A stretch of 64,000 bases of DNA from a virus (lineage: Duplodnaviria; Heunggongvirae; Uroviricota; Caudoviricetes). Both the position numbers and the translations under genes were made by a program. This document shows, piece by piece, positions 1-64,000 of the stretch. Numbering within the stretch: position 1 is the first letter of the stretch; each line of letters begins with the position of its first letter. The stretch lies in IMG/VR virus record IMGVR_UViG_3300028549_001428; one strand, written 5' to 3'. The notes under the pieces were generated by a model. The model saw nothing but the letters and a program-made list of their open reading frames with translations, was not told where the DNA came from and did no database searches.

Positions 1-542
1 GAACCCATCGTGGTGGTTTCACATCAACTAAAATGTTTGCTATTGAAATGATTATTTCTATGGGATCGGCATTGTCAAGAAAGTACCATGATACACATTC
101 CAAGTCATATGATTTACGGGATAAGTGTGAAGATATTAAGAAGTACCGTGAACGATTCTTGGCTAGTCAGATTGTAGAAAAGGCACTTGACTTGGGTTGT
201 AGTTTTGTTGTATGCGAGGATATTGGATTTTCTCAACAGTACAAATCGAAGAAATCTAACAAATTACTTGCTTCAGTTAGACCAGCTATGTTTATGACTG
301 TCTTGAAAAATATGTGTAAGAATGCTCGTATTATTTGTAACACTACCGAATGTGCGTATACTAGCAGGTATGATTTCATAACAGGTAAGGAATTTACCAG
401 AACAGGAAAATTCAATGAAGTGGTAGTTGCGGAAAATTCTGTATTGAATGGACGAAATGCTAACACTATTGCTGCATGTAACATTGCATTGAATGCATTA
501 TCACCCAAGCATAGACGATGCAAGGCATTGTTGGGTAAATAA
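1..542 (+). CDS. TnpB-like RuvC nuclease, C-terminal part (5' end lies outside window)
   Basis: Reading frame is open to the window edge. It has a RuvC-II-like VVCEDIGF and a RuvC-III-like NANTIAACNIA, where the usual catalytic D appears replaced by N. The CxxC zinc finger is degenerate. It resembles 36948..38270. Confidence 0.5.
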   Translation, partial: THRGGFTSTKMFAIEMIISMGSALSRKYHDTHSKSYDLRDKCEDIKKYRERFLASQIVEKALDLGCSFVVCEDIGFSQQYKSKKSNKLLASVRPAMFMTVLKNMCKNARIICNTTECAYTSRYDFITGKEFTRTGKFNEVVVAENSVLNGRNANTIAACNIALNALSPKHRRCKALLGK

Positions 543-548
543 TGTACT

Positions 549-577
549 AAAAAAGACCTCTAGTAAGAGGTCTTTTA
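549..577. terminator. hairpin aaaagacctctagtaagaggtctttt plus T-run
   Basis: Perfect stem flanked by A- and T-runs, directly after the stop of the + ORF. Confidence 0.6.
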
Positions 578-886
578 TTTATATATTTCCACTGCTAAAA
601 AGCGTGATATAGCATCTATTTGGTCTTGTGATAGTCCATTCAGATCGATAATATGTTCTGTTGTTACTTTATTTTCGGTTTGAATAGTTTTTATTAATTT
701 GTTAGCTTTTGTTTTTGAGTATATAAACGAAGCACCACCAACCGACTTGATATATTTACCAACTGGGATCAGTCCTTTTTTAGCAAGTGTTTCTCTACTC
801 AGTGTTTTATTGAGTTTTTTATTGATGTAGCAACATATCGCTATCATCATCCAGGATAACATATTTAACATCGTTGAAATAGCCAT
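575..886 (-). CDS. hypothetical protein
   Basis: ORF in a packed co-directional block; overlaps the next ORF, so the start is uncertain. Confidence 0.3.
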   Translation of the reverse strand: MAISTMLNMLSWMMIAICCYINKKLNKTLSRETLAKKGLIPVGKYIKSVGGASFIYSKTKANKLIKTIQTENKVTTEHIIDLNGLSQDQIDAISRFLAVEIYK

Positions 887-1259
887 AGTTAATATGGATA
901 TACTCAGCTATTTCACAACCACGAGGTGTAGATATATTTGTACGTTGTTTGGTAGCAAGGTCATACATAGCAATGTTAGGAGTTTTCCCTGCTATATCCT
1001 CATTGAGTCCAACCGACTTAAATAGTTCGTTAATTTCTTCAACTGTTCTATTATTTCGCCAACAGGAAGATATAACTACTTTTGCACCAGTTTGTTTAAC
1101 TACTGAATTTATTAGTTCAATAGTTTTGGGATCGAATTCGGATTGAGGGTAGCCGATTTCGTCTGCTCTTTGTTGCTGATCTTTTTCTGTGTAATATAGT
1201 TCATGATTGAGAACACCATCAACATCCAAGAATATCAGTTTGTCTTTATGATTTTCCAT
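819..1259 (-). CDS. HAD-superfamily phosphatase-like protein
   Basis: HAD motif I FLDVDGVLN at residues 9-17. The gene is leaderless behind a TTTGCTATATT promoter. Confidence 0.55.
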   Translation of the reverse strand: MENHKDKLIFLDVDGVLNHELYYTEKDQQQRADEIGYPQSEFDPKTIELINSVVKQTGAKVVISSCWRNNRTVEEINELFKSVGLNEDIAGKTPNIAMYDLATKQRTNISTPRGCEIAEYIHINYGYFNDVKYVILDDDSDMLLHQ

Positions 1260-1270
1260 TGTTGCTCTAA

Positions 1271-1280
1271 ATATAGCAAA
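1271..1280 (-). promoter_or_regulatory. extended -10 promoter TTTGCTATATT (no -35)
   Basis: rc of atatagcaaa; about 9 nt to the ATG at 1259, preceded by a terminator hairpin. Confidence 0.55.
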
Positions 1281-1310
1281 AAGACCTTTTATTACAAGGT
1301 CTTTTTTATT
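1279..1310 (-). terminator. rho-independent terminator
   Basis: aaagacctt...aaggtcttttttatt hairpin plus T-run, read on the minus strand after gene 1316..1879. Confidence 0.6.
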
Positions 1311-1315
1311 TTAAA

Positions 1316-1879
1316 TTAGATTTTCTTTTTCATTAGTCCAAGACCATCACCATACGGTTCGATATAGATATATCGTAAGTATCCATCAACAGCATCATAG
1401 AATCGTAGACTAGATCCATATGTATTTACATCATTAACAATTAAAATTCTAAGTGATTCGTTTAGTTCAAGATCATTTATCATCCAATCATTCAATACTG
1501 ATGCTAGTCTTGGTTGGGTTCCTGTTGTCATAGTAGCTCGATCACCGCAGATGTTATACATAGCCATGTAGCCTTCAGTCGCCTTATAGCTACTGACCGC
1601 ATCGGTATTGAATCCATTACAAACAAACCCAATCTCACCTACATACAATGCGAGAGTTGTTTGTGTAGATGCTGATGAATATGTTACAATAGGGGTTGAT
1701 GCACTGTATTGAATTGCTTGACTACTAGAATATGTTATAATAGGGGTCGATGTACTGGATTGAGTTAGTTGACTGCTAGAACTTGTTGGTTCATTATAGT
1801 CAGGTGCGGTTGATGATTCATTACATCCTATCAATAGTGATGCGAGTAGGATTGTGATTATTGTCAAATACTTTTTCAT
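1316..1879 (-). CDS. lipoprotein with S/T-rich tandem repeats
   Basis: Signal peptide and lipobox LLASLLIGC, repeated STPI(I/V)TYSS units, SD aggaga upstream. Confidence 0.7.
   Translation of the reverse strand: MKKYLTIITILLASLLIGCNESSTAPDYNEPTSSSSQLTQSSTSTPIITYSSSQAIQYSASTPIVTYSSASTQTTLALYVGEIGFVCNGFNTDAVSSYKATEGYMAMYNICGDRATMTTGTQPRLASVLNDWMINDLELNESLRILIVNDVNTYGSSLRFYDAVDGYLRYIYIEPYGDGLGLMKKKI
1676..1790. repeat. ~48-bp tandem repeat (about 2.3 copies) inside the lipoprotein gene
   Basis: atatgttacaataggggttgatgcactg... is repeated as atatgttataataggggtcgatgtactg... Confidence 0.6.
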
Positions 1880-1918
1880 TATTATCTCCTGATAATGGTT
1901 TATTGGTTAACTGGGTTC

Positions 1919-1947
1919 AATATAGTAATGTATAATGAGTTTGTCAA
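1919..1947 (-). promoter_or_regulatory. sigma70-type promoter TTGACA-N17-TATATT
   Basis: rc of aatata-N17-tgtcaa; drives 1316..1879 via a 40-nt leader with an SD. Confidence 0.6.
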
Positions 1948-1963
1948 TTAATATTTTACTATT

Positions 1964-2416
1964 TTATCCACCCATTAAGGAATAACTACAATTTCTTTTT
2001 CCACCTTTGTAGTACCATTCTTTATCATGTGGGTGTTGCCAGTTGGTACACCTTACAGCTACGCCGCTAGTACATTCCAGATCGGAGCCACATTCTGGAC
2101 ATCCATTTGGTACAATAAATTTATCACCCAGTAATGATTTCCATTTCATTTTATAGCGCAGTTTACCACCATACTTATGATCCATCTTATCCAACCATTC
2201 AAATAGTTTTAGGTGTTTAATAGTCCAATAGACTTTATCACATAATTGTAAATATTTAAACTTAGGATCTTTGGGATGTAATGCCATCTTTCCTTTAGTT
2301 ATAACCCACCAATATGAGTTATGCGACCATTGAAATATAGCGTAGAATGGGTTAATTGATTTGTATTTGAACATACCAATTAGAAAGATCAAGCAGATTA
2401 TTAATAAAGTTATCAT
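1964..2416 (-). CDS. membrane-anchored Cys-rich protein
   Basis: N-terminal TM helix and a C-terminal CPECG...C..C cluster. Confidence 0.5.
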   Translation of the reverse strand: MITLLIICLIFLIGMFKYKSINPFYAIFQWSHNSYWWVITKGKMALHPKDPKFKYLQLCDKVYWTIKHLKLFEWLDKMDHKYGGKLRYKMKWKSLLGDKFIVPNGCPECGSDLECTSGVAVRCTNWQHPHDKEWYYKGGKRNCSYSLMGG

Positions 2417-2431
2417 TATTTTATTTTTCCA

Positions 2432-2818
2432 TTAAAGTGCAAGGTAGCATAAATCACATTCGATATATGAATCATCTTCAATGAATGTGAATGCTAGTTT
2501 TTGTGTATTTGGACTGATAATCACGTCCTTTACTGTATTGTATCTGTATGTGCTTTTAAAGGGTTTAGGAGCACGTTTGCCATCACCTGAACACTTCACT
2601 ACACGTTTACCGATCATTGCTTTAAGGTCATCTTCTGTGCGTTCATGATCTACACTGAATGTAGTTCCATGTTCAACGCAAGAGCCATCATCTAGAAATG
2701 TCAATTGAAATGGTAGTGGAATATCCTTTGATTCCCAAGCTGCTTTTCCCATTCCTCTGAAACGAATTTGCAATCCATTTTCGAGGACATACCAAATATC
2801 TTTTTTAATTGTAATCAT
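2432..2818 (-). CDS. hypothetical protein
   Basis: ORF in a packed co-directional block. Confidence 0.5.
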   Translation of the reverse strand: MITIKKDIWYVLENGLQIRFRGMGKAAWESKDIPLPFQLTFLDDGSCVEHGTTFSVDHERTEDDLKAMIGKRVVKCSGDGKRAPKPFKSTYRYNTVKDVIISPNTQKLAFTFIEDDSYIECDLCYLAL

Positions 2819-2908
2819 TAGTTAATCGCATGGTGGTTTTGGAGCCGTTGTCAAATGTCTCGCTGTATAACAGCAACGAGATAGACAAGGCTGTGAAGGT
2901 CGAAGCCC

Positions 2909-3187
2909 CTATCTCTTTATGATAGAGAGGTCGTTCACGAACATATTGACAGCGGTTTCGATATTATGTGCATCAATTTCACCACCATATTGTATATTTA
3001 TGTTATTCATATCATGAGCATGTACAACATATGTTTTATCACCGAATTCATCTAGTGAATCTTCTTGTTCATATACATGGATATGAATATTGTTATATTC
3101 ACATTCCAGACAGTCTCTGGTGTTTTGATATAGTTGAGAATGTTCTTTGAGTGATTTGTAGTCAGTTACTTTCATTTTAATATCCAA
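2909..3187 (-). CDS. hypothetical protein
   Basis: ORF in a packed co-directional block. Confidence 0.45.
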   Translation of the reverse strand: MDIKMKVTDYKSLKEHSQLYQNTRDCLECEYNNIHIHVYEQEDSLDEFGDKTYVVHAHDMNNINIQYGGEIDAHNIETAVNMFVNDLSIIKR

Positions 3188-3325
3188 TATAAATTATTGC
3201 ATTGTTTAGGTTATCATCCATCCAATATGCACCACACCGTAATCCGATAGCAACACAATTAGGATTCCACATCTCGTAGGTCATATCATATTCGGGGGAG
3301 TCATCGTACCACATTGCATGTATAA

Positions 3326-4156
3326 TCATTGTTTGTTATATAATTCTTTGTTAAACATACCACAAGAGGAACCCACATCACGACCAGGTGGGTTATAGAA
3401 TTCAACTGTGTTTGATGGGAATAATGTTCTGATATATTCTTCAGATAACTTTGTATTTGTATATCCATTGGTTTCACTTAGCGTAAGGAATTTAACTGTA
3501 CTTCCATCAGCTTTTATCTTGGATTCAAATACTTTTAATTCTTTTACACTGTCATTCACACCATTTACTAATGTGTAATGATATTCGATTGGATTTCCAG
3601 TTGATGTATGGAATTCTTGTAATAATTTAATTGATGTGCGTATACCTATTCCACTCGGCACTATTTTATCACGATTGGATATACCATGTACCGACAAGTG
3701 AACTTTGATGTTAAAGTTCATGTGGTTTAATGTCCACTTAGTTAGATATTCCATTGCATTCATATTTGGCATCATAGTGGAGATACCGAATCGTATACGA
3801 TCATACTTAGCCTGTAGGAGTTCCATAGAGGCTGTTAATTCATTCAGATTAAGCAGAGGTTCACCCACACCCATAAAGCTGATAAGCAATGCTTTATCGG
3901 CTTTGTATTCAATTTGTGCAAGGTAATCAACTACTGATACTATCCAATCTGCTGATAGATTTTTGGATGGTCTATTAGTTCCTGTAAGGTGACAGAATGT
4001 GCATCCCATTTTACAATTTGTTTGAGTAGGTAGGCAAAAAATAAGTTTTGTATCTTTGCGAATGATTGATACTTCATTCTTACCAAATGTTTCATCACTA
4101 ACTATGTATTTGGTTACATCATCTATAGTTGAATCTATTTTTTCAGTTATCCACAT
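3326..4156 (-). CDS. radical SAM enzyme
   Basis: CKMGCTFC (CxxxCxxC) near residue 48, followed by a GVGEPLL glycine-rich SAM motif. Confidence 0.75.
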   Translation of the reverse strand: MWITEKIDSTIDDVTKYIVSDETFGKNEVSIIRKDTKLIFCLPTQTNCKMGCTFCHLTGTNRPSKNLSADWIVSVVDYLAQIEYKADKALLISFMGVGEPLLNLNELTASMELLQAKYDRIRFGISTMMPNMNAMEYLTKWTLNHMNFNIKVHLSVHGISNRDKIVPSGIGIRTSIKLLQEFHTSTGNPIEYHYTLVNGVNDSVKELKVFESKIKADGSTVKFLTLSETNGYTNTKLSEEYIRTLFPSNTVEFYNPPGRDVGSSCGMFNKELYNKQ

Positions 4157-4159
4157 AAA

Positions 4160-4546
4160 TTATTCCTTATTCTTTACAACGAAATATCTAAGACGATTTA
4201 CATATGTAAAATGAACAGTATCACCAATATTATGACCATACACCCAAGCATCATTCAAATTTACATTATGACATCCACCACTACAATCTATATAACTACC
4301 GTCAGAATCAGTTAAGTGATTCCCACATGCTGTAAATGTGAAATGCATATTATTTGCTGTATTTTTGAACAATGCAGTATTACACAACGCAGGTGATGTT
4401 GTTTTTCCTGATTGAATCATAGCATCTTCATTTTGATTAATTTTAACGATGACTGCGGTTACATTGACATCAGTAGATGTACCAATGGTTGTATTTCCAC
4501 ATGCCATGAACATTAATGATAGTATTGTAATTATTAAGTATTTCAT
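4160..4546 (-). CDS. lipoprotein (paralog of 41864..42280 C-terminal module)
   Basis: Lipobox LMFMACG; the C-terminal NDAWVYGHNIGDTVHF module is shared with 41864..42280. Confidence 0.6.
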   Translation of the reverse strand: MKYLIITILSLMFMACGNTTIGTSTDVNVTAVIVKINQNEDAMIQSGKTTSPALCNTALFKNTANNMHFTFTACGNHLTDSDGSYIDCSGGCHNVNLNDAWVYGHNIGDTVHFTYVNRLRYFVVKNKE

Positions 4547-4718
4547 ATTGACTCTTTTTTATTAGGCGGTGAAATTGTGTATAATTGGTTTTAGCCAATG
4601 CCATAGTTTAGGTAGTAACCAAACAGTAGCACCACCAACAGACATTGCAACTACTATTACAAATATAAAAAAATACAACTAATTGTTGTCCGAAATCATC
4701 AAACATAATATATCCTTC

Positions 4719-5102
4719 TTAATTTGTTTCATCTTTTTCATCTGCGATTAATCCATGTTTGCGCAGCTCAGTTCCCCACTCGCTAACCCATCTCTCAATC
4801 TGTCTAAAATCACAGATATGAAATCTGATCCAGTTTTCAGGCAAGGCGTGAGGAAATTCACCATCACTATGAATTACCCATTCAAGGCATCCATTTGGTT
4901 GTGAATTGTTACCTTCAAAATGCATGTGAGTATAATACCCACCTATTTGAAATCCACGATTCATAGCATAGCTAGGACATGTAGTACAGTCTTGCAATCC
5001 TTCATTAGCAATACCTAACTTACAAGGATAATACCATCTAGTATTTTCGGCTGATACACCTTCACCGTGATTTAAACAATCAAAACATTTATTATTTTTC
5101 AT
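4719..5102 (-). CDS. hypothetical Cys-rich protein
   Basis: ORF; no promoter of its own. It begins 1-2 nt after the right-end hairpin of the IsrB element. Confidence 0.5.
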   Translation of the reverse strand: MKNNKCFDCLNHGEGVSAENTRWYYPCKLGIANEGLQDCTTCPSYAMNRGFQIGGYYTHMHFEGNNSQPNGCLEWVIHSDGEFPHALPENWIRFHICDFRQIERWVSEWGTELRKHGLIADEKDETN

Positions 5103-5128
5103 ATGAACCCCATGAAACCCCTGAATCT

Positions 5129-6148
5129 TCAGTTCAGGGGAGACAAAATAATATAATTGTTGTAGGATTTAAAGGTTATGTCGGAATGCGAAGCGTTCTG
5201 ACATAACCTTTTTCCTGTTTTTAAGTTATGTAGACTTATTCTATTATTGGAAGTTCCACCAATCGTACACGTTCCATATTTAGGATGTGCTACAATTGAT
5301 CCTCTTCTGAAACCTATGGATCTCGTTGACCCATAGGGTCTACGGATTCCACCCTTTGCAGGTTGAAATGCATGTAACTGTCTACGATGAAACTGCATTG
5401 GTTTAATCAATAACATAGACCTGTCAATACTTGGTAAAGATTTCATCTGCGATGACGCAAGCACCCATGAATCGACACAATGCGCATCCCATGTATTAGA
5501 AAGTTTGTTAGAATTCTTTGAAAAGTCATGTTGCTTACGCAACGTTGCTGTTTCAAACCCCTGTAACAAAATTACGTTTAACCCAAGTGATTCTAATTGT
5601 GAATAGAACCATTTTTTCCCCACTTCGAGTGGAGAAAATGAAACATTCCATTTCTTTTTATCAGGCTTCGTTACAGCTTTTATATCTTCTATCACAGCAG
5701 TTGAAATAGGAAATATTTGTTTCATTGACATAATCAGATTTAGTTTTGCTTGCCATCTAGCTTTAGTGCTCGGTGGCAACCATTCTTTATCAGAACAATT
5801 CAAATACTTGTTTTTCCTACATGGCGTATTACGTTGCCTTCTCGATCTACGAGCATTTCTGCGTGATTCTAATGCGTCCTTAACCCAAGTGACAGCATCC
5901 AACTGTATATTCAATACAGTTTTCTTTTCTGTTGTTATTGATAAGCCTTCTTTCTTTGATCCGGGGTCTACCCCGATAGTTATTGGTTGAATCTTATTGT
6001 CGGAAGGTGCTCTGTTCAACCTGATACAGAACACACCTTTATGGATGAAAGGAGTCGCTTGTCTGGATGCAATGAGCCGTCTTGCCCTTGTGGGACAAGT
6101 CGGCATCAATACCATTCCATTATATATAACTCCTACTGACATCATCAT
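5129..6148 (-). CDS. isrB: IsrB (HNH-less IscB-family RNA-guided RuvC nickase)
   Basis: PLMP domain VLMPTCPTRARRLIASRQATPF, RuvC-I IGVDPGSKKEG, Arg-rich bridge helix ESRRNARRSRRQR, RuvC-II AVIEDIKA, RuvC-III TWDAHCVDSWVLA. Only about 70 aa separate RuvC-II and RuvC-III, so there is no HNH. Length 339 aa. Confidence 0.8.
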   Translation of the reverse strand: MMMSVGVIYNGMVLMPTCPTRARRLIASRQATPFIHKGVFCIRLNRAPSDNKIQPITIGVDPGSKKEGLSITTEKKTVLNIQLDAVTWVKDALESRRNARRSRRQRNTPCRKNKYLNCSDKEWLPPSTKARWQAKLNLIMSMKQIFPISTAVIEDIKAVTKPDKKKWNVSFSPLEVGKKWFYSQLESLGLNVILLQGFETATLRKQHDFSKNSNKLSNTWDAHCVDSWVLASSQMKSLPSIDRSMLLIKPMQFHRRQLHAFQPAKGGIRRPYGSTRSIGFRRGSIVAHPKYGTCTIGGTSNNRISLHNLKTGKRLCQNASHSDITFKSYNNYIILSPLN

Positions 6149-6415
6149 TCCTTATAAAATTTGGTCTTACGACCACTCCCTTTCGGGGTATATATTCATC
6201 TTCGTCACTGACCGACCCATAGCCTCCAACTAGACGAGTATCAGAGGGTGTATTTCGTACTGTCACGTACATTCAGTTCAGTTTGATATACCATTGCCTC
6301 TTGCGAGACAAGGCTCTCATAGACTAGTTCAATCATTCAATATATCCCATGAACTCTCACGAAGTTGACAAACCTTCCAAATTCACAAGCCCCTTGGTCT
6401 TTAACCGAGGGGTGA
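6149..6415 (-). ncRNA. putative IsrB omega-RNA scaffold
   Basis: A ~270 nt non-coding stretch immediately 5' of isrB, markedly GC-richer than its surroundings and containing many hairpins. Its position matches where IscB/IsrB omega-RNAs are encoded, and a promoter lies just upstream. Confidence 0.55.
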
Positions 6416-6428
6416 TTGACATACTACA

Positions 6429-6438
6429 ATATAGCAAA
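6429..6438 (-). promoter_or_regulatory. extended -10 promoter TTTGCTATATT feeding the omega-RNA/isrB
   Basis: rc of atatagcaaa, abutting the left end of the IsrB element. Confidence 0.5.
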
Positions 6439-6466
6439 ACGTGTCTTAAATTGAAACATTTTTATT

Positions 6467-6802
6467 TTAACTAGTAAATGGAGGGTCGTTGTATCTACCT
6501 TTGGCAGATTCTTCCTCTAGATTGTCTTGATACATAGCATTCACCAGTTCGATTAGTGCCTTTCTAGTTCTAGGTGATCTACCACCACCAGAACCGATTG
6601 TGCAGAATTGCACAGTATACCCAAATATACTTGATTGCATAGGATCATCTAGATCAGGAGTAACTGCCACAATTATATCACCATCGGGTTCTATAATTAC
6701 TTTTAAAGTGCCTACAGGAGACATGTCTTCATGTCGTTCTACGCATCTAGAGTTCAATTCATACCCATTTTTTAGTAAATCTACCACATTTTGTACACAC
6801 AA
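6467..6802 (-). CDS. hypothetical protein
   Basis: ORF in a packed block. Confidence 0.5.
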   Translation of the reverse strand: MCVQNVVDLLKNGYELNSRCVERHEDMSPVGTLKVIIEPDGDIIVAVTPDLDDPMQSSIFGYTVQFCTIGSGGGRSPRTRKALIELVNAMYQDNLEEESAKGRYNDPPFTS

Positions 6803-7121
6803 ATAGATATCGTGTACCAGTTGGGTATTCGTTGTTTCTTATTTGTTTCCACTCATGAAGACAAGTATCACCATATATTAGTCGTATTAACCATTTTTAA
6901 ATCCTATATTATTTAAATTTTGTTAATTGAATCATTTCGTATCCATCGAATTCATCATCTATTAATTCGATTTGTACGTTTGAATTTAACTGTTTTAGTT
7001 CTGCTGATATTGATTTAATTGTATTAATAATATCACATGATCCACTGTATATAAATTTTAATTTTGTTTGTACTTCTATTTCATTCATTGTATTATCCTC
7101 CTATGTATGGATACTCTCTAT

Positions 7122-7319
7122 TTAACGTTTTAGCTCTATAAGAGTCGTTTCTTTAGCGATAGGACTGTGAGCATCCCAGAATATTTTATCAAGCTCAGAA
7201 CAATCCATAACGGGTTCTAATGATGATCCATAATATTGATACCAACAATCGGTGTCGAATCTTATGTATTCTTGATCTTTATATGTCACTGAATGGTGAG
7301 TTGATTTTTCAATTTTCAT
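7122..7319 (-). CDS. hypothetical protein
   Basis: ORF; an ATGA overlap with an upstream 46-aa ORF (7318..7456) suggests translational coupling. Confidence 0.45.
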   Translation of the reverse strand: MKIEKSTHHSVTYKDQEYIRFDTDCWYQYYGSSLEPVMDCSELDKIFWDAHSPIAKETTLIELKR

Positions 7320-7452
7320 TTATTACCTGTGTATGGAACTTGTATGAAATGGAAATTTCCATTAGCTAGTTTAAACCCAACGAATGCTTGATTTCCTTTT
7401 ATAGCAAATACTTCAAATGAATGCGCATCAATTGGTAACTTAGTTTCATTTT

Positions 7453-7776
7453 TCATATTGAACTCGTTGCCAGTGGTATTTCTGGATTATTTTTAATTTC
7501 ATATAACTCATTTATGTTATTCCAATTAGATTTATCGCATGACTGATTGAGAATTTCCTGATTATACTTCAATTGATTTAATATTAATTCCATGTCATCA
7601 GAAATGGGTATTTCATTTGAACACTCTGCATAATTTCTATGTATGATCTTTTTGCTTTCCACTATTTGCCTTTGTAATGCTCCCATTTGAATTCTTTCAT
7701 CTTGTGTAATGGTTCCATTATTAAATCTAACTTTTAATCTGTAGTATGCGTCTTTGAGTTCTCTATGTGTATTCAT
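7453..7776 (-). CDS. hypothetical protein
   Basis: ORF; leaderless, 6-7 nt after the -10. Confidence 0.5.
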   Translation of the reverse strand: MNTHRELKDAYYRLKVRFNNGTITQDERIQMGALQRQIVESKKIIHRNYAECSNEIPISDDMELILNQLKYNQEILNQSCDKSNWNNINELYEIKNNPEIPLATSSI

Positions 7777-7783
7777 ATGACAA

Positions 7784-7793
7784 ATATAGCAAA
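7784..7793 (-). promoter_or_regulatory. extended -10 promoter TTTGCTATATT
   Basis: rc of atatagcaaa; 7 nt to the ATG at 7776. Confidence 0.55.
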
Positions 7794-7794
7794 A

Positions 7795-8184
7795 TTAATA
7801 AAATTTAACCCAATAATTTGGAAATATAGGTGCAACAATCACACGATTTTCTCTATTTAATTTATAATCCCAACAAGTTATTTTGATCCAAAATGGTGTT
7901 GATGGATATTTCTTTTCTATATGCATCATCAACTGCGATTTATAATGATTACTTTCTTCGTATGTTATTATTTGCATACATATTATATCACCCATTGGAT
8001 GTTTATCATCTTTTACAAATAAGTGAGCCACATTGCTGTATTCTCTTACTAATCTATAATAATCTTTAGATGTTAATTGATGAAAATATACTACATCAGT
8101 TTGATGAATAGATTCAATCCATTTATCAAATACATTATTTATAGCAAATTCAAATACTTTATGCTTTATCCAAGTTCGAATCAT
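7795..8184 (-). CDS. hypothetical protein
   Basis: ORF in a packed block. Confidence 0.5.
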   Translation of the reverse strand: MIRTWIKHKVFEFAINNVFDKWIESIHQTDVVYFHQLTSKDYYRLVREYSNVAHLFVKDDKHPMGDIICMQIITYEESNHYKSQLMMHIEKKYPSTPFWIKITCWDYKLNRENRVIVAPIFPNYWVKFY

Positions 8185-8190
8185 ATTAAT

Positions 8191-8670
8191 TCAAAGTATT
8201 GTTTGCACACCGAAATATTTATCTAGATCTATAACAGCTTGTCTTATAACATCAGGGGTTTCATGAATGCATTTGGTATCTTTGCTATATCGTAAATTAA
8301 TATATAACTCCTCCCTGCCTTGTGTATAATAGGCAACAATATCACCCACATCTACTCTAATACTACCAATTTTTACGAATGATCTGTGTTTGGTTTCTTC
8401 GGCAGCCGTTGGTATATTACGCATTTCATCTTCTGGATTTTTCATATAGTTTACAAATATCAAATCAACAGGTTTAAAAAACACTGTGATCATATTTTGT
8501 AAAACTAATTTTCCATTAATTGGTTTCCATGATTCACTTACACATAGACTTTTCCATATTTCTGGGACATAGGCTACATTTCCTGTATGTAGTCCTGTCA
8601 TCATAGCATAATCGTTACACTTTTTATATATCATTTGAATTAATTGTTGTTCTGTCATATAATTCCACAA
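8191..8670 (-). CDS. hypothetical protein
   Basis: ORF in a packed block. Confidence 0.5.
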   Translation of the reverse strand: MWNYMTEQQLIQMIYKKCNDYAMMTGLHTGNVAYVPEIWKSLCVSESWKPINGKLVLQNMITVFFKPVDLIFVNYMKNPEDEMRNIPTAAEETKHRSFVKIGSIRVDVGDIVAYYTQGREELYINLRYSKDTKCIHETPDVIRQAVIDLDKYFGVQTIL

Positions 8671-8671
8671 A

Positions 8672-9157
8672 TTATAATGATGTTATATGTTGCAATGGTT
8701 CTATGCCGTTATTCTTATTGAACTCACCATAATCTCTATTGTTTGCATCAATAGAATCATTTACTGCTTTCACTAGTAAATCATGTAGATACTCATCAAT
8801 GCTCTGTTTAATTGCATCAATGTTATTTTCGATATCTTCAAACGAATTTATCTCTACCTTATTATCCAACATACTACGCATTGGTCTATGATTATTTACA
8901 ATCATGTTTACTGGACCAAACATAATTTGTCGTTCAGCAGGTGCGCTTCTCACATTTGGATATTCCGCATACTTACCACAACGGAACATAGCATAACTAA
9001 TGTCAGCAATTTCACCATCTGGATTATTATCTGTGTGATTTGTTGGTGTTGACCAGTTAAAATAATATGGATATCCGAATATATCACTCAATTTTGAGCA
9101 ATACTTCATCATCTTTTCAATATCCGAAATTCTTCCGTTTTTATCAATAATTGGCAT
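8672..9157 (-). CDS. hypothetical protein
   Basis: Start trimmed to the internal Met (MPIIDKNG), which is preceded by SD aggag. The longer track ORF overlaps the promoter motif. Confidence 0.5.
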   Translation of the reverse strand: MPIIDKNGRISDIEKMMKYCSKLSDIFGYPYYFNWSTPTNHTDNNPDGEIADISYAMFRCGKYAEYPNVRSAPAERQIMFGPVNMIVNNHRPMRSMLDNKVEINSFEDIENNIDAIKQSIDEYLHDLLVKAVNDSIDANNRDYGEFNKNNGIEPLQHITSL

Positions 9158-9178
9158 AATATCTCCTATGTTACTTAA

Positions 9179-9188
9179 ATATAGCAAA
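9179..9188 (-). promoter_or_regulatory. extended -10 promoter TTTGCTATATT
   Basis: rc of atatagcaaa, upstream of the SD and ATG at 9157. Confidence 0.5.
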
Positions 9189-9211
9189 ATATTTAAGACT
9201 AAATGTACTTT

Positions 9212-9514
9212 TCATTCTTCTATTTCAATTTTAAAATGCTCAGTCTCTGACATATCTGGCTTTGGACCTCTGCTTCCTTTTCGCCTGTTGTTTTTATGAC
9301 CTTGCACGGGTTTAGGTCTTGTATCTACTACAGGTGGTTCCGATGTCTTAATCACTTTCCCTTTAAAGGATATGTTAATTTGTTGTGCATTGTATTTCTT
9401 CAATGCATCCATTAAATTCCAATATGCTCGTATGAATTGATTGTCATGTTGTAAACAATCAATCATTTCATTCGTTGCATAGAGTCTGTGATTTTTTAAT
9501 TCGGTATGTATCAT
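9212..9514 (-). CDS. hypothetical protein with basic C-terminus
   Basis: ORF with a K/R-rich tail. Confidence 0.45.
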   Translation of the reverse strand: MIHTELKNHRLYATNEMIDCLQHDNQFIRAYWNLMDALKKYNAQQINISFKGKVIKTSEPPVVDTRPKPVQGHKNNRRKGSRGPKPDMSETEHFKIEIEE

Positions 9515-9518
9515 AATT

Positions 9519-9827
9519 TTATATGCGTTTGAGATTAAACTGTTTCTTTAATTTAGCAAAATTTTCTTCACTTACAGGTTCGGTAAATATAGTTACTTTC
9601 CCATCATCTGACAATTCTATATCATCTTCGGTAACTTCTGCCCAATAATAGAAATCAAATTCTCTACTCATGACATCTTTGCCATCTTTGTATAGAATTG
9701 CTTTTTGCTTATTGTTACGCCAATCAATTACGGTAACTACATAAATTTCATCATCTTCATAATGAATTTCAGATACTGGATAAAGATCTTTATCCTTACC
9801 TCTCGAATCGTAAATTACAATATTCAT
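9519..9827 (-). CDS. hypothetical protein
   Basis: ORF in a packed block. Confidence 0.5.
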   Translation of the reverse strand: MNIVIYDSRGKDKDLYPVSEIHYEDDEIYVVTVIDWRNNKQKAILYKDGKDVMSREFDFYYWAEVTEDDIELSDDGKVTIFTEPVSEENFAKLKKQFNLKRI

Positions 9828-9828
9828 A

Positions 9829-10122
9829 TTAACCCTTTTTCTTACCTAAGAATATATTTATATCACCTTTTAACAATCTACCATGTATAAATATTATAAG
9901 TAGTGCATAAGTTCCCATAATATTAACTAACGGTATAATACCGTGGAATATTATTACAGGTTCTGGATTTTTTAACATTCCCAATTTCCATGCTAATACA
10001 TAATATAATGGCGAGAATATGAATACAGCTATTAATCCACCGCCAAGAATTTTACCCAGTAACGCAAATGGAATTATAACAGCGATTCCTAGAAATAATG
10101 ATGCTACTGCTTTAACCATCAT
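9829..10122 (-). CDS. small membrane protein
   Basis: Three predicted TM helices. Confidence 0.5.
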   Translation of the reverse strand: MMVKAVASLFLGIAVIIPFALLGKILGGGLIAVFIFSPLYYVLAWKLGMLKNPEPVIIFHGIIPLVNIMGTYALLIIFIHGRLLKGDINIFLGKKKG

Positions 10123-10315
10123 ATCGTCCTATAGTGATTTCATCATCTACGAATTCTTCTATGTGTTTAGAAGGATCAAAAAATACTTCTGATGCCCATC
10201 CACCCTGATCGTAATATCCTCTACCACTAGTATGTTCTACTACCCTAACAAAAGCATCTTGATTCTTTGTTTTCATTATTTCAATGAATTCTCTTACGGT
10301 TATTTTTTCACTCAT
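10112..10315 (-). CDS. hypothetical protein
   Basis: ORF in a packed block. Confidence 0.45.
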   Translation of the reverse strand: MSEKITVREFIEIMKTKNQDAFVRVVEHTSGRGYYDQGGWASEVFFDPSKHIEEFVDDEITIGRYDG

Positions 10316-10676
10316 AATTATTTATTTCTGCTCATATGTTTAATTATTTGTAAAGGCCAAACCCACGGACCAATCAAGCCACCTAGTCCATCACTTGGTT
10401 TAGGAGGTGTATTTGTTTTCGGTGACATTCTGTAGTAGTGTATATTGTACAGAGACACTATTACGCCTATTAAATAATATATAACTAAATATAGCATATT
10501 AATCCTTTATTAAATCAGTTTGTTTAGTTCGTTAATCAATATACTGGCTTGTTCTTTAGTTAAATGAGCCAGGGTTCTTGAGTTTCCTATTTCTATCTTG
10601 AGCAGAATTTTATTTTCTCTCCACTCCGAACATGATACCTTTGTGCCTAACATAGTAATAATTGGTGTGTTCATAA

Positions 10677-10964
10677 TTATTTATTTCGATTATTATTCTG
10701 AAGTATTTGTAATTGACGATTAAATTCTTTTCTTGCTGTCGTAATTGTCAATACACCTTGACTACCAATATTTATTATACTACGAGGATCTTGTTTATCA
10801 TATGCCATTATTAGATCAGCATCTCTATCTAATATAATATGGTATATATCATGTACTAAATTAACTGATATAGACGGCAACGACATTACATGTAATGATG
10901 GATCACCTGCACACCTACCATCACGATCAGTACGATTTATGTTAAATTTTATTTGTGTAATCAT
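10677..10964 (-). CDS. hypothetical protein
   Basis: ORF in a packed block. Confidence 0.45.
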   Translation of the reverse strand: MITQIKFNINRTDRDGRCAGDPSLHVMSLPSISVNLVHDIYHIILDRDADLIMAYDKQDPRSIINIGSQGVLTITTARKEFNRQLQILQNNNRNK

Positions 10965-11146
10965 ATATCAAATCGTTTTTGCATCAATTGTGGTGTGGGA
11001 ATAAATTGTTTATGTAACTCTCTACTCTTATCTTGTTCACTTGCAATAGTAGCATTAACCGTATCCCAATATTCATCAGAGTGAGGTTCAGTCACCGACT
11101 TGTAATATGCGTCTACTGCTTCGTTTAATGTTGAAGGTTCTATCAT
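10961..11146 (-). CDS. hypothetical protein
   Basis: Short ORF, ATGA-coupled to the previous gene. Confidence 0.4.
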   Translation of the reverse strand: MIEPSTLNEAVDAYYKSVTEPHSDEYWDTVNATIASEQDKSRELHKQFIPTPQLMQKRFDI

Positions 11147-11147
11147 A

Positions 11148-11645
11148 CTATAAATATTTTATTGTTGCTTTCTCTTTGGATTTTTTAGTTGTCCATTCTT
11201 TTCTATTTTTTGCGCACTCGATTTTATGCTTTTCTATTTCTTTAATAGCATCATCTTCGGATGTAAAATACTCAGCACTATCGTAATAGTTAGTAAAAGT
11301 AGCACCGAATACATTTTGAGTTTCGTATGTTTGTATTTTATATTTTACTGGTTTCCATACAGGGATAAATAACGCATTCAATGTTAGATAGTCAGCTTCG
11401 TGTATATGTCTGTATTTTGGATCTTTTACTATTCTATATTTTATATTGACTAGATCACGTAACTCAAGTCCTATATCAAGCATATAGAAAGCAGCAAACA
11501 TTATTAGTATTGTTCGTGACACTAGTATCAATAAAAAGTGCATATGAGCTGGTTTGGGTATTCCCCATAAACTGAATTGGAATGATATTATGAGTGCTAT
11601 GGCAATAGCTATTCCAGTCAATATATATTTAGTCAATTTATTCAT
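11148..11645 (-). CDS. membrane protein
   Basis: Two N-terminal TM helices; leaderless behind TTTGCTATATT. Confidence 0.55.
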   Translation of the reverse strand: MNKLTKYILTGIAIAIALIISFQFSLWGIPKPAHMHFLLILVSRTILIMFAAFYMLDIGLELRDLVNIKYRIVKDPKYRHIHEADYLTLNALFIPVWKPVKYKIQTYETQNVFGATFTNYYDSAEYFTSEDDAIKEIEKHKIECAKNRKEWTTKKSKEKATIKYL

Positions 11646-11652
11646 TCCATAA

Positions 11653-11662
11653 ATATAGCAAA
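11653..11662 (-). promoter_or_regulatory. extended -10 promoter TTTGCTATATT
   Basis: 7 nt to the ATG at 11645, preceded by the terminator at 11663-11690. Confidence 0.55.
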
Positions 11663-11690
11663 AAAGACCTCATTTTGAGGTCTTTTCATT
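11663..11690 (-). terminator. rho-independent terminator
   Basis: aaagacctcattttgaggtctttt hairpin. Confidence 0.6.
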
Positions 11691-11816
11691 TATTTTTGGA
11701 TGTTCGAATTCAAACCTCAATACCGACAACGCCAATTCAGGAGTTTGTAAGTTGTTTTTATCTAAAAAATATGTAATTTCTTTTGGTAGTTGTGACATGA
11801 TATTATCTCTTGTAGA

Positions 11817-13105
11817 TATTCGTGAACTACCCCTGAACTAAAGACTCAGGGGCTTCAAATGACATCGCTGACATTCTTTCTGCACTGGTTGCTAACGCAA
11901 TCCCATGTTTTGCAGACTTGGATTTCTGGGTGTTCCTATCTGACCCAGTATTTTTATTATCAATTGTGACAAACGAGAAATCTCGTATATTGATAGCAGC
12001 ATTAACATCCCTATCGTGGCATTCACCACAATTTGGACATGTCCATGTTCTATCAGACAACTTCAAATCGTGTTTTATGTAACCACATTTAGAACAGGTT
12101 TTTGAGCTTGGTTCAAATCTACCAATAGTTAGTATGTTACTTCCATACCATTCGCTTTTGTAGCGAAATTGTTGGAACAACATTCCCCAACCTGCATCTT
12201 GTATGTGTTTAGATAACTTACGATTTTTCATCATTTCTTTAACATTCAGGTCTTCAATGCAGATAGTTTGGTTCTCACGTATCAGTCGTGTTGAGACTTT
12301 ATGAATGAAATCTTTTCTTTGATTAGCTACACGTTCGTGTAGCAACTGTAATTTTAATTTTTGTTTCTCTGCGTTCTTAGATAATACATCACCTTTATTT
12401 TTCGATTTGATTTTTCTCGAAAATGAACGCTGAATACTAGCTAGTCTACGCTGACATGTAACAAAATGTCTTGGATTCTTTATTTCTTCACCATCACTTG
12501 TAACAATGAATGACTTTATACCTACATCAATACCAATAGCAGTTTCTTTATTGATCTCTGGCTTACTTGGTAACTCCGTTCCATCTTCTACGAGAATGGT
12601 TACGAAGTAACGACCAGCATTAGAACGCTTGATATGGCAAGTACGAATTTCACCTATGAATTGACGATGAAATACAGTCTTTATCGGTTCATTGAACTTC
12701 GGTAATTCGATGATACCTATATCGAAATTAACCGTTAGGTTTTTGGGAACCTCAAATGATTGTTTGGACTTACGATTCTTGAACTTAGGGAATCCACCCG
12801 ACTTAGCGAAGAACTTATTGTATGCGGTATCTAAGTGGATAAGCACAGCCTGTAGTGATTGTGAATTTACTTCTTTCAACCACTCAGTAGATTCCTGTTT
12901 CTTCAACTTCGGTAGATCGGCTTGTATATCATATCTAGATAATGTACCACTTGTCTGTTTGTAATGTGAAATCTTACGAGAAAGAGCATAGTTGTACATC
13001 CATCGACAATGACCAAAGTGCTTTGATAAAAGCGACTTCTGTTCATCGGTTGGATATATTCTGTATTCGTATGTCTTTTTCATCTCTACTATACAATATA
13101 GATTA
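11817..13105 (-). mobile_element. IS200/IS605-family tnpB-only element (family A, copy 1)
   Basis: TnpB ORF plus a right-end hairpin cccctgagtctttagttcagggg inside the last codons, followed by the conserved GGGTAGTTCAC end. The CCCCT-hairpin left end is not recognisable in this copy. Confidence 0.6.
11827..13083 (-). CDS. tnpB: TnpB (IS605 OrfB) RNA-guided nuclease, family A
   Basis: Has the YEYRIYPT N-terminus, RuvC-I GIDVGIKSF, RuvC-II CIEDLNV, zinc finger CSKCG...CPNCG, and RuvC-III HDRDVNAAINI. Length 418 aa. Confidence 0.9.
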   Translation of the reverse strand: MKKTYEYRIYPTDEQKSLLSKHFGHCRWMYNYALSRKISHYKQTSGTLSRYDIQADLPKLKKQESTEWLKEVNSQSLQAVLIHLDTAYNKFFAKSGGFPKFKNRKSKQSFEVPKNLTVNFDIGIIELPKFNEPIKTVFHRQFIGEIRTCHIKRSNAGRYFVTILVEDGTELPSKPEINKETAIGIDVGIKSFIVTSDGEEIKNPRHFVTCQRRLASIQRSFSRKIKSKNKGDVLSKNAEKQKLKLQLLHERVANQRKDFIHKVSTRLIRENQTICIEDLNVKEMMKNRKLSKHIQDAGWGMLFQQFRYKSEWYGSNILTIGRFEPSSKTCSKCGYIKHDLKLSDRTWTCPNCGECHDRDVNAAINIRDFSFVTIDNKNTGSDRNTQKSKSAKHGIALATSAERMSAMSFEAPESLVQG

Positions 13106-13194
13106 TATTTTGATTATTATATGAGAAAAATCAAAATATTTTCATGATAGTCATTCTAATCACCTATTTCTTCACTCATAATAATTAACTCCTA

Positions 13195-13590
13195 TTAATA
13201 ATAACATTTACTGGTCTGGCATTCTGTGATGTCATATACCTTATCAAATCCATTTCGATCAGTAAGTTGTAACGATAAGTTATCTGAATAATATCCATTA
13301 TTTTCAGCATAACCAGGAACTGAAACAGGATGTCCGTTGATAGGAATCAAACGGATACCATAATCTTCTACTCGTTCAAAAAAGTTATCATTGCTCAAAT
13401 CAAACGACAACCCATCAAAATCTGCTAGGCTTAAATCAGCAAATGAAAGATAATGGTTTTCACAACATGATTGATTATGATCCGAAAATAGAACCACACC
13501 ATTATCAAATTCAATTTCGTATGATTCTACTTTAACTACTTTAACATTGTTCATATGATCCTCAAACTTATTTAAATATTTTCTGCACAT
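13195..13590 (-). CDS. hypothetical protein
   Basis: ORF in a packed block. Confidence 0.5.
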   Translation of the reverse strand: MCRKYLNKFEDHMNNVKVVKVESYEIEFDNGVVLFSDHNQSCCENHYLSFADLSLADFDGLSFDLSNDNFFERVEDYGIRLIPINGHPVSVPGYAENNGYYSDNLSLQLTDRNGFDKVYDITECQTSKCYY

Positions 13591-13805
13591 GCACTTTTAC
13601 AGGAATTGCAACAATAACATAATGCAGTATTTTCCTTTATTTCTACTTGATATGCGCATGGACTCGGTTTTCCTATTGTATTTACACCACATACTGGACA
13701 TAGTTCGTCTTTGATATGCTTCCACTTCTTTCCGTTAAGATGTGGAAGTCCTTTGTCATGGTTACAATCGTGTTCACACATATTAGTAACAAACTTCGTA
13801 ATCAA
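13572..13805 (-). CDS. Cys-rich zinc-ribbon protein
   Basis: Multiple CxxC pairs. Confidence 0.45.
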   Translation of the reverse strand: MITKFVTNMCEHDCNHDKGLPHLNGKKWKHIKDELCPVCGVNTIGKPSPCAYQVEIKENTALCYCCNSCKSACAENI

Positions 13806-14013
13806 TGTCTTGCATTCCCATTTCCCTTAGACGATCCATCAGAGGACAGAGGAAATAATTGCGTGTTTTATCATCATATCGACCATGTACAGCAAAGATT
13901 GCTTTATACATAGAATTAGCAGTATCACACAATTCATCAGATGCTACCAAAATTTCTTGAATCACTTTCCACTCTTTCGGAGTGAATTGAATATGGTAGT
14001 TTTTGATATACAT
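13783..14013 (-). CDS. hypothetical protein
   Basis: ORF with a canonical promoter upstream. Confidence 0.45.
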   Translation of the reverse strand: MYIKNYHIQFTPKEWKVIQEILVASDELCDTANSMYKAIFAVHGRYDDKTRNYFLCPLMDRLREMGMQDIDYEVCY

Positions 14014-14038
14014 GTAAACTCCTTGCTTGATTTCTAAT

Positions 14039-14067
14039 AATATAGAAACTTACAAGTGGTTTGTCAA
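14039..14067 (-). promoter_or_regulatory. sigma70-type promoter TTGACA-N17-TATATT
   Basis: rc of aatata-N17-tgtcaa; SD aaggag before the ATG at 14013. Confidence 0.6.
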
Positions 14068-14083
14068 TGGGTATTTTCTAATA

Positions 14084-14317
14084 CTACTCGCTAAACCAAT
14101 GCTTACAATCCCACTTGTCTTTAGGTGGGACATAACCAACCAATTGGTTTGATTCCATGCATCGAAGAGAACTAGATACCGCAACTTGTGATACCTTTGC
14201 TATTACTGCTATCACTCTAGCATCCATCACATGATACTTTGTATAATTATGCAATATATGTAAAATTTTTAATTGAAATGCATTCATATTATCAATATTT
14301 TTGTATACGCTTAACAA
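14084..14317 (-). CDS. putative winged-helix DNA-binding protein
   Basis: Helix-turn-wing pattern ...ARVIAVIAKVSQVAVSSSLRCMESNQLVGYV; weak support. Confidence 0.35.
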   Translation of the reverse strand: MLSVYKNIDNMNAFQLKILHILHNYTKYHVMDARVIAVIAKVSQVAVSSSLRCMESNQLVGYVPPKDKWDCKHWFSE

Positions 14318-14369
14318 AACCGTAATATCTATCGGAAATTACAGGAACAAGATCGCCTGTAATTTCTGT

Positions 14370-14660
14370 TCATTTGTTACTAACAACATTGCACGTTAAT
14401 AGTTTTTTGAATACTATTGTTCTATTATCAACCTTAACTTCACTTACAGTTCCACCATATACACAACTTGGATTATCATCATATTTATCAACAGCTACTA
14501 TGGTGTCGCCTACTTGAATATCATCAAAATCTATATGAATAAAATCATATTTAGTTGATGGAAAATTTTCAATCAACTTATCAAATAATATGTTAATTCC
14601 TAATGTATAAAGGAAGTGTTTCAATACTACGTTAATAAATGTCATGATGTTTCCACCCAC
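14370..14660 (-). CDS. hypothetical protein
   Basis: ORF in a packed block. Confidence 0.45.
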   Translation of the reverse strand: MGGNIMTFINVVLKHFLYTLGINILFDKLIENFPSTKYDFIHIDFDDIQVGDTIVAVDKYDDNPSCVYGGTVSEVKVDNRTIVFKKLLTCNVVSNK

Positions 14661-15051
14661 CTAACCCTTTGATTCTGCTTTTTACAATTCGATCAGCAAA
14701 TCGTCTATGTGGAGCATCTTCATCCTCAACACATTCAAGGGTGTATACTTTGTCTGTCTTTAGTGGCTTTCCGTTGAATATTGGTGGCTTATCTAAGTCT
14801 AATGTTCCATCAACTTTTAAAAAGTCTGCATGAATTTCATCATTTTCCCACCATTTATTTTCTTCATACCACCTGTGAGTTCTACCATCAGGATACACAA
14901 ATTCAATACCCCATATTGCTTCGATATCTTCAATTGCAAAGAACCGATCCCCAATAGGATCTTCACCTACATCATACTCACCAATAGATTTTAAATATGA
15001 AACATACTTTTCGTATGGAAAGCTAATATAATAAGTATAGGTGTTTTTCAT
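14632..15051 (-). CDS. hypothetical protein
   Basis: ORF in a packed block. Confidence 0.5.
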   Translation of the reverse strand: MKNTYTYYISFPYEKYVSYLKSIGEYDVGEDPIGDRFFAIEDIEAIWGIEFVYPDGRTHRWYEENKWWENDEIHADFLKVDGTLDLDKPPIFNGKPLKTDKVYTLECVEDEDAPHRRFADRIVKSRIKGLGGWKHHDIY

Positions 15052-15067
15052 TAAATGACTCCGTTAT

Positions 15068-16472
15068 GTGTATCAATTACCTTTTTAACTGATTTCGTGA
15101 GAGAAATCCCCTAAATCTTTAGTTTAGGGGATGAATCGAACAATACAAATATACAAAAATCTAAGAAAAAATAAAAATATTTCTTAGATTATATAAACTA
15201 ATACTATGAAACGGACTTATGAGTATAGGATATATCCACGTTCTGACCAGAAAGTGCTTCTATCGAAGCATTTTGGTAGTGTTCGTTGGATGTATAATTA
15301 TGCATTGGGACGTAAGATAGAACATTACAAACAGACAAGTAAGACACTTTCTAGATATGAAATACAGGCAGAAATACCAGCAATGAAGAAAACTGAATCA
15401 ACGGCTTGGTTGAAAGAAGTGAATTCCCAGTCATTACAGGCTGTTTTGTTGAACATAGAAACTGCATATACAAAGTTCTTCAGTAAATCGGGAGGATTCC
15501 CGAAATTTAAGAACAAGAAATCAAAACAGTCATTTGAAATACCTACTAATCTAGAAGTTGATTTCGATAGTGGAACTATCGAAATCCCGAAGTTCAAGGA
15601 ACCAATCAGGACTGTATTTCATCGCAAGTTTGTAGGTGAAATACGAACCTGTCATATCAAGCGTTCCGCTTCTGGTAAATATTATGTCACTATTCTAGTG
15701 GATGATGGTAAGGAATTACCAGTAAAACCAGAGATAACAAAAGAAACTGCTATTGGTATTGATGTAGGTATCAAGTCATTTATCGTCACCAGTGAAGGTG
15801 AAGAAATATCTAATCCAAGACACTTTGTTACATGCCAGCGTAGGCTGGTATCTGTTCAACGTTCATTTTCGAGAAAAATCAAATCGAAGAAGAAAGGTGA
15901 TCCTTTATCACTAAACGCTGAAAAAGTAAAATTGAAACTGCAATTGCTCCATGAGCAAGTTGCTAACCAACGTAAAGATTTCATTCATAAAGTCTCAACT
16001 CGACTGATACGTGAGAACCAAACTATCTGTATTGAAGACCTGAATGTTAAAGGAATGCTCAAGAACCGTAAGTTATCTAAACACATCCAAGATGCTGGAT
16101 GGGGAATGTTATTCCAACAACTTCGCTATAAAAGCGAATGGTATGGAACTAATATCCTAACCATAGGCAGGTTCGAGCCTAGCTCGAAAACCTGCTCTAA
16201 ATGTGGTTACATAAAACACGATCTTATATTGAAAGATAGAACCTGGACTTGTCCGATTTGTGGTGAATGCCACGATAGAGATGTCAACGCTTCTATCAAC
16301 ATTAGAGATTTCTCTTTTGTCACTATTGATAATAAAAATACTGGGTCAATTAGGAACACCCAGAAATTAAAGCCTGTAAAATATGGGACTTCGTTAGAAG
16401 CCAGTGCAGGAAAAGCATCCGTGAGGACGCTTGAAGCCCTTGAGTCTTTAGCTCAAGGGTAGTTCACTAATA
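15068..16472 (+). mobile_element. IS200/IS605-family tnpB-only element (family A, copy 2)
   Basis: Left-end block atttcgtgagagaaatcccctaaatctttagtttagggg (about 15085-15133) is shared with copy 7. The right-end hairpin cccttgagtctttagctcaaggg lies inside the last codons, followed by GGGTAGTTCAC. Confidence 0.7.
15206..16462 (+). CDS. tnpB: TnpB (IS605 OrfB) RNA-guided nuclease, family A
   Basis: About 75% aa identity to 11827..13083, with the same motifs; in inverted orientation relative to copy 1. Confidence 0.9.
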   Translation: MKRTYEYRIYPRSDQKVLLSKHFGSVRWMYNYALGRKIEHYKQTSKTLSRYEIQAEIPAMKKTESTAWLKEVNSQSLQAVLLNIETAYTKFFSKSGGFPKFKNKKSKQSFEIPTNLEVDFDSGTIEIPKFKEPIRTVFHRKFVGEIRTCHIKRSASGKYYVTILVDDGKELPVKPEITKETAIGIDVGIKSFIVTSEGEEISNPRHFVTCQRRLVSVQRSFSRKIKSKKKGDPLSLNAEKVKLKLQLLHEQVANQRKDFIHKVSTRLIRENQTICIEDLNVKGMLKNRKLSKHIQDAGWGMLFQQLRYKSEWYGTNILTIGRFEPSSKTCSKCGYIKHDLILKDRTWTCPICGECHDRDVNASINIRDFSFVTIDNKNTGSIRNTQKLKPVKYGTSLEASAGKASVRTLEALESLAQG

Positions 16473-16735
16473 GACTCATTATACACAAATCCATCGGGAT
16501 GCTCGATGTGAAAGTCTCGTGCTTCTTTTGGTGTGCTAAATCTAACATCTTCCCAATACCATTGATCGTAGCCAGTTGTACACGAATCATGCTTAAATAC
16601 CAAGTACGCATTCCAACAGTAGTCAGAATGTATAAGTTTTTTAAGAAACCCTTTGATTCCTTTTTGTGGTGGAAGTCTAAAATATGGTGTAAAGCAACTC
16701 CCATTCATATCAACTTTATATTCTATATTTGACAT
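16448..16735 (-). CDS. hypothetical protein
   Basis: ORF overlapping the TnpB right end; weak. Confidence 0.3.
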   Translation of the reverse strand: MSNIEYKVDMNGSCFTPYFRLPPQKGIKGFLKKLIHSDYCWNAYLVFKHDSCTTGYDQWYWEDVRFSTPKEARDFHIEHPDGFVYNESISELPLS

Positions 16736-17685
16736 TACTTAATTCCAAAATATACATTCAATTTATTTCTTACATCATGTGAGTTACATGAGTCTATCAG
16801 TTTCTTAGTCAATTCCGTTTTTGATCGTTGTTCGATATTTATTCTATACATTACTGCTGGAATAAGAGCAAAATAACCATCTCTAAATAGAACATTATCA
16901 ATTCGGTAACTGCCTGTGACATCTTGTTCAGGTGGATTTAGCGAATACATTGATTCATGTGTATGCCCATCATGTATAGTAATCAAATAATAATGATCTG
17001 GAAATTGATTAATAATTTTCTCAAATTCAGTCTTTATTTTATTGTATTGATACTCAATGTAAGCAGCTTTCATTGGTCTAATTTGGCTTAATTTATCAGC
17101 CAAAACATTCTCATCATACTTAGCTAGTGATATTTCAATGCTTCGATTTGGTGCATTCGTATCTTGTGAAAAATCAAATTTGGTTGACTTAAATGTACTT
17201 CCATCACAAAAATTATTAACCTTATAAAACCATTCACTATATGTAGTAGATACATAATCACATACAGGTATATGTACTAGTGATTTACTGTATTGAATAT
17301 CAAACCTAGCTTTACCTGTCAGGTATTTTAAGTTTTTGCATATATTTATATAGTATTGAGCAGTTTCCCTACTTAAATCAATCGATTGTGAGTTATTACT
17401 GCTATAATCATAAATAGGTCCAACATATGTCAATGATCCCACTTTGAAACTATTCCCATTAATGGTAGAATAATTAGTTGGGATGGAAGATATATTAATG
17501 CGCACTGTGCTATCATTTAATGAATTTAGTTCATTAATAAATGATTCAAATTCTTCTTTTGTATAATTGCGCACAGGCGTTCTAAAATATACAGTATCAA
17601 CTGGTTTAACTTCTGTGTTAGATAAATTAACAGTTGGTTTAATTGATGGATGATTGTCTATAATCTGTTGTAACCATTTAAACAT
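16735..17685 (-). CDS. hypothetical protein (possible metallophosphoesterase-like HDGHTHE)
   Basis: 316-aa ORF. The ITIHDGHTHES motif is suggestive only. Confidence 0.45.
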   Translation of the reverse strand: MFKWLQQIIDNHPSIKPTVNLSNTEVKPVDTVYFRTPVRNYTKEEFESFINELNSLNDSTVRINISSIPTNYSTINGNSFKVGSLTYVGPIYDYSSNNSQSIDLSRETAQYYINICKNLKYLTGKARFDIQYSKSLVHIPVCDYVSTTYSEWFYKVNNFCDGSTFKSTKFDFSQDTNAPNRSIEISLAKYDENVLADKLSQIRPMKAAYIEYQYNKIKTEFEKIINQFPDHYYLITIHDGHTHESMYSLNPPEQDVTGSYRIDNVLFRDGYFALIPAVMYRINIEQRSKTELTKKLIDSCNSHDVRNKLNVYFGIK

Positions 17686-17706
17686 AACATTTCCTTGATA
17701 TATAAT

Positions 17707-17973
17707 TTACAGCGTGTATCCGCACTCATCCATCTTATTTCCGAATTCATCCTCAATATCAAATCCTCTCATTGGTGTTACACCAGTGACTTTGACTTTG
17801 GTTCCTTTTTCAAACGTACCTGCGCATGATTTATGTTCTGTAGTTAAAATTACCCAGTCACCAACGTTGGGGGCTATGTTTTTAATAGAAGCATCTGCCC
17901 ATGTTTCCAGACCCATTTTATCAAACAATGCCTTTTTATGTTTCAATAATGATATCAAAGTTAGCTGCGCCAC
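17707..17973 (-). CDS. hypothetical protein
   Basis: ORF in a packed block. Confidence 0.4.
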   Translation of the reverse strand: MAQLTLISLLKHKKALFDKMGLETWADASIKNIAPNVGDWVILTTEHKSCAGTFEKGTKVKVTGVTPMRGFDIEDEFGNKMDECGYTL

Positions 17974-18032
17974 CGCCTAGAACCCACATGTATGAGATGC
18001 GTGTATTCAGGTGGTGTCAGCTACACCGTCTG

Positions 18033-18506
18033 TTAGACTGTTGGTTTAGTCTTGATTCTCTTGTACAGTGCTTCCAGCTCCGTTAAGGGGAGGTGAAATA
18101 GTTCTACCCAGTCCCAAGCCCAAGAGGGGTTCGATGAAGTTAATTGGGCTAACTTCCGGTGCTCCATTTCTTGAGCAATTGCAATAGTGGGGAATCCTAC
18201 CCCTTTGATGGCATCCACAAGAAGGTGCCGTTGTTGCACCTGTTCAGGTGTTGGGTCTGCCTCATCCTCATGGATTTCAACGTAACCCACATCTACGCCA
18301 GAGCTTGCACTCTGTAACCGTTCCAGTTCTGTAGTACCTACACCTAACCTGTTACCGATCAGGGAGTCAACCTCCGAGTCGGTAGGCGATATATCATGTG
18401 AGTGTAACTCGGCTTTTACCGCAAATCTAAGGCTGTCTAGATTCAGTGCAAATGCTAGATAAACGTCCACTACTGGATCAGTAATTAGTTCTTCTTTGGT
18501 TTTCAT
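18033..18506 (-). CDS. hypothetical protein in GC-rich island
   Basis: 157-aa ORF. The local G+C is far above the window background, and it has its own canonical promoter. Confidence 0.5.
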   Translation of the reverse strand: MKTKEELITDPVVDVYLAFALNLDSLRFAVKAELHSHDISPTDSEVDSLIGNRLGVGTTELERLQSASSGVDVGYVEIHEDEADPTPEQVQQRHLLVDAIKGVGFPTIAIAQEMEHRKLAQLTSSNPSWAWDWVELFHLPLTELEALYKRIKTKPTV

Positions 18507-18596
18507 GTTATTCCTTGGTTTAGTGTCCTTGATCAGTCTAACTATTCAATATTGCGATTAAAATCCTCATATTGAGGAAATAACCATATAATGAGT

Positions 18597-18625
18597 AATA
18601 TAGAAATTCAACTAACATTTGTCAA
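18597..18625 (-). promoter_or_regulatory. sigma70-type promoter TTGACA-N17-TATATT
   Basis: rc of aatata-N17-tgtcaa, upstream of 18033..18506. Confidence 0.55.
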
Positions 18626-18644
18626 TTGAATTCGTAAATATTAT

Positions 18645-18902
18645 TTAAAGGCTATTTTCAATCAATTGTTCAGTCATATTGGATTTAGAGCCAACATCAT
18701 CAACAGGAGCGAAGTATTCGGAGTTATAACCACCCCTAAAAGCCAATTCAGCTAGGATTAGAGAGTGAAGTCCCATACCATCAAACCGTTCATCTATGCA
18801 TGTATAGATAGCATCTTTCACAGGCAATGGAACATTCATATTTATAGAACCATTGGACTTCATACCAACAAATTCTCGGATACACACTACTTTATAAGCC
18901 AC
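18645..18902 (-). CDS. hypothetical protein
   Basis: ORF in a packed block. Confidence 0.45.
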   Translation of the reverse strand: MAYKVVCIREFVGMKSNGSINMNVPLPVKDAIYTCIDERFDGMGLHSLILAELAFRGGYNSEYFAPVDDVGSKSNMTEQLIENSL

Positions 18903-18903
18903 A

Positions 18904-19158
18904 CTAATCCTTCCTTTCTATTTTGTCAGTTATAATATATCCACATACATTATACGCAACCGTTTTGTGGCCAATATATAATTCAGGAACAGCTACACCA
19001 CCATTACGAATACCAACAAAGTCATTGTTAGTACCAGATGCTTGTATTACTGCGCTTTGTCCATTACAATAGTTTACTACCATTGTGTAATCATATGTGG
19101 TGCATGACACTAACATCATGATTAATGATAAAATAATTAACCGAATTTTATATGACAT
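18904..19158 (-). CDS. putative lipoprotein
   Basis: Signal peptide with LVSC lipobox. Confidence 0.5.
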   Translation of the reverse strand: MSYKIRLIILSLIMMLVSCTTYDYTMVVNYCNGQSAVIQASGTNNDFVGIRNGGVAVPELYIGHKTVAYNVCGYIITDKIERKD

Positions 19159-19166
19159 AATATCCT

Positions 19167-19562
19167 TTAAATACCTGTCTTTGATGGCACAAATGTTGAT
19201 GTTCTATGTATAACGCATGAAGCAGCCCCTTGATTGCTATACGTCTCATGTAAATAAATCCAACCCATAGGAACACGTTGCACTAATATAGTTGGTGCAA
19301 TTCTTACAGTATGATTCATAGGAATATCTAGCATATTGTCAAATACACGATTACGATCATCGGATATTGCGTTTTCAATGTCTTTTGCTCGTTCATCATA
19401 TAATTTTATACAAGCAACGTCTTGCTTATTTATCGAATTGCCTGTATCTGGATCAAACCCATTTCTTGATAACTTTGATATTGTCTTAAATTCATCTTTA
19501 AATAACTCAGCCAACAAATCCTGTTGTGGTCTGCATTTGTATATATACTGATCTTCTATCAT
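19167..19562 (-). CDS. hypothetical protein
   Basis: ORF in a packed block. Confidence 0.5.
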   Translation of the reverse strand: MIEDQYIYKCRPQQDLLAELFKDEFKTISKLSRNGFDPDTGNSINKQDVACIKLYDERAKDIENAISDDRNRVFDNMLDIPMNHTVRIAPTILVQRVPMGWIYLHETYSNQGAASCVIHRTSTFVPSKTGI

Positions 19563-20362
19563 ATCATTTCTCCAGCGTTATATCCATACTTAGCTTTGTA
19601 TTCCGTTTCTAGGCGTTCTAGTTCCTCATCTGAATGTGGAACAGGTAAAGTTATGCCATACTTCTTACAACACATATTAAACCCAGTTAAAAGGCTTTCA
19701 CGAATCTCGATAAATTCTTTATTAGTAAGATCAACTGTAGGGAATGATTCCCAATCTCTTGTACAATTGGTTGCTATATATGCTTGTAGTTCATCCTTAA
19801 TAACGGAATCAGCATACCCCCAATCCTTCAATACTTTAATTATATCATCACGGAAAGGAACCACACCACAATTAACATCGGCATGATATTTATAATCTTC
19901 ATCCAATGAATAAAGAGCATGAGCAATTTCATGTTCAATCACACTTGCTTGTCTTGGGCAATCCTTATATGATCCAATGATATAAAACTTATCACAATTA
20001 AAAGACGCACCAAAAACAGTATTCAATTGGTTCTGTATATGAAAGTTTAATATTTTTTCTTTCTTAATTAATTTTCTAAAAAATATCCGATTGAATTCGT
20101 GATATACCTTACTAGGAATATTGAATCCAGACCAATCCATAGTGTAAGAGAATCCACCATTCTTTTTGGCATATTCATCCATATAGGTATCTATGGTGAA
20201 ATACCTACCCTTGATACAATCAATATCCGATTCATAGAATTCTTGCATTCGCATAAACGAAGAACACAATTCATATCTGGTATTGTATTGAACATTAATG
20301 ATAGCTGTATCGTATGCTATCTTGTATACGTTAACTTCTGGTATATTTGTAATATTAAACAT
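19559..20362 (-). CDS. putative zinc metallopeptidase (HExxH)
   Basis: VIEHEIAHALY zincin motif. Confidence 0.45.
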   Translation of the reverse strand: MFNITNIPEVNVYKIAYDTAIINVQYNTRYELCSSFMRMQEFYESDIDCIKGRYFTIDTYMDEYAKKNGGFSYTMDWSGFNIPSKVYHEFNRIFFRKLIKKEKILNFHIQNQLNTVFGASFNCDKFYIIGSYKDCPRQASVIEHEIAHALYSLDEDYKYHADVNCGVVPFRDDIIKVLKDWGYADSVIKDELQAYIATNCTRDWESFPTVDLTNKEFIEIRESLLTGFNMCCKKYGITLPVPHSDEELERLETEYKAKYGYNAGEMI

Positions 20363-20365
20363 TTT

Positions 20366-20743
20366 TTACCAATTAAATATAAAACCCTTTTCAAAGCTAC
20401 TCATTGCGTATTTCATAATAGCAGTTACAAATTCATTTTTATCAGGAACAATGTCTGTGAGATCGCCTTCATCATTGTACTCAAAATAATCTTCAACCAG
20501 TTCGGTATATGTATATGTAGCATACTTATCAAAGTTTTCCATCATATCACTATTTTCAAGAGCTTTTATACTAGGCATATAATTACTAATATGACCTAAA
20601 TCACTGTCAACAAACAACTGCCATCTTTCTAATATAGGAATTGAATCATCCTTGATATATGATATGAGAGCTTTTTTTAAATTCTTTGTTTCTGCTTTGT
20701 AGTTATCTAGTTTACTTTTGAGTTCAATACTTTTTGTGTTCAT
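20366..20743 (-). CDS. hypothetical protein
   Basis: ORF in a packed block. Confidence 0.5.
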   Translation of the reverse strand: MNTKSIELKSKLDNYKAETKNLKKALISYIKDDSIPILERWQLFVDSDLGHISNYMPSIKALENSDMMENFDKYATYTYTELVEDYFEYNDEGDLTDIVPDKNEFVTAIMKYAMSSFEKGFIFNW

Positions 20744-20765
20744 AATATTACCTGCTATTTATTTT

Positions 20766-21167
20766 TCAAATATCTGATTGATTATTTGCAATAAAATAAC
20801 TACAATGTTTAAATCCTTCTAATTCCAATTGGTCATTAATTGATTTATTAATTGATGCTTCAAGATATTGCTCTTCTGTTAAACTTATGGTTAATAACGG
20901 AGTGTATTTCGGATATAATTTACAAATCCAAATTACATTGTCAGCAAGATCACCACAACATGTTGTCACTGTTCTTGTATTATATTTACCGTTAGTATCC
21001 CATGTAATCATCCAATACTGTCGATTTTTGTTTTTTGCTTTGTATACATTCAAGTGAAATTCAATATTTTCAGTCATTTTACGTTTGATTCTAAAAAAAT
21101 CATCACTAGTAGGTAATTTATTTCTTTTAGCAATTGAATTCCATATTTTAGATATTGAATCTGGCAT
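20766..21167 (-). CDS. hypothetical protein
   Basis: ORF; SD aagagga downstream of a TTTGCTATATT promoter. Confidence 0.5.
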   Translation of the reverse strand: MPDSISKIWNSIAKRNKLPTSDDFFRIKRKMTENIEFHLNVYKAKNKNRQYWMITWDTNGKYNTRTVTTCCGDLADNVIWICKLYPKYTPLLTISLTEEQYLEASINKSINDQLELEGFKHCSYFIANNQSDI

Positions 21168-21186
21168 AAATCCTCTTTTTTATTAA

Positions 21187-21196
21187 ATATAGCAAA
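21187..21196 (-). promoter_or_regulatory. extended -10 promoter TTTGCTATATT
   Basis: rc of atatagcaaa, preceded by the terminator at 21198-21222. Confidence 0.55.
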
Positions 21197-21197
21197 A

Positions 21198-21222
21198 AAG
21201 ACTCATTTCTAATGAGTCTTTC
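21198..21222 (-). terminator. rho-independent terminator
   Basis: aagactcatttctaatgagtcttt hairpin. Confidence 0.6.
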
Positions 21223-21227
21223 TAAAT

Positions 21228-21638
21228 TTATTTATTATGTTCTTTAAATAACCATACCTGGCTATATCTATCTTTCCACTCACTTATTACATCATAATCA
21301 TCTTCTAAATACGGATAGCCATGTCCACCATCAGCATACTCTATAACAAATTCATCAGGAAAATAACAAGATGGATCATCGTCACATATGAATGGTGTCA
21401 TGTACCAATCATAATGTTTTTGATCTTCGGGTATCTTCTCGATAGCTTGTTTCTGGCTATCGGTCAACTTCACACAATATTTGTTAATATCTTCTGGTTT
21501 AGAATTAGGGTCATATGCTGTTTTATAACCGTAATCTTCACCATACTTATTAGTCAGTGTGTAGTATTCCAATGCCTTGTCACGAATGATAAAGGAACTT
21601 GATGAACTATTTGATACAAATCCATTTCTTACTTTCAT
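21228..21638 (-). CDS. paralog family protein A (MKVRNGFVSNSSSSSFI N-terminal module)
   Basis: Shares its first 17 aa with 23038..23493, 23501..23986 and 23983..24441. Confidence 0.55.
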   Translation of the reverse strand: MKVRNGFVSNSSSSSFIIRDKALEYYTLTNKYGEDYGYKTAYDPNSKPEDINKYCVKLTDSQKQAIEKIPEDQKHYDWYMTPFICDDDPSCYFPDEFVIEYADGGHGYPYLEDDYDVISEWKDRYSQVWLFKEHNK

Positions 21639-21672
21639 TATCCATTTCTGCCTTATAAAAATACTACAATAA

Positions 21673-21682
21673 ATATAGCAAA
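21673..21682 (-). promoter_or_regulatory. extended -10 promoter TTTGCTATATT abutting the tnpB stop codon
   Basis: rc of atatagcaaa, starting 1 nt after the TnpB stop (21683-21685). Confidence 0.5.
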
Positions 21683-22969
21683 TTATAGTTGAAATGCCAA
21701 AGACAATTCAACTTTATTTCTCAGCGAGGCTACAAGAGCCTCGCTGTTCCATCGACCATCAGATGATCTAAGGAACGCTTCATCGACCGAAGTTATGTCA
21801 GAAATTGCTTTCTGACACAGAGCTACAATCTTCACGGACGTAAATTTCCCAGAGGCACTGGGTATTAATTCAAATAAGCCATAGGCTAATATGTTGATTG
21901 ATGCGTTGTGATCTCTATCAATTACACATCCACATTCTTCACATATATACTCTCTTTCATCAAGTCCAATGTGGTGCTTTAACGCACCACATTGAGAACA
22001 TAATTTGGATGAAGGAAAGAACCTATCAGCTTTAAGAACTATAGAACCTGATCGTTTGGATTTATAATCGGTCATTCTGACCAATTCACTCCACGAAGAA
22101 TCAGATATTGAACGAGCCAGCTTGTGGTTTTTAAGCATTCCTCGTATATTCAAATCTTCGAATACAATGATTGCATTTTCATTCACGATTTTTCGTGAAT
22201 ATTTATGTAAATGATCTTTTCGAATATTCGATATTCTAGCATGTTGTTTTGCTAGTTTCATTTTTGTTTTATTTCGTCTGATGCTTCCTTTGGAAGCACG
22301 AGATAATTTCTTTTGTAAGCGTACCAGCTTTTGTTGGTGCTTCTTCAATGGTCTAGGTGACTGCTCCTCATGACCATTACTCTCTACGGCAAATGTCTTT
22401 AATCCTAAATCAATACCTATAATCCCTGATTCGCTTTGGGTTATACCCAACGCATCAGGAATTTCATAATTAACAGAAACATAATATTTACCAGCAGTTC
22501 TAGAAATAGTATATGATAAAATCCTAACATGTTTCTTCTTGAATCTCAAGCCTTCGACTAACTTCACTCGTCCAACCAATGGAAGTTTTATATGATTGTT
22601 AGTGACATGAGCCTTATCATTACTCACATAAAATGAATCCCTACATTTACCTTTCTTCTTCTTTCTTGGAAACTTAAAGTGCGTATTTCCTGTCTTTTTC
22701 CCATTGAAATAATTTTTGAGAGCAATGGATAGATTAGCAAACGGTTGTTGATTTGCGTCCTTTGGACAATCATAAACCCATTTTGGCTTGCATTTATTCC
22801 ATTCTTTCTTCAAATCATTCATTGTCACTTTGGCTACGTCAAGTGACTTCTGTTCTTTCCATTTATTTAATGCCCAATTATAGGCATATCGAGATACACC
22901 AAAAGACTTGTTAAAAACCAACACCTGTTCAGGTGATGGATATAACAATATCTTTTGTCCCATTATCAT
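21683..22969 (-). CDS. tnpB: TnpB RNA-guided nuclease, family B
   Basis: RuvC-I GIDLGLKTF, RuvC-II VFEDLNI, zinc finger CSQCG...CEECG, RuvC-III DRDHNASINI. The GC-rich 3' region contains a cgaggctcttgtagcctcg hairpin. Length 428 aa. Confidence 0.9.
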   Translation of the reverse strand: MIMGQKILLYPSPEQVLVFNKSFGVSRYAYNWALNKWKEQKSLDVAKVTMNDLKKEWNKCKPKWVYDCPKDANQQPFANLSIALKNYFNGKKTGNTHFKFPRKKKKGKCRDSFYVSNDKAHVTNNHIKLPLVGRVKLVEGLRFKKKHVRILSYTISRTAGKYYVSVNYEIPDALGITQSESGIIGIDLGLKTFAVESNGHEEQSPRPLKKHQQKLVRLQKKLSRASKGSIRRNKTKMKLAKQHARISNIRKDHLHKYSRKIVNENAIIVFEDLNIRGMLKNHKLARSISDSSWSELVRMTDYKSKRSGSIVLKADRFFPSSKLCSQCGALKHHIGLDEREYICEECGCVIDRDHNASINILAYGLFELIPSASGKFTSVKIVALCQKAISDITSVDEAFLRSSDGRWNSEALVASLRNKVELSLAFQL

Positions 22970-22999
22970 CGTTATTTCAATACCACTTTAATAATGACA

Positions 23000-23037
23000 T
23001 ATTATAAAGTATTCATATTTATGTATACTTTATAAAG
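23000..23037 (-). terminator. hairpin ctttataaagtat...atactttataa
   Basis: 11-nt perfect inverted repeat after the stop of 23038..23493. Confidence 0.4.
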
Positions 23038-23493
23038 TTACCCGTTTCTCCCTGCATAATACGTTTGTTCAATTACTTCAATTCCATTGTATTCAACTGA
23101 TGATTGGTACAATTCAATATCATCTGAATTGAATCTATCTAGATCAATATCATAATTAAGATCCCAATCATCTTCACTGTTCATGAAATCTGAATCACAA
23201 TCTGGTCCAATGCCTGTCTTGAAAATAAACAAATCATCTGGATTGGTTTTTGCCGCATGTATAACTTCATTTTCAGAAATCATACAATCCATGAAGCCAC
23301 TAGTGATAGGTTTATTCCAACCACCATTCTCTTGCATTTCAAGTAGACTAGTTCCATTCATTATCTTGTATCTACTCGCATGTGGGAATGTAGCCATCCA
23401 CTTTTCAAACTTTTTGACATCTACAATTTTTCCATAGGTAGCAATGAAGCTACTGCTAGAACTATTTGATACAAATCCATTTCTAATTTTCAT
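23038..23493 (-). CDS. paralog family protein B (MKIRNGFVSNSSSSSFI)
   Basis: Conserved 17-aa N-terminus, divergent body. Confidence 0.55.
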   Translation of the reverse strand: MKIRNGFVSNSSSSSFIATYGKIVDVKKFEKWMATFPHASRYKIMNGTSLLEMQENGGWNKPITSGFMDCMISENEVIHAAKTNPDDLFIFKTGIGPDCDSDFMNSEDDWDLNYDIDLDRFNSDDIELYQSSVEYNGIEVIEQTYYAGRNG

Positions 23494-23500
23494 ATTTTCC

Positions 23501-23986
23501 TCAGTGGTGGCTTATGCGTTCATGTGATACATTTTCAAATATATCACTATGTTCCATAAAGTTTCCCCATGATCCATCGTTGTCACAATATTTTACAGTA
23601 AATACAAATTTACCTTTATACTTACTGATTACATCTTTCGCATATTGCTCTTGGTATTTATCAGATTCAACTTGATATCGATCCCAATCAATCATACCAT
23701 CAGCTTTTCGGAAATCATCGCAATCAGGAGCACCTTGAATCGAACCATTAAAAGCATCAGCAATCTTAGCAGTATCACTTGATAGATCATTGAATACAGC
23801 TTCGCTGATTTCTTTTATTGTATGATATTCAGTTCTATCCCATAAATCATACTCATGCAATGAATCTTCACTCATGTCTGGAAACAATATTGCCATAAGA
23901 TCATTAACATCAACTGGCTTATGATCTATTGCTACGATAAAGCTACTAGAGCTACTGTTTGATACAAATCCATGTCTTAATTTCAT
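23501..23986 (-). CDS. paralog family protein C (MKLRHGFVSNSSSSSFI)
   Basis: Conserved 17-aa N-terminus, divergent body. Confidence 0.55.
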   Translation of the reverse strand: MKLRHGFVSNSSSSSFIVAIDHKPVDVNDLMAILFPDMSEDSLHEYDLWDRTEYHTIKEISEAVFNDLSSDTAKIADAFNGSIQGAPDCDDFRKADGMIDWDRYQVESDKYQEQYAKDVISKYKGKFVFTVKYCDNDGSWGNFMEHSDIFENVSHERISHH

Positions 23987-24441
23987 AGTGTTCTCAAGTA
24001 AGTTAAGAAATCAGTGTATAGTGGGAATTTTGTTTTTAATTCCTGTAATAGCTGATCTGCTGTAATTGATAATGTTTTCAATACATATTCAACATATTCA
24101 TTATCATATACTTTCTTTCTGCGTTTGTTGACCTTTTTAATTTCTTCCATTACTTCTTCTAAAGTAAATGGAGTAGTTGCTAAAAAGAATCGCTTGATTT
24201 CAGGATATGATAAATCTTCATAACTACATATTGGGCATGATGTTTCAGGAACTTCATAACTTGATGTATTTGAATCATTATTAATCATGTGACTAGTACA
24301 AAATGTATGATCATTTACACAACGCACCATGTCATAGTCGGTAACGCTATTACCATCCCAACCTATTTCGGTACGATTGCATATTTCACATATGAAACTA
24401 CTGCTAGAACTATTGCTTACAAATCCGTTTCTAATCTTCAT
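23983..24441 (-). CDS. paralog family protein D (MKIRNGFVSNSSSSSFI) with Cys-rich region
   Basis: Conserved 17-aa N-terminus; CEIC...C..C cluster; SD gagg behind a TTTGCTATATT promoter. Confidence 0.55.
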   Translation of the reverse strand: MKIRNGFVSNSSSSSFICEICNRTEIGWDGNSVTDYDMVRCVNDHTFCTSHMINNDSNTSSYEVPETSCPICSYEDLSYPEIKRFFLATTPFTLEEVMEEIKKVNKRRKKVYDNEYVEYVLKTLSITADQLLQELKTKFPLYTDFLTYLRTL

Positions 24442-24460
24442 AAAATCAACCTCGATACAA

Positions 24461-24470
24461 ATATAGCAAA
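24461..24470 (-). promoter_or_regulatory. extended -10 promoter TTTGCTATATT
   Basis: rc of atatagcaaa, 20 nt upstream of the ATG at 24441. Confidence 0.55.
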
Positions 24471-24480
24471 TTATTTGGAT

Positions 24481-25302
24481 TTATATGGTATAAAGTGGAC
24501 AATTTCTATGTCCCTTCAATAAATTTTCACGGAATTGTTTTGTTCGTTCATGGTTCCAGATATCCTTAATAAAATCTTCACATGACAAAACATCCAATCC
24601 TTCTTTACCCCAAGCATCAGTATTAGGACTGAATGAGCATGGATGGAACACACCGAACACATCGATATATGTAGAGAACAGACTGGATTCACATGGTTCA
24701 GCCGACATTTCAAGAACTTTTCTGCGAATAGTGTCAACACCACCCAATGACTTGAGAAACTTCTGTGCACCACAAGAATCAAAGCCAAATGGAATGTTGG
24801 AATTAAGGCATAGGTTAGTTAATTCAGCAAACTCTTCATGAGAAAGCTGTGTAAACCCACGCTTACCTCTTCCCTTTGTCTTTAAAGATAAGAACACAAT
24901 TGCATTTAAATTTTTTAATCTAGGATCAGACTTAATATCAGCAATTGTTTCTAATGCTTGATTAAGAGTTTCTTTTGATATAAGCTGATGTAAATTTATT
25001 TGAGTCATTCCACGATCAGTCAATTTCTTAACTGAATCATAACAAATATCTTTATCTGAGTAACGTGAAATTGCTACTGCTCCACAATACTTAGCTAAGT
25101 TATCGGCAACCTCATCGGAAACATCAGCAACAGTAATGTTTGGGACAATACCTTTTTCACGAGTTGCTTCCATGATCTTCCAGATATCTGGATTCATTGT
25201 ACATGTGCTATCGGCACCTAATGCCACTTGTGTTAATTGGGTTATTTGAGTTTTCGTAATAGTTTTGATTTTCATAATTATTTTCCTTTTGTATAATCGC
25301 AA
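24481..25302 (-). CDS. radical-SAM/SPASM-like protein, C-terminal portion (lacks the Cys triad)
   Basis: Has a TIM-barrel-like stretch (IVPNITVADVSD...AIVFLSLKTKG) and a C-terminal Cys cluster (CGAQ...C.SS...HPCSF...C..C). The true start is probably the internal MKIKT, 2 nt after the HNH gene stop. Confidence 0.4.
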   Translation of the reverse strand: MRLYKRKIIMKIKTITKTQITQLTQVALGADSTCTMNPDIWKIMEATREKGIVPNITVADVSDEVADNLAKYCGAVAISRYSDKDICYDSVKKLTDRGMTQINLHQLISKETLNQALETIADIKSDPRLKNLNAIVFLSLKTKGRGKRGFTQLSHEEFAELTNLCLNSNIPFGFDSCGAQKFLKSLGGVDTIRRKVLEMSAEPCESSLFSTYIDVFGVFHPCSFSPNTDAWGKEGLDVLSCEDFIKDIWNHERTKQFRENLLKGHRNCPLYTI

Positions 25303-26402
25303 ATAAGTTTACACCAATATTTAAGTTCATTCTCGGTCAATGTCTGTTTTAATTTAGTGTTAATGTCACTATGTACCCATTGTATATTATCAATTGTATA
25401 TCCTGTTGATGAATCAATTCTATTTAATGATGCAGTATCTGCTTTATATTTAAATTCTATTGGAAGACCTGTAAGAGCACAGTATCCATTTTGTTCAATA
25501 TATTTATCCCACATATCATTTATAGTGATGTCAAAATTTAAATTTCTCTCACGAGCACCTCGTTGTATTGATTTAAATTTTGTGTTATTTATATTTTTAT
25601 ATCCCTTGAATGCATGATTTTGTTGAAATATATTTGTAGCATTATTTGGGACATTATTGTGAATAGGATTTACTAAGAGATTACATAAATATACAAATCT
25701 TTCTATAGACAAATCCATTTTCATTTTATTTATTGTTTTATGTATCCAGTGAACGTTGCCTTTTGTATATCCTCTAGTTGGATCAATTCTATCTAATGAG
25801 GCAGTTTTAGTGATTCTATCCAAGTGATTTGTATTGAATTCTAATTTAAGTCCACTTAATGTGCATGTGCTATTTTGTAAAATATACTGTTCCCATACAT
25901 CATTTATTGTTACATCAAATTCGAGTCCTCGTTTATTTGCATTACTTTTTATAGAATGAAATATATGAGCCGATAATTCACCACATCCTTTCCACATATA
26001 ATTCTTATTACCTGAATCATATTGATATTTTAAACACCCACATGAACCAGTATGGTTTTTAAGATTCATTATAGAACACGTAAATATATTACCACAAAAA
26101 CATTTAACAGTAACCATACAACTATAACACCCACGCCATTCATGTGGTTTGCTTATTATATCCAAATTCTTTGTTTCTTTTAATGTCTGAATAATGGCTG
26201 ACATTTTGTTATTTCGCTTTATACATCCACATGGGTTGGTATTTGGTAATATCTTACGAAGTGATTTTGTAAATATATTACCACAATAACATTCACATGT
26301 TATTTTATCTCTTTCATTACCGTTCCAATCAGATAATAATTTTATATTTTTAGTTTCATTCAACAGAATACGTAATGAATCTACAGTGGGTATTGATCGC
26401 AT
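25278..26402 (-). CDS. HNH homing-endonuclease-like protein with duplicated zinc-finger + HNH modules
   Basis: Two CxCxC...CGC zinc-finger units and two HNH-like units (SLDRIDPTRGYTKGNVHWIH...N and SLNRIDSSTGYTIDNIQWVH...N). Confidence 0.7.
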   Translation of the reverse strand: MRSIPTVDSLRILLNETKNIKLLSDWNGNERDKITCECYCGNIFTKSLRKILPNTNPCGCIKRNNKMSAIIQTLKETKNLDIISKPHEWRGCYSCMVTVKCFCGNIFTCSIMNLKNHTGSCGCLKYQYDSGNKNYMWKGCGELSAHIFHSIKSNANKRGLEFDVTINDVWEQYILQNSTCTLSGLKLEFNTNHLDRITKTASLDRIDPTRGYTKGNVHWIHKTINKMKMDLSIERFVYLCNLLVNPIHNNVPNNATNIFQQNHAFKGYKNINNTKFKSIQRGARERNLNFDITINDMWDKYIEQNGYCALTGLPIEFKYKADTASLNRIDSSTGYTIDNIQWVHSDINTKLKQTLTENELKYWCKLICDYTKGK

Positions 26403-26404
26403 AA

Positions 26405-26845
26405 TTATATAATCTCATCGGTATCTACCAAATATTTAGCTTTGATTATCCCTCTATTTGTATTTACATCGTCATTTTCATTATATGAAATTTTACTACC
26501 GTTATCTAATTCTATTATAATATAAGTTTGATGTAACTTATCCAAAATTTTTCTATAGGTTTCAATACTCATATTATCACCATTAGGAGAATTTGCTTTA
26601 TAGCACATGGGGCATAATTTTCCTCTAATCCCACTGCACTTGGTAGTGATTTCAATATCAGCAATTTCAGGAAGACCTGCTTGTGGATCATCCTCTTTAG
26701 TTCTTCCCCAACGAGCAAAGAATCCAGACTTCTTATCAAAATCAAAATTGTATGTTTCTGAACGAAGATGCTTCGAGGTTTTTGTTTCGGTCAATGTGAT
26801 TTTTGTCATAATTAAATTCCACTTAGTTTTTGATGTTCTTTGCAA
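26405..26845 (-). CDS. radical-SAM-like N-terminal fragment (Cys cluster CSGIRGKLCPMC)
   Basis: IEITTKCSGIRGKLCPMCY...NMSIETYRKILDKL resembles the radical SAM beta1-loop-alpha1 region, but with Cx7CxxC spacing. Its stop is 2 nt from the HNH start. Confidence 0.35.
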   Translation of the reverse strand: MQRTSKTKWNLIMTKITLTETKTSKHLRSETYNFDFDKKSGFFARWGRTKEDDPQAGLPEIADIEITTKCSGIRGKLCPMCYKANSPNGDNMSIETYRKILDKLHQTYIIIELDNGSKISYNENDDVNTNRGIIKAKYLVDTDEII

Positions 26846-27060
26846 TGATTAAACAAGGCACAATCTTTATTACCGAAGTCTAAAGAATTGCCAAACATAC
26901 AACTATTGTTTGGTTTGTGTAGTTGATGATTTGTTATAGAAAAATCAGGGGAAAAGATCTCAACTACGGGTTGGTCGTGCCATATAAGAACATGAGCATG
27001 AGCATCATATTCATCAAATAATGTCTCTAGTTTTTGTTTAAATTCTTCTCTTTTATCCAC
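26812..27060 (-). CDS. hypothetical protein
   Basis: ORF in a packed block. Confidence 0.35.
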   Translation of the reverse strand: MDKREEFKQKLETLFDEYDAHAHVLIWHDQPVVEIFSPDFSITNHQLHKPNNSCMFGNSLDFGNKDCALFNHCKEHQKLSGI

Positions 27061-27144
27061 TTGACACGTCCTTTAATTGCTGTGTAAATATTTACGAGTG
27101 TTATTACAATACCTATTCCTAACCATATTGGAGCAATGAATATA

Positions 27145-27420
27145 CTATCCATTTACATTCTCGGTTGCTACGTATCTATTTACATGATATGCTTCATAGT
27201 CGTATAGATTAGGTCCATAGTGAGAGTATTTTTCATTTACTGCATAGTTAATGATGTTACCACCATTTACATTCTTGCTCTGCCACTGCCATAAACCATC
27301 ATCACTTCTGACAGGCAATGAGATAACTTCAGATTTAATACCAACACCGTATTCATATTCATAATGAATATCACCGATCTTGATTTTCTCAACAATTACA
27401 CTTCCCTTAGTATACGTCAT
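27145..27420 (-). CDS. hypothetical protein
   Basis: ORF in a packed block. Confidence 0.4.
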   Translation of the reverse strand: MTYTKGSVIVEKIKIGDIHYEYEYGVGIKSEVISLPVRSDDGLWQWQSKNVNGGNIINYAVNEKYSHYGPNLYDYEAYHVNRYVATENVNG

Positions 27421-27421
27421 A

Positions 27422-28123
27422 TTATTCCTTCATCAATGAATGTAATTTATTTTCCAAACTAACTGTTGAATCGACTTTGCTTTCAATGTCAATGGTTTCG
27501 ATATATGAATCCACCTTATCCCACAACTTAGTAATGGTTGCTTTACTGCGTTCAGGGATATCAGTTTCCTTATCAATATTTTGTCCTTTGATCATTCCTA
27601 CTTTGTGAAATTCATTACAAACATCCAATACAATATTTTTAGAATCAGCAAATACAGTCACCTCAGTTTGGCGATAAGTATTTATGCATACATGAATTCT
27701 ATTACCAGATGCATGAGCAACATCATCGCCATCTTCGTCATCAGCGTTTTCTTTACGAAATACAATTCTAGCACCATGCAACGTAGCAAAATAATCTGTC
27801 CAAGTGTATGTGGAATATTCCTTTTCAGTTCCATCATTTTCTTTGAACATGATATGATTTTCCCAATCACCAGTACCATAACCATACGTTGCTTTAGCAA
27901 CAAACCAAGGTTTATCCTTGATTTGCTTCAATAATTCATCTTCTTTTTTCTTCATCATACAAGAGACATATCCATTTCGACTGGAATATGCTTTGTAGTG
28001 TTCTTTCATTCGTTGCAAGTTCTCTTTAGCTATATCCAAAGTCCATTTGTACTCAAGTTCTCGTTCAGTTCTTTCAGATCTGAAAGAATCTCCATGTGTG
28101 TAATCAATTTCAATTGTGTACAT
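27422..28123 (-). CDS. hypothetical protein sharing C-terminal module with 28392..28889
   Basis: C-terminus KLWDKVDSYIETIDIESKVDSTVS is identical to that of 28392..28889. Confidence 0.5.
   Translation of the reverse strand: MYTIEIDYTHGDSFRSERTERELEYKWTLDIAKENLQRMKEHYKAYSSRNGYVSCMMKKKEDELLKQIKDKPWFVAKATYGYGTGDWENHIMFKENDGTEKEYSTYTWTDYFATLHGARIVFRKENADDEDGDDVAHASGNRIHVCINTYRQTEVTVFADSKNIVLDVCNEFHKVGMIKGQNIDKETDIPERSKATITKLWDKVDSYIETIDIESKVDSTVSLENKLHSLMKE
27446..27548. repeat. ~100-bp direct repeat, copy 1 (copy 2 at 28416..28518)
   Basis: actgttgaatcgactttgctttcaatgtcaatggtttcgatatatgaatccaccttatcccacaactta is near-identical in both copies. Confidence 0.7.
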
Positions 28124-28395
28124 TAGATAGTCTCGCTTACATCGTCGATATTTTTTATCTTTTCAATATTCACTTTGATCTGGTTTGCACATCTTTCTTT
28201 AAGGTCTTTATCAGCACCTTGAAGCTCCATTTCAGCAAGAGTGAGCATAGGCTGTAGATAATTCCTTATCTTGGCTTCAGCGGCACGTAAACCCTCTTTG
28301 TAGGCAAATACAACAAAGTCTTCTGTGTTCATATCTGTGTATGATCTCACCTTGTTGTACTTTTCTCTCAATTCATCAAGAATTACTTCACTCAT
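28123..28395 (-). CDS. hypothetical protein
   Basis: ORF in a packed block. Confidence 0.45.
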   Translation of the reverse strand: MSEVILDELREKYNKVRSYTDMNTEDFVVFAYKEGLRAAEAKIRNYLQPMLTLAEMELQGADKDLKERCANQIKVNIEKIKNIDDVSETI

Positions 28396-28889
28396 TTACT
28401 TACCTTACTAACTGTTGAATCGACTTTGCTTTCAATGTCAATGGTTTCGATATATGAATCCACCTTATCCCACAACTTAGCAACGGTTGCCTTGAACTGA
28501 TTTTTAATACTGTTTTCAGAAGTAAGCGAATCTGAAATTTCAGGAACTGCTACTAGATTACCATCAGTAACATAGCGAATTGTACATGGAGTTCCACTAC
28601 CATTGCTTACAGACGCAATCATATGAGCATATTGAGCATGACTCAATTCAAGTTCAATGATACGTTTTTTACCGAATACCCATTCGGTTCCATATTTTCG
28701 TTCAACTTCAGCAGTTTCTACTGTAATACTGATAGTATCGCTGTGCTTGATACTAGAACCGCACAATCGACGAGAACCACCCTTTGGGGAACTGATGACA
28801 ATCTTACCATAGGCTGGGTGGGTTTCACGTGTATGACCACTACCATTACCATTATCAACAATCTTAGGTGCTTCGCTTGTCCGTGCCAT
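28392..28889 (-). CDS. hypothetical protein sharing C-terminal module with 27422..28123
   Basis: Start trimmed to MARTSEAPK, after SD aaggag downstream of a canonical promoter. The shared C-terminal 24 aa are identical. Confidence 0.5.
   Translation of the reverse strand: MARTSEAPKIVDNGNGSGHTRETHPAYGKIVISSPKGGSRRLCGSSIKHSDTISITVETAEVERKYGTEWVFGKKRIIELELSHAQYAHMIASVSNGSGTPCTIRYVTDGNLVAVPEISDSLTSENSIKNQFKATVAKLWDKVDSYIETIDIESKVDSTVSKVSK
28416..28518. repeat. ~100-bp direct repeat, copy 2
   Basis: See 27446..27548. Confidence 0.7.
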
Positions 28890-28910
28890 GTGTGTATCTC
28901 CTTTTTCAGT

Positions 28911-28939
28911 AATATAGAAATACACCAATTATTTGTCAA
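28911..28939 (-). promoter_or_regulatory. sigma70-type promoter TTGACA-N17-TATATT
   Basis: rc of aatata-N17-tgtcaa. Confidence 0.6.
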
Positions 28940-28948
28940 TAAAATAAT

Positions 28949-29176
28949 CTACTTCATGTATTTACTGATGAAATACCTCAAAAACCTAACTTCATCAAAC
29001 CAACCTTGATGTATAGCAAATGAACGATCCATCCACAAATGAGGCACATACATAGGATTTTCTGGAAATTTACCATCCAGATATCCACTTATGTCAATAT
29101 CTTCTTCGATTACTTCTGGTAATCCAAGATCCTGATATACTTCTTCTTTATGAAATGGATGTATTTGAGTAATCAT
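28949..29176 (-). CDS. hypothetical protein
   Basis: ORF in a packed block. Confidence 0.4.
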   Translation of the reverse strand: MITQIHPFHKEEVYQDLGLPEVIEEDIDISGYLDGKFPENPMYVPHLWMDRSFAIHQGWFDEVRFLRYFISKYMK

Positions 29177-29496
29177 AGCTTAACAACACCAAGGAATTCA
29201 TCTAATTTTACTACCATAGATTTCAATACTTCTATATCACGTTCATTAATAATTATATAGTTATTTGGTTCCATGCTATATAGATGTACACGTAATTCTG
29301 ATGCTGTTAATATATAATATTTTATATCACGCAATTGAATTCTACACATTCCTAAATGCACAAATTTTGGAATTTCAGTAACTCCTACATATTCCTTACT
29401 GCTTTCGCCATTCGGTCTATATTCACTTAAATGTGAATTTAACTTATATAAGTCACAATTAATAATACCAGGTGTTGTTTCTTTATTATCTTCCAT
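29173..29496 (-). CDS. hypothetical protein
   Basis: ORF in a packed block. Confidence 0.45.
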   Translation of the reverse strand: MEDNKETTPGIINCDLYKLNSHLSEYRPNGESSKEYVGVTEIPKFVHLGMCRIQLRDIKYYILTASELRVHLYSMEPNNYIIINERDIEVLKSMVVKLDEFLGVVKL

Positions 29497-29505
29497 ATTA
29501 ATCCT

Positions 29506-29736
29506 TTATCTTTTTTTATCCGATAAGATTTGATGAATTTCATTAATTCTCATATTAGTTTCATCATAGCGTTTTGTCAACCGTATCTTCTCATTCTCAT
29601 AGTCTACAACAGGATTTAATAGGTTTTCCAGTTTGGCTATTCGACTCATGGGTAATCCAACCCGTATTACAATAAGTAACAGAATTCCCAAAATTATTGT
29701 TATCCACCAGTCATTATTACATTTAATATGATTCAT
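29506..29736 (-). CDS. small membrane protein
   Basis: One TM helix followed by a coiled-coil-like tail. Confidence 0.45.
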   Translation of the reverse strand: MNHIKCNNDWWITIILGILLLIVIRVGLPMSRIAKLENLLNPVVDYENEKIRLTKRYDETNMRINEIHQILSDKKR

Positions 29737-29737
29737 G

Positions 29738-30859
29738 TTAATCCTTTATATTTGATAGTATATGTGCAATTACATCGACTGTCCAACCATTTCCACACAT
29801 TCGATATCTCTGGGTATTACTTACAACACTTGAATAATTATCAGGTATTGTTTGTAGACGTTCACATTCTAATGGGGTAATATATCTGAAACAGAATTCA
29901 TCTACAGGTATTCTATCGGGTTTAGTAAATGGAACCACAACATTATCTTTACCAACAGTAGTCAAGCAATTAGTTTTCCCATCATATCTAAATTCGATAA
30001 ATTGTGTTGTATTACCAGCCGTTTTCATTTTACCGTCCATACGCTTACCATCAACAATATATCTGCCTCTCATAGCAGCTACTGCCTGTGTATCGGTAGG
30101 AATATCAACAATCCCAAAGAATCTTTGATTTGAATATTTTTTAGAATGTGATGCTTCTATCATTTGCATCTTATCAGAATCTTTGTGTACAGTAAGAACT
30201 TTATTTTTCAAGCGTGAATTTTCTGCTAACCAATGTAATGCAGCTTCTGTATAATAATATGATTCACCATTGACACCAGATTCCTTCACATCACCCCATA
30301 CGATGCCTCTGTCCTCTGGTTGAGTCACATTTGGTATGTTGGTCCAATACAATCTTTTTCTATTCTGTGCGGAAAGGAGCGCACTATTTATCATGATAGG
30401 TTCAACACCTAATGTTTTTGTAATAACAGCTTCCCACTTCTTATGCATCACTACATTTTCTAACAGGAAATATTTAGGTTTCGTTTCTGATAATAGTCTA
30501 ACATATTCCCAGAATAAATATGACTGCCCTTCAAATTGGAATCCCTCATTTTTCAATTCTAAATATCGTTCTAATGTAATAACTTCTTCGCCACATTTAG
30601 TAGACATTCCCTTTTGTAGTCCAGCGAACGAAAAGGATTGACATGGCGACCCACCAATAAGCAAATCAATATTAGGTAACTTATCAGCAGTTACATCTAC
30701 AACACTACCCAACTGAATTGTATTTGGGTAATTATGCATAGTAACTTTAATTGCGTGCTTATCTATTTCACTAGCATAATAGTTATCAACGTTGATACCT
30801 GCTCGGTTCAACGCAATATGACCACAACTCATTCCATCAAATAATGACAATACATTCAT
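29738..30859 (-). CDS. DNA (cytosine-5)-methyltransferase
   Basis: Motif I LSLFDGMSCG, motif IV GSPCQSFSFAG, ENV motif; 373 aa. Confidence 0.9.
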   Translation of the reverse strand: MNVLSLFDGMSCGHIALNRAGINVDNYYASEIDKHAIKVTMHNYPNTIQLGSVVDVTADKLPNIDLLIGGSPCQSFSFAGLQKGMSTKCGEEVITLERYLELKNEGFQFEGQSYLFWEYVRLLSETKPKYFLLENVVMHKKWEAVITKTLGVEPIMINSALLSAQNRKRLYWTNIPNVTQPEDRGIVWGDVKESGVNGESYYYTEAALHWLAENSRLKNKVLTVHKDSDKMQMIEASHSKKYSNQRFFGIVDIPTDTQAVAAMRGRYIVDGKRMDGKMKTAGNTTQFIEFRYDGKTNCLTTVGKDNVVVPFTKPDRIPVDEFCFRYITPLECERLQTIPDNYSSVVSNTQRYRMCGNGWTVDVIAHILSNIKD

Positions 30860-30888
30860 CTAAAATATTCCTTAATATCAAAATACAA

Positions 30889-30898
30889 ATATAGCAAA
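30889..30898 (-). promoter_or_regulatory. extended -10 promoter TTTGCTATATT
   Basis: rc of atatagcaaa; 29-nt leader with SD aagga before the methyltransferase ATG. Confidence 0.55.
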
Positions 30899-31328
30899 AA
30901 TATCGAATTATTTATACTTGCATACCATATCATCTACTTTAGATATAACATCATCTATCTGATCATGAAATGACTCTAGTTGTGTATAGAATTCTGATAT
31001 ATCACAAATCGTTTCATTTGGTGGTAATTCTAGTTTGCCAAATCCACCAACCGCAGTATGTTGTTCTGCATATAGAATCCATGCTGAATCATATGATAAA
31101 TTGTATTTAGATAAGGACACAATTTGATGATATTGATATGGCTGTGAGTAGAACTTCCATTATGTGCATAGTTATAACTATTTACTGCACTGGAATAGGT
31201 ATAATTAAATTTCTCACAGTCAAAATACGCTGCATATTTAAATATATCTCGTTCTCTAGGATTTAATCCAACTTTCTTATCAATCTTAATAAATTCTCTG
31301 CTCATAATTATCCTTTTAAATATATAAA

Positions 31329-31511
31329 TTACAAATCGAATGGAGTATGTCTTGCTTTATAAGACATACGCATTGATTTTTCCAATTCATCAAATTTTTT
31401 ATCGTTATCAATCATCATCTGTCTTACAGATTCCCAGAACGATTCGGTAAGTTTACTATAATCAATAGTAGCATCAGCCGTTTCTAAATCTCTAAAATCT
31501 TCTAGTTTCAT
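31329..31511 (-). CDS. hypothetical protein
   Basis: 60-aa ORF, leaderless behind a promoter. Confidence 0.4.
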   Translation of the reverse strand: MKLEDFRDLETADATIDYSKLTESFWESVRQMMIDNDKKFDELEKSMRMSYKARHTPFDL

Positions 31512-31518
31512 ATAACAA

Positions 31519-31528
31519 ATATAGCAAA
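31519..31528 (-). promoter_or_regulatory. extended -10 promoter TTTGCTATATT
   Basis: 7 nt to the ATG at 31511, preceded by the terminator at 31529-31552. Confidence 0.55.
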
Positions 31529-31552
31529 AAAGCCTCCGATTGGAGGCTTTTA
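31529..31552 (-). terminator. rho-independent terminator
   Basis: aaagcctccgattggaggcttt hairpin after the SPFH gene. Confidence 0.6.
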
Positions 31553-31555
31553 TAT

Positions 31556-32404
31556 TTATCGTAGATCAACTATTGTACCAGCACCACCAGCTACTTTAGG
31601 TAGCTGTCCATCCCACTTCTTAATCTTCTCGTATTCGACAAGTTCTCGTGTGATAGAAGCTGCTAGAATTTTGTTAGCCTTCGATTGTGCTTCTGCTCGT
31701 AGTAGAATAGAACGTGCTTCACCGTCAGCAGTTGCGATTGTCTTTTCAGCATCAGCTTTTGCAGATCGCAATTCATTTTCTTTCATTTGAGCAGTTTGAA
31801 CAGCCTGAATTTTAGCATTCAATGAATTTATAACTTCATTTGGCAATCTCATTGATCCGATATATGAAACCTTATCAACGGTAATTCCACTTAATAGTGC
31901 AGTTCTCTTTACATATGCATCAACAGAATCCTTTAGTTCAGCCTTCTTTGTGCTATATGCTTCTTCAGCAGAGTACTTAGACGCATAAGTTACAAACGCA
32001 TCTCTAACCATGCTTCTCAATACACCATCAGTTAAATCATCAATTCCCTTTCGATATGTTTGGAATACTTTTCCAACATTTGATGACTCGATTCTAAATT
32101 GAATACCAATGTCAGCATTAATACTTAGACCATCAGCAGTCTGGAATGTAATTGATTCATCATTAGGAGAGCCTTCTGTCGAATCTTTAGTCCATACATA
32201 ATTCTGCTGGAATGTAGGGAATATATGTAGTTCCTCGTTCATACCGATCCAGTAACGACCTGTACCAAGTACTTCATGGTCTACACCTTTATTACCGCCT
32301 ACTAAGTACACCTTTACACCAGCTTCACCAGGACCCACACGGGAACATCCGAAGCTCGTTAGCGCAATAAATGCTAGAGCAATTGTTAATAGTACTTTTT
32401 TCAT
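31556..32404 (-). CDS. SPFH/band-7 (prohibitin/HflKC-like) lipoprotein
   Basis: Lipobox LTSFGCS, an SPFH core, and a C-terminal coiled coil (AQMKENELRSAKADAEKTIA...). Confidence 0.8.
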   Translation of the reverse strand: MKKVLLTIALAFIALTSFGCSRVGPGEAGVKVYLVGGNKGVDHEVLGTGRYWIGMNEELHIFPTFQQNYVWTKDSTEGSPNDESITFQTADGLSINADIGIQFRIESSNVGKVFQTYRKGIDDLTDGVLRSMVRDAFVTYASKYSAEEAYSTKKAELKDSVDAYVKRTALLSGITVDKVSYIGSMRLPNEVINSLNAKIQAVQTAQMKENELRSAKADAEKTIATADGEARSILLRAEAQSKANKILAASITRELVEYEKIKKWDGQLPKVAGGAGTIVDLR

Positions 32405-32417
32405 CTGTATCTTCTCC

Positions 32418-32618
32418 TTATTGGATTGTTTTGTTAAGTTTAGTTATCAGAGATTTAATTATCTTGACATTAGCAAATATTGCCAATGGAATGGATAATA
32501 ATCCCACTATCGGGGTTATATCACTATTAAGTGATATCATAAATGGCATGAACATACCCATATATAATATATCACAAATGATCAAACCTAATATTGTATA
32601 CATTGTAGTTATCTTCAT
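32418..32618 (-). CDS. small two-TM membrane protein upstream of SPFH gene
   Basis: 66 aa, two hydrophobic helices, in the same operon as the SPFH gene. Confidence 0.45.
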   Translation of the reverse strand: MKITTMYTILGLIICDILYMGMFMPFMISLNSDITPIVGLLSIPLAIFANVKIIKSLITKLNKTIQ

Positions 32619-32646
32619 ATTTAGTCCTAATTTTGTTATAATTGAA

Positions 32647-32656
32647 ATATAGCAAA
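32647..32656 (-). promoter_or_regulatory. extended -10 promoter TTTGCTATATT
   Basis: rc of atatagcaaa, upstream of 32418..32618. Confidence 0.5.
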
Positions 32657-32983
32657 TTATGGTGATGTTTGTGCGATTGGTGGATAATAAATAGCAAGCG
32701 GAAACTTTTTAAGTAATTGATGTTCGATTGCTCTTTTCACAGTTACATTTTCAAGTTCATTTACACCAAAAATATCTAATAATGGACCCCATTTTTCAAT
32801 TAGACTTTTTTTAGAGTTTGTATATTTAACATATCTATATATTTTCTTTACTTTATCAACAACTGAATACTCAACGTAATTAGTTATACGCATTGACCGA
32901 TCTAAATTTCGCTCAACTGTGCTAATATCATCTTGTTTAATAGCAGTTATCATAATGTAAATCTTCGTTGCATATCTTCCCAT
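32657..32983 (-). CDS. hypothetical protein
   Basis: ORF in a packed block. Confidence 0.45.
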   Translation of the reverse strand: MGRYATKIYIMITAIKQDDISTVERNLDRSMRITNYVEYSVVDKVKKIYRYVKYTNSKKSLIEKWGPLLDIFGVNELENVTVKRAIEHQLLKKFPLAIYYPPIAQTSP

Positions 32984-33183
32984 GTTGGGGTCAATGCTTT
33001 TTCTTCAGCTTCAAATCTATCGCTGTTTCTTTTTAAAATTTTTGCAAATTCAGCCCAATGCAAATCAGGAATCTTTGCGTTTCGATTTTCTTCTAAAACT
33101 TTCGCAAGATGTTCAAAATCTTTTAATGTTAATTTCTTTGTCATATAATATCCATTTTTATGAGTGTACCTGCAACAACTCAA
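32950..33183 (-). CDS. hypothetical protein
   Basis: ORF in a packed block. Confidence 0.4.
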   Translation of the reverse strand: MSCCRYTHKNGYYMTKKLTLKDFEHLAKVLEENRNAKIPDLHWAEFAKILKRNSDRFEAEEKALTPTWEDMQRRFTL

Positions 33184-33382
33184 TCCATACCAATAGTTCA
33201 GTATTTATATCATACAGACTAAAATCATTTTCGGTGAAATCATACACTAATTTTAATGGTCGATAGTACCTATCTTCATTTATATATAGTTCATATGTTT
33301 TTAACGGATTGCCATGTTCAACATAACCTGCACCGTTATAAAAATGTACAATACACTCACCTTTATTATCAACTAACTTCAT
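33158..33382 (-). CDS. hypothetical protein
   Basis: ORF in a packed block. Confidence 0.4.
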   Translation of the reverse strand: MKLVDNKGECIVHFYNGAGYVEHGNPLKTYELYINEDRYYRPLKLVYDFTENDFSLYDINTELLVWIELLQVHS

Positions 33383-33385
33383 TAT

Positions 33386-33574
33386 TTAATCACCTATAAG
33401 TGGACCGAATACTTTATCTTTATTCTTAATTACTTCTAATCTAGCATTACGTTCTTCTGTTTCATATTTTATACGATCTTCTTTTGCTTGGTTATTACAA
33501 TGGTCCCAAAATTGTTTTGAGTACTCTGCGTTACCAAATATTGCTAGTATTTCATCTAGACTTGACTTATCCAT
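33386..33574 (-). CDS. hypothetical protein
   Basis: ORF in a packed block. Confidence 0.4.
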   Translation of the reverse strand: MDKSSLDEILAIFGNAEYSKQFWDHCNNQAKEDRIKYETEERNARLEVIKNKDKVFGPLIGD

Positions 33575-34083
33575 CAGTCCTCCACCATATTTTGAATCTT
33601 TTTAATTTTGTCATAGTAAACTTCTACATACGATGGTTGTGAAAATATATATCGATGATCTAATTGACCTTTCACATTACTAATTTCACTTGCTGGATGA
33701 ACCGAATAGAAATAATATCCTTTCTTATCATCACATTTACCAGATGAGCTACTACCCCACCCAGCCAATAGTCTATACCCAAGTCGTTTGCATAATGTTG
33801 TAGCATTCTTCTCAAACTCTTTAAACTTAGCACTTCTCTCATAATAGCTAACACCTACACTGAATCGAATATAACTACCATATGAGGTATTAAACAATTC
33901 AGGATATTTCCTAAATGCCATTGAAAGATAAGAATTCAATATACGTTCTTTTTCAGCAATATCACATGCAACGGTAAATCGAACCAACCGACTTCTGCAT
34001 TTCAAGTATCGAATAAATTTAGGTAGTTTCATAATATTAATCTTTAAGTTTCTTTTTTGGTGTTGGTGTATAGTATTCATCAC
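33574..34083 (-). CDS. hypothetical protein
   Basis: ORF; the start may be the internal MKLPKF. Confidence 0.45.
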   Translation of the reverse strand: MMNTIHQHQKRNLKINIMKLPKFIRYLKCRSRLVRFTVACDIAEKERILNSYLSMAFRKYPELFNTSYGSYIRFSVGVSYYERSAKFKEFEKNATTLCKRLGYRLLAGWGSSSSGKCDDKKGYYFYSVHPASEISNVKGQLDHRYIFSQPSYVEVYYDKIKKIQNMVED

Positions 34084-34155
34084 CGGTAGATATAAATAAT
34101 CTAACTATACCGATCATTAAAGCGGCTGGTATCAAAATCATAAGTAGTTCAAGCA

Positions 34156-34353
34156 TTAGAAGTCATCCACACATACAATTTTAACCCAATCATCGTCAGG
34201 TAATACATCAGATACACTGTAATTTCTAAAATAACTTTCATCAAATACTAAAAGTATTTCAGCTAAATATTCATTTGATAGATTATCTAACCGCAATTTA
34301 ATTACCTCAATTGCAGTTTCTCTATCGATATTGTATGTTGTTTTAATCCCCAT
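34156..34353 (-). CDS. hypothetical protein
   Basis: ORF in a packed block. Confidence 0.4.
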   Translation of the reverse strand: MGIKTTYNIDRETAIEVIKLRLDNLSNEYLAEILLVFDESYFRNYSVSDVLPDDDWVKIVCVDDF

Positions 34354-34530
34354 TTATTTATCACCATCCCAATTGTAAAAAGGCCATGTTAATGCAACAA
34401 ACATTAACAAACCAACACACGAAGCAATTAAAAATGGATATGCCAAAAGTATAACTGGCCATTGTAATAATCTTATGTACCAATGATCGGTTGATTTCAG
34501 TATGCTTTTTAGTTTTTGTATTTTAGTCAT
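34354..34530 (-). CDS. small membrane protein
   Basis: ATG start MTKIQ, 7 nt after the -10; two TM helices. Confidence 0.4.
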   Translation of the reverse strand: MTKIQKLKSILKSTDHWYIRLLQWPVILLAYPFLIASCVGLLMFVALTWPFYNWDGDK

Positions 34531-34537
34531 ACACAAA

Positions 34538-34547
34538 ATATAGCAAA
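34538..34547 (-). promoter_or_regulatory. extended -10 promoter TTTGCTATATT
   Basis: Precedes a leaderless start at about 34530. Confidence 0.5.
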
Positions 34548-34548
34548 G

Positions 34549-34827
34549 TTAATCAAACTTCGGATTTAAATGTTGAGTTTCTTTTAAATATACATCCGAT
34601 ATCATTTTATTGAATATATCCATATCAATCTCATGTTCAATTTCTTTTGATCGTAGTTTATCACCACATTCCATGTAAATTTTATTAATTTCATGGTGAT
34701 GATATGTAATAGCAGCTTTGATTGCCCTTCCTACCATTCGTCTAGCTTCTTCTGGCGGTACTGATTCGATACTAAATAGCTTTTTAGCAATTATTTCAGC
34801 TAATGGATGTGTTTTTACTGTTGTCAT
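34549..34827 (-). CDS. hypothetical protein
   Basis: ORF in a packed block. Confidence 0.45.
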   Translation of the reverse strand: MTTVKTHPLAEIIAKKLFSIESVPPEEARRMVGRAIKAAITYHHHEINKIYMECGDKLRSKEIEHEIDMDIFNKMISDVYLKETQHLNPKFD

Positions 34828-35060
34828 TTTGATTTCCTATTTCTCTTTTCGGGATAATATTCAATGAAATTATCCTTTCTATATTTATTCCAATCATCTA
34901 TAGATTTATTAACTAACTTATCTACCATATCAGGCAATACGTTTTTATCAGAATCCAAATATTGCCATCCACGATTATGACAACAACCACATGGAATATC
35001 CATAGAATACATTATCGCATGTTTCGTTTTTATATGACAATTGCATTTACATATATCCAT
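34824..35060 (-). CDS. Cys-rich small protein
   Basis: CKCNCH...CGCCH motifs. Confidence 0.4.
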   Translation of the reverse strand: MDICKCNCHIKTKHAIMYSMDIPCGCCHNRGWQYLDSDKNVLPDMVDKLVNKSIDDWNKYRKDNFIEYYPEKRNRKSK

Positions 35061-35329
35061 TATATTATCTTCTTTCGGATGATTTCATTGAGAAATTTTA
35101 TGGGTGTTTTTGTTTTAACAAAATTACCTGATCTAAATTCAACCGAATAAACTTTAAATTCGTTTTTATCGAAATCACCTATAAATATAATCTCTTCTTT
35201 TCCACGCACTCGATATTCAAGTACTAGCTCATATCGTTTCCCATTCATGTCAAATTCCACAATACCATCATAAACACTCATAAAGAGCGCATTTTTTGTT
35301 TCATCATCTATAAATATACCTTCGTTCAT
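35060..35329 (-). CDS. hypothetical protein
   Basis: ORF in a packed block. Confidence 0.45.
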   Translation of the reverse strand: MNEGIFIDDETKNALFMSVYDGIVEFDMNGKRYELVLEYRVRGKEEIIFIGDFDKNEFKVYSVEFRSGNFVKTKTPIKFLNEIIRKKII

Positions 35330-35341
35330 ATCATCTCCGTT

Positions 35342-35707
35342 TTATTTTAACATTGCTGTACATTCTTCCACAAAAGGTAATACAATAGCTGGAGAATAAT
35401 TAAAATCAGTCTTCATTCTAAATACCACCCAATAACTAGCTTGTGTATTTTCTCTCATAAAATGACTAACTTGACTCTCAGGTACTATCTGCATGTTTAC
35501 TATTATATGTCCATAAAGCCATTCAGATCCTTCTTTGTATACTTTGATACCATCATCAAACACATCTATGTATTTATATAGATGTGATTTATTTAAATCA
35601 TATGATGTTATATATTTAGAAATAACAAATTCATCTGCATATTTATTAAAAATATGAGATAACGCAAAATCAAATATATAATGTTGAAGTGTTGTTTTTA
35701 TCACCAA
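35342..35707 (-). CDS. hypothetical protein
   Basis: ORF in a packed block. Confidence 0.45.
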   Translation of the reverse strand: MVIKTTLQHYIFDFALSHIFNKYADEFVISKYITSYDLNKSHLYKYIDVFDDGIKVYKEGSEWLYGHIIVNMQIVPESQVSHFMRENTQASYWVVFRMKTDFNYSPAIVLPFVEECTAMLK

Positions 35708-35904
35708 TTATTCTCAGTCAGATCAATTGTGTATTCATCCATGTATGTAGCTGTGACTATATCACCCAATCCAGTTGGTCTAAAAATGAAAGCATCACCA
35801 CCACCAATAGCACCAGTATTTTCTTTCGATAATGTAGCCTTCCATTCAATCCATTTCTTATATTGTTCTTCGGATAACTCAAATGATCGCATAACTACTC
35901 CCAT
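35701..35904 (-). CDS. hypothetical protein
   Basis: ORF in a packed block. Confidence 0.4.
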   Translation of the reverse strand: MGVVMRSFELSEEQYKKWIEWKATLSKENTGAIGGGDAFIFRPTGLGDIVTATYMDEYTIDLTENNW

Positions 35905-36176
35905 TTAAGTTCAAGATATCCACGACCAACACAACGTGAACATACATTACGTATATATCCAGCACTTACATGTCCAACATCATAATTATCATATGCCTCA
36001 CGATAAGCACCTTGTGTATATCCTTTACCATCACAGTCAGGGCAATTCTTTCGTGTACCGTTCTTTCTATCTTCATAATTTTTACATGCAGATTCACTGG
36101 AAAATTCAGTTCCATCAGATGCCGTATAATAAATTTCCTCAACTTCCCGAATAACTTTTCTAGTGTGTCTATTCAT
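35895..36176 (-). CDS. DnaJ-type zinc-finger (CxxCxGxG) small protein
   Basis: CPDCDGKGY and CSRCVGRGY repeats. Confidence 0.45.
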   Translation of the reverse strand: MNRHTRKVIREVEEIYYTASDGTEFSSESACKNYEDRKNGTRKNCPDCDGKGYTQGAYREAYDNYDVGHVSAGYIRNVCSRCVGRGYLELKWE

Positions 36177-36183
36177 ATTTGTC

Positions 36184-36459
36184 TCATATTTCGTCTGTTA
36201 AATACGTAACTAATTTAAAGTCATCAGAAATTTCCCAATGTCCATCAGGTTCTGATTCTGGGTGATTATTAGTATCATCCACCCAAATTAGATTACCTTT
36301 ATATACACCCATTGCATAATCTTCACCTTCACAAAATATACCATATTCAAGTTCATCAATATCTTCTTTTAAAACATCTATGTATGTTTCATCGGATGCG
36401 TCAATTTTGATAACTTTAACGTGATTATGTTCATCAACTGCAAATAATATTCTTGGCAT
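36184..36459 (-). CDS. hypothetical acidic protein
   Basis: ORF in a packed block. Confidence 0.45.
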   Translation of the reverse strand: MPRILFAVDEHNHVKVIKIDASDETYIDVLKEDIDELEYGIFCEGEDYAMGVYKGNLIWVDDTNNHPESEPDGHWEISDDFKLVTYLTDEI

Positions 36460-36472
36460 ATCAATACCGCAT

Positions 36473-36838
36473 TTAATGTATAATGTTACCTTGTGTATTT
36501 TCCAGCAATCTAGTCATTTTCTTTTTATGCAAATCCTCTAAATGCATTTCATTAAATATGTCACACAATTCAATTACTTTATCTTTGGTCATATCTTTAT
36601 ACTCAGAATAATCAAGAACTAGATTCCAACTATATTGATTTGGATAATAAAACTGATAATTCTTAACTACATGGTATGGCTTACCATCAATATCTATGCA
36701 GAATACTTTATATATTCTATTATCAGCAGGTTTAGCCGCTAATGCTTCTCTTTTCAATTTATTAGAATGTAGAATATCAACTGTGGCATATATGACCAAA
36801 ATACTTATTATTAAAATAACCGCTAAAGTTCCACTCAT
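36473..36838 (-). CDS. membrane-anchored protein
   Basis: N-terminal TM helix; TAATG-coupled to an upstream 21-aa micro-ORF. Confidence 0.45.
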   Translation of the reverse strand: MSGTLAVILIISILVIYATVDILHSNKLKREALAAKPADNRIYKVFCIDIDGKPYHVVKNYQFYYPNQYSWNLVLDYSEYKDMTKDKVIELCDIFNEMHLEDLHKKKMTRLLENTQGNIIH

Positions 36839-36929
36839 TATACTATATCCTTTACCAGCACCGAGCCAGCATAAAAATTAACACATGTAGTTTTCGTTTC
36901 CATATTACCAATCCTAAAGATTAACCTAA

Positions 36930-36939
36930 ATATAGCAAA
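36930..36939 (-). promoter_or_regulatory. extended -10 promoter TTTGCTATATT abutting the stop of the TnpB-like gene
   Basis: rc of atatagcaaa, 10 nt after the stop at 36948-36950. Confidence 0.5.
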
Positions 36940-36947
36940 TTATACAG

Positions 36948-38270
36948 TTACTGGATACAAGAAATAATATATCGTTTGGATAAATTATTCCGTGAGAAAA
37001 GATTAAAGAACTTTTCACCATTGGGTGAGAAGAGAAATCTATAACTGGATTTAGATTTCTTTGTCCATTCAAATAGAGATTTCCACGAATTAATATTGTT
37101 TGGAATATCAGATAACCTATCCTTCCATTGGAAGGAAATCTGATCAATATTAAATTCAGGGAACACTATAGGTTTGGATGCCATTGATGTATCAATGAAT
37201 ATTTTGTGGAACAGATACGCTCGTCGGCTGAGTTCAATCGAAGCAGCCACAGAATCATAATCATCTGGATTCATTATCTGCCCAATGAAGGAACTATATT
37301 GAGGTACGATTTCCTGAAAGGAAATCGCACTCAAATTACAACGTTTCTTTATGTTACTAACTAGGGCATTTCTAATCCAATAGTTATTAGTTAGCTTATT
37401 GAATTGTTTTCCTTTACGCTTATCAGCAGAAGGTATTGATAGCTTCTCAAATACAACAATCTGACATTGGTAGTGTTTAGCTAGATTAACTATATATTTA
37501 GATGCATTCAAGGTTTCATGCTTTCTTTTATTAGTCTGATATTTGGTATGAGATAGTGCATTGATATCCTTGAAAGAAATTATTTCTTTATGTATAACAG
37601 TTTTATCGCTTTCGGATTTCCAGTCTATGACCGATAATCCAATAAAATTTGGATTCATATCAAATGATAAAATCCTATCTCTAATAACTGTTGGTTGTGC
37701 TATGCACAATACATTTTCATCAAATATAATTGATATCGAATTTAAACTTACATCAAGTGAGAAACAAGCCTTCCCTTCTTCACATAATAGTTGTAATATA
37801 CTCAATTGTGTTTTATGTTTCTTCGATAATCTAGGAAGCTGAATATTAATATGAGTTTCTCTGCTTAACTTCAATATTATAGAATTTGACTCTATAATAT
37901 TTAAGTTAGCTTTCCTATTTCCGTTAGGATCAGATGAAGATCCACGCAGAAACAATGGAATATCCCTATTGGATTTCCACTCATCATGTGTTATCTTTCG
38001 TTTTATACGCTTGATGAAGTTAGCTTTACCTCCAAATATTACATTTGAGTCAACAATACCTTTAGCTTTGTTGACTCCCATATTCATCAAAGATGCATCC
38101 AATAAATCGATGCCTTGCATTCGACTCTTGACTATATGGTACACTTCGCTTAATGTCAAATTAGGATCATCTTGAAACCTGTTATAAGCAAACCTAACAA
38201 CACTGTTAAATTGACGAATATATCCGTCAATTCCAACAATTTTATCCAATCTATACTTATAACTTATCAT
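36948..38270 (-). CDS. TnpB-like RuvC nuclease lacking the CxxC zinc finger
   Basis: YKYRL N-terminus, RuvC-I SFDMNPNFIGLSV, RuvC-II VVFEKLSI, RuvC-III-like DDYDSVAASIE; there are no cysteine pairs between RuvC-II and RuvC-III. Length 440 aa. Confidence 0.65.
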   Translation of the reverse strand: MISYKYRLDKIVGIDGYIRQFNSVVRFAYNRFQDDPNLTLSEVYHIVKSRMQGIDLLDASLMNMGVNKAKGIVDSNVIFGGKANFIKRIKRKITHDEWKSNRDIPLFLRGSSSDPNGNRKANLNIIESNSIILKLSRETHINIQLPRLSKKHKTQLSILQLLCEEGKACFSLDVSLNSISIIFDENVLCIAQPTVIRDRILSFDMNPNFIGLSVIDWKSESDKTVIHKEIISFKDINALSHTKYQTNKRKHETLNASKYIVNLAKHYQCQIVVFEKLSIPSADKRKGKQFNKLTNNYWIRNALVSNIKKRCNLSAISFQEIVPQYSSFIGQIMNPDDYDSVAASIELSRRAYLFHKIFIDTSMASKPIVFPEFNIDQISFQWKDRLSDIPNNINSWKSLFEWTKKSKSSYRFLFSPNGEKFFNLFSRNNLSKRYIISCIQ

Positions 38271-38433
38271 ATTATTTATAAATATACATTATTACAACAT
38301 TTTTTAGTCATATTGCAAATATTTGTATCTAAATTTTTCTACATTTCCATTCTAAATATGGTTTGATAATAAATATTTATCTTCATTCCATGCAACCTTA
38401 TATAACCAGTTAAACAATATATAAACATATTAC

Positions 38434-38949
38434 ATGAGATTTAAAAAAGCAATCACAAAAAAGATATTAACCACTGCTGAAATGGAACTATGTTTAGTCA
38501 ATCCAAAGAAAGGTGTATTCCCATTTACCAGATATATGGTACTACCACGAGCAAGATGGGGAATGCCTAAGATTAATCACGAATGCGATATGCTTGCATT
38601 ATCCAAAAATAATGTTTTGTCAGAAGTGGAAATTAAAATATCCAAATCTGATTTAATAGCTGATAAAAGAAAACGACACACTCATAAGTCTGTCGTTATA
38701 TCTAGATTATTTTATGCGGTTCCTGAACACCTAGTAGAATTTGCACTGACATTCATACCAGAATATGCTGGATTGATTAAATGCCATAATGGATATTCTA
38801 CAATCATCAAACGGCCAACATATAAAAAATCAGACAAGCTATCAGAATCAGATATCAAACACATGTATGAATTATTACAAATGCGATATTGGTCAGAAAA
38901 AACTAGAGAACATAATAGAATTGAAAAGAAATCTAAAAAGTTAAAATGA
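38434..38949 (+). CDS. putative PD-(D/E)XK-family nuclease
   Basis: CDMLAL...EVEIKIS (D...E.K) core; divergent from the TnpB-like gene. Confidence 0.4.
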   Translation: MRFKKAITKKILTTAEMELCLVNPKKGVFPFTRYMVLPRARWGMPKINHECDMLALSKNNVLSEVEIKISKSDLIADKRKRHTHKSVVISRLFYAVPEHLVEFALTFIPEYAGLIKCHNGYSTIIKRPTYKKSDKLSESDIKHMYELLQMRYWSEKTREHNRIEKKSKKLK

Positions 38950-39207
38950 TCGCAAATGCTTTTTAAGCATATACGCATAGATCTTTTCTAGATTAAATAG
39001 CTGAATAAACATTGTACCATCTTCAGTATCAAGATTAATATCATTCATCTTCAATTGAATTTCTAGATCGTTTTCTTTTATTTGCCTTGGATTTTTTTTC
39101 TTTAAAAATTATGTAAAAATCACTAAATGATAAAAAAGGTTCTGGATAGGTATCACAGTCAATAGTAGGAATCCATGTTTGATAATCAGTAATATGAATT
39201 TGTGTGA

Positions 39208-39441
39208 TCACTTAGAAGTCCATTTAAGTATTGTAGTTGACCATAAACAAAGCCAATTGGTTAATATTAGTCGTCTAAACATAAATCCTGTTACTAACCA
39301 CATCAACAATCCTTGGATTAACCAAATAACAACACCCATAAATATAGCAGCCGTTATTGAATGTGATAACCCCAATAAAATTGAGAATATTAATAATCCA
39401 GCCATTAATGCTGTAAAAGGAATTCGCCATAAATCTTGCAT
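39208..39441 (-). CDS. small membrane protein
   Basis: Three TM helices. Confidence 0.4.
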   Translation of the reverse strand: MQDLWRIPFTALMAGLLIFSILLGLSHSITAAIFMGVVIWLIQGLLMWLVTGFMFRRLILTNWLCLWSTTILKWTSK

Positions 39442-39444
39442 AAT

Positions 39445-39717
39445 TTATCCTATATCTATAATTTTTACTTTTGGATTATCATACCATTTACCATCAACTA
39501 ATTCATATGATGTTCCACACTCACACTGTAATTCTTTTTCATCATACAAATCAGTATATTGATCGGTATCGGCATAGTGATCTTCACATAATGGACAGTT
39601 GATATGATTGTGAATTATGTCCCCACATTCATCACAACAGATTTCGCCATATACTTCTAAGTCGATTATATCACCAATTTGTAAGTTGTCTTTATTTATA
39701 ACTTTATTCGTTTTCAT
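39445..39717 (-). CDS. zinc-ribbon protein
   Basis: CCDECG...CPLCEDH...CECG; leaderless behind a TGCTATATT promoter. Confidence 0.45.
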   Translation of the reverse strand: MKTNKVINKDNLQIGDIIDLEVYGEICCDECGDIIHNHINCPLCEDHYADTDQYTDLYDEKELQCECGTSYELVDGKWYDNPKVKIIDIG

Positions 39718-39723
39718 GTTACC

Positions 39724-39733
39724 TAATATAGCA
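39724..39733 (-). promoter_or_regulatory. extended -10 promoter variant TGCTATATT
   Basis: 7 nt to the ATG at 39717. Confidence 0.45.
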
Positions 39734-39902
39734 TTTTTTGATTACTTGTTCGACTTCATTTTGTACTATTTTAACCAGGAAATCTACACGTGGTTTTTTT
39801 AATGTATCTAGTATTTTATCATATGAATCCATATCAATTTGGGTAGCTATGCTGTGTTGCATACTCATGTTATATGTATCAATTGTAATGTTAGTAATCA
39901 TA

Positions 39903-40415
39903 TCAATTAAACCGCACTAAATTACCTTCATCATCTATATCAAATAATGGAGCAATTTGTATTAATGATTTATCATGGTTGAAATACTCTGCCATCTCAT
40001 CTCTACCATCCAAAAAATCAGCTTTCAGAATAGAGTAAATAAAATTCACGCCATGCGGATCAATGTTTTTAACCCACTTTATAGATGAATCATTTGATAG
40101 ACTTTTTGCCCAATTTACATTTAATTTGACATCACGCCTTAATATAGGCAGTGAATATTGTAATACAACGTTAGCACGTCTTACCCATGATGGAATTTCA
40201 ATAGGATATAATTTATTCATTCTACGTTCAAAATCTGAACGCACTTCCTTTTGTTGTTCCAACATTAATCCAATGCTTATTTTAGCAATATCACTGGGTA
40301 TTGGTTTACCAATATCAGATTCCAATACAGGATTCCACTTTTTTGTGAAATCCTTTCCGTAAGGTTTTACCCATGATAGGAATTTATTTCCTGTTAATTG
40401 GTTAACTTCGATCAT
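39903..40415 (-). CDS. hypothetical protein
   Basis: ORF in a packed block. Confidence 0.5.
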   Translation of the reverse strand: MIEVNQLTGNKFLSWVKPYGKDFTKKWNPVLESDIGKPIPSDIAKISIGLMLEQQKEVRSDFERRMNKLYPIEIPSWVRRANVVLQYSLPILRRDVKLNVNWAKSLSNDSSIKWVKNIDPHGVNFIYSILKADFLDGRDEMAEYFNHDKSLIQIAPLFDIDDEGNLVRFN

Positions 40416-40810
40416 ATTGATTCTGATTTTTCCTTATAATGCTCATCGCATAAAGTACTATACCATCCTCTAATATTTCTAAGAGAGGCGTGTTTACCAC
40501 AGCGTTCGCATGATATACTTGACATTTCTTCAAATTCAGAAATCAAAGTTCTTGCTTCCATGAATTCAATTGAGTTGTCTAGAAAATCTACATATACACA
40601 GAGAATACCCCATTTTTTCTTTATCTGGGCATATTCAATACCATCACCATACTTATTGATAAGCGCATCACTTAACATATCAATAATCTGATACCATCCC
40701 TTACCACATTCTATTCCCCATGCCATACAGGATTCAGATGCAGGTAATCCTACCTGTCTAAATAATTTAGGGTATTTATTAATTAATTCGGTTTGATCTT
40801 CATTATTCAT
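40412..40810 (-). CDS. hypothetical protein with C-terminal CxxC...CxxH
   Basis: ORF in a packed block. Confidence 0.5.
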   Translation of the reverse strand: MNNEDQTELINKYPKLFRQVGLPASESCMAWGIECGKGWYQIIDMLSDALINKYGDGIEYAQIKKKWGILCVYVDFLDNSIEFMEARTLISEFEEMSSISCERCGKHASLRNIRGWYSTLCDEHYKEKSESI

Positions 40811-41054
40811 TGTATTATTCCTTATTTACTGAATCTGCACATATTGGATCATGTTCTAATACAAACATGTTACTTATCCTCATCAAGTGATTTGATTTCT
40901 TTTCGAATGATGTTTTTCTTTTCCATCCGTTCCTTTTCATGGGTAAATCGCTTTAGTATTTTACCCCATCCAGAAGCAAATCTCAAACGAGGGGACCAGT
41001 ATTCCCGTCCCCAATGTTTATTTGCGTTTTCACCATGTGCCATATTAATCCTTT

Positions 41055-41849
41055 TTACAAAAATACTACATTGCCTTCTTTATGCACTACCAACCCATCA
41101 GAAAGCATTTCAATCCATGCTTCTTTAGTTGTTTTGAAATCAGCAAATGTTGTTGCATTATCTGCACACCATTCACACAATGCATCTAATGTTTCGAATA
41201 CAGGAGATCTTGGAGATCCTTCGCTAGTGGTTTCCCATAGTTGATAGCCTTCTCCTGTAGGTGGTTCTATCTGTACCCAATTATCATGTAGATATTGATA
41301 TCCAGTACTCTCCCATACCTTACCGTCACCTTTACAATGCTCACACATACCAAACACACCTAAATGTTCAGCACGAGCCTTTACACAAATCCATCGGTTA
41401 CATGAATCATGTCCCATTCCTGTGCGGTTCCAGTTGTTTACTTCTTCTGGTGTAGGAATATAACCATTATCAAATGGAAGCCAACTATTTTCACCACTGG
41501 CAACCTTGTCAGCAACAATCTGTCTTTGTTCATCGTTGATAGGTACTCTGGTGAAATCCATCAATCTACCAGCTTCTAGTAGTGCTTTGATTTCAACTTC
41601 TGTTATGTGATTACTCCATGCGTTATTGTTATAACGACGATTCATCTTGTCATCTATATATACATAATCAGAAGGTAGATTGTAACCATACCAAGCATCA
41701 TCAATTTCTTTTGTTTTTTCATTTAGACCACTGCCATCACAATGCTCACATTCGATGTTATGCTTGTAGTAAGGATTACGATAACCTTCCCAAACCTTTT
41801 TTTCATTCCATGTAAAATCCAAGGGAACTCGCATCAATTTTCTACCCAT
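41055..41849 (-). CDS. hypothetical protein with two CxxCxGxG fingers
   Basis: CEHCDGSG and CEHCKGDG. Confidence 0.5.
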   Translation of the reverse strand: MGRKLMRVPLDFTWNEKKVWEGYRNPYYKHNIECEHCDGSGLNEKTKEIDDAWYGYNLPSDYVYIDDKMNRRYNNNAWSNHITEVEIKALLEAGRLMDFTRVPINDEQRQIVADKVASGENSWLPFDNGYIPTPEEVNNWNRTGMGHDSCNRWICVKARAEHLGVFGMCEHCKGDGKVWESTGYQYLHDNWVQIEPPTGEGYQLWETTSEGSPRSPVFETLDALCEWCADNATTFADFKTTKEAWIEMLSDGLVVHKEGNVVFL

Positions 41850-41863
41850 AATATCTCCGTGTA

Positions 41864-42280
41864 TTACTTAACTTGTGGAACGTACTTATCAGCAATTTTA
41901 AAGAACCTATGCTTTTTAATTGCATCAAAATGAACGGTATCACCAACTCTGTGATTGTATATCCATTGATCATTTAACAAAATATCATCACCACTATAAT
42001 TATTACATGTGGTATGTGATACATATAGCGGTTCATCAATCTTTTTGAATAGAACCTTGTTGCACAGCATAGGAGTATGGAATTTGTCTTGTGAAAACCC
42101 TTCGGTGTTGGCATTGATCGAAACAATGATAGCATCAATGTTTTCGTAAATTGATAGCCTGTTTTCTTCACGATGTTCATGAACCAGGTAGAAAAACCCT
42201 ACAACTGACATAATAGGAACCAAAATTCTGATACCTAGCCAAATAGCCTTCAATGGATTTACATGAGATTCAGCGTACAT
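41864..42280 (-). CDS. membrane protein (C-terminal GDTVHF module paralog of 4160..4546)
   Basis: Start trimmed to MYAES, after SD cggag downstream of a canonical promoter; TM helix. Confidence 0.5.
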   Translation of the reverse strand: MYAESHVNPLKAIWLGIRILVPIMSVVGFFYLVHEHREENRLSIYENIDAIIVSINANTEGFSQDKFHTPMLCNKVLFKKIDEPLYVSHTTCNNYSGDDILLNDQWIYNHRVGDTVHFDAIKKHRFFKIADKYVPQVK

Positions 42281-42307
42281 TGGTAACTCCGTGTGTGAAT
42301 TTTCTAT

Positions 42308-42336
42308 AATATAGATATCCAACCAGAGTTTGTCAA
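42308..42336 (-). promoter_or_regulatory. sigma70-type promoter TTGACA-N17-TATATT
   Basis: rc of aatata-N17-tgtcaa. Confidence 0.6.
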
Positions 42337-42402
42337 TTAATTTCTAGCCAATACTATCGTTTTTCATAACATCTACAAGAATAAGGTGAAAACAGCATAG
42401 CT

Positions 42403-42687
42403 TCATGTTTTACTGCACAATATTGTACAGTAGTTATTAATACCACGCTTATAATCTACTGGTGTAGGATTGTATGTAGCAAATACTGACATTACAATAC
42501 AACCATCTTTGTATGTTATCTTATGTGGCATCAATTCCATTTTTACTAAATACTTCAATAAATCTAACCCAACAGTTCCTTGTATTGGGTCCGCCCCGTT
42601 GTCGTTGTATATATCAATAAAAGACTGTAAATAAGCCTTATATGAATCACATAACCAGGTCTTTATTGATCCTTTTGGACTCCACAT
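42403..42687 (-). CDS. hypothetical protein
   Basis: ORF in a packed block. Confidence 0.4.
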   Translation of the reverse strand: MWSPKGSIKTWLCDSYKAYLQSFIDIYNDNGADPIQGTVGLDLLKYLVKMELMPHKITYKDGCIVMSVFATYNPTPVDYKRGINNYCTILCSKT

Positions 42688-43003
42688 AATACAGCTCCTT
42701 TAATTTGTTTTCAATTGCTCCAATAACACTATTCAATATAAAAATTGATATATCTCTTCTCATTGCATTGGGTGCATTTCTACCATGCGCATCATCTTCA
42801 TATAAATATCTCAATGCGAATTGAATACCACGAGGTCTGCTAATTCTAAATGATCCATGCACAGGTACAAATAATTTCCTAAATCTTATATCAATATACA
42901 CAACAGCTACATCTTCATGCAATACAGGTTTTATACAACCTGTGTAGAACCCAGATTCCTGTAAATTTATCATGTCTTTTGTAAGATGTATTTGCGTTAT
43001 CAT
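42647..43003 (-). CDS. hypothetical protein
   Basis: ORF in a packed block. Confidence 0.45.
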   Translation of the reverse strand: MITQIHLTKDMINLQESGFYTGCIKPVLHEDVAVVYIDIRFRKLFVPVHGSFRISRPRGIQFALRYLYEDDAHGRNAPNAMRRDISIFILNSVIGAIENKLKELYYVESKRINKDLVM

Positions 43004-43004
43004 A

Positions 43005-43244
43005 TTATTCTTTAGGAATCTTTTTTACTCTATCATCCAAGTGAATAACAATTACATCAAATGGTGGTTCACTCATTACTAATGGATCTGCATCAATATC
43101 TTGCTGACATAACACGGTGCCAATGCTTGTAGGTTCAACCCAATGACATATGTATTCCATCGATTCGGTATCAACCACTACTCTACGATCACCATACTTT
43201 TCAAGTAATTCATTTGATTTTTTAGCTAATTCAGATAACATCAT
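43005..43244 (-). CDS. hypothetical protein
   Basis: ORF in a packed block. Confidence 0.4.
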   Translation of the reverse strand: MMLSELAKKSNELLEKYGDRRVVVDTESMEYICHWVEPTSIGTVLCQQDIDADPLVMSEPPFDVIVIHLDDRVKKIPKE

Positions 43245-43260
43245 AATTCAAACCCTTTTA

Positions 43261-43596
43261 TTAACACTTATCTTCTAATTCAATTTTTAACGCTGATGTA
43301 CTCAATGATATGTCAAACAATGCATTAACTAGTGATATGAATATCATAACTAACGATACAGCCATTGTATAATATGCTACACCGTTCAATGTAAGCATTA
43401 CTGAAAACATACTGATTACAGACAAAGCAAGTCCACAAACACCAAAGAATAACATTTTTTGCACATATCCAATTCTATCATAAAAAATTTGGATTTGATT
43501 ATTAACCTGACCGTCTTTTCTAACGAATTCTCTAATTCTATTAGATAGTGTAGTGAATCGGTTACTATATGTCAATGAAAACTTAAAAACAATCAT
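43261..43596 (-). CDS. membrane protein
   Basis: Two TM helices. Confidence 0.45.
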   Translation of the reverse strand: MIVFKFSLTYSNRFTTLSNRIREFVRKDGQVNNQIQIFYDRIGYVQKMLFFGVCGLALSVISMFSVMLTLNGVAYYTMAVSLVMIFISLVNALFDISLSTSALKIELEDKC

Positions 43597-43892
43597 ACAT
43601 TAGATTGTTTAGCTGTGTTAAGAAGGTCATTCATTACAGTTTTCACTGTTTCGGCATCTATTGGCAATCTAATTTGCTCAAAGTACACAGATTCCAATTT
43701 ACATACGTTATCACCGAACAAAAATCGAGCAATCGCACTTTTAATTGGTTTGTATTGAAGTATATGAATGTTATGATAATCACCAATACAATAATTATTA
43801 ATGATTACTTTGTAATTATATACTTGTAATTCAGATATCAATCGCTCGATATCTCGTGTAGCTTTTTCCATTTGTTTTATTTCTTCATTCAT
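43593..43892 (-). CDS. hypothetical protein
   Basis: Start trimmed to MNEEIKQ to remove the overlap with the upstream gene. Confidence 0.4.
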   Translation of the reverse strand: MNEEIKQMEKATRDIERLISELQVYNYKVIINNYCIGDYHNIHILQYKPIKSAIARFLFGDNVCKLESVYFEQIRLPIDAETVKTVMNDLLNTAKQSNV

Positions 43893-44307
43893 CGTTAGAT
43901 TCCTTTGATCCAAATGCATATAAAAATATAAATATAACAAACCCAATACATAATAGTATGTTAAACATACCTGCAACTAATGATAAAAATGTTATATATC
44001 CCGATGGACTCCATGAATATGCAGTACCACAAACACCAGTAAATGGAGTCCATGATAAAGAACCTACAAATCTATCACCAACTGAATAGCAATGATGTCC
44101 TGTGTTCACATGATCTCTATCGCCATTATCAAATGCAACAGTAGCAAAACAAGTGCTACTATTCTTACCACTACTCTCGTATGTATCAATCACAGTACCT
44201 GCTTGTGGTGCCGTATATTCTGATTTCTTCCAGAAAATAAAATATTCACCATATGCAATTGTACCAACTAAAATTGATATTAGTATAATCTGAACCACTA
44301 ATCGCAT
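43885..44307 (-). CDS. membrane protein
   Basis: N- and C-terminal TM helices. Confidence 0.45.
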   Translation of the reverse strand: MRLVVQIILISILVGTIAYGEYFIFWKKSEYTAPQAGTVIDTYESSGKNSSTCFATVAFDNGDRDHVNTGHHCYSVGDRFVGSLSWTPFTGVCGTAYSWSPSGYITFLSLVAGMFNILLCIGFVIFIFLYAFGSKESNDE

Positions 44308-44654
44308 TGTTTATTTTCCTTTTCTACATCTTCGATTATTGATTTAACTCTAACATAAGAAATAAGTTCTGCTAGTAATAATAATGTTCCTGTGACTACA
44401 AATGTATTCAATATCAAGGTAATACTTAATATACATGTAATTATAAGAGATTCTTTGATACCTCGATAGTAACCATTAGCATATGATAACTTTACTGCGT
44501 TTTCTCCATGATCAGACATAAACATAGCAGCACATAACATATAGAACACAGTAAACAATCTAATACATGTTATTGCCATGCCATTAGATTCGATTATAGA
44601 TAAATATACTAAAACCGAAAATAATACATAAAATATACACGCACTTATTTTCAT
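44298..44654 (-). CDS. membrane protein
   Basis: Three or four TM helices. Confidence 0.45.
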   Translation of the reverse strand: MKISACIFYVLFSVLVYLSIIESNGMAITCIRLFTVFYMLCAAMFMSDHGENAVKLSYANGYYRGIKESLIITCILSITLILNTFVVTGTLLLLAELISYVRVKSIIEDVEKENKQCD

Positions 44655-44663
44655 AAATACCCT

Positions 44664-44989
44664 TTAAGAAATCGAGCCAGTTTTAGCAAATCGTTTAAGG
44701 ATAGGTAGTAATTCCTTTACCTGACTCTGTGTAAGGTGCATACGATTATTGGCGACATAATGTTCTTCAATTGTATTCACCAATTCAACATCCTTCCAGC
44801 CTTCATATGCTTTGAAATGTTGTAACCCAATGTTCTTAGCACCTAACCAAATTAAACCTTCATCACGACAGGCAGAAGATTCCTGAACTGTACATTCAAC
44901 GCCATTGGCATCTTTGAATGTAATTATACCAAAGCCACGATCAGTTACTGACTGTTTCATAATTCCCCAAGAATTTAAACGTTGATTCA
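44664..44989 (-). CDS. hypothetical protein
   Basis: Start trimmed to MNQRLNS, leaderless behind TTTACTATATT. The longer ORF overlaps the tnpB start. Confidence 0.45.
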
Positions 44990-45026
44990 TATTGACAAAT
45001 ATAGTAAAATAAAGTATATTTGTCAA
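44982..45026. promoter_or_regulatory. palindromic divergent promoter region ttgacaaatata-N11-tatatttgtcaa
   Basis: Perfect 12-nt inverted repeat. Each arm supplies a TATATT -10 about 7 nt from a start codon on either strand. Confidence 0.45.
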
Positions 45027-45027
45027 T

Positions 45028-46149
45028 ATGATAATGATGAAGACATATAAATACAAGTTGTACAATCGAGATGCTTTGAAGCATCTTGATCGTATAGTTG
45101 ATTTGTCTTCATGGATATATAATCACTGTATAGCTTTACATCGTAGATATTATAGATTGTTCAAGAAACATTTAAATAAGTATCAGTTGCAGAAGCACCT
45201 GACGAAGCTGAAGCGAACTGAAAGGTTCGTTTCATGGAAGGAAGTACCCAGCCAAGCAATACAGGATATAACAGATAGAATAGATCGTTCCTATTTGATG
45301 TTCTATAAGAACATCAAATTGAAGAAGAAAAGCTCACCGCCTCACTTCCAGAAGAAAGTGAATTATCTGAGTTTCACTACGAAACAGGCAGGATTCAAGT
45401 TATTGGAAGGAGACAAGATCCGCATAGCGGATCATGTCTTCCCATACTGGAACTCACGTCCTGTCAATGGAACTATAAAGACTCTAACCGTTAAAAGAAC
45501 TACTCGTGGATATTATATTTATCTAGTGGTAGAGGAAGAAGCAAACATATCGAAGCCAGTTACATCAGGTAAAAGCGTGGGCTTTGATTTTGGTATGAAG
45601 AAATTCCTTGTTGCCTCAGATGGAAATGATGTCACTATGCCATTGTTCCTCAAGAAGTCACTGAAAAAGTTGCGCCTTTTGACGCAAAAGTTTAGTAAAT
45701 CTAGAGGAAAGTTTGGCTCACGTAAGTCACTGTCCAAACTACATGAAAAGGTTTCAAATCAACGAAATGATATGCATTGGAAGTTAGCCCATAGGCTGAC
45801 TTCCACCTATGATTTTATTATATTTGAAACTCTTGATCTTCTTGGTATGTATAAAGCTTGTCAGAAGAAAATCATGGACTTCGGATTCGCCTCATTCTTA
45901 TCCATTCTCGAATATGTTGCGAAACAAAAAGGAAAAATAGTCCACTACGTGGATAAATATTTCCCTTCTTCACAACTATGTTTCGATTGTGGATACCAAA
46001 ATGCAGAAATTAAAGATACTAAAATTCGTGAATGGATATGTCCTCAATGTGGTTCTGTTCATGATAGAGATCAGAACGCTGCTAATAACATTGAAAGAGA
46101 AGGGACTTCTTCTCTAAATACTTGCGCCACTGGCGTAATATGTATTTGA
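45028..46149 (+). CDS. tnpB: TnpB RNA-guided nuclease, family C
   Basis: YKYKLYN N-terminus, RuvC-I VGFDFGMKKF, RuvC-II IIFETLDL, zinc finger CFDCG...CPQCG, RuvC-III HDRDQNAANNI. Length 373 aa. Confidence 0.85.
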   Translation: MIMMKTYKYKLYNRDALKHLDRIVDLSSWIYNHCIALHRRYYRLFKKHLNKYQLQKHLTKLKRTERFVSWKEVPSQAIQDITDRIDRSYLMFYKNIKLKKKSSPPHFQKKVNYLSFTTKQAGFKLLEGDKIRIADHVFPYWNSRPVNGTIKTLTVKRTTRGYYIYLVVEEEANISKPVTSGKSVGFDFGMKKFLVASDGNDVTMPLFLKKSLKKLRLLTQKFSKSRGKFGSRKSLSKLHEKVSNQRNDMHWKLAHRLTSTYDFIIFETLDLLGMYKACQKKIMDFGFASFLSILEYVAKQKGKIVHYVDKYFPSSQLCFDCGYQNAEIKDTKIREWICPQCGSVHDRDQNAANNIEREGTSSLNTCATGVICI

Positions 46150-46177
46150 ATTTCACGAGTTTAACCGTGGGAGTAAG

Positions 46178-46606
46178 TCACCTCACCTCTGATTCAAAAT
46201 CTTTAACTGTTATACCAACACGATCCATATTGGATTTAATTTTATCTACAGATTCTGTAGATCGTTTCATATCTGATTCATAACGCTTGATAACGTCGGC
46301 TTCACAGATTGCCTTTAATTGCCTATATACAAAATCACGATCAATATCCTTCAACACATAATGTTCCTGAACAGTAACCATATCAAATGTAGCAATTCCC
46401 TTTAAGGTAACGGTTGCTCCGTCACGGGTTTTTACATTGATTGGATTGTATTTACCGAAGTTTGATGTAAAGTCAATAGTATTTTCCGATAGCGAGTCTT
46501 GCGTATTGCTAACATATAGACGATACAAAGTAATCGAGGAAATAAAGATAGCTAAAATACTGACGAAAATAGCCAATTTGGTTGCAAATCCAGTCTTTTC
46601 AGGCAT
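46178..46606 (-). CDS. membrane-anchored protein
   Basis: N-terminal TM helix. Confidence 0.5.
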   Translation of the reverse strand: MPEKTGFATKLAIFVSILAIFISSITLYRLYVSNTQDSLSENTIDFTSNFGKYNPINVKTRDGATVTLKGIATFDMVTVQEHYVLKDIDRDFVYRQLKAICEADVIKRYESDMKRSTESVDKIKSNMDRVGITVKDFESEVR

Positions 46607-46665
46607 TTAACATCCTTGTGTAATGGTTAAAGGTGTACTTTGCAGTAATATAGAAAAAACATTGA

Positions 46666-46917
46666 ATGATGTCAAGCTATTTAAAATATATTATATGCAT
46701 GGAAGTAACCAAAGTACAATCAAATAAACCAGCAGATTCCAAATCTAGTTTTTCTAGTTTGGAACTCGAAAAGGCAAAACAGGATTTGAAATCAAATCCT
46801 TGCCTTGGCGTTGATGTATTTGTATATAATGGTGTCCCTAATTATGTTAGAGAACGCAACGAAAAACTGAATGAGTTATATAACCAAGCTCAAAAAAGTC
46901 TAGATTTATACGCTTAA
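46666..46917 (+). CDS. hypothetical protein
   Basis: ORF in a packed block. Confidence 0.4.
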   Translation: MMSSYLKYIICMEVTKVQSNKPADSKSSFSSLELEKAKQDLKSNPCLGVDVFVYNGVPNYVRERNEKLNELYNQAQKSLDLYA

Positions 46918-47180
46918 CGTGGAAAATCTTTGTAATATACTTTAGCATATAATTTACCTCCATGTCGGCTAACAAATTCTCTCATATATCTAGATATGTA
47001 ATTACCTACTATAATTCCAAATGATGACTTGGTTATTGGTACAATTACATTGAATACTTTCTCATGCACCTTCATATTCAATGGAGTCAAGCATCTTTTT
47101 TTAGATGGCAATCCGTTATTAATATCATCAATGGTTCTACCTAAATTGTTTGCATTTGGCGTGCCGATAGGTGTAATCAT
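46914..47180 (-). CDS. hypothetical protein
   Basis: ORF with SD aaggacag downstream of a canonical promoter. Confidence 0.45.
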   Translation of the reverse strand: MITPIGTPNANNLGRTIDDINNGLPSKKRCLTPLNMKVHEKVFNVIVPITKSSFGIIVGNYISRYMREFVSRHGGKLYAKVYYKDFPR

Positions 47181-47202
47181 TTTACTGTCCTTAGTGATTC
47201 AT

Positions 47203-47231
47203 TCAAATTAGCAATATAGTAATTGCATTGC
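47203..47231 (-). promoter_or_regulatory. sigma70-type promoter TTGACA-N17-TATATT
   Basis: rc of aatata-N17-tgtcaa; the spacer contains the palindrome ttgcattgcaa. Confidence 0.55.
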
Positions 47232-47321
47232 AATTTGTCAATATCCTATTGACGAATTTAAAAATATTTTTCTGAGTCATTTTTATAAACTAATAATATA
47301 TCACTTTTATATCAGGATAAT

Positions 47322-47480
47322 ATGCCAAAAACAAAGATAGACACAATCGGAATTTATATACGAATGTCAGAAGTATTAGTAGAGAAAATGGATTCGGTAG
47401 CATTGGAACGAGGATTCAGTCGTTCTGAATATATCCGTTACTTGATCCAGAATGCAATAGAAAAGGAAGAGAGTAAGTAA
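47322..47480 (+). CDS. ribbon-helix-helix (CopG/Arc-like) DNA-binding protein immediately upstream of tnpB
   Basis: 52 aa. The beta-strand IGIYIRMSEVL and helices ...SRSEYIRYLIQNAIEKE are typical of the RHH fold. SD aggataat; the stop is 2 nt before the tnpB ATG. Confidence 0.55.
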   Translation: MPKTKIDTIGIYIRMSEVLVEKMDSVALERGFSRSEYIRYLIQNAIEKEESK

Positions 47481-47482
47481 TT

Positions 47483-48769
47483 ATGTTAATGGGTCAGAAG
47501 ATATTGTTGTATCTATCGCCTGAACAGGCGTTGGTTTTTAACAAGTCTTTTGGCGTATCCCGATATGCCTATAACTGGGCATTAAGTAAATGGAAAGAAC
47601 ATAAATCACTTGGCGTAGCCAAAGTGACAATGAATGATTTGAAGAAAGAATGGAATAAATGTAAGCCAGAATGGGTTTATGATTGTCCAAAGGACGCTAA
47701 TCAACAACCATTTGCTGATTTATCCACTGCATTAAAGAATTATTTTACATCAAAGAAAGCGGGGAATAAGCATTTTAAGTTTCCAAGAAAGAAGAAACGA
47801 GGAAAATGTAAAGATTCTTTCTATGTGAGTAACGATAAGGCTCATATAACTAACAATCATATTAAATTGCCTTTAATTGGTAAAGTGAAGTTAGCCGAAG
47901 GCTTGAGATTCAAGAAGAAACATGTTAGGATTTTATCATATACTATTTCTAGAACTGCTGGTAAATATTATGTTTCTGTTAATTATGAAATTCCTGATGC
48001 GTTGGGTGTAACCCAAAGCGGATCAGGAATAGTAGGAATAGATTTAGGATTAAAGACATTTGCCGTAGAGAGTAATGGACATGAGGAGCAATCACCTAGA
48101 CCATTGAAGAAGCACCAACAAAAGCTGGTACGCTTACAAAAGAAATTATCTCGTGCTTCCAAGGGAAGCATCAGACGAACTAAAACGAAAATGAAACTAG
48201 CAAAACAACATGCTAGGATTTCAAATATTCGAAAAGATCATTTGCATAAATATTCACGAAAGATCGTGAACGAAAATGCAATTATTGTTTTCGAAGATTT
48301 GAATATACGAGGAATGCTTAAAAACCACAAGCTGGCTCGTTCAATATCTGATTCTTCTTGGAGTGAATTGGTCAGAATGACCGATTACAAATCCAAACGA
48401 TCAGGTTCTATAGTCTTAAAAGCTGATAGGTTCTTTCCTTCATCTAAATTATGTTCACAATGTGGTGCGTTAAAGCACCACATTGGACTTGATGAAAGAG
48501 AGTATATATGTGAACAATGCGGATGTGTGATTGATCGAGATCACAATGCATCAATCAACATTCTAGCCTATGGCTTATTTCAATTAATACCCAGTGCCTC
48601 TGGGAAATTTACGTCCGTGAAGATTGTAGCTCTGTGTCAGAAAGCAATTTCTGACATAACTTCGGTCGATGAAGCGTTCCTTAGATCATCTGATGGTCGA
48701 TGGAACAGCGAGGCTCTTGTAGCCTCGTTGAGAAATCAAGTTGTTTTGTCATTGACAGAACTTCCATAA
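47483..48769 (+). CDS. tnpB: TnpB RNA-guided nuclease, family B
   Basis: About 93% aa identity to 21683..22969, in inverted orientation; all RuvC and zinc-finger motifs are intact. Confidence 0.9.
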   Translation: MLMGQKILLYLSPEQALVFNKSFGVSRYAYNWALSKWKEHKSLGVAKVTMNDLKKEWNKCKPEWVYDCPKDANQQPFADLSTALKNYFTSKKAGNKHFKFPRKKKRGKCKDSFYVSNDKAHITNNHIKLPLIGKVKLAEGLRFKKKHVRILSYTISRTAGKYYVSVNYEIPDALGVTQSGSGIVGIDLGLKTFAVESNGHEEQSPRPLKKHQQKLVRLQKKLSRASKGSIRRTKTKMKLAKQHARISNIRKDHLHKYSRKIVNENAIIVFEDLNIRGMLKNHKLARSISDSSWSELVRMTDYKSKRSGSIVLKADRFFPSSKLCSQCGALKHHIGLDEREYICEQCGCVIDRDHNASINILAYGLFQLIPSASGKFTSVKIVALCQKAISDITSVDEAFLRSSDGRWNSEALVASLRNQVVLSLTELP

Positions 48770-48809
48770 AATACTATATTAGTGTGATGAACACTTTTAT
48801 TCATATTTT

Positions 48810-49436
48810 ATGAGGCAGATTATGATGGCTAAATATAGTGAATTAGACCCTGAATTCATACGCAGATATTTTGATTTGCTTGCAAAGCATGGACGTGAAA
48901 CCGATAAGAAGTATTCTAACAACAGATGCGGAAAGGAAATGTTTGTTGCTAGAACCATGAGAAAATGGCTTAAAAATAAGTGTTTTGTAGTCATTCAGAA
49001 AGATCCCACTGGTGCATACGCAACAACCAACGTCAATGATGTGAGTGCGTATTATGAAGTGCGCATTCCTAAAAAACATTTTATCCAAATAACTGGATGT
49101 TCTTATCAATTAGGATATGGCGAAAAAATTGATATATATGTAGATGATGTATCTATTAGCAAAGCATTCAATTCTACTGGATTATCATATAATGATTTCC
49201 TACGTCTGCAATTCAGAGAAATTACAGAAGAAGAATTTGATTCAGTTCGTTCTTTATTTCTTGATGATCGTGATGAAAACGAATACACAATGCTTGCCTA
49301 CAACCGAGATAAGATAATCGGCAAAGGTAAGAAAGCAAAATATGAAGAAGTTCACGTCAAGGTAATGGGCAAGGATTACCGTGAAGCCAGAGAAAAGGCT
49401 GTTGAACAATATCCAAACATGGTAATCTACGGATAA
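48810..49436 (+). CDS. hypothetical protein
   Basis: 208-aa ORF. Confidence 0.5.
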   Translation: MRQIMMAKYSELDPEFIRRYFDLLAKHGRETDKKYSNNRCGKEMFVARTMRKWLKNKCFVVIQKDPTGAYATTNVNDVSAYYEVRIPKKHFIQITGCSYQLGYGEKIDIYVDDVSISKAFNSTGLSYNDFLRLQFREITEEEFDSVRSLFLDDRDENEYTMLAYNRDKIIGKGKKAKYEEVHVKVMGKDYREAREKAVEQYPNMVIYG

Positions 49437-49452
49437 TATCAAAGGTGATTTT

Positions 49453-49626
49453 ATGATTCATATAAGTGATTTAATAATTGGTTTAGTGTTTCTTATTTTT
49501 GTGTGGGGTGCAATACTACCTGAAGATTATAAATATGAATTAGGTGCTATGGCTGGGATTCTTATAATGATTGTATTAGGGATTGCGTGGGTTGTGAGCA
49601 GTAGCCATAAAACTACGCAAATCTGA
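49453..49626 (+). CDS. small membrane protein
   Basis: 57 aa, two TM helices, SD aaaggtga. The ORF is below the track threshold. Confidence 0.35.
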   Translation: MIHISDLIIGLVFLIFVWGAILPEDYKYELGAMAGILIMIVLGIAWVVSSSHKTTQI

Positions 49627-49627
49627 C

Positions 49628-49652
49628 TAAAAGTATGCAAAAGTATGCAAAT
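49628..49652. repeat. caaaagtatgcaaaagtatgcaaa tandem motif; inverted partner at about 53489-53505
   Basis: A 14-15 nt match with ttttgcatacttttg on the other side of the IS607. Confidence 0.5.
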
Positions 49653-49656
49653 TCCA

Positions 49657-49685
49657 TTGACAAACACTTGGTAGATTACTATATT
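49657..49685 (+). promoter_or_regulatory. sigma70 promoter TTGACA-N17-TATATT
   Basis: Perfect consensus spacing, upstream of 49718..50344. Confidence 0.65.
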
Positions 49686-49717
49686 TACAATATAATCAAC
49701 CTGAAACGGAGTTCAAT

Positions 49718-50344
49718 ATGAAACACATACTTGCTATCTTGGTTCTTATTGGAAGTACATTCGCACAGACTACATATAAGGATGGAACCGATTGTGTTTG
49801 TGATTACATCCAGACTGCCTATTGGGATAATGGTGTGGTTAAGACGGAAACCCCAATAACCAATGGAGATACATTAGGATGGATAGTTAGATATTTGCAT
49901 ACTGGCGAGATATATAGTAAGGAACTATTTACGACAATTGGTAGTATTGAATTTTACTATTACAGTATGATTGGAGTTAAGACTCGCCATTATTTTATAT
50001 CATCCGATTACCGTAGGCTTGATGATGGTACATGGGTATCGGACATAGATATTGATACCACTTGGTATGATAATGGGCAGGTATCATCAATATCTTATTC
50101 AGAACGTAATAGTAAAGATTATAAATGTGACACATGGAAAGCGGTGGTGTTCACACGTTACTATACAAATGGTAAGATTAAGTCAGTTAGAAGCCCATTA
50201 TCAAACAAATGTATCCAGACCGATTCTTATTATGATAGTCTCGGTAACTTAAAGGGTGTAACTAAATATAAAAATGCAGTGTTGGTTAGCAATACATGCA
50301 TCGATGGGCGATTTGGGAATGAATCGTTAAACTGTCTTAATTAA
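49718..50344 (+). CDS. secreted protein
   Basis: Signal peptide MKHILAILVLIGSTFAQT. Confidence 0.55.
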   Translation: MKHILAILVLIGSTFAQTTYKDGTDCVCDYIQTAYWDNGVVKTETPITNGDTLGWIVRYLHTGEIYSKELFTTIGSIEFYYYSMIGVKTRHYFISSDYRRLDDGTWVSDIDIDTTWYDNGQVSSISYSERNSKDYKCDTWKAVVFTRYYTNGKIKSVRSPLSNKCIQTDSYYDSLGNLKGVTKYKNAVLVSNTCIDGRFGNESLNCLN

Positions 50345-50363
50345 GTGTATTAATGAGGATCTT

Positions 50364-51224
50364 ATGATGTGCGATGCTACCTGTGTAAAGATATCTACAT
50401 ACACTAATATTATAGATACATCAGTAATTAAATGCTGGTTTAATAATGGTGATATTGCTTTCAGTGGTTGGGCGGTTGCAATTATAACCATAGTAATAAC
50501 CATAGTAATTACCGTTGGAATTGCTATATATACCATAAATGAAACTAGAAAGAATTCATATTGTAATATATTAAAATCAGTTCAGTTAAACCATTATAAA
50601 ATATGCAATAAATTTAAGGATATGTACACATACCGCAGTGGTGGTATAGGTAATATGTTAATCATATGGAATTCAATTAGACCCAATGTATTGTTATTAC
50701 TTGAAGAGGCTGAATCTAATATCATACTGTTAGATGAGTATTCATTTTATTTTTATAAATCAACCTACGTAAAAAATAAAATGACTAAAGTAAAATCAGA
50801 TCATGATAAGTTACTTAATGTAGTAAATTACTTTGCAAAATGGAGTCACACATGGGAACATGATTTAACTACCTATCATATCAATACTTATAAAAATGGA
50901 TTGATATCTGATAGATGGTACGTAGATGAACACGTTGTATTACCTGATTCTGAATATGACTACAATAATTATCAAAATAGAGAAGTAAGAATCTCGCTAA
51001 ATGAATATTTGTGTAACATTGATAAAAAATTGAACTTACTTAATTCTGTGCATGATAATAAATATAGAATCAATCAAGGACACTACAATTTTAATGATAT
51101 TCAATGTATGCATTGCATGGAATATAACCATGAAAATGCACACATATGTAAATACTGCGGTACAGTAACAGATTTAGGTAAATATTTTCCATACAAACTA
51201 AATACACAAAATCACACTTCGTAA
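50364..51224 (+). CDS. membrane protein
   Basis: TM segment AVAIITIVITIVITVGIAIY near the N-terminus; Cys cluster at the C-terminus. Confidence 0.5.
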   Translation: MMCDATCVKISTYTNIIDTSVIKCWFNNGDIAFSGWAVAIITIVITIVITVGIAIYTINETRKNSYCNILKSVQLNHYKICNKFKDMYTYRSGGIGNMLIIWNSIRPNVLLLLEEAESNIILLDEYSFYFYKSTYVKNKMTKVKSDHDKLLNVVNYFAKWSHTWEHDLTTYHINTYKNGLISDRWYVDEHVVLPDSEYDYNNYQNREVRISLNEYLCNIDKKLNLLNSVHDNKYRINQGHYNFNDIQCMHCMEYNHENAHICKYCGTVTDLGKYFPYKLNTQNHTS

Positions 51225-51321
51225 TATAAGAACTTGAAAATAAATATGCAAAAATACTGAAAAGTGTGTAAAAATATGCTATATTTATTTCTGTTTTATA
51301 TAAACTATAAGGAAAGAACCA

Positions 51322-51501
51322 GATGGAACGTATGAAAGTAGTTAGAGTAACAAAAGAAGAATATGAGTTGGATGACGGAACAATCATCACTCACGTAAGC
51401 AAGTTGGACGAAGTTCCAACCATTGAAGAATTCCAAGCCTATCTAGATGAATGGTACGACAAGATCGTTCCTCGCTACGAGGAACGCAATGAAGGATAAG
51501 T
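51322..51501 (+). CDS. small hypothetical protein overlapping the IS607 left end
   Basis: 59-aa ORF (MERMKVVRVTKEEYELDD...); below the track threshold. Confidence 0.3.
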
Positions 51502-52151
51502 TAATATCTATAACCGAAGCCTGTAAAATCCTCGATGTAAGCAAGGATACCATGAGACGTTGGGATAAAAATGAAACATTCAAACCAACGAAAACCGAAG
51601 GTAAGCATCGTAAGTATCTTCTGTCCGAAGTGTACAAGAAAGCTGGTATCGTTACTGATGTAGATGGTACTCCAATCAGCGTAGTAAGCGATACAGATGT
51701 TGCTGTGTATTGCAGAGTGTCATCACATGACCAGAAGCAGAAAGGCGACCTAGAGCGTCAGAAAGCCCGTGTAATGCAACACTGCGTTGATAAGGGATAT
51801 AAGATCATTGAAACATTTGATGAAACTGGGTCTGGTATGAATGATAACAGACCGAAGTTACATAAAATGATTCAACTCGCTATCAGCGGTAAAGTGAAGA
51901 AAATCATAGTTGAACACTCTGATCGTCTTACCAGATTCAATTATAAGTTGATTGAACTATTGTTCACCAGTCATGGTGTCAAGGTTGAATGCATAGAAGA
52001 AGTTCTTGGTAAAACATTCGAGGATGAACTGGTCAAGGACATGCTTACATTGATGGCATCATTCAGTGCCAAGATTTATGGTAAGCGCAGTCACCAGAAC
52101 AGAAAGAAGAAAGATGCGGAAGTTACACCAGAGGTCGTAGCAACCACATGA
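51489..52151 (+). CDS. tnpA: IS607-type serine recombinase with N-terminal MerR-like HTH
   Basis: HTH LISITEACKILDVSKDTMRRWDK; catalytic region VAVYCRVSSHDQKQKGDLERQ...DETGSG...DRLTRF. The likely start is MKDKL; the track ORF begins further upstream. Confidence 0.85.
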   Translation: MKDKLISITEACKILDVSKDTMRRWDKNETFKPTKTEGKHRKYLLSEVYKKAGIVTDVDGTPISVVSDTDVAVYCRVSSHDQKQKGDLERQKARVMQHCVDKGYKIIETFDETGSGMNDNRPKLHKMIQLAISGKVKKIIVEHSDRLTRFNYKLIELLFTSHGVKVECIEEVLGKTFEDELVKDMLTLMASFSAKIYGKRSHQNRKKKDAEVTPEVVATT

Positions 52152-53488
52152 TCCGTATGCGTAGTCACAGGATTGAGTTGAGACTTAATCAGGAACAGAG
52201 AAGCCTTTGCGCCAGAAGCGCAGGTACTTCTCGCTACGCATATAATTGGATGTTAGATAAATTAACTGGTGAGTACGAAGCCAATAAAGCACTCGCTACC
52301 ATGTATGGATTATCCAAGGTTCCATCTACGATGGGAACTGCTATGGACTGGCATAAGGAATGGAACAAGTTAAAGAAAGTTGATGGATTCAACTGGATCT
52401 ATGAAACCAGTAAATGTTGTGGTCAAGAAGCACTTCGTGACCTACAGGTTGCATACAATAAATTATTCAAGAAATTGGGTGGATACCCAAAGAAGAAAAA
52501 GAAAGGTGTGAATGATTCATTCCGTCTTACTGGTGCTATCAGAGTAGGTTATGACTGGGTTCAAATTCCCGGTATCGGTATAGTTAAACTGAAAGAAAAA
52601 GGATATGTAGTTTGTAAGGATGAACAGATTGATCTACCACAAATAACAGTATCTCGTCAGGCAGATCATTGGTTTGTGTCATTCTTATTGCGTGAAGAAG
52701 TAGCGGAAGTAACCAAGGCAACATGGGATGAAATCACCGATGATGAATATGATGTGATCGGTGTCGATCTTGGTATCAAGGATCTGGCTATCACCAGTTA
52801 CGGTGAAACATTTCATAACCCAAGAGCATACAAACAAAAGATTCAACGATTGAAACGCTATCAGCGTTCAGTTAGTAGAAAGAAGAAAGGATCAAATAAC
52901 AAGAAGAAGGCGATATTAAAACTCTCTCGTCTTCATAAGCAGGTTGCTGATATCCGCAATGACGCTACACATAAAATGACTACATCGGTGGTGAAAATCA
53001 AACCGAAGGTGTTAGTTATTGAGAGTTTGAAACCAAAGAACATGAGTAAGAATAGAAAGTTAGCTGGATCGATACTTGATGCTTCCTTCGGGAAGATCAA
53101 AGTACAGTTCCAGTATAAATCAGAATGGAATGGTATTAGATTGGTGATGGCACCAACATTCTATGCATCATCCAAGTTCTGTTCATCATGTGGATATAAG
53201 AAAGAAGATTTAAAACTAGAAGATAGATACTGGGTATGTCCTGTCTGCGGTGAACATCATGATCGTGATGTCAACGCATCCAGAAACCTACGTTTCTTCG
53301 GACTCTGGTTAATGGATTTATTGCCCGTGAGTTCCACGGGTATTGCCTGTTCGATTGATGAATGTCAGTCGAATGCTGTTGGTGACTTGTCACCGAAGTA
53401 TAGAGATGGGAGGTTACAGTTCTTCATTGAACAGTGCCTATCGATGAAGCAGGAATTCAAAAATGCGGAATTTGCACCATGTGCATAG
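52148..53488 (+). CDS. tnpB: TnpB RNA-guided nuclease (IS607-associated)
   Basis: RuvC-I GVDLGIKDLA, RuvC-II VIESLKP, zinc finger CSSCG...CPVCG, RuvC-III HDRDVNASRNL. The GC-rich 3' end contains ggtgacttgtcacc and tgcaccatgtgca hairpins. Length 446 aa. Confidence 0.9.
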   Translation: MIRMRSHRIELRLNQEQRSLCARSAGTSRYAYNWMLDKLTGEYEANKALATMYGLSKVPSTMGTAMDWHKEWNKLKKVDGFNWIYETSKCCGQEALRDLQVAYNKLFKKLGGYPKKKKKGVNDSFRLTGAIRVGYDWVQIPGIGIVKLKEKGYVVCKDEQIDLPQITVSRQADHWFVSFLLREEVAEVTKATWDEITDDEYDVIGVDLGIKDLAITSYGETFHNPRAYKQKIQRLKRYQRSVSRKKKGSNNKKKAILKLSRLHKQVADIRNDATHKMTTSVVKIKPKVLVIESLKPKNMSKNRKLAGSILDASFGKIKVQFQYKSEWNGIRLVMAPTFYASSKFCSSCGYKKEDLKLEDRYWVCPVCGEHHDRDVNASRNLRFFGLWLMDLLPVSSTGIACSIDECQSNAVGDLSPKYRDGRLQFFIEQCLSMKQEFKNAEFAPCA

Positions 53489-53738
53489 TTTTGCATACTT
53501 TTGTTAGAACGGTATATGAATAACAAACATCCACTCGAATACAAACTAGAAATAGGAACTATCGTACAAAAAAAATGATTATTTCTATATCAATGGTGAA
53601 AAAGAAGAAATACCAGATATTGGTAATGACTTTGTTGTTGACTCTGATGTAATTCCAATATATCGAGCCGTTAATTGCTTAACATGTAAGCATTCTACTC
53701 TTCGTAACAATAGAGCATACTGCACTAAAGCAGCAACA

Positions 53739-54044
53739 ATGGTATGTCATGGCGATGCTTATAGTGAGTTTGAATTGAAATTTCAAAAAATACCAACAGC
53801 AAAAAAACTTCAGCTATATGTATGGGAAGGTGTGCTATGTGATTATACAGATGGTATAATGTTTGCACTTGCGCATGATGTAGAAGAGGCTAAACTTGCT
53901 ATTGTTAAATCATATGATATTAGACAATATAATAAGATTATGAATGGTGAACCCATTAAGTGCGAAGATGTCATATATGATTTACGTAAACCATATACGA
54001 TACACGACACAACAATTGGATTTCATCTTCATAGTGGTGGATAA
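53739..54044 (+). CDS. hypothetical protein (possibly longer; upstream frame open without ATG)
   Basis: The ORF from an ATG. The same frame stays open for about 55 codons upstream and encodes a plausible CxxC...C segment. Confidence 0.4.
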   Translation: MVCHGDAYSEFELKFQKIPTAKKLQLYVWEGVLCDYTDGIMFALAHDVEEAKLAIVKSYDIRQYNKIMNGEPIKCEDVIYDLRKPYTIHDTTIGFHLHSGG

Positions 54045-54046
54045 TA

Positions 54047-54080
54047 AAAAAGAGCCAGTTAAACCTGGCTCTTTTTTTTT
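54047..54080. terminator. bidirectional rho-independent terminator
   Basis: gagccagttaaacctggctc stem between an A-run and a T9 run, where the convergent gene blocks meet. Confidence 0.7.
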
Positions 54081-54366
54081 ATGTTTCAAATGCATCACTA
54101 TCTTCGACATCGTAAGTATCTAAGAAAACAACTTCTCTGAATTTTTGTGTATATGTTTGCTCGGTTACTTTAATCTTACCGAACACCGTGATATATTCAT
54201 ACACCTGATCAATAGTTGTTTCATATGCCGTTGCAAATTCTTCTGTGAAGAAATCGGCAGATGAATGTAGACTGGTTAAACTCAACCAGTATTCACCTAA
54301 TTCATCATTTATCAATTGAGCATATTTCTCAATTACTGATATCTTTTCGTTTATATTCATTTTCAT
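54079..54366 (-). CDS. hypothetical acidic protein
   Basis: ORF in a packed block. Confidence 0.45.
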   Translation of the reverse strand: MKMNINEKISVIEKYAQLINDELGEYWLSLTSLHSSADFFTEEFATAYETTIDQVYEYITVFGKIKVTEQTYTQKFREVVFLDTYDVEDSDAFET

Positions 54367-54616
54367 GTCTCTCTTGTGTTTTTGTTATGTATTCATCTAT
54401 TGTATCGTTTTGATCAATTGCTAATCGTTCATAATCTTTAAAAAATACATCGTTGTGGATAGCAGTTAAGCCAGTAGTACCAACAGATTCAATCACTACG
54501 AATGGTTCAATTGGTATTACATCTGCATACATGCCATTAGCAAGTATAACGTTAGCATTGCTATGTCTAATAGCAAACGTTCTTTTTTCTTTATGTATCC
54601 ATATTTGTTTAGGCAT
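54329..54616 (-). CDS. hypothetical protein
   Basis: ORF in a packed block. Confidence 0.45.
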   Translation of the reverse strand: MPKQIWIHKEKRTFAIRHSNANVILANGMYADVIPIEPFVVIESVGTTGLTAIHNDVFFKDYERLAIDQNDTIDEYITKTQERHENEYKRKDISN

Positions 54617-54618
54617 TG

Positions 54619-54807
54619 TTACAGTCCACTCAAAATCGATGTCAGCAAATCTAATATAATTACACCAAGTTCCAGTACACTTTCAGAGTCAGGAAACCCA
54701 CACCCTTTTTTATTTGCTCTTGCGATAATAAATATAATAACGCCTATTACAAATAAACCACCTACGCATATTATCGCTGCTATTTCTTTATCCGTCATGT
54801 TGTGCAT
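54619..54807 (-). CDS. small membrane protein
   Basis: TM helix. Confidence 0.4.
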   Translation of the reverse strand: MHNMTDKEIAAIICVGGLFVIGVIIFIIARANKKGCGFPDSESVLELGVIILDLLTSILSGL

Positions 54808-55131
54808 TCCCTATATTTTCGTGTAAACAATACTGCTTTACGGCATTTTCTACAATAAGTGTATCTAAACTCTTCAGTTTTTGGGATTGCTAAATTAGTT
54901 TCATGCTTTTCATCATGCCAAAGCAAACATATTTCCCAATCACCATCAAGTTGTTCATTCGATGTCATTTTGCTTCTTTATACTCGCTTAATACTGAGAA
55001 TGGTACTTGTGTAGTGCATCTATGCAAATCCCTGTACTGAAACTCACATACATCGCTGTTATGCAAGCGTCTAGTAATTCGACCAATGAATCCATTCAGT
55101 ACATATAATTTTTCGGGTTGCATATTAGCTC

Positions 55132-55398
55132 CTATTTTGATTCGAAATCAGATTCATCTTCACTGTCGGATTCATGATGGTCATCGTGAATATCCCAAGG
55201 CAATTCTTTTCGATTGAATCCAATAAAATTATCCTCTTGACATGCTTCACAACGATATACACCATCGTTAGGACATTGCCCACATGGATTAATTATTTTT
55301 GATTTCAGTTCACACTCTTCCAGATAGTGGCGTTGTCGCATTTCGCTCAATTGTTTGCGAACTAATCGGTTTTGATCTGCTGTTTCTTGTGGTGTCAT
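55132..55398 (-). CDS. Cys-rich acidic protein
   Basis: CGQCPNDGVYRCEACQ. Confidence 0.45.
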   Translation of the reverse strand: MTPQETADQNRLVRKQLSEMRQRHYLEECELKSKIINPCGQCPNDGVYRCEACQEDNFIGFNRKELPWDIHDDHHESDSEDESDFESK

Positions 55399-55601
55399 TT
55401 TTCAACTCTCTTTAGAAACCCAGTTACGCCAGCAACAAACAACCCAACGCCTAGTACACCCAATAAGATTGGTAACAGTGTGCTCACCATAGCACCAACT
55501 ATACAAATACCCAAGCCGATAGTACCAACTACAGCAGATTCTTTCCAATTCTTTGTCTTTCCTAGCTTATATTCGTATTACATATTTACCTTTTTTTATC
55601 A

Positions 55602-55630
55602 AATATAGAAAAAGTATTGAACATTGTCAA
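55602..55630 (-). promoter_or_regulatory. sigma70-type promoter TTGACA-N17-TATATT
   Basis: rc of aatata-N17-tgtcaa, about 200 nt upstream of 55132..55398. Confidence 0.5.
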
Positions 55631-55747
55631 TGTTTTATCGTTTACATATTGATGAAACTGTTTTTTTGCAAATTCTATAAATCCCACATCAGTTGGCATT
55701 GTTTTTATTAAATCGTTTCTAATCATCTTCTGATCTGAAATAACTTA

Positions 55748-55880
55748 GTGAACTACCCATGGGTTAAATGCTCATAGGATTCTGACTTCATAGACAGTTG
55801 CGCATTGCTACGGCTAACACCATCTCCATCAGTGTACTCGCCAGTTCCTGACGAGAGAAGGCTTACACCTTCTGTTAATA
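55748..55880 (-). mobile_element. orphan family-A tnpB 3'-end / omega-RNA right-end remnant
   Basis: GC-rich 130 nt whose end, catgggtagttcac, and preceding sequence align with the last ~120 nt of tnpB 11827..13083 and 15206..16462 (gaagcccttgagtctttagctcaagggtagttcac). There is no ORF upstream. Confidence 0.55.
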
Positions 55881-55906
55881 TATTTTTACTATACATATTT
55901 AACACA

Positions 55907-56137
55907 TCAAGTTCGCTTTCTACGTTCTAGAATATACCATACAACGAATATAAGAACAATCATAAGAACTGTCATTCCGTTAAATATAGCAACTGCTGTT
56001 AGGATTGAAAAATTGCCACCATATACCGAGGCTATTACATATCCCAGAGTTGCAATCAATGGTGATCGAAGTACATCAATCCATTTTTTTGACAAGAATT
56101 TAAAAAACTCATTCATCATAAATCCTCCTGATTCCAT
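55907..56137 (-). CDS. small membrane protein
   Basis: Two TM helices. Confidence 0.4.
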   Translation of the reverse strand: MESGGFMMNEFFKFLSKKWIDVLRSPLIATLGYVIASVYGGNFSILTAVAIFNGMTVLMIVLIFVVWYILERRKRT

Positions 56138-56553
56138 TTAAATACTTTCATTGAGATATCATTGATTGGTGTGATATCTTTTTCATAAATCCCTGAAATG
56201 GTTGTTCTGTAAGTTGGAATTTTTCTAACTCCATACTTCTGCGGTGCCTTAATAAATTCTATTGCTATACCAGAATATAGCCATTGTTTGTTTCTGCAAT
56301 ATACATTTCGTAGATGAACTAATGAATATTGATTAAACCTTGTATCATGTACAATAACAATATCGCCAGGTTCATACGTTGTTGGTTTAGTAGGTAAATT
56401 ATCAGTCCCTACTATTCTAGTTACTTTACTAAATTGGGTTAGAATGGTTTCCTTCATATCCCTTATTGCAATCAATAAGTATACATATACCAATAAAACT
56501 ATAACAACCACTGATGAAGTTGCTATAACTAATTGTACTGTTGAAACGTTCAT
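56116..56553 (-). CDS. membrane-anchored protein
   Basis: N-terminal TM helix. Confidence 0.45.
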   Translation of the reverse strand: MNVSTVQLVIATSSVVVIVLLVYVYLLIAIRDMKETILTQFSKVTRIVGTDNLPTKPTTYEPGDIVIVHDTRFNQYSLVHLRNVYCRNKQWLYSGIAIEFIKAPQKYGVRKIPTYRTTISGIYEKDITPINDISMKVFKWNQEDL

Positions 56554-56642
56554 TCTATACCTCTAAGTTGGAATATAGAAATTTGTACAATTTATGTCAA
56601 TTTATTTTGCTTTTTTTCTATATTTATGACTTAGGAGACATT

Positions 56643-57011
56643 ATGACAAACGAAAGAACAAGCGAACTGAATAAATATATTGCCATAGCCGATATAGAAG
56701 AAAGAAAGGTAAATTCTAGAGAATTTGCGAGATTTGCTGGAAATGGTTGGTTCTCAGCACCCTTTGAAGACTTAGCTAAAATATACAAGGTTACAGCAAA
56801 AGCAATTTCTAAAAAAGAACGATCTGCTCACTGTCGTATATTCAATGGAAAAGAAATAAAACAATTCATCGATCCTATGTTCAATGGAATGATTACACTT
56901 TCATTTGATAATTATATACACGCAAATGCAACCATAACAATAAATATTGATTACACTGCATTGTCAGATACTGAATATAAAGATATGGTTAATAAACTAA
57001 AGAGACTTTAA
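56643..57011 (+). CDS. hypothetical protein
   Basis: ORF from MTNERTSELNKY. Confidence 0.45.
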   Translation: MTNERTSELNKYIAIADIEERKVNSREFARFAGNGWFSAPFEDLAKIYKVTAKAISKKERSAHCRIFNGKEIKQFIDPMFNGMITLSFDNYIHANATITINIDYTALSDTEYKDMVNKLKRL

Positions 57012-57162
57012 TATGCTACATATCCAGCAACTTGGGTGAAATGCAGAGCAGCAGAATGTGATCCAATTACAGTTCGATTTCTTGAAGAAAATGGAATCAA
57101 AGTAGATCCAAAGACAAAAGAAAATAGAGACGGTACATTAGAAGCAATATACGGACATCGTA

Positions 57163-57843
57163 ATGGTTGAAGATACTATCATATTTATTACAGGCGCAGG
57201 TATAAGCGCACTTAGTGGGATTCCAACATTCCGCAGTGAAAATGGTTTATGGAATCAGTATCCAATTAATAAAGTAGCTACAAAGGATGCTCTTGATAAA
57301 GATCCAAAATATGTAATTGATTTTTGGAACAAAATCAGAAGTCAAATGTTTGATGCTAATCCAAATGATGCCCATGTTGCTATAACCAGGCTTCAAGCAA
57401 AATATAATGTCATTGTCATTACACAGAACATAGATGATCTACATGAACGTGCAGGTAATACAAATGTCATACATTTGCATGGTGATATTAATTATGTACG
57501 TCCATTAGTTGAATCAGGTGAATGGTATGATGAACCAACCAATACATTCATAGGCAATGCTGATATACCCGAAGGTATGCGACCATCTATAGTTTTATTT
57601 GATGAAGATATTGAAAATTTCAAAGAATCTAAACTAGCACTTAAATCAGATGATGTGTGTAAAGTAGTTGTTATTGGAACTTCATTAGATGTATATCCAG
57701 CCAGTGGACTCGTTAAGTATCCACCATTCTCTTCTGATAAACATATCATAGATTTAAATCCAAAACACATATTTGGATATAAAAAACATTGTGGCAATGC
57801 TGAAATAATATTACCACGATTAGTAGATGAATGGATAAAATAA
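57163..57843 (+). CDS. Sir2-family (sirtuin) protein, zinc-ribbon-less
   Basis: GAGISALSGIPTFRSENGLW, TQNIDDLHERAG, catalytic LHG, GTSLDVYPA. There is no CxxC...CxxC zinc module. Length 226 aa. Confidence 0.8.
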   Translation: MVEDTIIFITGAGISALSGIPTFRSENGLWNQYPINKVATKDALDKDPKYVIDFWNKIRSQMFDANPNDAHVAITRLQAKYNVIVITQNIDDLHERAGNTNVIHLHGDINYVRPLVESGEWYDEPTNTFIGNADIPEGMRPSIVLFDEDIENFKESKLALKSDDVCKVVVIGTSLDVYPASGLVKYPPFSSDKHIIDLNPKHIFGYKKHCGNAEIILPRLVDEWIK

Positions 57844-57845
57844 AA

Positions 57846-57870
57846 GGAGAGTATTCACTCTCCTTTTTTT
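57846..57870. terminator. bidirectional rho-independent terminator
   Basis: ggagagtattcactctcc stem plus T7. Confidence 0.65.
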
Positions 57871-58195
57871 ATCGTTTGTATGATCCACATTTTTTACATG
57901 TAATAACATCATGATTATCATAATGTTCTGTTATATCAATCCAATTATGTTTACATGTCATTCTTAAATCAACTATTTTTTCATCAAGGTCATCAATACT
58001 TGTATTCAAATCACGCTTTCTTATTTTTAACAGAGTTAAAATATGATTTTGATCAGCATCCCAATCTTTATATGATTTTTTTATTGCTGTAATAGCATCA
58101 TCTACTGCATGATACATTTCCCATTCACTAGCTTTTTGCTTTTCAAGTGTAGCTATTTCAGGCATCAAATCTTTATATTTATAATCGTCCAACAT
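57869..58195 (-). CDS. hypothetical protein
   Basis: ORF; coiled-coil-like, with a C-terminal CxxC. Confidence 0.45.
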   Translation of the reverse strand: MLDDYKYKDLMPEIATLEKQKASEWEMYHAVDDAITAIKKSYKDWDADQNHILTLLKIRKRDLNTSIDDLDEKIVDLRMTCKHNWIDITEHYDNHDVITCKKCGSYKR

Positions 58196-58204
58196 ACTTA
58201 ATCC

Positions 58205-58741
58205 TTAATTACATTCGGATAACATAGTTTCAATAGAACCAGCTTCATCTTCTGTCATTGTAAGATTCCACTCAGCCTTAATCATTTTCCATTCTTTTAA
58301 ATATGTACATTTGAATGGATTAAATGATGGAAGCCATTCATCAGGTGATCTACTACCCTTTGATCTATTTGGTTTTGCAAGCACTGCGATTAAGTGAAAT
58401 GGTTCATTTAAATTATTAGCATATGCTTTTTTCTTAGCTTTTATCCAATCAGAACCACCTGATGCATTAGCATTCTCAAGGGGAACTAAATGATCTATGT
58501 CAAGTAGATCAGGGTCAGTGACTATTGTTCCAGTGTATAGGCATACCCAAAGACCTTCCAATACTTTACAGCCAGACGCATCTAAAACGACTGGTATTAT
58601 ACTTTCTTGAATCAATACTTCTTGTCTAGTGTTTTGACAATCTTTATCAGCGTCTATCCACGATCCCCAATCAGCTCTTTTGTATGTTTGAGCAAATGAT
58701 GCACAAATTAATAATGCAATTAATACAATTATTCGTTTCAT
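58205..58741 (-). CDS. secreted HNH/DUF1524-like nuclease
   Basis: Signal peptide MKRIIVLIALLICASFAQT; DIDHLVPL...N core resembling HNH-type nuclease folds. Confidence 0.45.
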   Translation of the reverse strand: MKRIIVLIALLICASFAQTYKRADWGSWIDADKDCQNTRQEVLIQESIIPVVLDASGCKVLEGLWVCLYTGTIVTDPDLLDIDHLVPLENANASGGSDWIKAKKKAYANNLNEPFHLIAVLAKPNRSKGSRSPDEWLPSFNPFKCTYLKEWKMIKAEWNLTMTEDEAGSIETMLSECN

Positions 58742-58890
58742 GTTCGACTCTTTATGTAATCTACTAATATCTGACCAACAGCAATACCAAGTCCCATAAA
58801 TATGGCTTGCTCTGTTGGCATCAGCAGAAGCATAATCGCTGATGAAAATATAAAGAAAAATCCAAATTTAATTAATCGTGTTTTCATATG

Positions 58891-59112
58891 TTACCTCAAT
58901 ATCGCAATAGGCATATCTTCTATTGTAAATATACTATTTGTTTTAAATGTATCTATTGAATCACCAAATGGAAATTGAATCGACCATTTAGATCGTTTAC
59001 GTTGGTGAAAACAAATAACCATTGCTCTAGTTTCGGCAATAAGTTTAATGAACAATAACATATTAGCGTTAGTTACTTTGAAATCTATCCAATATGAATT
59101 ATTGCTACTCAT
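58891..59112 (-). CDS. hypothetical protein
   Basis: ORF in a packed block. Confidence 0.35.
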   Translation of the reverse strand: MSSNNSYWIDFKVTNANMLLFIKLIAETRAMVICFHQRKRSKWSIQFPFGDSIDTFKTNSIFTIEDMPIAILR

Positions 59113-59324
59113 GATTGTTTGTTCTGTTTCATATCTTTCATTACTTCATTCAAATAATCAAATGCTTTATTTCTAATATGATTCGGCTCAACTTTCCAAG
59201 CTGAATCAGGAATTACAGATTTGTTAATCTCATCGAATACACCAACCATAAATCCCATACAACGCAAAGCAACTTCACGCACTTCATTTTCAGTATATGT
59301 TATATCCATGTTATTCTCCTTCAT
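59109..59324 (-). CDS. hypothetical protein
   Basis: Start trimmed to MKENNMD to avoid a long overlap. Confidence 0.35.
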   Translation of the reverse strand: MKENNMDITYTENEVREVALRCMGFMVGVFDEINKSVIPDSAWKVEPNHIRNKAFDYLNEVMKDMKQNKQS

Positions 59325-59556
59325 CGTCGCTAATTTCTTCCGAACCATCATCCATATCAATATATATGTGTGCATTACAATCAACACATCTATACAATTC
59401 ATATCGATCTGGATAATTAATAAATTCCACTTCTCTATGCATATGAAGACATTTTTTCTGTGCTGTCTTTTTTGATTGCTTTAATCTATATCGTACAATT
59501 TTCTCGATAATTATGATACCGAAAAATAATCCCATCAATATATACATGCAACTCAT
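59311..59556 (-). CDS. membrane-anchored zinc-ribbon protein
   Basis: TM helix then CLHMH...CVDCNAH. Confidence 0.35.
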   Translation of the reverse strand: MSCMYILMGLFFGIIIIEKIVRYRLKQSKKTAQKKCLHMHREVEFINYPDRYELYRCVDCNAHIYIDMDDGSEEISDDEGE

Positions 59557-59558
59557 AA

Positions 59559-59765
59559 TTATTTACTTCCAAAAAATTTTGAGAATAGATCATCAATACC
59601 AGCAAAATTACCAAATATAGGTTTCTTATGCAGTGTATATGCAGTCTTGTTTTCATCATTTGCTACATAAGGTGCCCACTTACATAGGATTGCTTTTAGT
59701 TCATCCATAGTAGCATATTCAGGAATTTCTAATTGTCTACTATTCTTTAATATTTTAATTTTCAT
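59559..59765 (-). CDS. hypothetical protein
   Basis: ORF in a packed block. Confidence 0.4.
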   Translation of the reverse strand: MKIKILKNSRQLEIPEYATMDELKAILCKWAPYVANDENKTAYTLHKKPIFGNFAGIDDLFSKFFGSK

Positions 59766-60105
59766 TAGTTATCAGTGTGTAATATTTGTTATACATCGCC
59801 AAATCTTTCTTAACTCGTTCATTGTATAATTCGGCTAATTTATGTGTGGATATTCTATCAATAGGAATTGGTATTTTTCCTTCACCATCACAATATTCAC
59901 ACGGAACTACATATTCATTGGTAGTCCACTGACTATTTTCATCTTTAAATGAATGTTCTAACGTAATAGAACATTCACCATTACATGATGGGCATTTGAT
60001 AGAATAATCAAATTCATCGTCATCTTCATTGGGATCTCTTAATTCCCAAGGCTCCCATAAGGAACTCCATTCAGCCAACGATAGTATGTCAGGTACTTTC
60101 TTCAT
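59755..60105 (-). CDS. zinc-ribbon protein
   Basis: CPSCNGEC and CEYCDGEGK; leaderless behind TTTGCTATATT. Confidence 0.45.
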   Translation of the reverse strand: MKKVPDILSLAEWSSLWEPWELRDPNEDDDEFDYSIKCPSCNGECSITLEHSFKDENSQWTTNEYVVPCEYCDGEGKIPIPIDRISTHKLAELYNERVKKDLAMYNKYYTLITNEN

Positions 60106-60112
60106 ATTGTAA

Positions 60113-60122
60113 ATATAGCAAA
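60113..60122 (-). promoter_or_regulatory. extended -10 promoter TTTGCTATATT
   Basis: 6-7 nt to the ATG at 60105. Confidence 0.5.
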
Positions 60123-60127
60123 AAAAA

Positions 60128-60496
60128 TTACTCGCAGTCTAGCATAACTGAAATAACCGCATATTGTTCTTTTACATCATTCAATTTTTCTTGCAGTTCT
60201 ACCATTTCACTTGCAATTGTTTTCTTTTTATATTCCAAACGTCTCTTAAACTCGGCACCACCCACAACTTCATCCCGATTAAAAGATAATTCAATTAGAT
60301 CAACACCTGCCTCGTAGGGACGCTGTGCAATAAATGAATTCATGCAGAAAAAATCGATATCAGATGCACTTGTTGTAGTCACACAAGAGCCAGTATCAAC
60401 TAATTTATTAACGATATTGAAAAATCCAGGGTATTTATCACTATCGTTACCACACATGTCACGCAGTATTGAATTTTCTACATTCTTAATTTGCAT
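60128..60496 (-). CDS. hypothetical protein
   Basis: ORF 12 nt downstream of the nucleotidyltransferase gene. Confidence 0.45.
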   Translation of the reverse strand: MQIKNVENSILRDMCGNDSDKYPGFFNIVNKLVDTGSCVTTTSASDIDFFCMNSFIAQRPYEAGVDLIELSFNRDEVVGGAEFKRRLEYKKKTIASEMVELQEKLNDVKEQYAVISVMLDCE

Positions 60497-60507
60497 AATT
60501 ATCTTCC

Positions 60508-61338
60508 TTACACATATTGATGTGTCATACCTTTTTCAGTGATTTGGTAATTCAAATCAGCAAAATCATACACCGCTGTTTGATTTATTGTGTTGTATAT
60601 TAATTCGATCTCTTTTAATTTTTCGATATCAAATCTACGTACAATACCACGATTATCCAACATCGTATTCAATTTAGTTTTCAGCGATTCGTATTCAACA
60701 AATAATTCATTAACAATATTGATAATTTCCGTATTAGTTGTAACACCTGCAATATTCTTATATGCCCATGCTCGTTGCCAACGCATATCAGAATTATGCC
60801 CATCACAGAAAATATATTCCTCATTATTCATGAGAATTTTTACTGTTTCGATACCACGATACATATGAGATAACTTATTGCAAATGTCCTTGGTTTGAAC
60901 AGTTGATTCAGTAAGTGTACTCAATATATATTTACCATCTTTCTTAACATATCCAAGATATGATTTAAGCAAGGCATATGATCTGTTGGTTCGTAATATT
61001 GTAAAAATTTCATCAACTTTATAAGCATCTGCAAATTTATTAAATTGACTGAATTTCCATCCACTCATCAATGCTTCAAAGTCTGCTGGACTGTCGCCCT
61101 TTATACAATTTCTAATAAATGTTCGAAGTGATTGATAATTGTAATCGCAGACATCTGATTTATACTGCCATCCATTATCTTCGGAAAACAATGTGGATTC
61201 TTTCTCTTGATAAATCCACAAAATATCAATGTCGCTAGTAGAGTTATTTAAAGCATGAGCATGAGAACCCATGAACATACTACATATGATGTTGTTTTCA
61301 AACCCTTCTCGAATTTTATCATCAATTTGTACGTACAT
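60508..61338 (-). CDS. Pol-beta-superfamily nucleotidyltransferase
   Basis: hGS-x10-DhDh signature FMGSHAHALNNSTSDIDILW; 276 aa. Confidence 0.55.
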   Translation of the reverse strand: MYVQIDDKIREGFENNIICSMFMGSHAHALNNSTSDIDILWIYQEKESTLFSEDNGWQYKSDVCDYNYQSLRTFIRNCIKGDSPADFEALMSGWKFSQFNKFADAYKVDEIFTILRTNRSYALLKSYLGYVKKDGKYILSTLTESTVQTKDICNKLSHMYRGIETVKILMNNEEYIFCDGHNSDMRWQRAWAYKNIAGVTTNTEIINIVNELFVEYESLKTKLNTMLDNRGIVRRFDIEKLKEIELIYNTINQTAVYDFADLNYQITEKGMTHQYV

Positions 61339-61341
61339 TTT

Positions 61342-61863
61342 TTAGTCCTCTAAAAGTATATCAATGATTCGATTGGTTTTATTTTCAATCTTGATCAATG
61401 CAGTTTTGATTTTTCGTGAATCTACTTGAATTGACATTGCCAAGTCAGCAACTGTAGTAGAATCAGTACGATTAAGTTTTCGTCCCTTTGCATTTACCTT
61501 TGATGAAGCAACATTTAAATCATTCCATTGCTCCATAGACACTTCGGTAACTTTATTTGATTCGACTACGGAAGTATAAGACATAAGTATTGTATTATCG
61601 GTAATGCTTATATTAGATATTCTGATTCCAATGTCAGAACAACTTGACTTAGTGTTTATTTCATCAGCTTTAAGTGTGTTGTTATGAGTTTTTGTCTGTG
61701 ACCATACAGAAATTCCGTTCTGTTCACAAATACTCTTCATTACATAAAGCCGACAACTTTCAATCTGTGGATTAACATCCTTATTAGTATCATATGGACA
61801 AACCATTTGATTTGCATAAACTGACATTGTTGCTAAAATGCTTATCAAAATCAACTTGAACAT
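61342..61863 (-). CDS. secreted protein
   Basis: Start at MFKLILISILATMSVYA (signal peptide), after SD aaggaga downstream of a canonical promoter. Confidence 0.5.
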   Translation of the reverse strand: MFKLILISILATMSVYANQMVCPYDTNKDVNPQIESCRLYVMKSICEQNGISVWSQTKTHNNTLKADEINTKSSCSDIGIRISNISITDNTILMSYTSVVESNKVTEVSMEQWNDLNVASSKVNAKGRKLNRTDSTTVADLAMSIQVDSRKIKTALIKIENKTNRIIDILLED

Positions 61864-61882
61864 ATGGTTCTCCTTTTCATAT

Positions 61883-61911
61883 AATATAGAAAGTGATGCA
61901 TCAGTTGTCAA
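61883..61911 (-). promoter_or_regulatory. sigma70-type promoter TTGACA-N17-TATATT
   Basis: rc of aatata-N17-tgtcaa. Confidence 0.6.
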
Positions 61912-61944
61912 TGGCTTTATTTATTTTCTACTTTTCCAGAGTGT

Positions 61945-63385
61945 TCATACCTCAACGGATTTCGTGAGAGGAATCCCCTGAATCTTTAGTTCGGGGAGTA
62001 ATCGAGAAAATTATTTCACCAAAATGAAAAAATAATTAATTAGTTGAACAAAAAATAGTATATATTATAGATATGAGAATACAGATAATCACATCGAAGC
62101 TGAAATTGCTTCATACAAAAGAGCAATCCGATAGACTTGCCTCTTTGTGTCGTGATTATAAGGATGCTTTGAATTTTGCCAGTCAGAAAGCCTTTGAATT
62201 GAAGAAGACGAGTAGTGCTTCTGTGATACAGAAAGCCACATATGAATTGATTCGAGAGAAGTGGAATGGCATTCCATCCACAATGGTTTGTGGAATTGCC
62301 AAACAAGTTGGATCAACTTACAAAACCCTGTGGACGAGAGCCAAACAACACAAATCTCATAGAGCAAAGGGATGGACTAAGAAGCGATATAAGGGACTGG
62401 ACAAAGCACCGAAATTCGGTGCTTTGACATCAACATTATATTATGGTAAAGATTTCTCATGGTCTAAAGACCAAACATTGTCCGTAGCCACTCTTGGTGG
62501 TAGAATCAAATTGGGTTATTCTGGATGGAATAAACATCTTGAATATATTAAATCAGGAGCACGATGTGGAGCATCCAAACTCTGGTATGATAAAACATCT
62601 AAGCAATGGTATCTTTTAGTTTCTATCGAGATAGAAAAACAAGATATAGATCCAAGTAAAATAGGTATCGTAAAGGGAGTTGATGTAGGTCAGCGAGAAC
62701 TCGCTGTTTCGTCATCAAACAACAATAAGAGAAAGTTTTTTCACGGTGGAATCGTGAAACAAAAATGCAGAGAGTTCAGTAAAGTAAGAAGTGGTTTACA
62801 AGAAAAAGGCACTCGTAGTGCAAGTAGAGTCTTAACGAGACTCGCAATGCGAGAGAGACGGTTTAGAACAGATGTAAATCACAAGATCAGTCATGGATTG
62901 ATGGAATCAAATATCATCATCGGTATGGAAGATTTGAAAGATATAAAAGTGAGAACCATGTCACGCAGAAAGCGTGGAAAGTTCGCATCAGATAAACAAC
63001 GACAAGCCAACAAAGAATCAAGCTCTTGGAGCTACGGTGAATTACAAGCATTCGTTGGGTATAAAGTGTTCTTTCATGATTCTCTGATGTTGAAAATTGA
63101 TCCTCATTATACATCCAAAATGTGTAATAAATGTGGACATGTCTCGGATAATAATAGACCCAATGGGTCATTGATTTTTCGATGCGAAGCATGTCATCAT
63201 ACTATCCATTCTGATCTGAATGCAGGTAATAATATAAAAGATAAAACAATTGTGATGCGACATGATCTCATCACAATGGGGCAATTGTCTTCTGTCCCTG
63301 AAGTGTCTAACGATGATCGCTGTGAAACAGCAGGAGTTATGATACAAATCCCCGAATCTTTGATTCAGGGGTAGTTGGCTTAGTG
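61945..63385 (+). mobile_element. IS200/IS605-family tnpB-only element (family A-like, copy 7)
   Basis: Left-end block atttcgtgagaggaatcccctgaatctttagttcgggga is shared with copy 2. The right-end hairpin ccccgaatctttgattcagggg lies in the last codons, followed by GTAGTT. Confidence 0.7.
62073..63374 (+). CDS. tnpB: TnpB RNA-guided nuclease, family A-like
   Basis: RuvC-I GVDVGQRELA, RuvC-II GMEDLKD, zinc finger CNKCG...CEACH, RuvC-III HSDLNAGNNI; C-terminal IPESLIQG as in family A. Length 433 aa. Confidence 0.9.
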   Translation: MRIQIITSKLKLLHTKEQSDRLASLCRDYKDALNFASQKAFELKKTSSASVIQKATYELIREKWNGIPSTMVCGIAKQVGSTYKTLWTRAKQHKSHRAKGWTKKRYKGLDKAPKFGALTSTLYYGKDFSWSKDQTLSVATLGGRIKLGYSGWNKHLEYIKSGARCGASKLWYDKTSKQWYLLVSIEIEKQDIDPSKIGIVKGVDVGQRELAVSSSNNNKRKFFHGGIVKQKCREFSKVRSGLQEKGTRSASRVLTRLAMRERRFRTDVNHKISHGLMESNIIIGMEDLKDIKVRTMSRRKRGKFASDKQRQANKESSSWSYGELQAFVGYKVFFHDSLMLKIDPHYTSKMCNKCGHVSDNNRPNGSLIFRCEACHHTIHSDLNAGNNIKDKTIVMRHDLITMGQLSSVPEVSNDDRCETAGVMIQIPESLIQG

Positions 63386-63409
63386 TCATATATACCTCTC
63401 TGTTATGCC

Positions 63410-63438
63410 AAAATAGAAAATATTGAAATGGTTGTCAA
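63410..63438 (-). promoter_or_regulatory. sigma70-like promoter TTGACA-N17-TATTTT oriented antisense into the tnpB 3' end
   Basis: rc of aaaata-N17-tgtcaa; followed on the minus strand by SD gagagg and an ATG opening a 73-aa antisense ORF. Confidence 0.35.
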
Positions 63439-63875
63439 TTAGAATTCCACAAATCATAACCCAACGCAAGCATAACGTCACGATTTAGATTATATCTAAA
63501 TGTACCACAAGAATATTTCCATTTTTCTGTTATTACATCGTATACTAATATAACAGAATCATCATCAGCCATAAGATCAGTAGTTGCATATAGGCGTAAT
63601 TTATTATCAACACCCAATGGAATATACCCAGAAACTACAGTTGGATAACTAGTAATTCGTATAACTGAATTTGTTTTATCGGCTCTAAGCCTATCAATCA
63701 TCCAAAATTCAAAATCTGCGTGTATCACTGATCCTAATTTATGGTCATTCTTAAATGCTTCTGGGTTGCTTGCCCACTTACCATACAGATTTGCATTGAA
63801 TGATTTTATTAAACCATCAAAAAACACTGATATACCAGCGTCATATATGATATGTTTTAATAACACCGTCAGCAT
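63435..63875 (-). CDS. hypothetical protein
   Basis: 146-aa ORF. Confidence 0.45.
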   Translation of the reverse strand: MLTVLLKHIIYDAGISVFFDGLIKSFNANLYGKWASNPEAFKNDHKLGSVIHADFEFWMIDRLRADKTNSVIRITSYPTVVSGYIPLGVDNKLRLYATTDLMADDDSVILVYDVITEKWKYSCGTFRYNLNRDVMLALGYDLWNSN

Positions 63876-64000
63876 TTTTTTGTTACTTTTCTATCAGCAC
63901 TGTCATACATTAGATCAACACCACCAAATAAAAATGGTCCACCACCCCATCCGAAATGGAATTTCCAAAACCATAACGAATGATTATATCCATCGTAATA

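Follow-up and report, generated by a model that had tools for sequence, protein, structure and literature searches.

The locus discussed here lies directly ahead of the gene 4719..5102, on the minus strand of a 64-kb stretch of viral DNA (the window). It raises the question of what kind of unit is inserted there and how such a unit is kept in a gene-dense genome. IsrB is, to our knowledge, the smallest known Cas9 relative, and because it only nicks, no other OMEGA nuclease has had its biological role tested so little. An earlier note on this DNA had proposed a phage-borne IsrB with an omega RNA between IS200/IS605-type ends, and each part of this proposal passed its own test. According to its sequence, the 1318-bp unit at 5103..6420 on the minus strand, made up of the omega-RNA gene, isrB and both subterminal hairpins, is a complete, intact, non-autonomous IsrB/omega-RNA (OMEGA) element of the IS200/IS605 type. 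IsrB elements are a known kind of element; the present one belongs to a phage lineage with many relatives. The host genome of the element is probably that of a jumbo phage. The identity of the protein and the RNA, the boundaries, the TAM and TEM, the purifying selection and the absence of TnpA were established in this analysis.

The isrB gene (5129..6148, minus strand, 339 aa), which encodes a predicted RuvC-only, RNA-guided nickase homologue, is present exactly as the earlier note gave it. All the IscB-family motifs claimed for it were found: LMPT at residues 14–17, D61 in GVDPGSK, an Arg-rich helix RRNARRSRRQR at 96–106, E154 in VIEDIK and DAHCVD at 221–226. E154 and H223 are separated by 69 residues, in agreement with the claimed spacing of about 70 between RuvC-II and RuvC-III. 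Thus, there is no space for an HNH domain, and no Pfam match to HNH was obtained in this ORF. The HMM search that had been proposed as a check matched Pfam RRXRR (PF14239) to residues 10–157 with an E-value of 5.9e-35. The best PDB sequence match is DtIsrB (8dmb; E 9e-30, residues 9–293). In the Foldseek search with the AF2 model (pLDDT 78, pTM 0.74), the top match is 8dmb_P over the full length (E 4.5e-24, TM 0.71/0.73, 344 columns), and the modelled fold, including the C-terminal TAM-interacting domain, resembles the solved IsrB. The IscBs rank after 8dmb at lower target-normalised TM, because their HNH domain is without a counterpart in the window protein. NCBIfam guided_IscB aligns to the N-terminal half only, with 114.9 bits, below its 175-bit cut-off. 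Assignment of the ORF as TnpB or IscB is ruled out by the RRXRR match and by DtIsrB being best in both sequence and fold.

The catalytic set D61/E154/H223/D226 is invariant in 39/39 relatives and is aligned to that of DtIsrB. M15 and P16 of the PLMP/RRXRR region, D61 of RuvC-I and R100, R103, R104 and R106 of the bridge helix are also invariant. The gene is under purifying selection, with dN/dS of 0.11–0.19, comparisons with the paralogues P0002 and P0023 included. By analogy with its characterized homologues, the protein would nick one strand of DNA in an RNA-guided and TAM-dependent manner.

The omega-RNA scaffold, which is HEARO-like, occupies 6155..6420 (minus strand; the 3' limit is approximate) according to Rfam HEARO, nhmmer and covariation. 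Its placement directly 5' of isrB in the earlier note is borne out by the HEARO match there and by homologous RNAs ahead of isrB in the relatives. The covariance-model search proposed at that time was performed, and HEARO (RF02033) matches 6190–6420 on the minus strand with an E-value of 0.0035. The match lies where it was expected, but its score of 28.0 bits is below the Rfam gathering threshold of 83. A profile of the family RNA (nhmmer) covers 6421..6189 and detects one RNA ahead of almost every isrB in the 39 phage loci. In the covariation analysis, 22/37 pairs changed on both sides, and the score is 0.489 against 0.184 in shuffled alignments, with 0/500 shuffles reaching the observed value; slid controls gave 0.06–0.13. 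The paired alignment cells amount to 88%, against 71% in the shuffles and 30–45% in the slid controls. The region had also been described as full of hairpins, which the folding energy does not bear out: the MFE z-score is −1.15, and 24/200 shuffles fold equally well or better. The structure is thus supported by covariation rather than by thermodynamics, since this z-score is not significant. As judged by alignment, the window RNA is a divergent, IsrB-type branch of the HEARO family, because several HEARO helices are replaced or missing.

The RNA begins with GTCAA (6416..6420, minus strand), which comprises the transposon-encoded motif (TEM) at the 5' boundary and the first bases of the scaffold, and position 1 of the HEARO model is aligned here. 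GTCA[AC] is conserved at this boundary in phage and bacterial loci. The first omega stem-loop, CCCCTCGG-TTAAAGA-CCAAGGGG (6390..6412, minus strand), is the 5' subterminal hairpin; it corresponds to helix 2, in which 4/8 pairs changed on both sides. The last omega hairpin, TGGTCGTAAGACCA followed by AAUUUUAU (6162..6175, minus strand), is terminator-like and conserved in L005–L007. It directly precedes the SD (AAGGA) and the start of isrB, and is possibly a leaky 3' end of the omega RNA.

At the other end, the 3' subterminal hairpin CCCCTGAA-CTGAAGA-TTCAGGGG is located at 5118..5140 (minus strand), and its conserved ...GGGGTTTC... block is present in 19 relatives. The two CCCC...GGGG flanking hairpins reported previously thus exist and are similar to each other, but they had been placed at 6386–6410 and 5104–5128, 2–14 nt away from where they are. 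The second one had been put after the isrB stop, whereas it covers the stop codon (5129–5131). The hairpins are imperfect and subterminal and are conserved in relatives, and the ends are without terminal inverted repeats. A further, long hairpin of 19 pairs lies within the 3' part of isrB (5171..5211), where paired changes keep the pairing in the close clade; RNAalifold on the aligned 3' ends predicted no pairs, the alignment being too gappy. The element closes with the tail TTTCATGGGGTTCAT (5103..5117, minus strand; junctions read), whose SD-like GGGG at 5108–5111 stands five bases ahead of the next ATG. Close relatives have GAGGG, GGAG or GGGGGA at this position.

The last element base is 5103, and the element is therefore placed exactly before the ATG of gene 4719..5102, as had been claimed. 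The adjoining ATGA (5099..5102, minus strand) is the target-adjacent motif (TAM) outside the element, conserved at the junctions, and its ATG is the start codon of that gene. The GTCAA TEM inside the 5' end is related to the TAM ATGAA and differs from it at two positions. A fixed 4–5 nt TAM outside one end is thus accompanied by a related TEM inside the other. ATGA adjoins the 3' end in 27/29 phage loci and 20/27 bacterial loci. In 23/29 phage loci, an ORF of 45 codons or more begins at the junction ATGA, against a background of 34% (p 8e-7). An SD at −16..−4 of the 5' flank was detected in 17/30 loci, against 18% (p 2e-6). The family pattern read from these junctions is that a phage gene usually begins at the ATGA, and that the 5' flank, the putative guide, usually holds the ribosome-binding site of the gene. 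The window's own 5' flank is without a recognizable SD, unlike those of most relatives.

Homology to the IMG/VR loci L004, L005 and L007 (blastn) is confined to 5090/5097/5098..6420/6422, and the flanks are dissimilar; the L005 contig terminates exactly at the G of GTCAAC. Homology to the relatives thus stops at 6420–6422 and about 5097, which are the element ends, and therefore the element is considered to be mobile. This coincidence and the hairpins support the IS200/IS605-type ends. The non-coding region 6149–6420 (43.4% GC) is richer than the window (33.4%), as had been noted, but the richness is not limited to the RNA part: the isrB ORF has 38.5%, and the whole element is GC-richer than its flanks (30–34%).

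The 16 nt directly 5' of the first scaffold base, TGCTATATTGTAGTAT (6421..6436, minus strand), lie outside the element and are the candidate guide-encoding flank. A guide taken from this position is the architecture of IscB and IsrB (PMC13565253, PMC10055086), and by analogy TGCTATATTGTAGTAT would be used as the guide here. It occurs once in the window at 0 mismatches. The earlier note had placed a host-type promoter at 6429–6438 and had assigned to it the guide end of the RNA. A consensus sigma-70 scan of the minus strand finds none there; only an extended −10-like TGcTATATT is recognized by eye at 6436–6428. The geometry is also unfavourable, as a transcript from this promoter would begin at about 6420–6422, the first scaffold base, and would be guide-less. 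We therefore rejected a promoter at this position for the omega RNA. Read-through transcription is the likelier source of the guide, because in most relatives the 5' flank serves as the 5'UTR of a phage gene.

The protein P0001 is 100% identical to the window IsrB and sits on a 365,647-bp contig with two further isrB copies (P0002 and P0023). The three copies are diverged (dS 0.3–1.0) and occupy different ATGA sites, which also speaks for mobility. On contig L004 of the related phage set, an omega-RNA gene stands alone and has a terminator of its own. Related contigs are present in JGI 3300033562 as well. No Y1 TnpA was found in the 64-kb window by motif scan and phmmer, nor within 6 kb of any of the 39 phage copies, while the positive control, the autonomous bacterial relative L067, was detected (TnpA at 5995–6408). 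The element is thus non-autonomous, because it encodes no Y1 TnpA, as are most ISC elements (PMC13565253).

Insertion-free alleles were also sought. No close phage DNA relatives of the window were found among GenBank phages in near or distant mode, and its flank proteins are without relatives in IMG/VR. An empty allele of the window or related loci turned up in none of six pattern scans and four flank-protein searches. Gapped junction patterns had 0 matches among metagenome contigs for the window and L097, and 0 among viral contigs for L034, L017 and L004. For the genes that follow L017 and L035, isrB-free orthologues exist at 59–70% identity, which are too diverged to give a base-exact empty site. 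The Microcystis phages MaMV-DL01/DL02 were rejected as empty sites: they are isrB-free, but both element ends are kept around an HNH gene. A search for relatives of AgentSmith found none. Thus, the boundaries rest on homology breakpoints, empty alleles being absent from the searched contigs, and the target sequence given below is reconstructed rather than observed.

The window IsrB shares with DtIsrB from Desulfovirgula thermocuniculi (PDB 8dmb, with omega RNA) the domain order of PLMP, split RuvC with an Arg-rich bridge helix and a C-terminal beta-rich TAM-interacting part. Both are HNH-less, and both have a large omega RNA encoded directly upstream. However, the identity is only 26%; DtIsrB is bacterial, whereas the window copy is in a phage genome and its activity is predicted. 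The published IsrB TAM, as cited in PMC11237433, is NTGA, which ATGA fits; the first base is always A in the window clade. IscB elements such as ISGst5 of Geobacillus stearothermophilus and OgeuIscB likewise have the omega RNA upstream of the ORF and a flank-derived guide (PMC10055086). The TAM of GstIscB, TTCAT, is the reverse complement of ATGAA and lies at the far end of ISGst5, whose TEM also differs at two positions and whose hairpins are subterminal (PMC10055086). IscB, unlike the window IsrB, has an HNH insertion and makes double-strand breaks. The HEARO RNA shares with the window RNA the 5' helix GUCAA..UUGAC and the CCCC..GGGG hairpin, as well as the helices that the model aligns further downstream.

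Similar units are found in other phages. Microcystis phage Ma-LMM01 gp171 (32% identity) and Bacillus phage AgentSmith gp1 (39%) are RRXRR genes with a HEARO-like RNA upstream, which scores 46 bits with HEARO in AgentSmith. The IsrB-like unit inserted in gp49 of cyanosiphophage Mic1 is also located at ATGA, and was reported as a host gene disrupting a phage gene (PMC11237433), whereas the window clade is mostly harmless at gene starts. At 70% identity or more, this clade was seen only in viral or metagenomic contigs.

We consider it very probable that the unit, intact but non-autonomous, is an OMEGA element of the IS200/IS605 family (ISC type) that resides in the genome of a large phage and works as follows. 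Transcription, nicking and homing are inferred in this scheme. Read-through from the upstream phage gene 6467..6802 would make one RNA, whose first ~16 nt (6436–6421) would be the guide and whose following ~265 nt (6420 to ~6155) would fold as the omega scaffold. Beyond the weak hairpin and U-tract, the same transcript would be translated into IsrB. The IsrB–omega RNP should recognize TGCTATATTGTAGTAT followed by ATGA in an insertion-free phage genome; the reconstructed junction is ...TATTGTAGTAT/ATGAAAAATAAT.... There it should nick one strand, which by homology to DtIsrB would be the non-target strand. The nick would be repaired from an element-bearing genome in a recombination-proficient infection, and the element would be copied or restored (homing or retention). 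The occupied locus would be spared, because there the guide match precedes GTCA, not ATGA. The element parts the ATG of gene 4719..5102 exactly from what was its 5'UTR, and the insertion may be tolerated because the 3' tail supplies a replacement Shine–Dalgarno sequence. First arrival at a new ATGA would require a Y1 TnpA in trans.

A nick triggers recombination more weakly than a double-strand break, and we know of no element for which IsrB-driven homing has been demonstrated. We nevertheless suggest, tentatively, that a clade of IsrB elements has become resident in large phages as an RNA-guided homing system. Such a system would land exactly between RBS and ATG because its TAM is ATG-A, the start codon plus one base, and its guide is the ribosome-binding region; its own end would provide a replacement RBS, and it would spread between co-infecting phages by nick-induced recombination without a transposase. 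A donor-joint targeting model has been presented for IscB (PMC10055086), and TnpA-independent spread of IS605 is described in plasmids (PMC13565253). The free-standing homing endonucleases Seg and Mob of T-even phages and the nicking HNH homing enzymes are likewise intergenic phage nuclease genes expected to spread by break-induced recombination in co-infection. These enzymes recognize DNA by protein, whereas the window element would use an RNA guide and a 4-nt motif, and it has transposon ends.

It is also possible, though short of probable, that the role is purely restorative. A Y1 TnpA encoded in the host or elsewhere in the 365-kb genome would move the element, and IsrB would only re-install it once TnpA has excised it on a sister genome; homing from one phage to another would not occur. 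Such a role has been demonstrated for IscB and TnpB (PMC10055086), the two subterminal hairpins of TnpA type are intact, as is the TAM/TEM pair, and new ATGA sites have been colonized on one contig, for which a transposase is needed; L067 shows that a relative can carry its own. The lack of TnpA in the window and beside the phage copies speaks against it, and the divergence of the copies argues against frequent recent transposition. A role in competition between phages seems rather unlikely to us. Here the RNP would nick the RBS/start region of the orthologous gene in insertion-free phages, with competitor damage or local marker exclusion as the primary effect and spread as the secondary one, as with Seg and Mob. 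The targets are indeed regions where translation of phage genes starts, other mobile nucleases abound in the window, and phage homing endonucleases are established agents of marker exclusion (PMC13565253). However, a nick is a mild lesion, and mechanistically the event is the same as homing; the sequence does not tell the two apart.

Two further explanations are far less probable. A decaying relic without present activity would agree with the missing TnpA, the missing empty sites and the sub-threshold HEARO score, but we consider it highly improbable in view of the full-length ORF, the invariant catalytic residues, the low dN/dS, the compensatory changes that keep the RNA helices and the two intact ends. 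There is equally little to be expected of a domesticated regulator, in which the RNP would bind DNA or RNA at the translation-start region and tune phage gene expression like nuclease-dead TnpB-derived repressors. The overlap of the guide region with RBS regions and the solo omega-RNA gene on L004 would suit it; however, all four catalytic residues are invariant here, and the sole match of the guide is its own flank, a site rendered non-targetable by the TEM. The domesticated OMEGA regulators known to us have lost their catalytic residues.

If spread by nick-induced homing is correct, the three isrB copies, the solo omega-RNA gene and the many tnpB genes on the various contigs linked to this phage would form a natural arena of RNA-guided gene drives. 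Several diverged, selectively maintained IsrB–omega units are carried by the phage lineage, and a transposase was found neither in the window nor beside any copy; the lineage is therefore a natural setting in which to ask if nicking suffices for homing. The combination of an ATG+A TAM and an RBS-region guide would explain persistence in gene-dense genomes without gene killing, and it yields ready target predictions for biochemistry. The isrB relatives number 4097 proteins at E<=1e-20, and these many compact relatives with matched RNAs are raw material for nickase-based editors. The other mobile nucleases of the window are a double HNH endonuclease and the products of at least seven tnpB genes.

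The 339-aa product of the ORF at 5129..6148 (minus strand), which the earlier note had taken to be an HNH-less member of the IscB family, matches Pfam RRXRR (PF14239; E 5.9e-35), and a match to PHROG 32617 spans its whole length. The NCBIfam model guided_IscB aligns to the N-terminal half only, below the model's cut-off. According to the sequence search, the top PDB relative is IsrB of Desulfovirgula thermocuniculi (8dmb; E 9e-30, residues 9-293), and the alignment to solved IscBs is limited to the first ~110 residues. An AlphaFold2 model was prepared using 28 homologues as input (pLDDT 78, pTM 0.74). Using this model, Foldseek places 8dmb at the top over the entire chain (TM 0.71/0.73), with IscBs second and RuvC resolvases and Cas12f much lower. 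D61, E154, H223, D226 and the bridge-helix arginines are invariant in 39 relatives. Only 69 residues lie between E154 and H223; thus, the HNH domain is absent. The dN/dS values against five relatives are 0.11-0.19. The product is IsrB, as claimed, and is under purifying selection. Within the 3' portion of isrB, a hairpin of 19 pairs is also located at 5171-5211, and paired substitutions preserve the helix in the close clade despite amino-acid changes. With its T-run on the antisense strand, it could be an antisense terminator.

When the window is compared with the IMG/VR loci by blastn, similarity is confined to a stretch from 5090, 5097 or 5098 through 6420 or 6422, and the flanks are without similarity. 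The contig of one relative stops precisely at the G of GTCAAC. Therefore, the unit is 5103..6420 (1318 bp). On the minus strand, it begins with GTCAA at 6420-6416, followed by a hairpin at 6390-6412. A similar hairpin near the 3' end (5118-5140) spans the isrB stop codon, and a 15-nt tail after it ends at 5103. ATGA at 5102-5099 directly follows, and its first three bases are the start codon of gene 4719..5102, where the unit had been proposed to end. No empty (insertion-free) site was found by junction-pattern or flank-protein searches in viral and metagenome contigs. Microcystis phages without isrB were considered as empty sites and rejected, because both element ends are kept around an HNH gene. 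Where Ma-LMM01 carries its IsrB element, MaMV-DL01 (fetched locus L132:4040-4900; DL02 is alike) retains ~75 nt from the omega 5' end, and ~150 nt from the 3' end with the hairpin and ATGA among them. Between these, a 192-aa HNH endonuclease gene has taken the place of the interior, a mobile nuclease within a mobile nuclease.

Upstream of isrB, where an omega-RNA had been predicted, the Rfam model HEARO, an RNA since recognised as IscB omega RNA (PMC13565253), matches at 6190-6420 on the minus strand with 28 bits (E 0.0035), far under the gathering score of 83. The corresponding regions of 16 relatives align well. With the profile made from them, nearly all of the 39 phage loci show one RNA before isrB, and the 64-kb window has a single match (6421..6189). 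Covariation was tested on a five-helix structure, consisting of a 5' GUCAA..UUGAC helix, a CCCC..GGGG hairpin and three downstream helices. In this model, 88% of cells are paired vs 71% in shuffles, and in 22 of 37 pairs both partners have changed. Covariation scores 0.489 vs 0.184 for shuffles, none of 500 shuffles attains this value, and control models with partners slid by 1-3 columns score 0.06-0.13. The thermodynamic stability by itself is ordinary (z = -1.15). Thus, the covariation in the relatives supports the omega-RNA, and the abundance of hairpins adduced in the earlier note does not. The region is GC-richer than the window as stated there (43.4% vs 33.4%), and the isrB ORF is also raised (38.5%). 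A small hairpin with a U-tract (AAUUUUAU) at 6175-6162 on the minus strand precedes the isrB SD, and may be a leaky 3' end of the omega-RNA.

Among 29 non-redundant phage loci, ATGA adjoins the element 3' end in 27, and the other two have ATGG and GTGA. In 23 of the 29, an ORF of >=45 codons begins at the junction ATG; for the ATGA sites of these loci as a whole, the proportion is 34% (p = 8e-7). An SD motif is present at -16..-4 of the 5' flank before GTCAA in 17 of 30 loci vs 18% background (p = 2e-6). Joining the two flanks restores an ordinary SD-spacer-ATG gene start. The 5' flank at the window locus has no SD. GGGG in the element tail is located five bases upstream of the ATG of gene 4719..5102, and at this position GAGGG, GGAG or GGGGGA is found in the closest relatives. 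The displaced RBS seems to be replaced by the element's own. Bacterial relatives (Nostocales, Chloroflexota, Poribacteria; <=57% identity) have ATGA in 20 of 27 loci; the gene start (12/27) and SD (7/27) are found less often there by crude detection.

ATGA is consistent with the published target-adjacent motif (TAM) of IsrB, NTGA, and the IsrB unit of cyanophage Mic1 was reported to be inserted at ATGA (PMC11237433). The TAM of the ISGst5 IscB is TTCAT, the reverse complement of ATGAA, and its RNA-encoding-end motif is two positions off the TAM, so that the occupied locus is protected (PMC10055086). The window element is alike, as GTCAA differs from ATGAA at two positions. From this agreement of TAM and transposon-encoded motif, we infer that TGCTATATTGTAGTAT (6436-6421, 16 nt) is the guide; it occurs once in the window. 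The target in an insertion-free genome would be TGCTATATTGTAGTAT followed by ATGA. The otherwise nearly identical phage contigs L017 and L039 differ in the junction motif at 7012, where one has ATGA and the other ATGC; the TAM can evidently drift after the site is occupied. The element kind, TAM and RNA are already known, as are phage IsrB-type genes (RRXRR of Ma-LMM01 and AgentSmith, and the Mic1 insertion). Searches of the open-access literature revealed no account of how large the phage-resident clade is, or of its regular RBS/ATG-A placement.

A promoter at 6429-6438 had been proposed to supply the guide end. A sigma-70 consensus scan of the minus strand detects no site near there. By eye, TGcTATATT at 6436-6428 resembles an extended -10, and a start 6-8 nt past it would be the first scaffold base, so this RNA would be guide-less; the proposal is not supported. 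The 5' flank is the 5'UTR of a gene in most relatives, and the window's upstream gene ends at 6467. Thus, the guide more probably derives from read-through transcription.

A motif scan of the window and a phmmer search with IS200 and IS608 TnpA sequences detected no Y1 TnpA, nor was any detected in the 39 phage loci. At L067, a Chloroflexota MAG, these queries do retrieve a TnpA adjoining isrB (E 1e-18 to 1e-25). This autonomous form (L067:5995-6408) is the sole relative with an adjoining Y1 TnpA among 131 fetched loci. The window element is non-autonomous, like most ISC elements (PMC13565253). It is best read as a canonical IsrB OMEGA element, with an RNP that would nick an allele lacking the insertion; recombination would then copy the element into this allele, a presumed homing. 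A new ATGA would be colonised only with TnpA in trans.

The window is phage-like, with PHROG matches and short co-directional ORFs; no tRNAs are present in it, and the close isrB relatives come from IMG/VR. A 100% identical IsrB (P0001) is encoded on a 365,647-bp JGI contig together with the paralogues P0002 (91% identity) and P0023 (75%). An omega RNA of its own accompanies the P0002 copy (L097), which is inserted at ATGA two codons ahead of a small gene's stop; the P0023 copy is L004/L098. The flanks, and so the guides, differ among the three elements, with dS of 0.3-1.0. They are old residents, not a recent burst. L004 also has, at 3953-4184, a solo omega-RNA gene with no isrB behind it, which shares 84% identity with that of the window. 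Its 5' motif is mutated to GTTAT, and it ends with a terminator hairpin not shared with another gene; the product is a candidate guide RNA acting in trans. 5' parts of the element are duplicated in some relatives (L030:4993-5175 and 5293-5473, tandem omega RNAs, n = 2; L003:2655-2760; L014:5678/5712). In Ma-LMM01, three ~38-nt partial repeats, GTC[GA]CTAACCCCG..CCTAAGGCGACAGGA, are located ahead of the real RNA start.

Seven full-length TnpBs, each with Pfam OrfB_IS605 and Cas12f1-like_TNB, are encoded in the 64 kb at 11827-13083 (-), 15206-16462 (+), 21683-22969 (-), 45028-46149 (+), 47483-48769 (+), 52148-53488 (+) and 62073-63374 (+), with one C-terminal fragment at 33-542 (+). Some are close paralogue pairs by eye. 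With IsrB, the genome is unusually dense in RNA-guided nuclease elements. A serine recombinase (MerR-HTH and resolvase; 51447-52151, +) lies just upstream of, and overlaps, the TnpB at 52148-53488, an arrangement characteristic of IS607-type autonomous elements. For the 440-aa ORF at 36948-38270 (-), searches of Pfam, PHROG and PDB sequences give no match. Its sole match is sub-threshold, to TIGR01766 'TnpB-related' (E 3.7e-5, 24 bits vs a cut-off of 32), and it may be a highly divergent RuvC/TnpB-like protein without zinc finger. Four paralogous minus-strand ORFs (21228-21638, 23038-23493, 23501-23986 and 23983-24441) share the N-terminus MK[IVL]R[NH]GFVSNSSSSSFI; three of the four lie around a TnpB gene. 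The cargo includes a two-domain HNH/endonuclease VII-like protein (25278-26402, -), a C5 cytosine methyltransferase (29738-30859, -), a Sir2-like protein (57163-57843, +) and a radical-SAM protein (3326-4156, -).

Follow-up and report, generated by a model that had tools for sequence, protein, structure and literature searches.

Which transposition system, if any, do the short CCCCT…AGGGG palindromes of this phage genome belong to, and can the elements that they accompany still move? An earlier note on this DNA had described seven such hairpins at both ends of three tnpB elements and of one isrB element, and had read them as subterminal hairpins of the IS200/IS605 type. In the window, i.e., the whole 64-kb stretch analysed, we consider it very probable that they are the left and right subterminal hairpins of a widespread IS608/ISDra2-like branch of IS200/IS605, present here as four elements with no working TnpA. 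The window is like that of a large T4-like phage and also encodes an HNH endonuclease; TTTGCTATATT is another abundant short motif in it.

Hairpins and elements in the window

The strict pattern CCCCT-N13-AGGGG has four matches in the 64-kb window, whereas 0.22 are expected, and none of 100 shuffles reaches four. A relaxed stem scan of the same 64 kb finds seven hairpins, exactly the number claimed before and displaced by 14 nt or less, and all of them are situated at the ends of one IsrB and three TnpB elements, with none of this type away from element ends. Copy 1, however, has a right-end hairpin only. Folded as single-stranded DNA, the five regular hairpins reach -7.4 to -9.0 kcal/mol (z -3.1 to -4.8), and those of copy 7, both with a bulge or indel, -5.5 and -6.7 kcal/mol. 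The loop strand is the sense strand of tnpB but the antisense strand of isrB. G·T wobbles favour the TCTTTAG strand, including the hairpin at 6390, where this strand is antisense to the IsrB RNA: its + strand has a T·G wobble and 9 pairs, the RNA strand (-) an A·C mismatch at that position and 5 pairs. Relatives were collected with patterns in which the TCTTTAG loop was fixed, from which the IsrB loops TCTTCAG and TCTTTAA deviate at one base each. Stem covariation is strong over the set of viral, bacterial, and archaeal copies: 92.5% of cells are paired, 50 stem cells are changed on both sides vs 15±4 in shuffles, and the covariation score of 0.308 vs 0.099 is reached in 0 of 500 shuffles. Three stem positions were unconstrained in the search patterns; pairing at all three is seen in almost every listed match, and in 21 of 40 distinct hairpin sequences vs 4.5 expected.

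The IsrB element (5103-6420) lies 3' of a TTCAT target motif (5098-5102, +), assigned from ATGA(A/T) after the element in the window and in two related loci (L066 and L058). Read as ATGAA on the isrB strand, this motif is the predicted 3' TAM. It includes the start codon of the flanking ORF 4719-5102, and the reconstructed empty site brings back the usual phage spacing of TTTGCTATATT, 6-7 nt, and ATG. The left-end hairpin CCCCTGAA-TCTTCAG-TTCAGGGG (5118-5140, +; -8.1 kcal/mol) overlaps the stop codon of isrB on the other strand, and its context TTCATATG..CCATGAAA is common to L064, L077, and L066. The isrB gene (5129-6148, -) encodes a RuvC/RRXRR nuclease of 339 aa without HNH domain (Pfam RRXRR 5.9e-35), 74 and 69% identical to the homologues in L066 and L058, respectively; its best PDB match is IsrB 8DMB (9e-30), and only its N-terminal part matches NCBIfam guided_IscB. 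Stem scan, folding, and HEARO alignment place the right end at 6390-6420 (+), consisting of the hairpin (6390-6412, +) and the terminal octamer TGATTGAC (6413-6420).

The ORFs of copies 1, 2, and 7 encode TnpBs (Pfam OrfB_IS605 and Cas12f1-like_TNB), and the RuvC D-E-D triad and the zinc finger are kept in all seven TnpBs. Copy 2 (15090-16467) follows a TTTAAC target/TAM (15084-15089, +), recognised by the logo of 23 independent left-end flanks. Its left end (15090-15143, +) consists of TG-ATTTCGTGAGAGAAAT, the hairpin CCCCTAAA-TCTTTAG-TTTAGGGG (15108-15130, +; -8.7 kcal/mol), and ATGAATCGAACAA. Its tnpB (15206-16462, +; 418 aa, catalytic triad intact) is 81% identical to that of copy 1 and near ISDra2 TnpB (PDB 8EXA, E=1e-74). 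The right-end hairpin CCCTTGAG-TCTTTAG-CTCAAGGG (16437-16459, +; -9.0 kcal/mol), with compensatory stem changes such as C4-G20 to T-A, is followed by the octamer TAGTTCAC (16460-16467).

Copy 1 extends from 11822 to about 13188. Its right end (11822-11852, -), identified by stem scan, exact match, and folding, is formed by the hairpin CCCCTGAG-TCTTTAG-TTCAGGGG (11830-11852, minus strand) and the octamer TAGTTCAC (11822-11829), the TAG of which is the stop codon of tnpB (11827-13083, -; 418 aa, D-E-D triad and zinc finger intact). In copy 7 (61957-63379), the target CTCAAC (61951-61956) precedes the left end GG-ATTTCGTGAGAGGAAT with its hairpin (61975-61996, +; the whole at 61951-62005, +), from the 3' arm of which one base has been lost (-5.5 kcal/mol); the intact relatives L200, L202, L214, and L215 have CCCCTGAATCTTTAGTTCAGGGG and TTCAAC. 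Its tnpB (62073-63374, +; 433 aa, catalytic triad intact), 87-88% identical to those of L215 and L202, belongs to a different TnpB clade and shares only ~27% identity with copies 1 and 2, so that the "family A" of the earlier note does not hold as one protein family. The right end (63350-63379, +) combines an indel hairpin (CCCC-GAATCTTTGATTCAGGGG; 63350-63371, +; -6.7 kcal/mol) with the octamer TAGTTGGC, instead of which the relatives carry TAGTTGAC; the hairpins are damaged and the cleavage motif is mutated. An orphan right end with a guide-RNA remnant (55748-55906, -) matches those of L025 and L199 and represents a third TnpB element type; it terminates in GGGTAGTTCAC, and its hairpin is decayed (-1.3 kcal/mol, z +0.4).

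Two stretches of end sequence that had been reported as shared are borne out. The left-end block ATTTCGTGAGAG(A/G)AATCCCC occurs in the window only at 15092 and 61959 (0.01 expected), within regions of copies 2 and 7 that are 87% identical over 53 nt, and GGGTAGTTCAC matches exactly at 11822 (-), 16457 (+), and the orphan, 55748 (-). The 5' blocks of IsrB-type left ends differ from those of the TnpB type. Judged from their sequences, copy 2 and the IsrB element look mobilisable, both of their ends being intact, and copies 1 and 7 are transposition fossils with dead ends but intact nucleases, which fits the earlier proposal of elements either mobilised in trans or fossilised.

Target motifs, cleavage sites, and the lost transposase

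As the earlier note had stated, an intact Y1 TnpA is not found in the 64-kb window. Adjoining copy 1, tblastn with the TnpA of the related element L001 detects a Y1 tnpA remnant (13110-13188, +) comprising the first ~19-26 codons with an in-frame stop (74% identity over 19 aa, E=1.7e-4). Homology to L001 in blastn spans 11822-13170 and ends there, the extension to 13188 being read by eye. The rest of tnpA and the left end are deleted at copy 1, and the phage genome appears to have lost the transposase gene that it once carried. In viral metagenomes, the close relatives are autonomous IS605 elements arranged as TTAAC|GG-left end-tnpA(Y1)-tnpB-right end. They resemble copy 1 in TnpB (84-89% identity) and copy 2 in the left end (93% identity, L001 included) and have the same right end, which supports the assignment to IS200/IS605. 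Their TnpA is well defined (Pfam Y1_Tnp E=3.5e-35; NCBIfam transpos_IS200 129 bits, cut-off 55); in the L001-type TnpA, the HUH motif DHIHMM and the tyrosine within KYIESQ align with ISDra2 TnpA 2XM3 and IS608 TnpA 2A6M, which L001 TnpA matches with E=1e-19 and 1.6e-14, respectively.

Alignment of element ends, suggested before as a way to the cleavage sites and the TAM, gives TT(T/C)AAC, then 18 nt, then the hairpin in 23 independent insertions. The logo of the 23 flanks reads T T Y A A C, GG, and ATTTCG, and positions further upstream are random; the relatives occupy many unrelated sites with only the target motif in common. Right ends stop 8 nt past the hairpin at TAGTTCAC or TGATTGAC, and homology among independent copies stops at TAGTTCAC. 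At the left ends of the same 23 flanks, GAAAT co-occurs with TTTAAC in 18/18 and GGAAT with (T/C)TCAAC in 5/5 cases, and at right ends CAA co-occurs with TTG in 27/27 and GAA with TTC in 22/29, a covariation that stems from a few clades and is not absolute. Flank divergence and the analogy with IS608 suggest the exact cleavage positions. By homology to IS608, for which the mechanism is established, a Y1 HUH TnpA dimer would bind both hairpins, with loop TCTTTAG, on one strand and would cut the left end just 3' of TT(T/C)AAC, 18 nt before the hairpin (in the IsrB type at TTCAT, 15 nt before it), and the right end 8 nt past the hairpin, after TAGTTCAC or TGATTGAC. Recognition of the cleavage motifs would rely on base pairing with the (A/G/C)AA triplet that directly precedes each hairpin on its 5' side. 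A TnpA acting in trans, encoded elsewhere in the phage, by a co-infecting phage, or by the host, could still move copy 2 and the IsrB element.

Predicted guide RNAs and protein C-termini at the right end

The earlier note did not recognise that the right-end hairpin is the last guide-RNA scaffold stem, that isrB is antisense to the hairpin strand, or that the arrangement is already in the literature. RNAalifold with eight homologues predicts for the right end of copies 1 and 2 a four-stem fold with 39 pairs, 9 of them with compensatory changes. In this model, the right-end hairpin doubles as the last stem of the TnpB guide-RNA scaffold, which in copy 2 has four stems (16341-16467, +) and in copy 1 occupies the last ~125 nt of tnpB. 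The predicted copy 2 guide TAATAGACTCATTATACACA (16468-16487, +) is placed where copy homology stops at TAGTTCAC. The IsrB guide-RNA (omega RNA) scaffold (6190-6420, -) aligns full-length with HEARO RNA, the IscB/IsrB omega RNA (Rfam RF02033, model positions 1-211), although with 28 bits (E=0.0017) vs a gathering score of 83 and large insertions/deletions mid-model it is a divergent member; a homologous, covarying region exists in L066 and L058. It begins with GUCAAUCACCCC exactly at the right-end boundary, and the HEARO consensus 5' end GUCAAcuaCCCC..UaAA..GGGG equals the reverse complement of hairpin and octamer, so that the reverse complement of the right-end hairpin is modelled as the first stem of the IsrB RNA. 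The loop lies on the isrB antisense strand and, therefore, the IsrB guide RNA would begin exactly at the right end. That isrB is antisense to tnpB relative to the shared ends would be because the hairpin serves both scaffolds, with the guide taken from DNA just outside the right end. HEARO start and homologue flank divergence point to GTTTTGCTATATTGTAGTAT (6421-6440, -) as the predicted IsrB guide; it overlaps a phage promoter-like motif enriched in the window.

In the phage group, the tnpB frame runs through the right-end hairpin to the octamer TAG and, therefore, the hairpin also codes for the last seven residues, PESLxQG* (APESLVQG*, ALESLAQG*, and IPESLIQG*). The same right-end DNA occurs in most other genomes, where the frame through the hairpin is open for <60 codons. 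TnpBs only 27% identical share the same terminal heptapeptide, in agreement with the earlier claim that the hairpin dictates the C-terminus.

Alternative readings and comparison with known systems

An unlikely reading, though one to be taken seriously, is that the ends are vestigial and that the elements persist and propagate independently of TnpA: their nucleases, guided by RNA, would cut empty sites next to a TAM in co-infecting relatives, and recombination would then copy the element in, much as homing endonucleases of T4-like phages spread. This reading agrees with an IS200/IS605 origin and differs on the present-day mechanism. The 64 kb without Y1 TnpA, nuclease residues kept in all seven TnpBs even where ends are dead (copies 1 and 7), a guide-RNA scaffold conserved with compensatory changes, the T4-like character of the window with its HNH endonuclease, and documented TnpB and IscB homing (Meers et al.) would favour it. 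However, the ends of copy 2 and IsrB are still well formed and compensated, which argues for recent selection on the hairpin; relatives at many unrelated sites sharing the target motif alone are a product of transposition, not of homing; and empty sites or empty/occupied allele pairs were not found for any window element. It is very improbable that the hairpins act only as RNA (guide-RNA stems, terminators, or mRNA stabilisers), even though the right-end hairpin lies within the predicted TnpB guide-RNA fold and the HEARO consensus, as left-end hairpins, with the same loop on the same strand, are located 5' of tnpB and not within any guide RNA, the hairpins are not followed by a T-run, the better-paired strand of the IsrB element is antisense to the RNA, and autonomous relatives encode a Y1 TnpA between the same ends. 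Chance or generic REP-like regulatory palindromes, to which the abundance of TTTGCTATATT might point, are refuted by the hairpin counts (0.22 expected vs four strict and three relaxed, all at element ends) and by hundreds of viral, bacterial, and archaeal loci in which this hairpin, with covarying stems, marks IS605 ends.

Subterminal hairpins of an IS200/IS605 branch are a fresh example of a well-described arrangement rather than a new kind of system. Like IS608 and ISDra2, the elements have subterminal hairpins on one strand, a Y1 HUH TnpA (here in the L001 relative), insertion 3' of a short motif without target duplication or terminal inverted repeats, a left cleavage site that precedes the hairpin by about 18-19 nt and a right one a few nt 3' of it, guide bases 5' of the hairpin foot, and, in copy 2, the TnpB match to 8EXA. 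ISDra2 targets TTGAT, unlike the TT(T/C)AAC or TTCAT of the window. In IS608, TTAC, which also differs from the window motifs, precedes the left hairpin by 19 nt, right cleavage occurs 10 rather than 8 nt 3' of the right hairpin, and guide tetranucleotides precede each hairpin foot (PMC3201880). The TCTTTAG loop, tnpB reading through the right-end hairpin, the phage host, and copies without tnpA are further differences from IS608 and ISDra2. A left-end-specific pattern has no matches in 185,579 reference bacterial and archaeal genomes.

The arrangement matches that of ISC (IscB/IsrB) and IS605B (TnpB-only, IS1341-like) elements, which are non-autonomous, share hairpin-bearing termini within one genome, begin with 5'-GTCA on the iscB strand, always have iscB and tnpB oppositely oriented relative to the shared ends, and were predicted to be mobilised in trans by Y1 TnpA (Kapitonov, Makarova and Koonin 2016, PMC4810608). 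The window differs in being phage DNA, in that the IsrB element has its ends in common with two unrelated TnpB clades instead of one, and in the 5' blocks of the left ends. Unlike the IS605-family elements of Geobacillus stearothermophilus, these elements are carried by a phage, and its 64 kb analysed here show no TnpA. In G. stearothermophilus, left and right ends are likewise common to several TnpB and IscB families and gene-less PATE-like elements, TAM and transposon target are identical, guide RNA and right end overlap, and one TnpA excises elements in trans, which documents such mobilisation for TnpB-only and IscB-only elements (Meers et al. 2023, bioRxiv 10.1101/2023.03.14.532601).

Hairpins at the element ends and their conservation

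A relaxed stem scan of the window locates exactly seven hairpins of the CCCCT...AGGGG type, at 5118, 6390, 11830(-), 15108, 16437, 61975, and 63350, and no further ones elsewhere in the window, in which the strict pattern has four matches vs 0.22 expected. All seven mark element ends, as the earlier note had claimed. Its more specific statement that both ends of three tnpB elements and of the isrB element are marked in this way holds for copy 2, copy 7 (tnpB copies being numbered in window order), and the IsrB element, but not for copy 1, which possesses a right-end hairpin only. In copy 2, copy 7, and the IsrB element, the two hairpins lie on one strand with the loop TCTT(T/C)(A/G)(A/G), that is, near both ends and without terminal inverted repeats, as is typical of IS200/IS605 elements. 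DNA folding yields -7.4 to -9.0 kcal/mol for five of the hairpins, while the two of copy 7 are imperfect. At 6/7 sites the strand with the TCTTTAG loop pairs better than its complement if G·T wobbles are counted, and this strand is coding for tnpB and antisense for isrB. The left-end block common to copies 2 and 7 is real, as is GGGTAGTTCAC, which copies 1 and 2 share with an orphan right end at 55748(-). That the hairpins are terminators or REP-like structures can be rejected, as no T-run follows them, left-end copies lie upstream of genes, and all are situated at element ends.

With the three middle stem positions left unconstrained, the hairpin pattern matches 59 viral loci, and its right-end version matches at least 120 loci in reference genomes, those listed including Methanosarcina, Desulfobacter, Thiotrichaceae, Marithrix, Planctomycetota, and Phocaeicola. 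At the unconstrained positions, the bases can pair in almost every occurrence and in 21 of 40 distinct sequences, vs 4.5 expected. Among 45 distinct hairpins, 92.5% of cells are paired, stem changes are double-sided in 50 cases vs 15±4 in shuffles, and the covariation score of 0.308 (vs 0.099) is reached by none of 500 shuffles and collapses in slid registers. The right end of copy 2 contains a unique compensated pair, C-G having changed to T-A. CCCCT-NNN-TCTTTAG-NNN-AGGGG is a marker of a very widespread IS605 branch in phages, bacteria, and archaea, and can serve in practice to search for TnpB and IscB ends.

Y1 transposases in relatives and state of the window's elements

Copies 1 and 2 have their closest relative in the IMG/VR contig L001, which carries a complete IS605-type element. 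On its left side, TTAAT|GG is followed by a left end 93% identical to that of copy 2; inside, a gene for a 138-aa protein on the opposite strand is followed by a tnpB 89% identical to copy 1; and on the right side the same right-end hairpin is followed by TAGTTCAC. The 138-aa protein is a Y1 transposase, TnpA (Pfam Y1_Tnp, 3.5e-35; NCBIfam transpos_IS200, 129 bits, above the cut-off), with the HUH motif DHIHMM and with the tyrosine of KYIESQ aligned to ISDra2 TnpA. Between the same ends, a TnpA is also encoded in L022, L210, L218 (two copies), L076, and other contigs, and L022 additionally contains a left end and the cut-off tnpA of a second element. The proposal that the hairpins are IS200/IS605 end structures is supported by these relatives, in which elements with a Y1 TnpA use the same ends. 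The association with a Y1 HUH TnpA is thus seen in relatives only, and an intact Y1 TnpA is indeed missing from the window, as the earlier note had stated, a stump at 13110-13188 being all that is kept. Taken together, the earlier observation is confirmed and the interpretation placed on it is supported.

Homology to L001 extends in the window from the right end of copy 1 through 13170, including the first ~19 tnpA codons and an in-frame stop. Because it ends there with a tnpA stump, copy 1 corresponds to an autonomous element that has lost its left end, which is absent, and most of tnpA; in L199, a comparable part inside tnpA is deleted. Copy 2 is a derivative that cleanly lacks tnpA and retains both ends, with perfect hairpins and a canonical octamer (the last 8 nt after the right-end hairpin), the first base of its left end being T and not G. 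Both hairpins of the IsrB element are good, each loop being one base off the TCTTTAG of the search patterns. Judged against its intact relatives L215 and L202, copy 7 is damaged: its left hairpin lacks one base, its right hairpin has an indel, and it has TTGGC for TTGAC and CAAAT for CAAG. The orphan, 55748-55906(-), is a right-end/guide-RNA remnant of a third element type with a dead hairpin.

Other transposase genes deserve mention. At 51447-53488 an apparently autonomous IS607-type element encodes a serine-recombinase TnpA (234 aa; Pfam Resolvase 2.4e-25, MerR-type HTH), the stop codon of which overlaps the start of tnpB copy 6. A transposase is thus present in the window, yet it belongs to a family not using these hairpins. 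In L202, a copy 7-type element has a second, distant Y1 TnpA (40% identical to that of L001) encoded immediately beyond its left end, at 3794-4198; this could represent a nested insertion or be the transposase that belongs to the copy 7 type. In L020, L021, L206, and L216, a few hundred nt separate relatives of tnpB copy 4 (70% identical) from a left end of the copy 2 type that is not followed by a tnpA; these relatives may be another cargo on the same ends.

Boundaries, targets, and predicted guide RNAs

Aligning the element ends, by which the earlier note expected the target to be defined, gives TT(T/C)AAC. In 23 distinct left-end flanks from viral and metagenome loci plus the window, sequences are random save for T-T-(T/C)-A-A-C, which is followed by GG-ATTTCG, and the hairpin begins 18 nt inside the element. 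At right ends, homology of independent copies ceases 8 nt past the hairpin, the octamer being TAGTTCAC in the copy 1/2 type and TAGTTGAC or TGATTGAC in the copy 7 and IsrB types, and the flanks beyond are unrelated and do not repeat the target motif. These elements insert 3' of a conserved short motif without target-site duplication, at exact cleavage positions that are predicted from the aligned ends. When the flanks of copy 2 are joined, the TAA stop of the neighbouring minus-strand gene is regained inside the target motif. The reconstructed empty site of copy 2 has no match in metagenomes, and the flanking 316-aa protein has no relatives in IMG/VR and hence offers no empty-site comparison.

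Ends and targets vary together. GAAAT before the left hairpin goes with TTTAAC (18/18) and GGAAT with (T/C)TCAAC (5/5); as triplets, AAA goes with TTT in 18/18 and GAA with TTC in 4/5, the exception being the window's copy 7 with CTC. At right ends, CAA goes with TTG in 27/27 and GAA with TTC in 22/29, counts that come from few independent clades and include exceptions. In IS608, TTAC lies 19 nt 5' of the left hairpin, right cleavage occurs 10 nt 3' of the right hairpin, and guide bases sit 5' of each hairpin foot (PMC3201880). The window's elements share this geometry, with target, hairpin, and right-end boundary in the same arrangement, and the covariation, drawn from few independent clades, is consistent with the IS608 guide-base pairing rule, if suggestive only. 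Fitting the guide/cleavage pairing to the exact base-by-base register of IS608 did not succeed. A 47-nt mini-element in L209 (Ga0255345_1043228, about 1146-1192), preceded by TTTAAT-TGG, in which the 5' block of the left end is joined to one hairpin and the right-end tail TAGTTCAC, looks like a recombination product of left-end and right-end hairpins or a minimal PATE.

The seven tnpB genes lie at 11827-13083(-) (copy 1), 15206-16462(+) (copy 2), 21683-22969(-) (copy 3), 45028-46149(+) (copy 4), 47483-48769(+) (copy 5), 52148-53488(+) (copy 6), and 62073-63374(+) (copy 7). Copies 1 and 2 are 81% identical, and copy 7 shares about 27% identity with both. The RuvC D-E-D triad (GxDxG, xExL, DRDxNA/HSDLNA) and the zinc finger CxxC…CxxC are intact in all seven products; copy 2 TnpB aligns to ISDra2 TnpB across residues 3-380, and an exact-protein look-up finds no identical protein on record. 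Copies 1 and 2 form an inverted repeat of 1.27 kb (11822-16467), about 80% identical, around a 1.9-kb stretch of small ORFs that include one for a DUF7448 protein. Copies 3 and 5 (21672-22977 / 47475-48780) are inverted relative to each other and share 91.6% identity over 1307 nt; on either side homology ends within 11 nt of the ORF, and the two have no CCCCT hairpin and no recognisable left end.

The last ~125 nt of the copy 1/2 type form four stems with nine compensated pairs among eight homologues, the final stem being the right-end hairpin. This structure is the predicted omega-RNA (guide RNA) scaffold of TnpB, expected to end at the right-end boundary. Rfam yields no family for the right end of copy 2 at E≤10 and no match in the whole window at gathering score. 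Within the window, the predicted guides have only weak secondary targets with 3 mismatches and no target-adjacent motif (TAM).

Translation of 142 right-end contexts bears out the claim that the right-end hairpin dictates the C-terminus of TnpB: where no internal stop intervenes, the frame through the hairpin reads xP(E/R/L/V)SLA(Q/E)G. As the same translation recurs across right-end contexts, the tail common to the dissimilar copy 7 and copies 1/2 is imposed by the DNA. In most of the 142 contexts this frame is open for <60 codons, and only in the window's three elements and in close viral relatives (L001, L022, L025, and L033) does a long tnpB ORF extend across the hairpin as far as the octamer's TAG.

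The isrB gene (5129-6148, minus strand) encodes an RRXRR domain, the only Pfam domain found, and no HNH; the best PDB match of its product is IsrB 8DMB, and IscB structures match the N-terminal ~110 residues only. In the window and in two contigs with isrB relatives, L066 (74% identical) and L058 (69%), the element starts with GTCAA on the isrB strand, ends about 15 nt past the left hairpin, and is followed by ATGA(A/T). From these common features the IsrB element spans 5103-6420, inserted 3' of TTCAT. Joining its flanks restores TTTGCTATATT-GTAGTAT-ATG, the usual motif-to-start-codon spacing of this phage, which is an internal check on the boundaries. The HEARO model for IscB/IsrB omega RNAs (Rfam RF02033) aligns full-length but weakly at 6190-6420(-) (28 bits vs a gathering score of 83, E=0.0017), and its consensus start, GUCAAcuaCCCC…UaAA…GGGG, is the reverse complement of hairpin plus octamer. 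This region is conserved in L066 and L058, with stems seen by eye; in this upstream alignment only the three close sequences are informative, and adding distant HEARO-type loci degraded it. The isrB gene is on the minus strand and the loop TCTT(C/T)A(G/A) on the plus strand, whereas the tnpB copies are encoded on the loop strand itself. This opposite orientation follows if, as the sequences suggest, both types take their guide from DNA just outside the right end. At 6390 a T·G wobble on the DNA top strand would correspond to an A·C mismatch in the RNA, a small hint that the DNA form of the hairpin is under selection there.

The motif TTTGCTATATT has 14 exact minus-strand copies in the window (e.g., at 1270, 6428, 7783, 11652, 21672, 30888, and 60112) and 25 occurrences with ≤1 mismatch vs 4.8 expected. 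It is often situated 6-7 nt before an ATG or just past a terminator-like hairpin and probably acts as a promoter of the phage, perhaps for leaderless mRNAs. Of its copies, one falls within the predicted IsrB guide at 7 nt from the right-end boundary, and transcription from it might produce a guide-less omega RNA.

Phage setting and comparison with known systems

The window is AT-rich (about 33% GC), contains mainly short minus-strand ORFs, has PHROG matches to HNH endonuclease and radical-SAM-like proteins among others, and encodes one protein with 47% identity to a protein found in T4-like phages of Klebsiella, Enterobacter, and Cronobacter; the most plausible reading is that it belongs to an uncultured large phage. 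By megablast, INPHARED phages have no match to 11000-17500, and in IMG/VR a 44-mer of the window is absent and a near-identical match was not found. No host is inferred, since the left-end-specific pattern has no match in 185,579 reference genomes. Short direct repeats, 88-94% identical and unrelated to the IS elements, occur at 27445-27544/28394-28493, 23444-23494/24392-24442, and 21604-21638/23459-23493.

Eight genes for RNA-guided nucleases (seven tnpB, one isrB) and the orphan right end occupy roughly 18% of the 64 kb. Catalytic motifs are intact in all eight nucleases, and IsrB homologues are encoded in only 13 of 50,697 INPHARED phage records. We consider it unlikely that the IS605 elements of this phage lineage have by now become TnpA-independent RNA-guided homing cassettes. 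Such a reading would comprise two TnpB clades and IsrB as three unrelated nucleases sharing a single set of ends, genes for nucleases and scaffolds of guide RNAs left intact after transposase and ends decayed, and a 23-nt sequence serving, via the extended tnpB, as transposase hairpin, guide-RNA stem, and protein tail, the conserved PESLxQG tail perhaps having itself gained a function.

The supported IS200/IS605 interpretation provides a clean and consistent picture of how four OMEGA elements of an uncultured large phage are built, with boundaries, targets, guide positions, and apparently mobilisable copies. The nucleases are compact (339-433 aa), and the predicted TAMs are TTTAAC (copy 1/2 type), TTCAAC (copy 7 type), and, on the 3' side of the target, ATGAA (IsrB). 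New here are the location in a phage, the specific target motifs, and the tnpB read-through across the right-end hairpin. Current understanding of IS200/IS605 biology is unchanged; every main feature has a precedent, be it the biochemistry of IS608 and ISDra2, the ISC/IS605B pairs, or ends shared by several families. ISC/IS605B pairs share termini, have opposite gene orientation, and are predicted to be mobilised in trans (Kapitonov et al., PMC4810608). Similarly, multiple TnpB, IscB, and PATE families with common ends are excised by one TnpA (Meers et al. 2023, bioRxiv 10.1101/2023.03.14.532601). The window's isrB resembles the former in being opposite to tnpB relative to shared IS605 ends (PMC4810608).

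Follow-up and report, generated by a model that had tools for sequence, protein, structure and literature searches.

The nrdA-a/mobE/nrdA-b locus of phage Aeh1 was reportedly described as a 'gene in pieces' by Friedrich and co-workers in 2007. To our knowledge, genes that are broken by an endonuclease and remain functional are rare, and the Aeh1 ribonucleotide reductase is the sole case that was dissected biochemically. The junction tails of Aeh1 NrdA are essential for activity; they are dispensable for heterodimer formation and needed only for higher-order assembly, and a degenerate split intein was speculated to be their origin (PMC3045599). The fragments of split inteins associate first through an anionic region of the N-fragment (IntN) and a cationic C-fragment (IntC; PMC11766414). 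With the locus reported here, the phenomenon now also includes a radical SAM enzyme, whose Fe-S/SAM site and substrate/auxiliary-cluster part would reside on separate polypeptides. We hold it probable that an endonuclease cassette split the radical SAM gene and that the two halves reassemble non-covalently with the help of tails that are intein remnants.

The locus belongs to a virus of the Caudoviricetes (IMG/VR record IMGVR_UViG_3300028549_001428) with a genome of ~366 kb, of which a stretch of 64,000 nucleotides, the window, was analysed. It comprises three ORFs on the minus strand, as the first-pass annotation of this DNA stated: the N-part gene, a middle ORF and the C-part gene (Table 1). 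The frames given there for the outer ORFs are correct. Their starts, TTG 26845 (146 aa) and TTG 25302, are replaced by ATG 26809 (134 aa) and ATG 25275 (264 aa), which agree with the N-terminus of uninterrupted relatives and with independent gene calls on the source contig (134/374/264 aa). With these ATG starts, the 2-nt spacing between each stop and the next start holds, both junctions reading TAA-TT-ATG. A terminator scan found no minus-strand terminator inside the three-gene block; a promoter scan was uninformative. No second intact copy of the enzyme gene is present within the 64-kb window.

Table 1. Features of the split radical SAM locus, in coordinates of the window
Feature	Position	Strand	Description and basis
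N-part gene	26405..26809	-	134 aa + stop; ORF listing, PHROG 7293, source-contig gene call of 134 aa
Cys motif C58-x7-C66-x2-C69	26603..26638	-	presumed radical SAM [4Fe-4S] site; read from sequence
39-aa acidic tail	26408..26524	-	without counterpart in uninterrupted genes
Endonuclease gene	25278..26402	-	free-standing, 374 aa, putative homing endonuclease; PHROG matches
Two Cys-rich repeats of endonuclease	26031..26342	-	read from sequence
Two tandem nuclease modules of endonuclease	25293..25982	-	self-similarity and PHROG double matches
Shine-Dalgarno-like AAGGAAA	25282..25288	-	candidate for the C-part gene, within the 3' end of the endonuclease gene; consensus-only inference from sequence
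C-part gene	24481..25275	-	264 aa + stop; PHROG 7293, Pfam SPASM, P0001 alignment
13-aa basic leader	25237..25275	-	without counterpart in uninterrupted genes
Imported mosaic tract	24903..26630		breakpoints, synonymous difference, sliding identities

The proposal that the two flanking ORFs together represent one radical SAM gene, split into colinear halves, is upheld. On the 384-position profile of PHROG 7293, the N-part covers positions 13-106 (E=3.6e-29) and the C-part positions 104-362 (E=1.9e-73), a colinear placement on a single profile that excludes chance. Single 389-aa genes of RB43/KP27/GAP161-type phages match both halves in tblastn, with single-gene matches in about 170 T4-like phages, and no near-identical DNA was found in cultured phages. 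Closer uninterrupted relatives are 346-aa genes with 78% amino-acid identity and, outside the region of the break, ~95% DNA identity. Their DNA can be aligned to the left and right of a 1323-nt insert (L007), and the two ORFs align to their products colinearly and without overlap; the C-part is 91% identical to residues 96-345 of one of them, P0001. The break separates T95 from V96 in the α1-β2 surface loop and costs the enzyme not one residue. Alignment to the uninterrupted P0001 and GAP161 genes shows that the N-part product consists of enzyme residues 1-95 (the N-terminal β domain, β1, the Fe-S cluster loop and helix α1) followed by a 39-aa tail, while the C-part product carries a 13-aa leader ahead of residues 96-346 (barrel strands β2-β6 and a twitch/SPASM-like domain that bears Cys).

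Pfam Radical_SAM (PF04055) has no match to either half, the rejoined sequence or the GAP161 orthologue, and precomputed matches to it exist in only 2/120 relatives. In the rejoined sequence, an alignment to a radical SAM maturase profile of NCBIfam runs through the junction (residues 52-128, E=1.8e-5, far below cut-off). The AlphaFold2 model of the uninterrupted P0001 (pLDDT 96), which is a model of a 78%-identical relative and not of the split protein, has BlsE, EpeE, DesII, BtrN, PqqE and HydE as top PDB matches (E from 8.5e-8 to ~1e-5; Foldseek E=8.5e-8 and TM 0.61 to BlsE). It displays the predicted partial (β/α)6 TIM-barrel fold of the radical SAM superfamily, together with an auxiliary-cluster domain. 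A model of the joined halves made without an alignment was too poor to use (pLDDT 42.6).

The three-Cys motif that follows β1 in this superfamily is present in a variant spacing. The Cx7CxxC arrangement read earlier in the N-part is indeed C-x7-C-x2-C (TKCSGIRGKLCPMC), and this is a family trait, C58 and C69 being invariant and C66 conserved in at least 90% of 116 homologues. At the motif position, a family member in L022 with 40% identity shows the canonical CX3CX2C. The C-part, as noted before, has no Cys triad of its own. As to the SPASM-like character given to its C-terminus, the Pfam SPASM (PF13186) match to the C-part (E=0.0045, 17.7 bits) is below the 21.5-bit cut-off, which the GAP161 orthologue exceeds with 24.5 bits. 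Invariant Cys in the C-terminal region are four only (C250, C277, C295 and C341) and the CX2CX5CX3C block is missing from the subfamily; the domain is thus more twitch-like than a seven-Cys SPASM domain.

The middle ORF has the duplicated organization that the first-pass annotation attributed to it, with two Cys-rich repeats and two nuclease modules. The repeats (aa 21-62 and 79-124, pattern CxCxCGNIF...CGC) are presumed zinc-binding DNA-recognition modules and are likewise found in relatives in L014, L020 and L022. The nuclease modules (aa 141-246 and 268-370) show a mutual identity of 44% and share the motif SL(D/N)RID..GY..N.xW.H..IN.K; the best five of nine matching PHROG families each align in two stretches of the ORF, and single-module relatives occur in L013 and L014. 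The ORF matches PHROG 3322 'endonuclease' (E=1.7e-43) and, in favour of the 'HNH' label, PHROG 1035 'endonuclease VII' (E=3.5e-28) and the 'HNH endonuclease' families PHROG 3118 (E=5.1e-27) and PHROG 3377; relatives in cultured phages are annotated as HNH endonuclease or endonuclease. Against this label, Pfam, NCBIfam and PDB sequence searches gave no meaningful match, the module profile included. A comparison by hhalign with an HNH_3-AP2 protein verified in Pfam did not reach significance, and in LDRID...N..W.H..IN the first His that is usual in an HNH motif is not evident. The PHROG profiles are the one source that points to a nuclease class for this putative endonuclease. Note that an intact L007-type allele contains a candidate endonuclease target, ...CCTAAGACAGTAACCCAGATTGCATTTGGTGCC...

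Each half carries an extra peptide at the junction, a feature beyond what had been described. The 39-aa tail (YIIIELDNGSKISYNENDDVNTNRGIIKAKYLVDTDEII) has a net charge of -4 and is kept in 4/4 of the split alleles seen, with 23/44 columns invariant in the alignment of three alleles. The 13-aa leader (MKIKTITKTQITQ), of net charge +3, is kept in four split alleles and is similar to the N-terminal 12 residues of the C-fragment of a split intein found in a sister allele (MKIVKISKRNIT). All alleles retain this opposition of charges (-4/-5 for the tail, +3 to +5 for the leader). The tail resembles the C-terminal part of the N-fragment of the same sister-allele intein, aligning to about positions 49-87 of 93 (hhalign P=2.3e-4; 0/300 column shuffles reach the score), and the leader aligns to IntC in the register 1-12 to 1-12 (hhalign P=1.4e-5; 1/300 shuffles). 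In a PDB search with the tail, the NrdJ-1 intein is the sole match at E<=10 and is hit where its N-fragment ends (E=0.42); a profile of tail plus leader raises this match from 13.6 to 15.7 bits (E 0.11), which now spans the split point. Designed pentatricopeptide repeat proteins also came up in the latter search with spuriously low E values that sum 8-10 repeats at ~2 bits each, and they were discarded. A further candidate source of the tail, duplication of the enzyme segment downstream followed by degeneration, was rejected on a hand count of only 2/18 identities in a tblastn extension.

These alignments incline us, with some reserve, to regard tail and leader as remnants of a former split intein. 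They might more specifically constitute a 'half intein', in which the segments of first electrostatic contact, minus the splicing chemistry, were selected as a non-covalent clamp for the fractured enzyme; we advance this only tentatively. The main competing view also takes the halves to be functional and treats tail and leader as passenger stop/start sequence that neither takes part in assembly nor descends from an intein, its likeness to inteins having arisen by chance among β-strand-rich peptides. Every single intein match is weak, the search for a full intein whose end is closely similar found none (an HMMER search for a full-length donor of the 42-aa tail among 1.84 billion representative proteins returned only its own family, P0122), and the Aeh1 tails are themselves not needed for the heterodimer, only for higher-order assembly. 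Passenger sequence would, however, hardly be constrained like the enzyme: dN/dS is 0.12 for the tail, where the N-part has 0.08, the C-part 0.06-0.16 and the endonuclease 0.21, and synonymous sites are close to saturated. Nor does it account for the invariant tail columns, for the opposite charges kept in all alleles, for three independent comparisons that place tail and leader in the right register flanking an intein split point, or for shuffled columns so rarely reaching the scores. We judge this view unlikely.

The insert lies in an imported tract. The 1323-nt cassette (25236-26558) is flanked by ~105 nt on the N side and ~335 nt on the C side of enzyme-coding DNA whose ancestry differs from that of the rest of the gene, the best mosaic breakpoints being at ~26630 and ~24903 (Fisher p=8e-10 and 3e-7). 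Relative to the uninterrupted L007 gene, synonymous difference on the C side is 0.52 proximal and 0.23 distal to the insert, and on the N side it is saturated proximally and 0.21 distally. The diverged flanks of the insert are a homing/recombination mosaic. A gene hit in this way could be a disabled copy in decay, and dispensability of the enzyme is conceivable. Purifying selection on both parts, the tail and the endonuclease (dN/dS 0.06-0.21) nevertheless shows that the locus is not a pseudogene. Frames, start signals and family-invariant Cys are intact in at least five diverged split-allele lineages, and L018 and L019 keep a different split of the same gene even without an endonuclease between the halves. 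Decay is accordingly given little credit.

Related phages carry the gene in further configurations. The layout of 135/373-379/261-264 aa recurs in diverged phages (the P0122-P0131-P0048 contig and L020), parts of it being found in L003, L006 and L016. L015, whose backbone is ~95% identical, has a true split intein with an endonuclease in the same gene, at Cys69; its IntN (93 aa) starts with Cys and contains TPDH, and its IntC (35 aa) ends with VHN followed by Cys. Intact, split-intein-fractured, tail-fractured and endonuclease-free fractured states thus coexist among closely related phages. This true split intein in the same gene family, the intein-like nature of the window fragments and a layout resembling 'fractured genes' (Dassa et al. 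2009, PMC2677866) could suggest that the halves are ligated by protein trans-splicing, with tail and leader acting as an atypical split intein of minimal size. The chemistry speaks strongly against it. Block A and the Cys/Ser1 nucleophile are absent, since the tail starts with Y/F/V and the first ~50 IntN residues are missing, and the block B TxxH position is NEND (NxxD) in all alleles where the L015 intein has TPDH. The leader, which covers residues 1-12 of the 35 of IntC, ends with ...TQ followed by Leu (Leu/Val among alleles) and has neither block F/G nor the terminal His-Asn. Tail and leader amount to 52 aa, versus 128 aa (93 + 35) in the functional L015 split intein. Trans-splicing is consequently most improbable, while a contiguous intein is ruled out by the stop codons and the 2-nt frame shifts at each junction.

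The two halves are in different frames, so that the C-part can be expressed only by RNA splicing or by separate translation. The former, in which the insert would be a group I (or II) intron that contains the endonuclease ORF and whose removal restores the frame, has in its favour that many phage HNH endonucleases are intron-encoded, and we give it next to no weight because the entire 1323-nt insert is coding (2-nt gaps separate the genes in the window, and the ORFs overlap in L020), the tail evolves under constraint at the protein level, and the C-part has its own ATG in all alleles, preceded in the window by a Shine-Dalgarno-like motif. In line with this, Rfam searches with lax filters for group I/II introns on both strands of 24300-27000 gave no match at E<=10, and neither junction has an RNA structure unusually stable relative to shuffles (z-scores -0.6 to +1.0).

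The explanation that we favour, a gene split by an endonuclease cassette and an enzyme reassembled from its parts, can be formulated as follows. A mobile cassette whose endonuclease gene is free-standing has recombined into the radical SAM gene of a giant phage between the codons for T95 and V96. The cassette brings a stop codon for the upstream part, and a ribosome-binding site and an ATG for the downstream part, so that the enzyme is made as two polypeptides. The 134-aa chain holds the Cys triad for the Fe-S/SAM cluster, and the 264-aa chain the remaining barrel and the auxiliary-cluster domain. By analogy with Aeh1, the two chains most likely reassemble non-covalently, and would form one active enzyme with a composite active site; both this activity and a role for the tail are what we infer. 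Tail and leader, from which every splicing residue is gone, are most likely descended from the inner, endonuclease-adjacent segments of an earlier split intein. They probably now help the parts to pair through charge complementarity and β-strand pairing, as do the junction tails of Aeh1 NrdA-a/MobE/NrdA-b.

The locus provides sequence-level evidence on the origin of assembly tails. The presence of four gene states in close phages makes the relation between homing endonucleases, split inteins and non-covalent genes in pieces directly testable. If the 'half intein' idea is true, the intact, split-intein and tail-type alleles form a natural series in which splicing elements decay into, or arise from, assembly tails. 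An acidic/basic peptide pair that rejoins a split enzyme without splicing chemistry could also serve as a tag in protein engineering.

As an enzyme, the rejoined protein compares best with the radical SAM twitch/SPASM enzymes (BlsE, EpeE, BtrN, PqqE and the anSME class). The predicted fold of its uninterrupted relative is alike, and it shares with them a Cys triad after β1 and a Cys-bearing C-terminal domain with SPASM profile matches (below cut-off in the window C-part). It differs in its CX7CX2C motif, where theirs is CX3CX2C, in the lack of a Pfam Radical_SAM match, and in the four invariant C-terminal Cys of a more twitch-like domain in place of the seven-Cys SPASM motif.

As a broken gene, it has three counterparts. 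The phage T4 topoisomerase gp39/mobA/gp60 (PMC3045599) was likewise split by a Mob-type endonuclease and has tail-like extensions on its halves; the enzyme is another one and no intein similarity is reported for it. The 'fractured genes' (Dassa et al. 2009, PMC2677866) have the same N-part/endonuclease/C-part layout in phages, with stop and start provided by the endonuclease element, and the L015 sister allele is a canonical example of this type. The intein-like pieces of the window, in contrast, are just 39 + 13 endonuclease-adjacent residues, and protein splicing is not expected because all splicing residues are missing. Furthermore, the window endonuclease is outside the Vsr-like family of those systems, and radical SAM enzymes are not among their eight host enzyme types.

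The third is Aeh1 nrdA (Crona et al. 2011, PMC3045599). In both cases a large phage has a conserved enzyme gene interrupted by a free-standing endonuclease gene, of the HNH homing type in Aeh1 and putatively so in the window, the break falls between secondary-structure elements of the barrel that forms the active site, and the halves are translated separately with active-site residues divided between them. Both have unique, oppositely charged junction tails that are missing from uninterrupted orthologues. In relatives, endonucleases of the same kind neighbour the intact gene: L022 has a free-standing double-module endonuclease, 40% identical, 107 nt downstream of the uninterrupted homologue of the window enzyme, which parallels the position of mobE between nrdA and nrdB in most T-even phages. 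The host enzyme of Aeh1 is a ribonucleotide reductase, whereas that of the window is a radical SAM/twitch-SPASM protein, and assembly, experimentally established for the former, is predicted for the latter. The polarity of the charges is reversed compared to Aeh1, the acidic tail of the N-part and the basic leader of the C-part in the window having the polarity of a split intein. Their similarity to split-intein fragments is detectable, whereas a link between inteins and assembly tails had previously only been speculated, for Aeh1 NrdA (PMC3045599).

An ORF listing places three consecutive ORFs on the minus strand at 24481-26845, as in the first-pass annotation, with starts revised: two of its longest-ORF coordinates open at TTG codons, and here the first gene (134 aa, MTKITL...) is taken to begin at ATG 26809 and the third (264 aa, MKIKTI...) at ATG 25275. 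Both choices are supported by their agreement with the amino terminus of uninterrupted relatives and with independent 134/374/264-aa gene calls in the source metagenome contig. With them, both junctions consist of a stop codon, TT and the next ATG (TAATTATG), and the Shine-Dalgarno-like motif of the third gene, AAGGAAA, sits within the 3' end of the middle gene. As each of the three genes has a reading frame of its own, a contiguous intein is excluded. On the 384-position profile of PHROG 7293, positions 13-106 are covered by the first ORF (E=3.6e-29) and positions 104-362 by the third (E=1.9e-73). Both ORFs map, a few codons apart, to a single 389-aa gene of about 170 T4-like phages (RB43, KP27, GAP161 and others) usually annotated as a radical SAM protein, and metagenomes hold uninterrupted 346-aa relatives that are up to 78% identical (P0001). 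The contig carrying P0001 (L007) has 84-88% DNA identity to the window on either side of a 1323-nt insert (26558-25236) that takes the place of about 35 nt. In the protein alignment, enzyme residues 1-95 lie on the first ORF (N-part) and 96-346 on the third (C-part), none being lost or duplicated; no second copy of the enzyme was found within the 64-kb window. Colinearity with PHROG 7293 and with single genes of related phages bears out the earlier proposal of one radical SAM gene split in two: the observation is confirmed and its interpretation supported.

An NCBIfam radical SAM maturase profile spans the rejoined junction (residues 52-128, E=1.8e-5). Pfam Radical_SAM has no match and Pfam SPASM matches below threshold (E=0.0045), a threshold that the GAP161 orthologue clears. 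The AlphaFold2 model of uninterrupted P0001 (116 homologues, pLDDT 96) has as best PDB matches the radical SAM twitch/SPASM enzymes BlsE, EpeE, DesII, BtrN and PqqE (E from 8.5e-8); judged by this predicted fold, the enzyme belongs to the radical SAM superfamily. The unusual CX7CX2C spacing recorded earlier is present and is a family trait (C58 and C69 invariant, C66 at least 90% conserved); a 40%-identical family member carries the canonical CX3CX2C at the same position. On the P0001 model the break maps to the loop that connects helix alpha1 (residues 82-91) to strand beta2 (98-102), which puts the Fe-S/SAM cluster loop on the small polypeptide. The large one holds the rest of the barrel and four invariant carboxyl-terminal Cys.

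The middle ORF codes for a putative homing endonuclease, classed by PHROG as HNH/EndoVII-like (PHROG 3322, E=1.7e-43; 'endonuclease VII', 3.5e-28; 'HNH endonuclease', 5.1e-27). Nine PHROG families are matched, the best five each in two stretches. The tandem architecture proposed from the sequence holds, with two Cys-rich repeats and two nuclease modules 44% identical to one another; its HNH class found no match in Pfam, NCBIfam or PDB sequence searches, including those with a module profile. Single-module relatives are ordinary free-standing endonuclease genes of other phages. Note that the second module (aa ~309-335, window 25400-25480) reads SLNRID in the window and SLDRID in three related loci (L003, L020, L022), so one of the two active sites may be altered in the window copy. 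A protein identical to that of 25278-26402 (P0128) is recorded on a 365,647-nt contig, which makes a jumbo phage with a genome of about 366 kb the probable source of the window; the deposited phages that match best are uncultured 'huge phage' records, 485 and 735 kb in length.

Away from the break, the window gene has ~95% DNA identity to L007, but identity drops to 59-80% over ~105 nt before and ~335 nt after the insert, the best breakpoints lying near 26630 and 24903 (Fisher p=8e-10 and 3e-7). Synonymous sites show the excess divergence as well (C side, pS 0.52 proximal against 0.23 distal; N side, saturated proximally against 0.21 distally), which indicates flanks of different ancestry. Such mosaic flanks are the pattern expected of an endonuclease cassette copied in with flanking donor DNA, and they mark the insert, at the sequence level, as a mobile insertion rather than an old gene boundary. 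In the distant relative L022, a double-module endonuclease relative (40% identical) stands free 107 nt downstream of the uninterrupted homologue, like mobE in T-even phages (PMC3045599). Both in T4-like phages and in a 209-kb relative, the radical SAM gene has separate HNH_3-AP2 homing endonuclease genes at a distance of a few kb (L001 and L010, Table).

The N-part ends in a tail of 39 residues (YIIIELDNGSKISYNENDDVNTNRGIIKAKYLVDTDEII) and the C-part opens with a leader of 13 (MKIKTITKTQITQ). Uninterrupted genes have neither, and both are conserved in every split allele seen, with a tail dN/dS of 0.12 and conserved opposite charges (tail -4/-5, leader +3 to +5). In hhalign comparisons with the split intein of sister phage L015, the tail pairs with the final ~40 residues of the N-fragment, IntN (P=2.3e-4; score reached by 0/300 column shuffles), the intein block B TPDH being replaced by an invariant NEND, and the leader pairs with residues 1-12 of the C-fragment, IntC (P=1.4e-5; 1/300 shuffles). 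When the tail profile was searched against the whole PDB, the sole match at E<=10 was the NrdJ-1 split intein (E=0.42), whose N-fragment is matched right at its end (residues 89-105); joining the leader to the tail carries this match over the split point as far as residue 113 (E=0.11). Each comparison is weak, yet all share one correct register, which tips the balance modestly towards derivation of tail and leader from the two split-intein segments adjacent to the intein's endonuclease. They may have travelled with a cassette as incomplete intein flanks, or an intein once present at T95/V96 may have degenerated in situ. A search of 1.84 billion representative proteins turned up no full-length donor that is closer.

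The split gene is under purifying selection, which speaks against a pseudogene in decay: between split alleles whose synonymous sites are near saturation, dN/dS values are 0.08 (N-part), 0.06-0.16 (C-part) and 0.21 (endonuclease). Diverged phages share the 135 / 373-379 / 261-264-aa layout, which is complete on L020 and on the contig coding P0122, P0131 and P0048, and partial in L003, L006 and L016. Protein splicing is rejected as tail and leader lack any catalytic element. An intron is rejected since Rfam gives no intron match even at E<=10, the insert is wholly coding (the ORFs overlap in L020) and RNA structure at the junctions is no more than usually stable. These exclusions leave separate translation of the two parts, which would then reassemble non-covalently.

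The same gene is broken elsewhere. L015, ~95% identical in backbone to the window, carries a textbook 'fractured gene' at Cys69, in the order N-extein, 93-aa IntN (CSPAGT...TPDH...), HNH-AP2-like ORF, 35-aa IntC ending VHN, and Cys plus C-extein; a full-text literature search returned no paper apparently relevant by title or abstract on a split intein in a phage radical SAM gene. A third break, at about residue 168, is found in L017, L018 and L019, with an N-part of 179 aa bearing a short basic tail and a C-part of 224-231 aa with a ~55-aa leader. L017 has a classical Pfam-verified HNH gene and a 110-aa ORF between the parts, L018 and L019 only ~150-170 nt and no endonuclease; this matches step III of the model of Dassa et al. 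(PMC2677866). Evidently the radical SAM gene is a hotspot of selfish elements and tolerates production in two pieces.

Paralogous genes of 136-161 aa (PHROG 7397) form an array that adjoins the split gene directly downstream. Each has a near-invariant start, MK.R(N/H)GFVSNSSSSSF(I/V), and a variable body. One to eight such paralogues adjoin every related locus extending past the radical SAM gene (L006-L010, L015, L017, L018, L020 and L022, the last with canonical CX3CX2C); their products are candidates for the enzyme's substrates or partners. The 64 kb also hold at least eight TnpB/OrfB_IS605-like ORFs, one of which was checked in Pfam (OrfB_IS605, E=1.2e-22, and Cas12f1-like TNB).

Coordinates of features in the window and in related contigs
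Feature	Sequence	Coordinates	Strand	Remark
Array paralogue	window	24441-23983	minus	
Array paralogue	window	23986-23501	minus	
Array paralogue	window	23493-23038	minus	
Array paralogue	window	21638-21228	minus	
TnpB/OrfB_IS605-like ORF	window	11827-13083	minus	
TnpB/OrfB_IS605-like ORF	window	15206-16462	plus	
TnpB/OrfB_IS605-like ORF	window	21683-22969	minus	breaks into paralogue array
TnpB/OrfB_IS605-like ORF	window	36948-38270	minus	
TnpB/OrfB_IS605-like ORF	window	45028-46149	plus	
TnpB/OrfB_IS605-like ORF	window	47483-48769	plus	N-terminus nearly identical to that of 21683-22969
TnpB/OrfB_IS605-like ORF	window	52148-53488	plus	
TnpB/OrfB_IS605-like ORF	window	62073-63374	plus	
Canonical split intein in radical SAM gene	L015	2960-5022		inserted before Cys69, the third cluster-ligand Cys
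Third break	L017	4001-6318		
Third break	L018	4001-5407		
Third break	L019	2125-3531		
HNH_3-AP2 gene	L001	10866-11390		
HNH_3-AP2 gene	L010	2607-3137		

Endonuclease-fractured genes, and fractured genes with split inteins, are known kinds. New are the host, a radical SAM enzyme; junction tails with apparent split-intein ancestry and no splicing residues; and the coexistence of intact, split-intein and tail-type alleles on nearly identical backbones. First recognition of split-intein fragments is between an anionic IntN region and a cationic IntC (PMC11766414), and the polarity of tail and leader in the window is exactly theirs. For Aeh1 NrdA-a/NrdA-b, a phage ribonucleotide reductase in pieces, non-covalent reassembly was shown experimentally and the junction tails are essential for activity (PMC3045599); by analogy, we infer that the window halves would reassemble and be active. 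A degenerate split intein as the possible source of the Aeh1 tails was a speculation of Crona et al. (PMC3045599), and the window locus provides sequence evidence for a split-intein origin of such junction tails.
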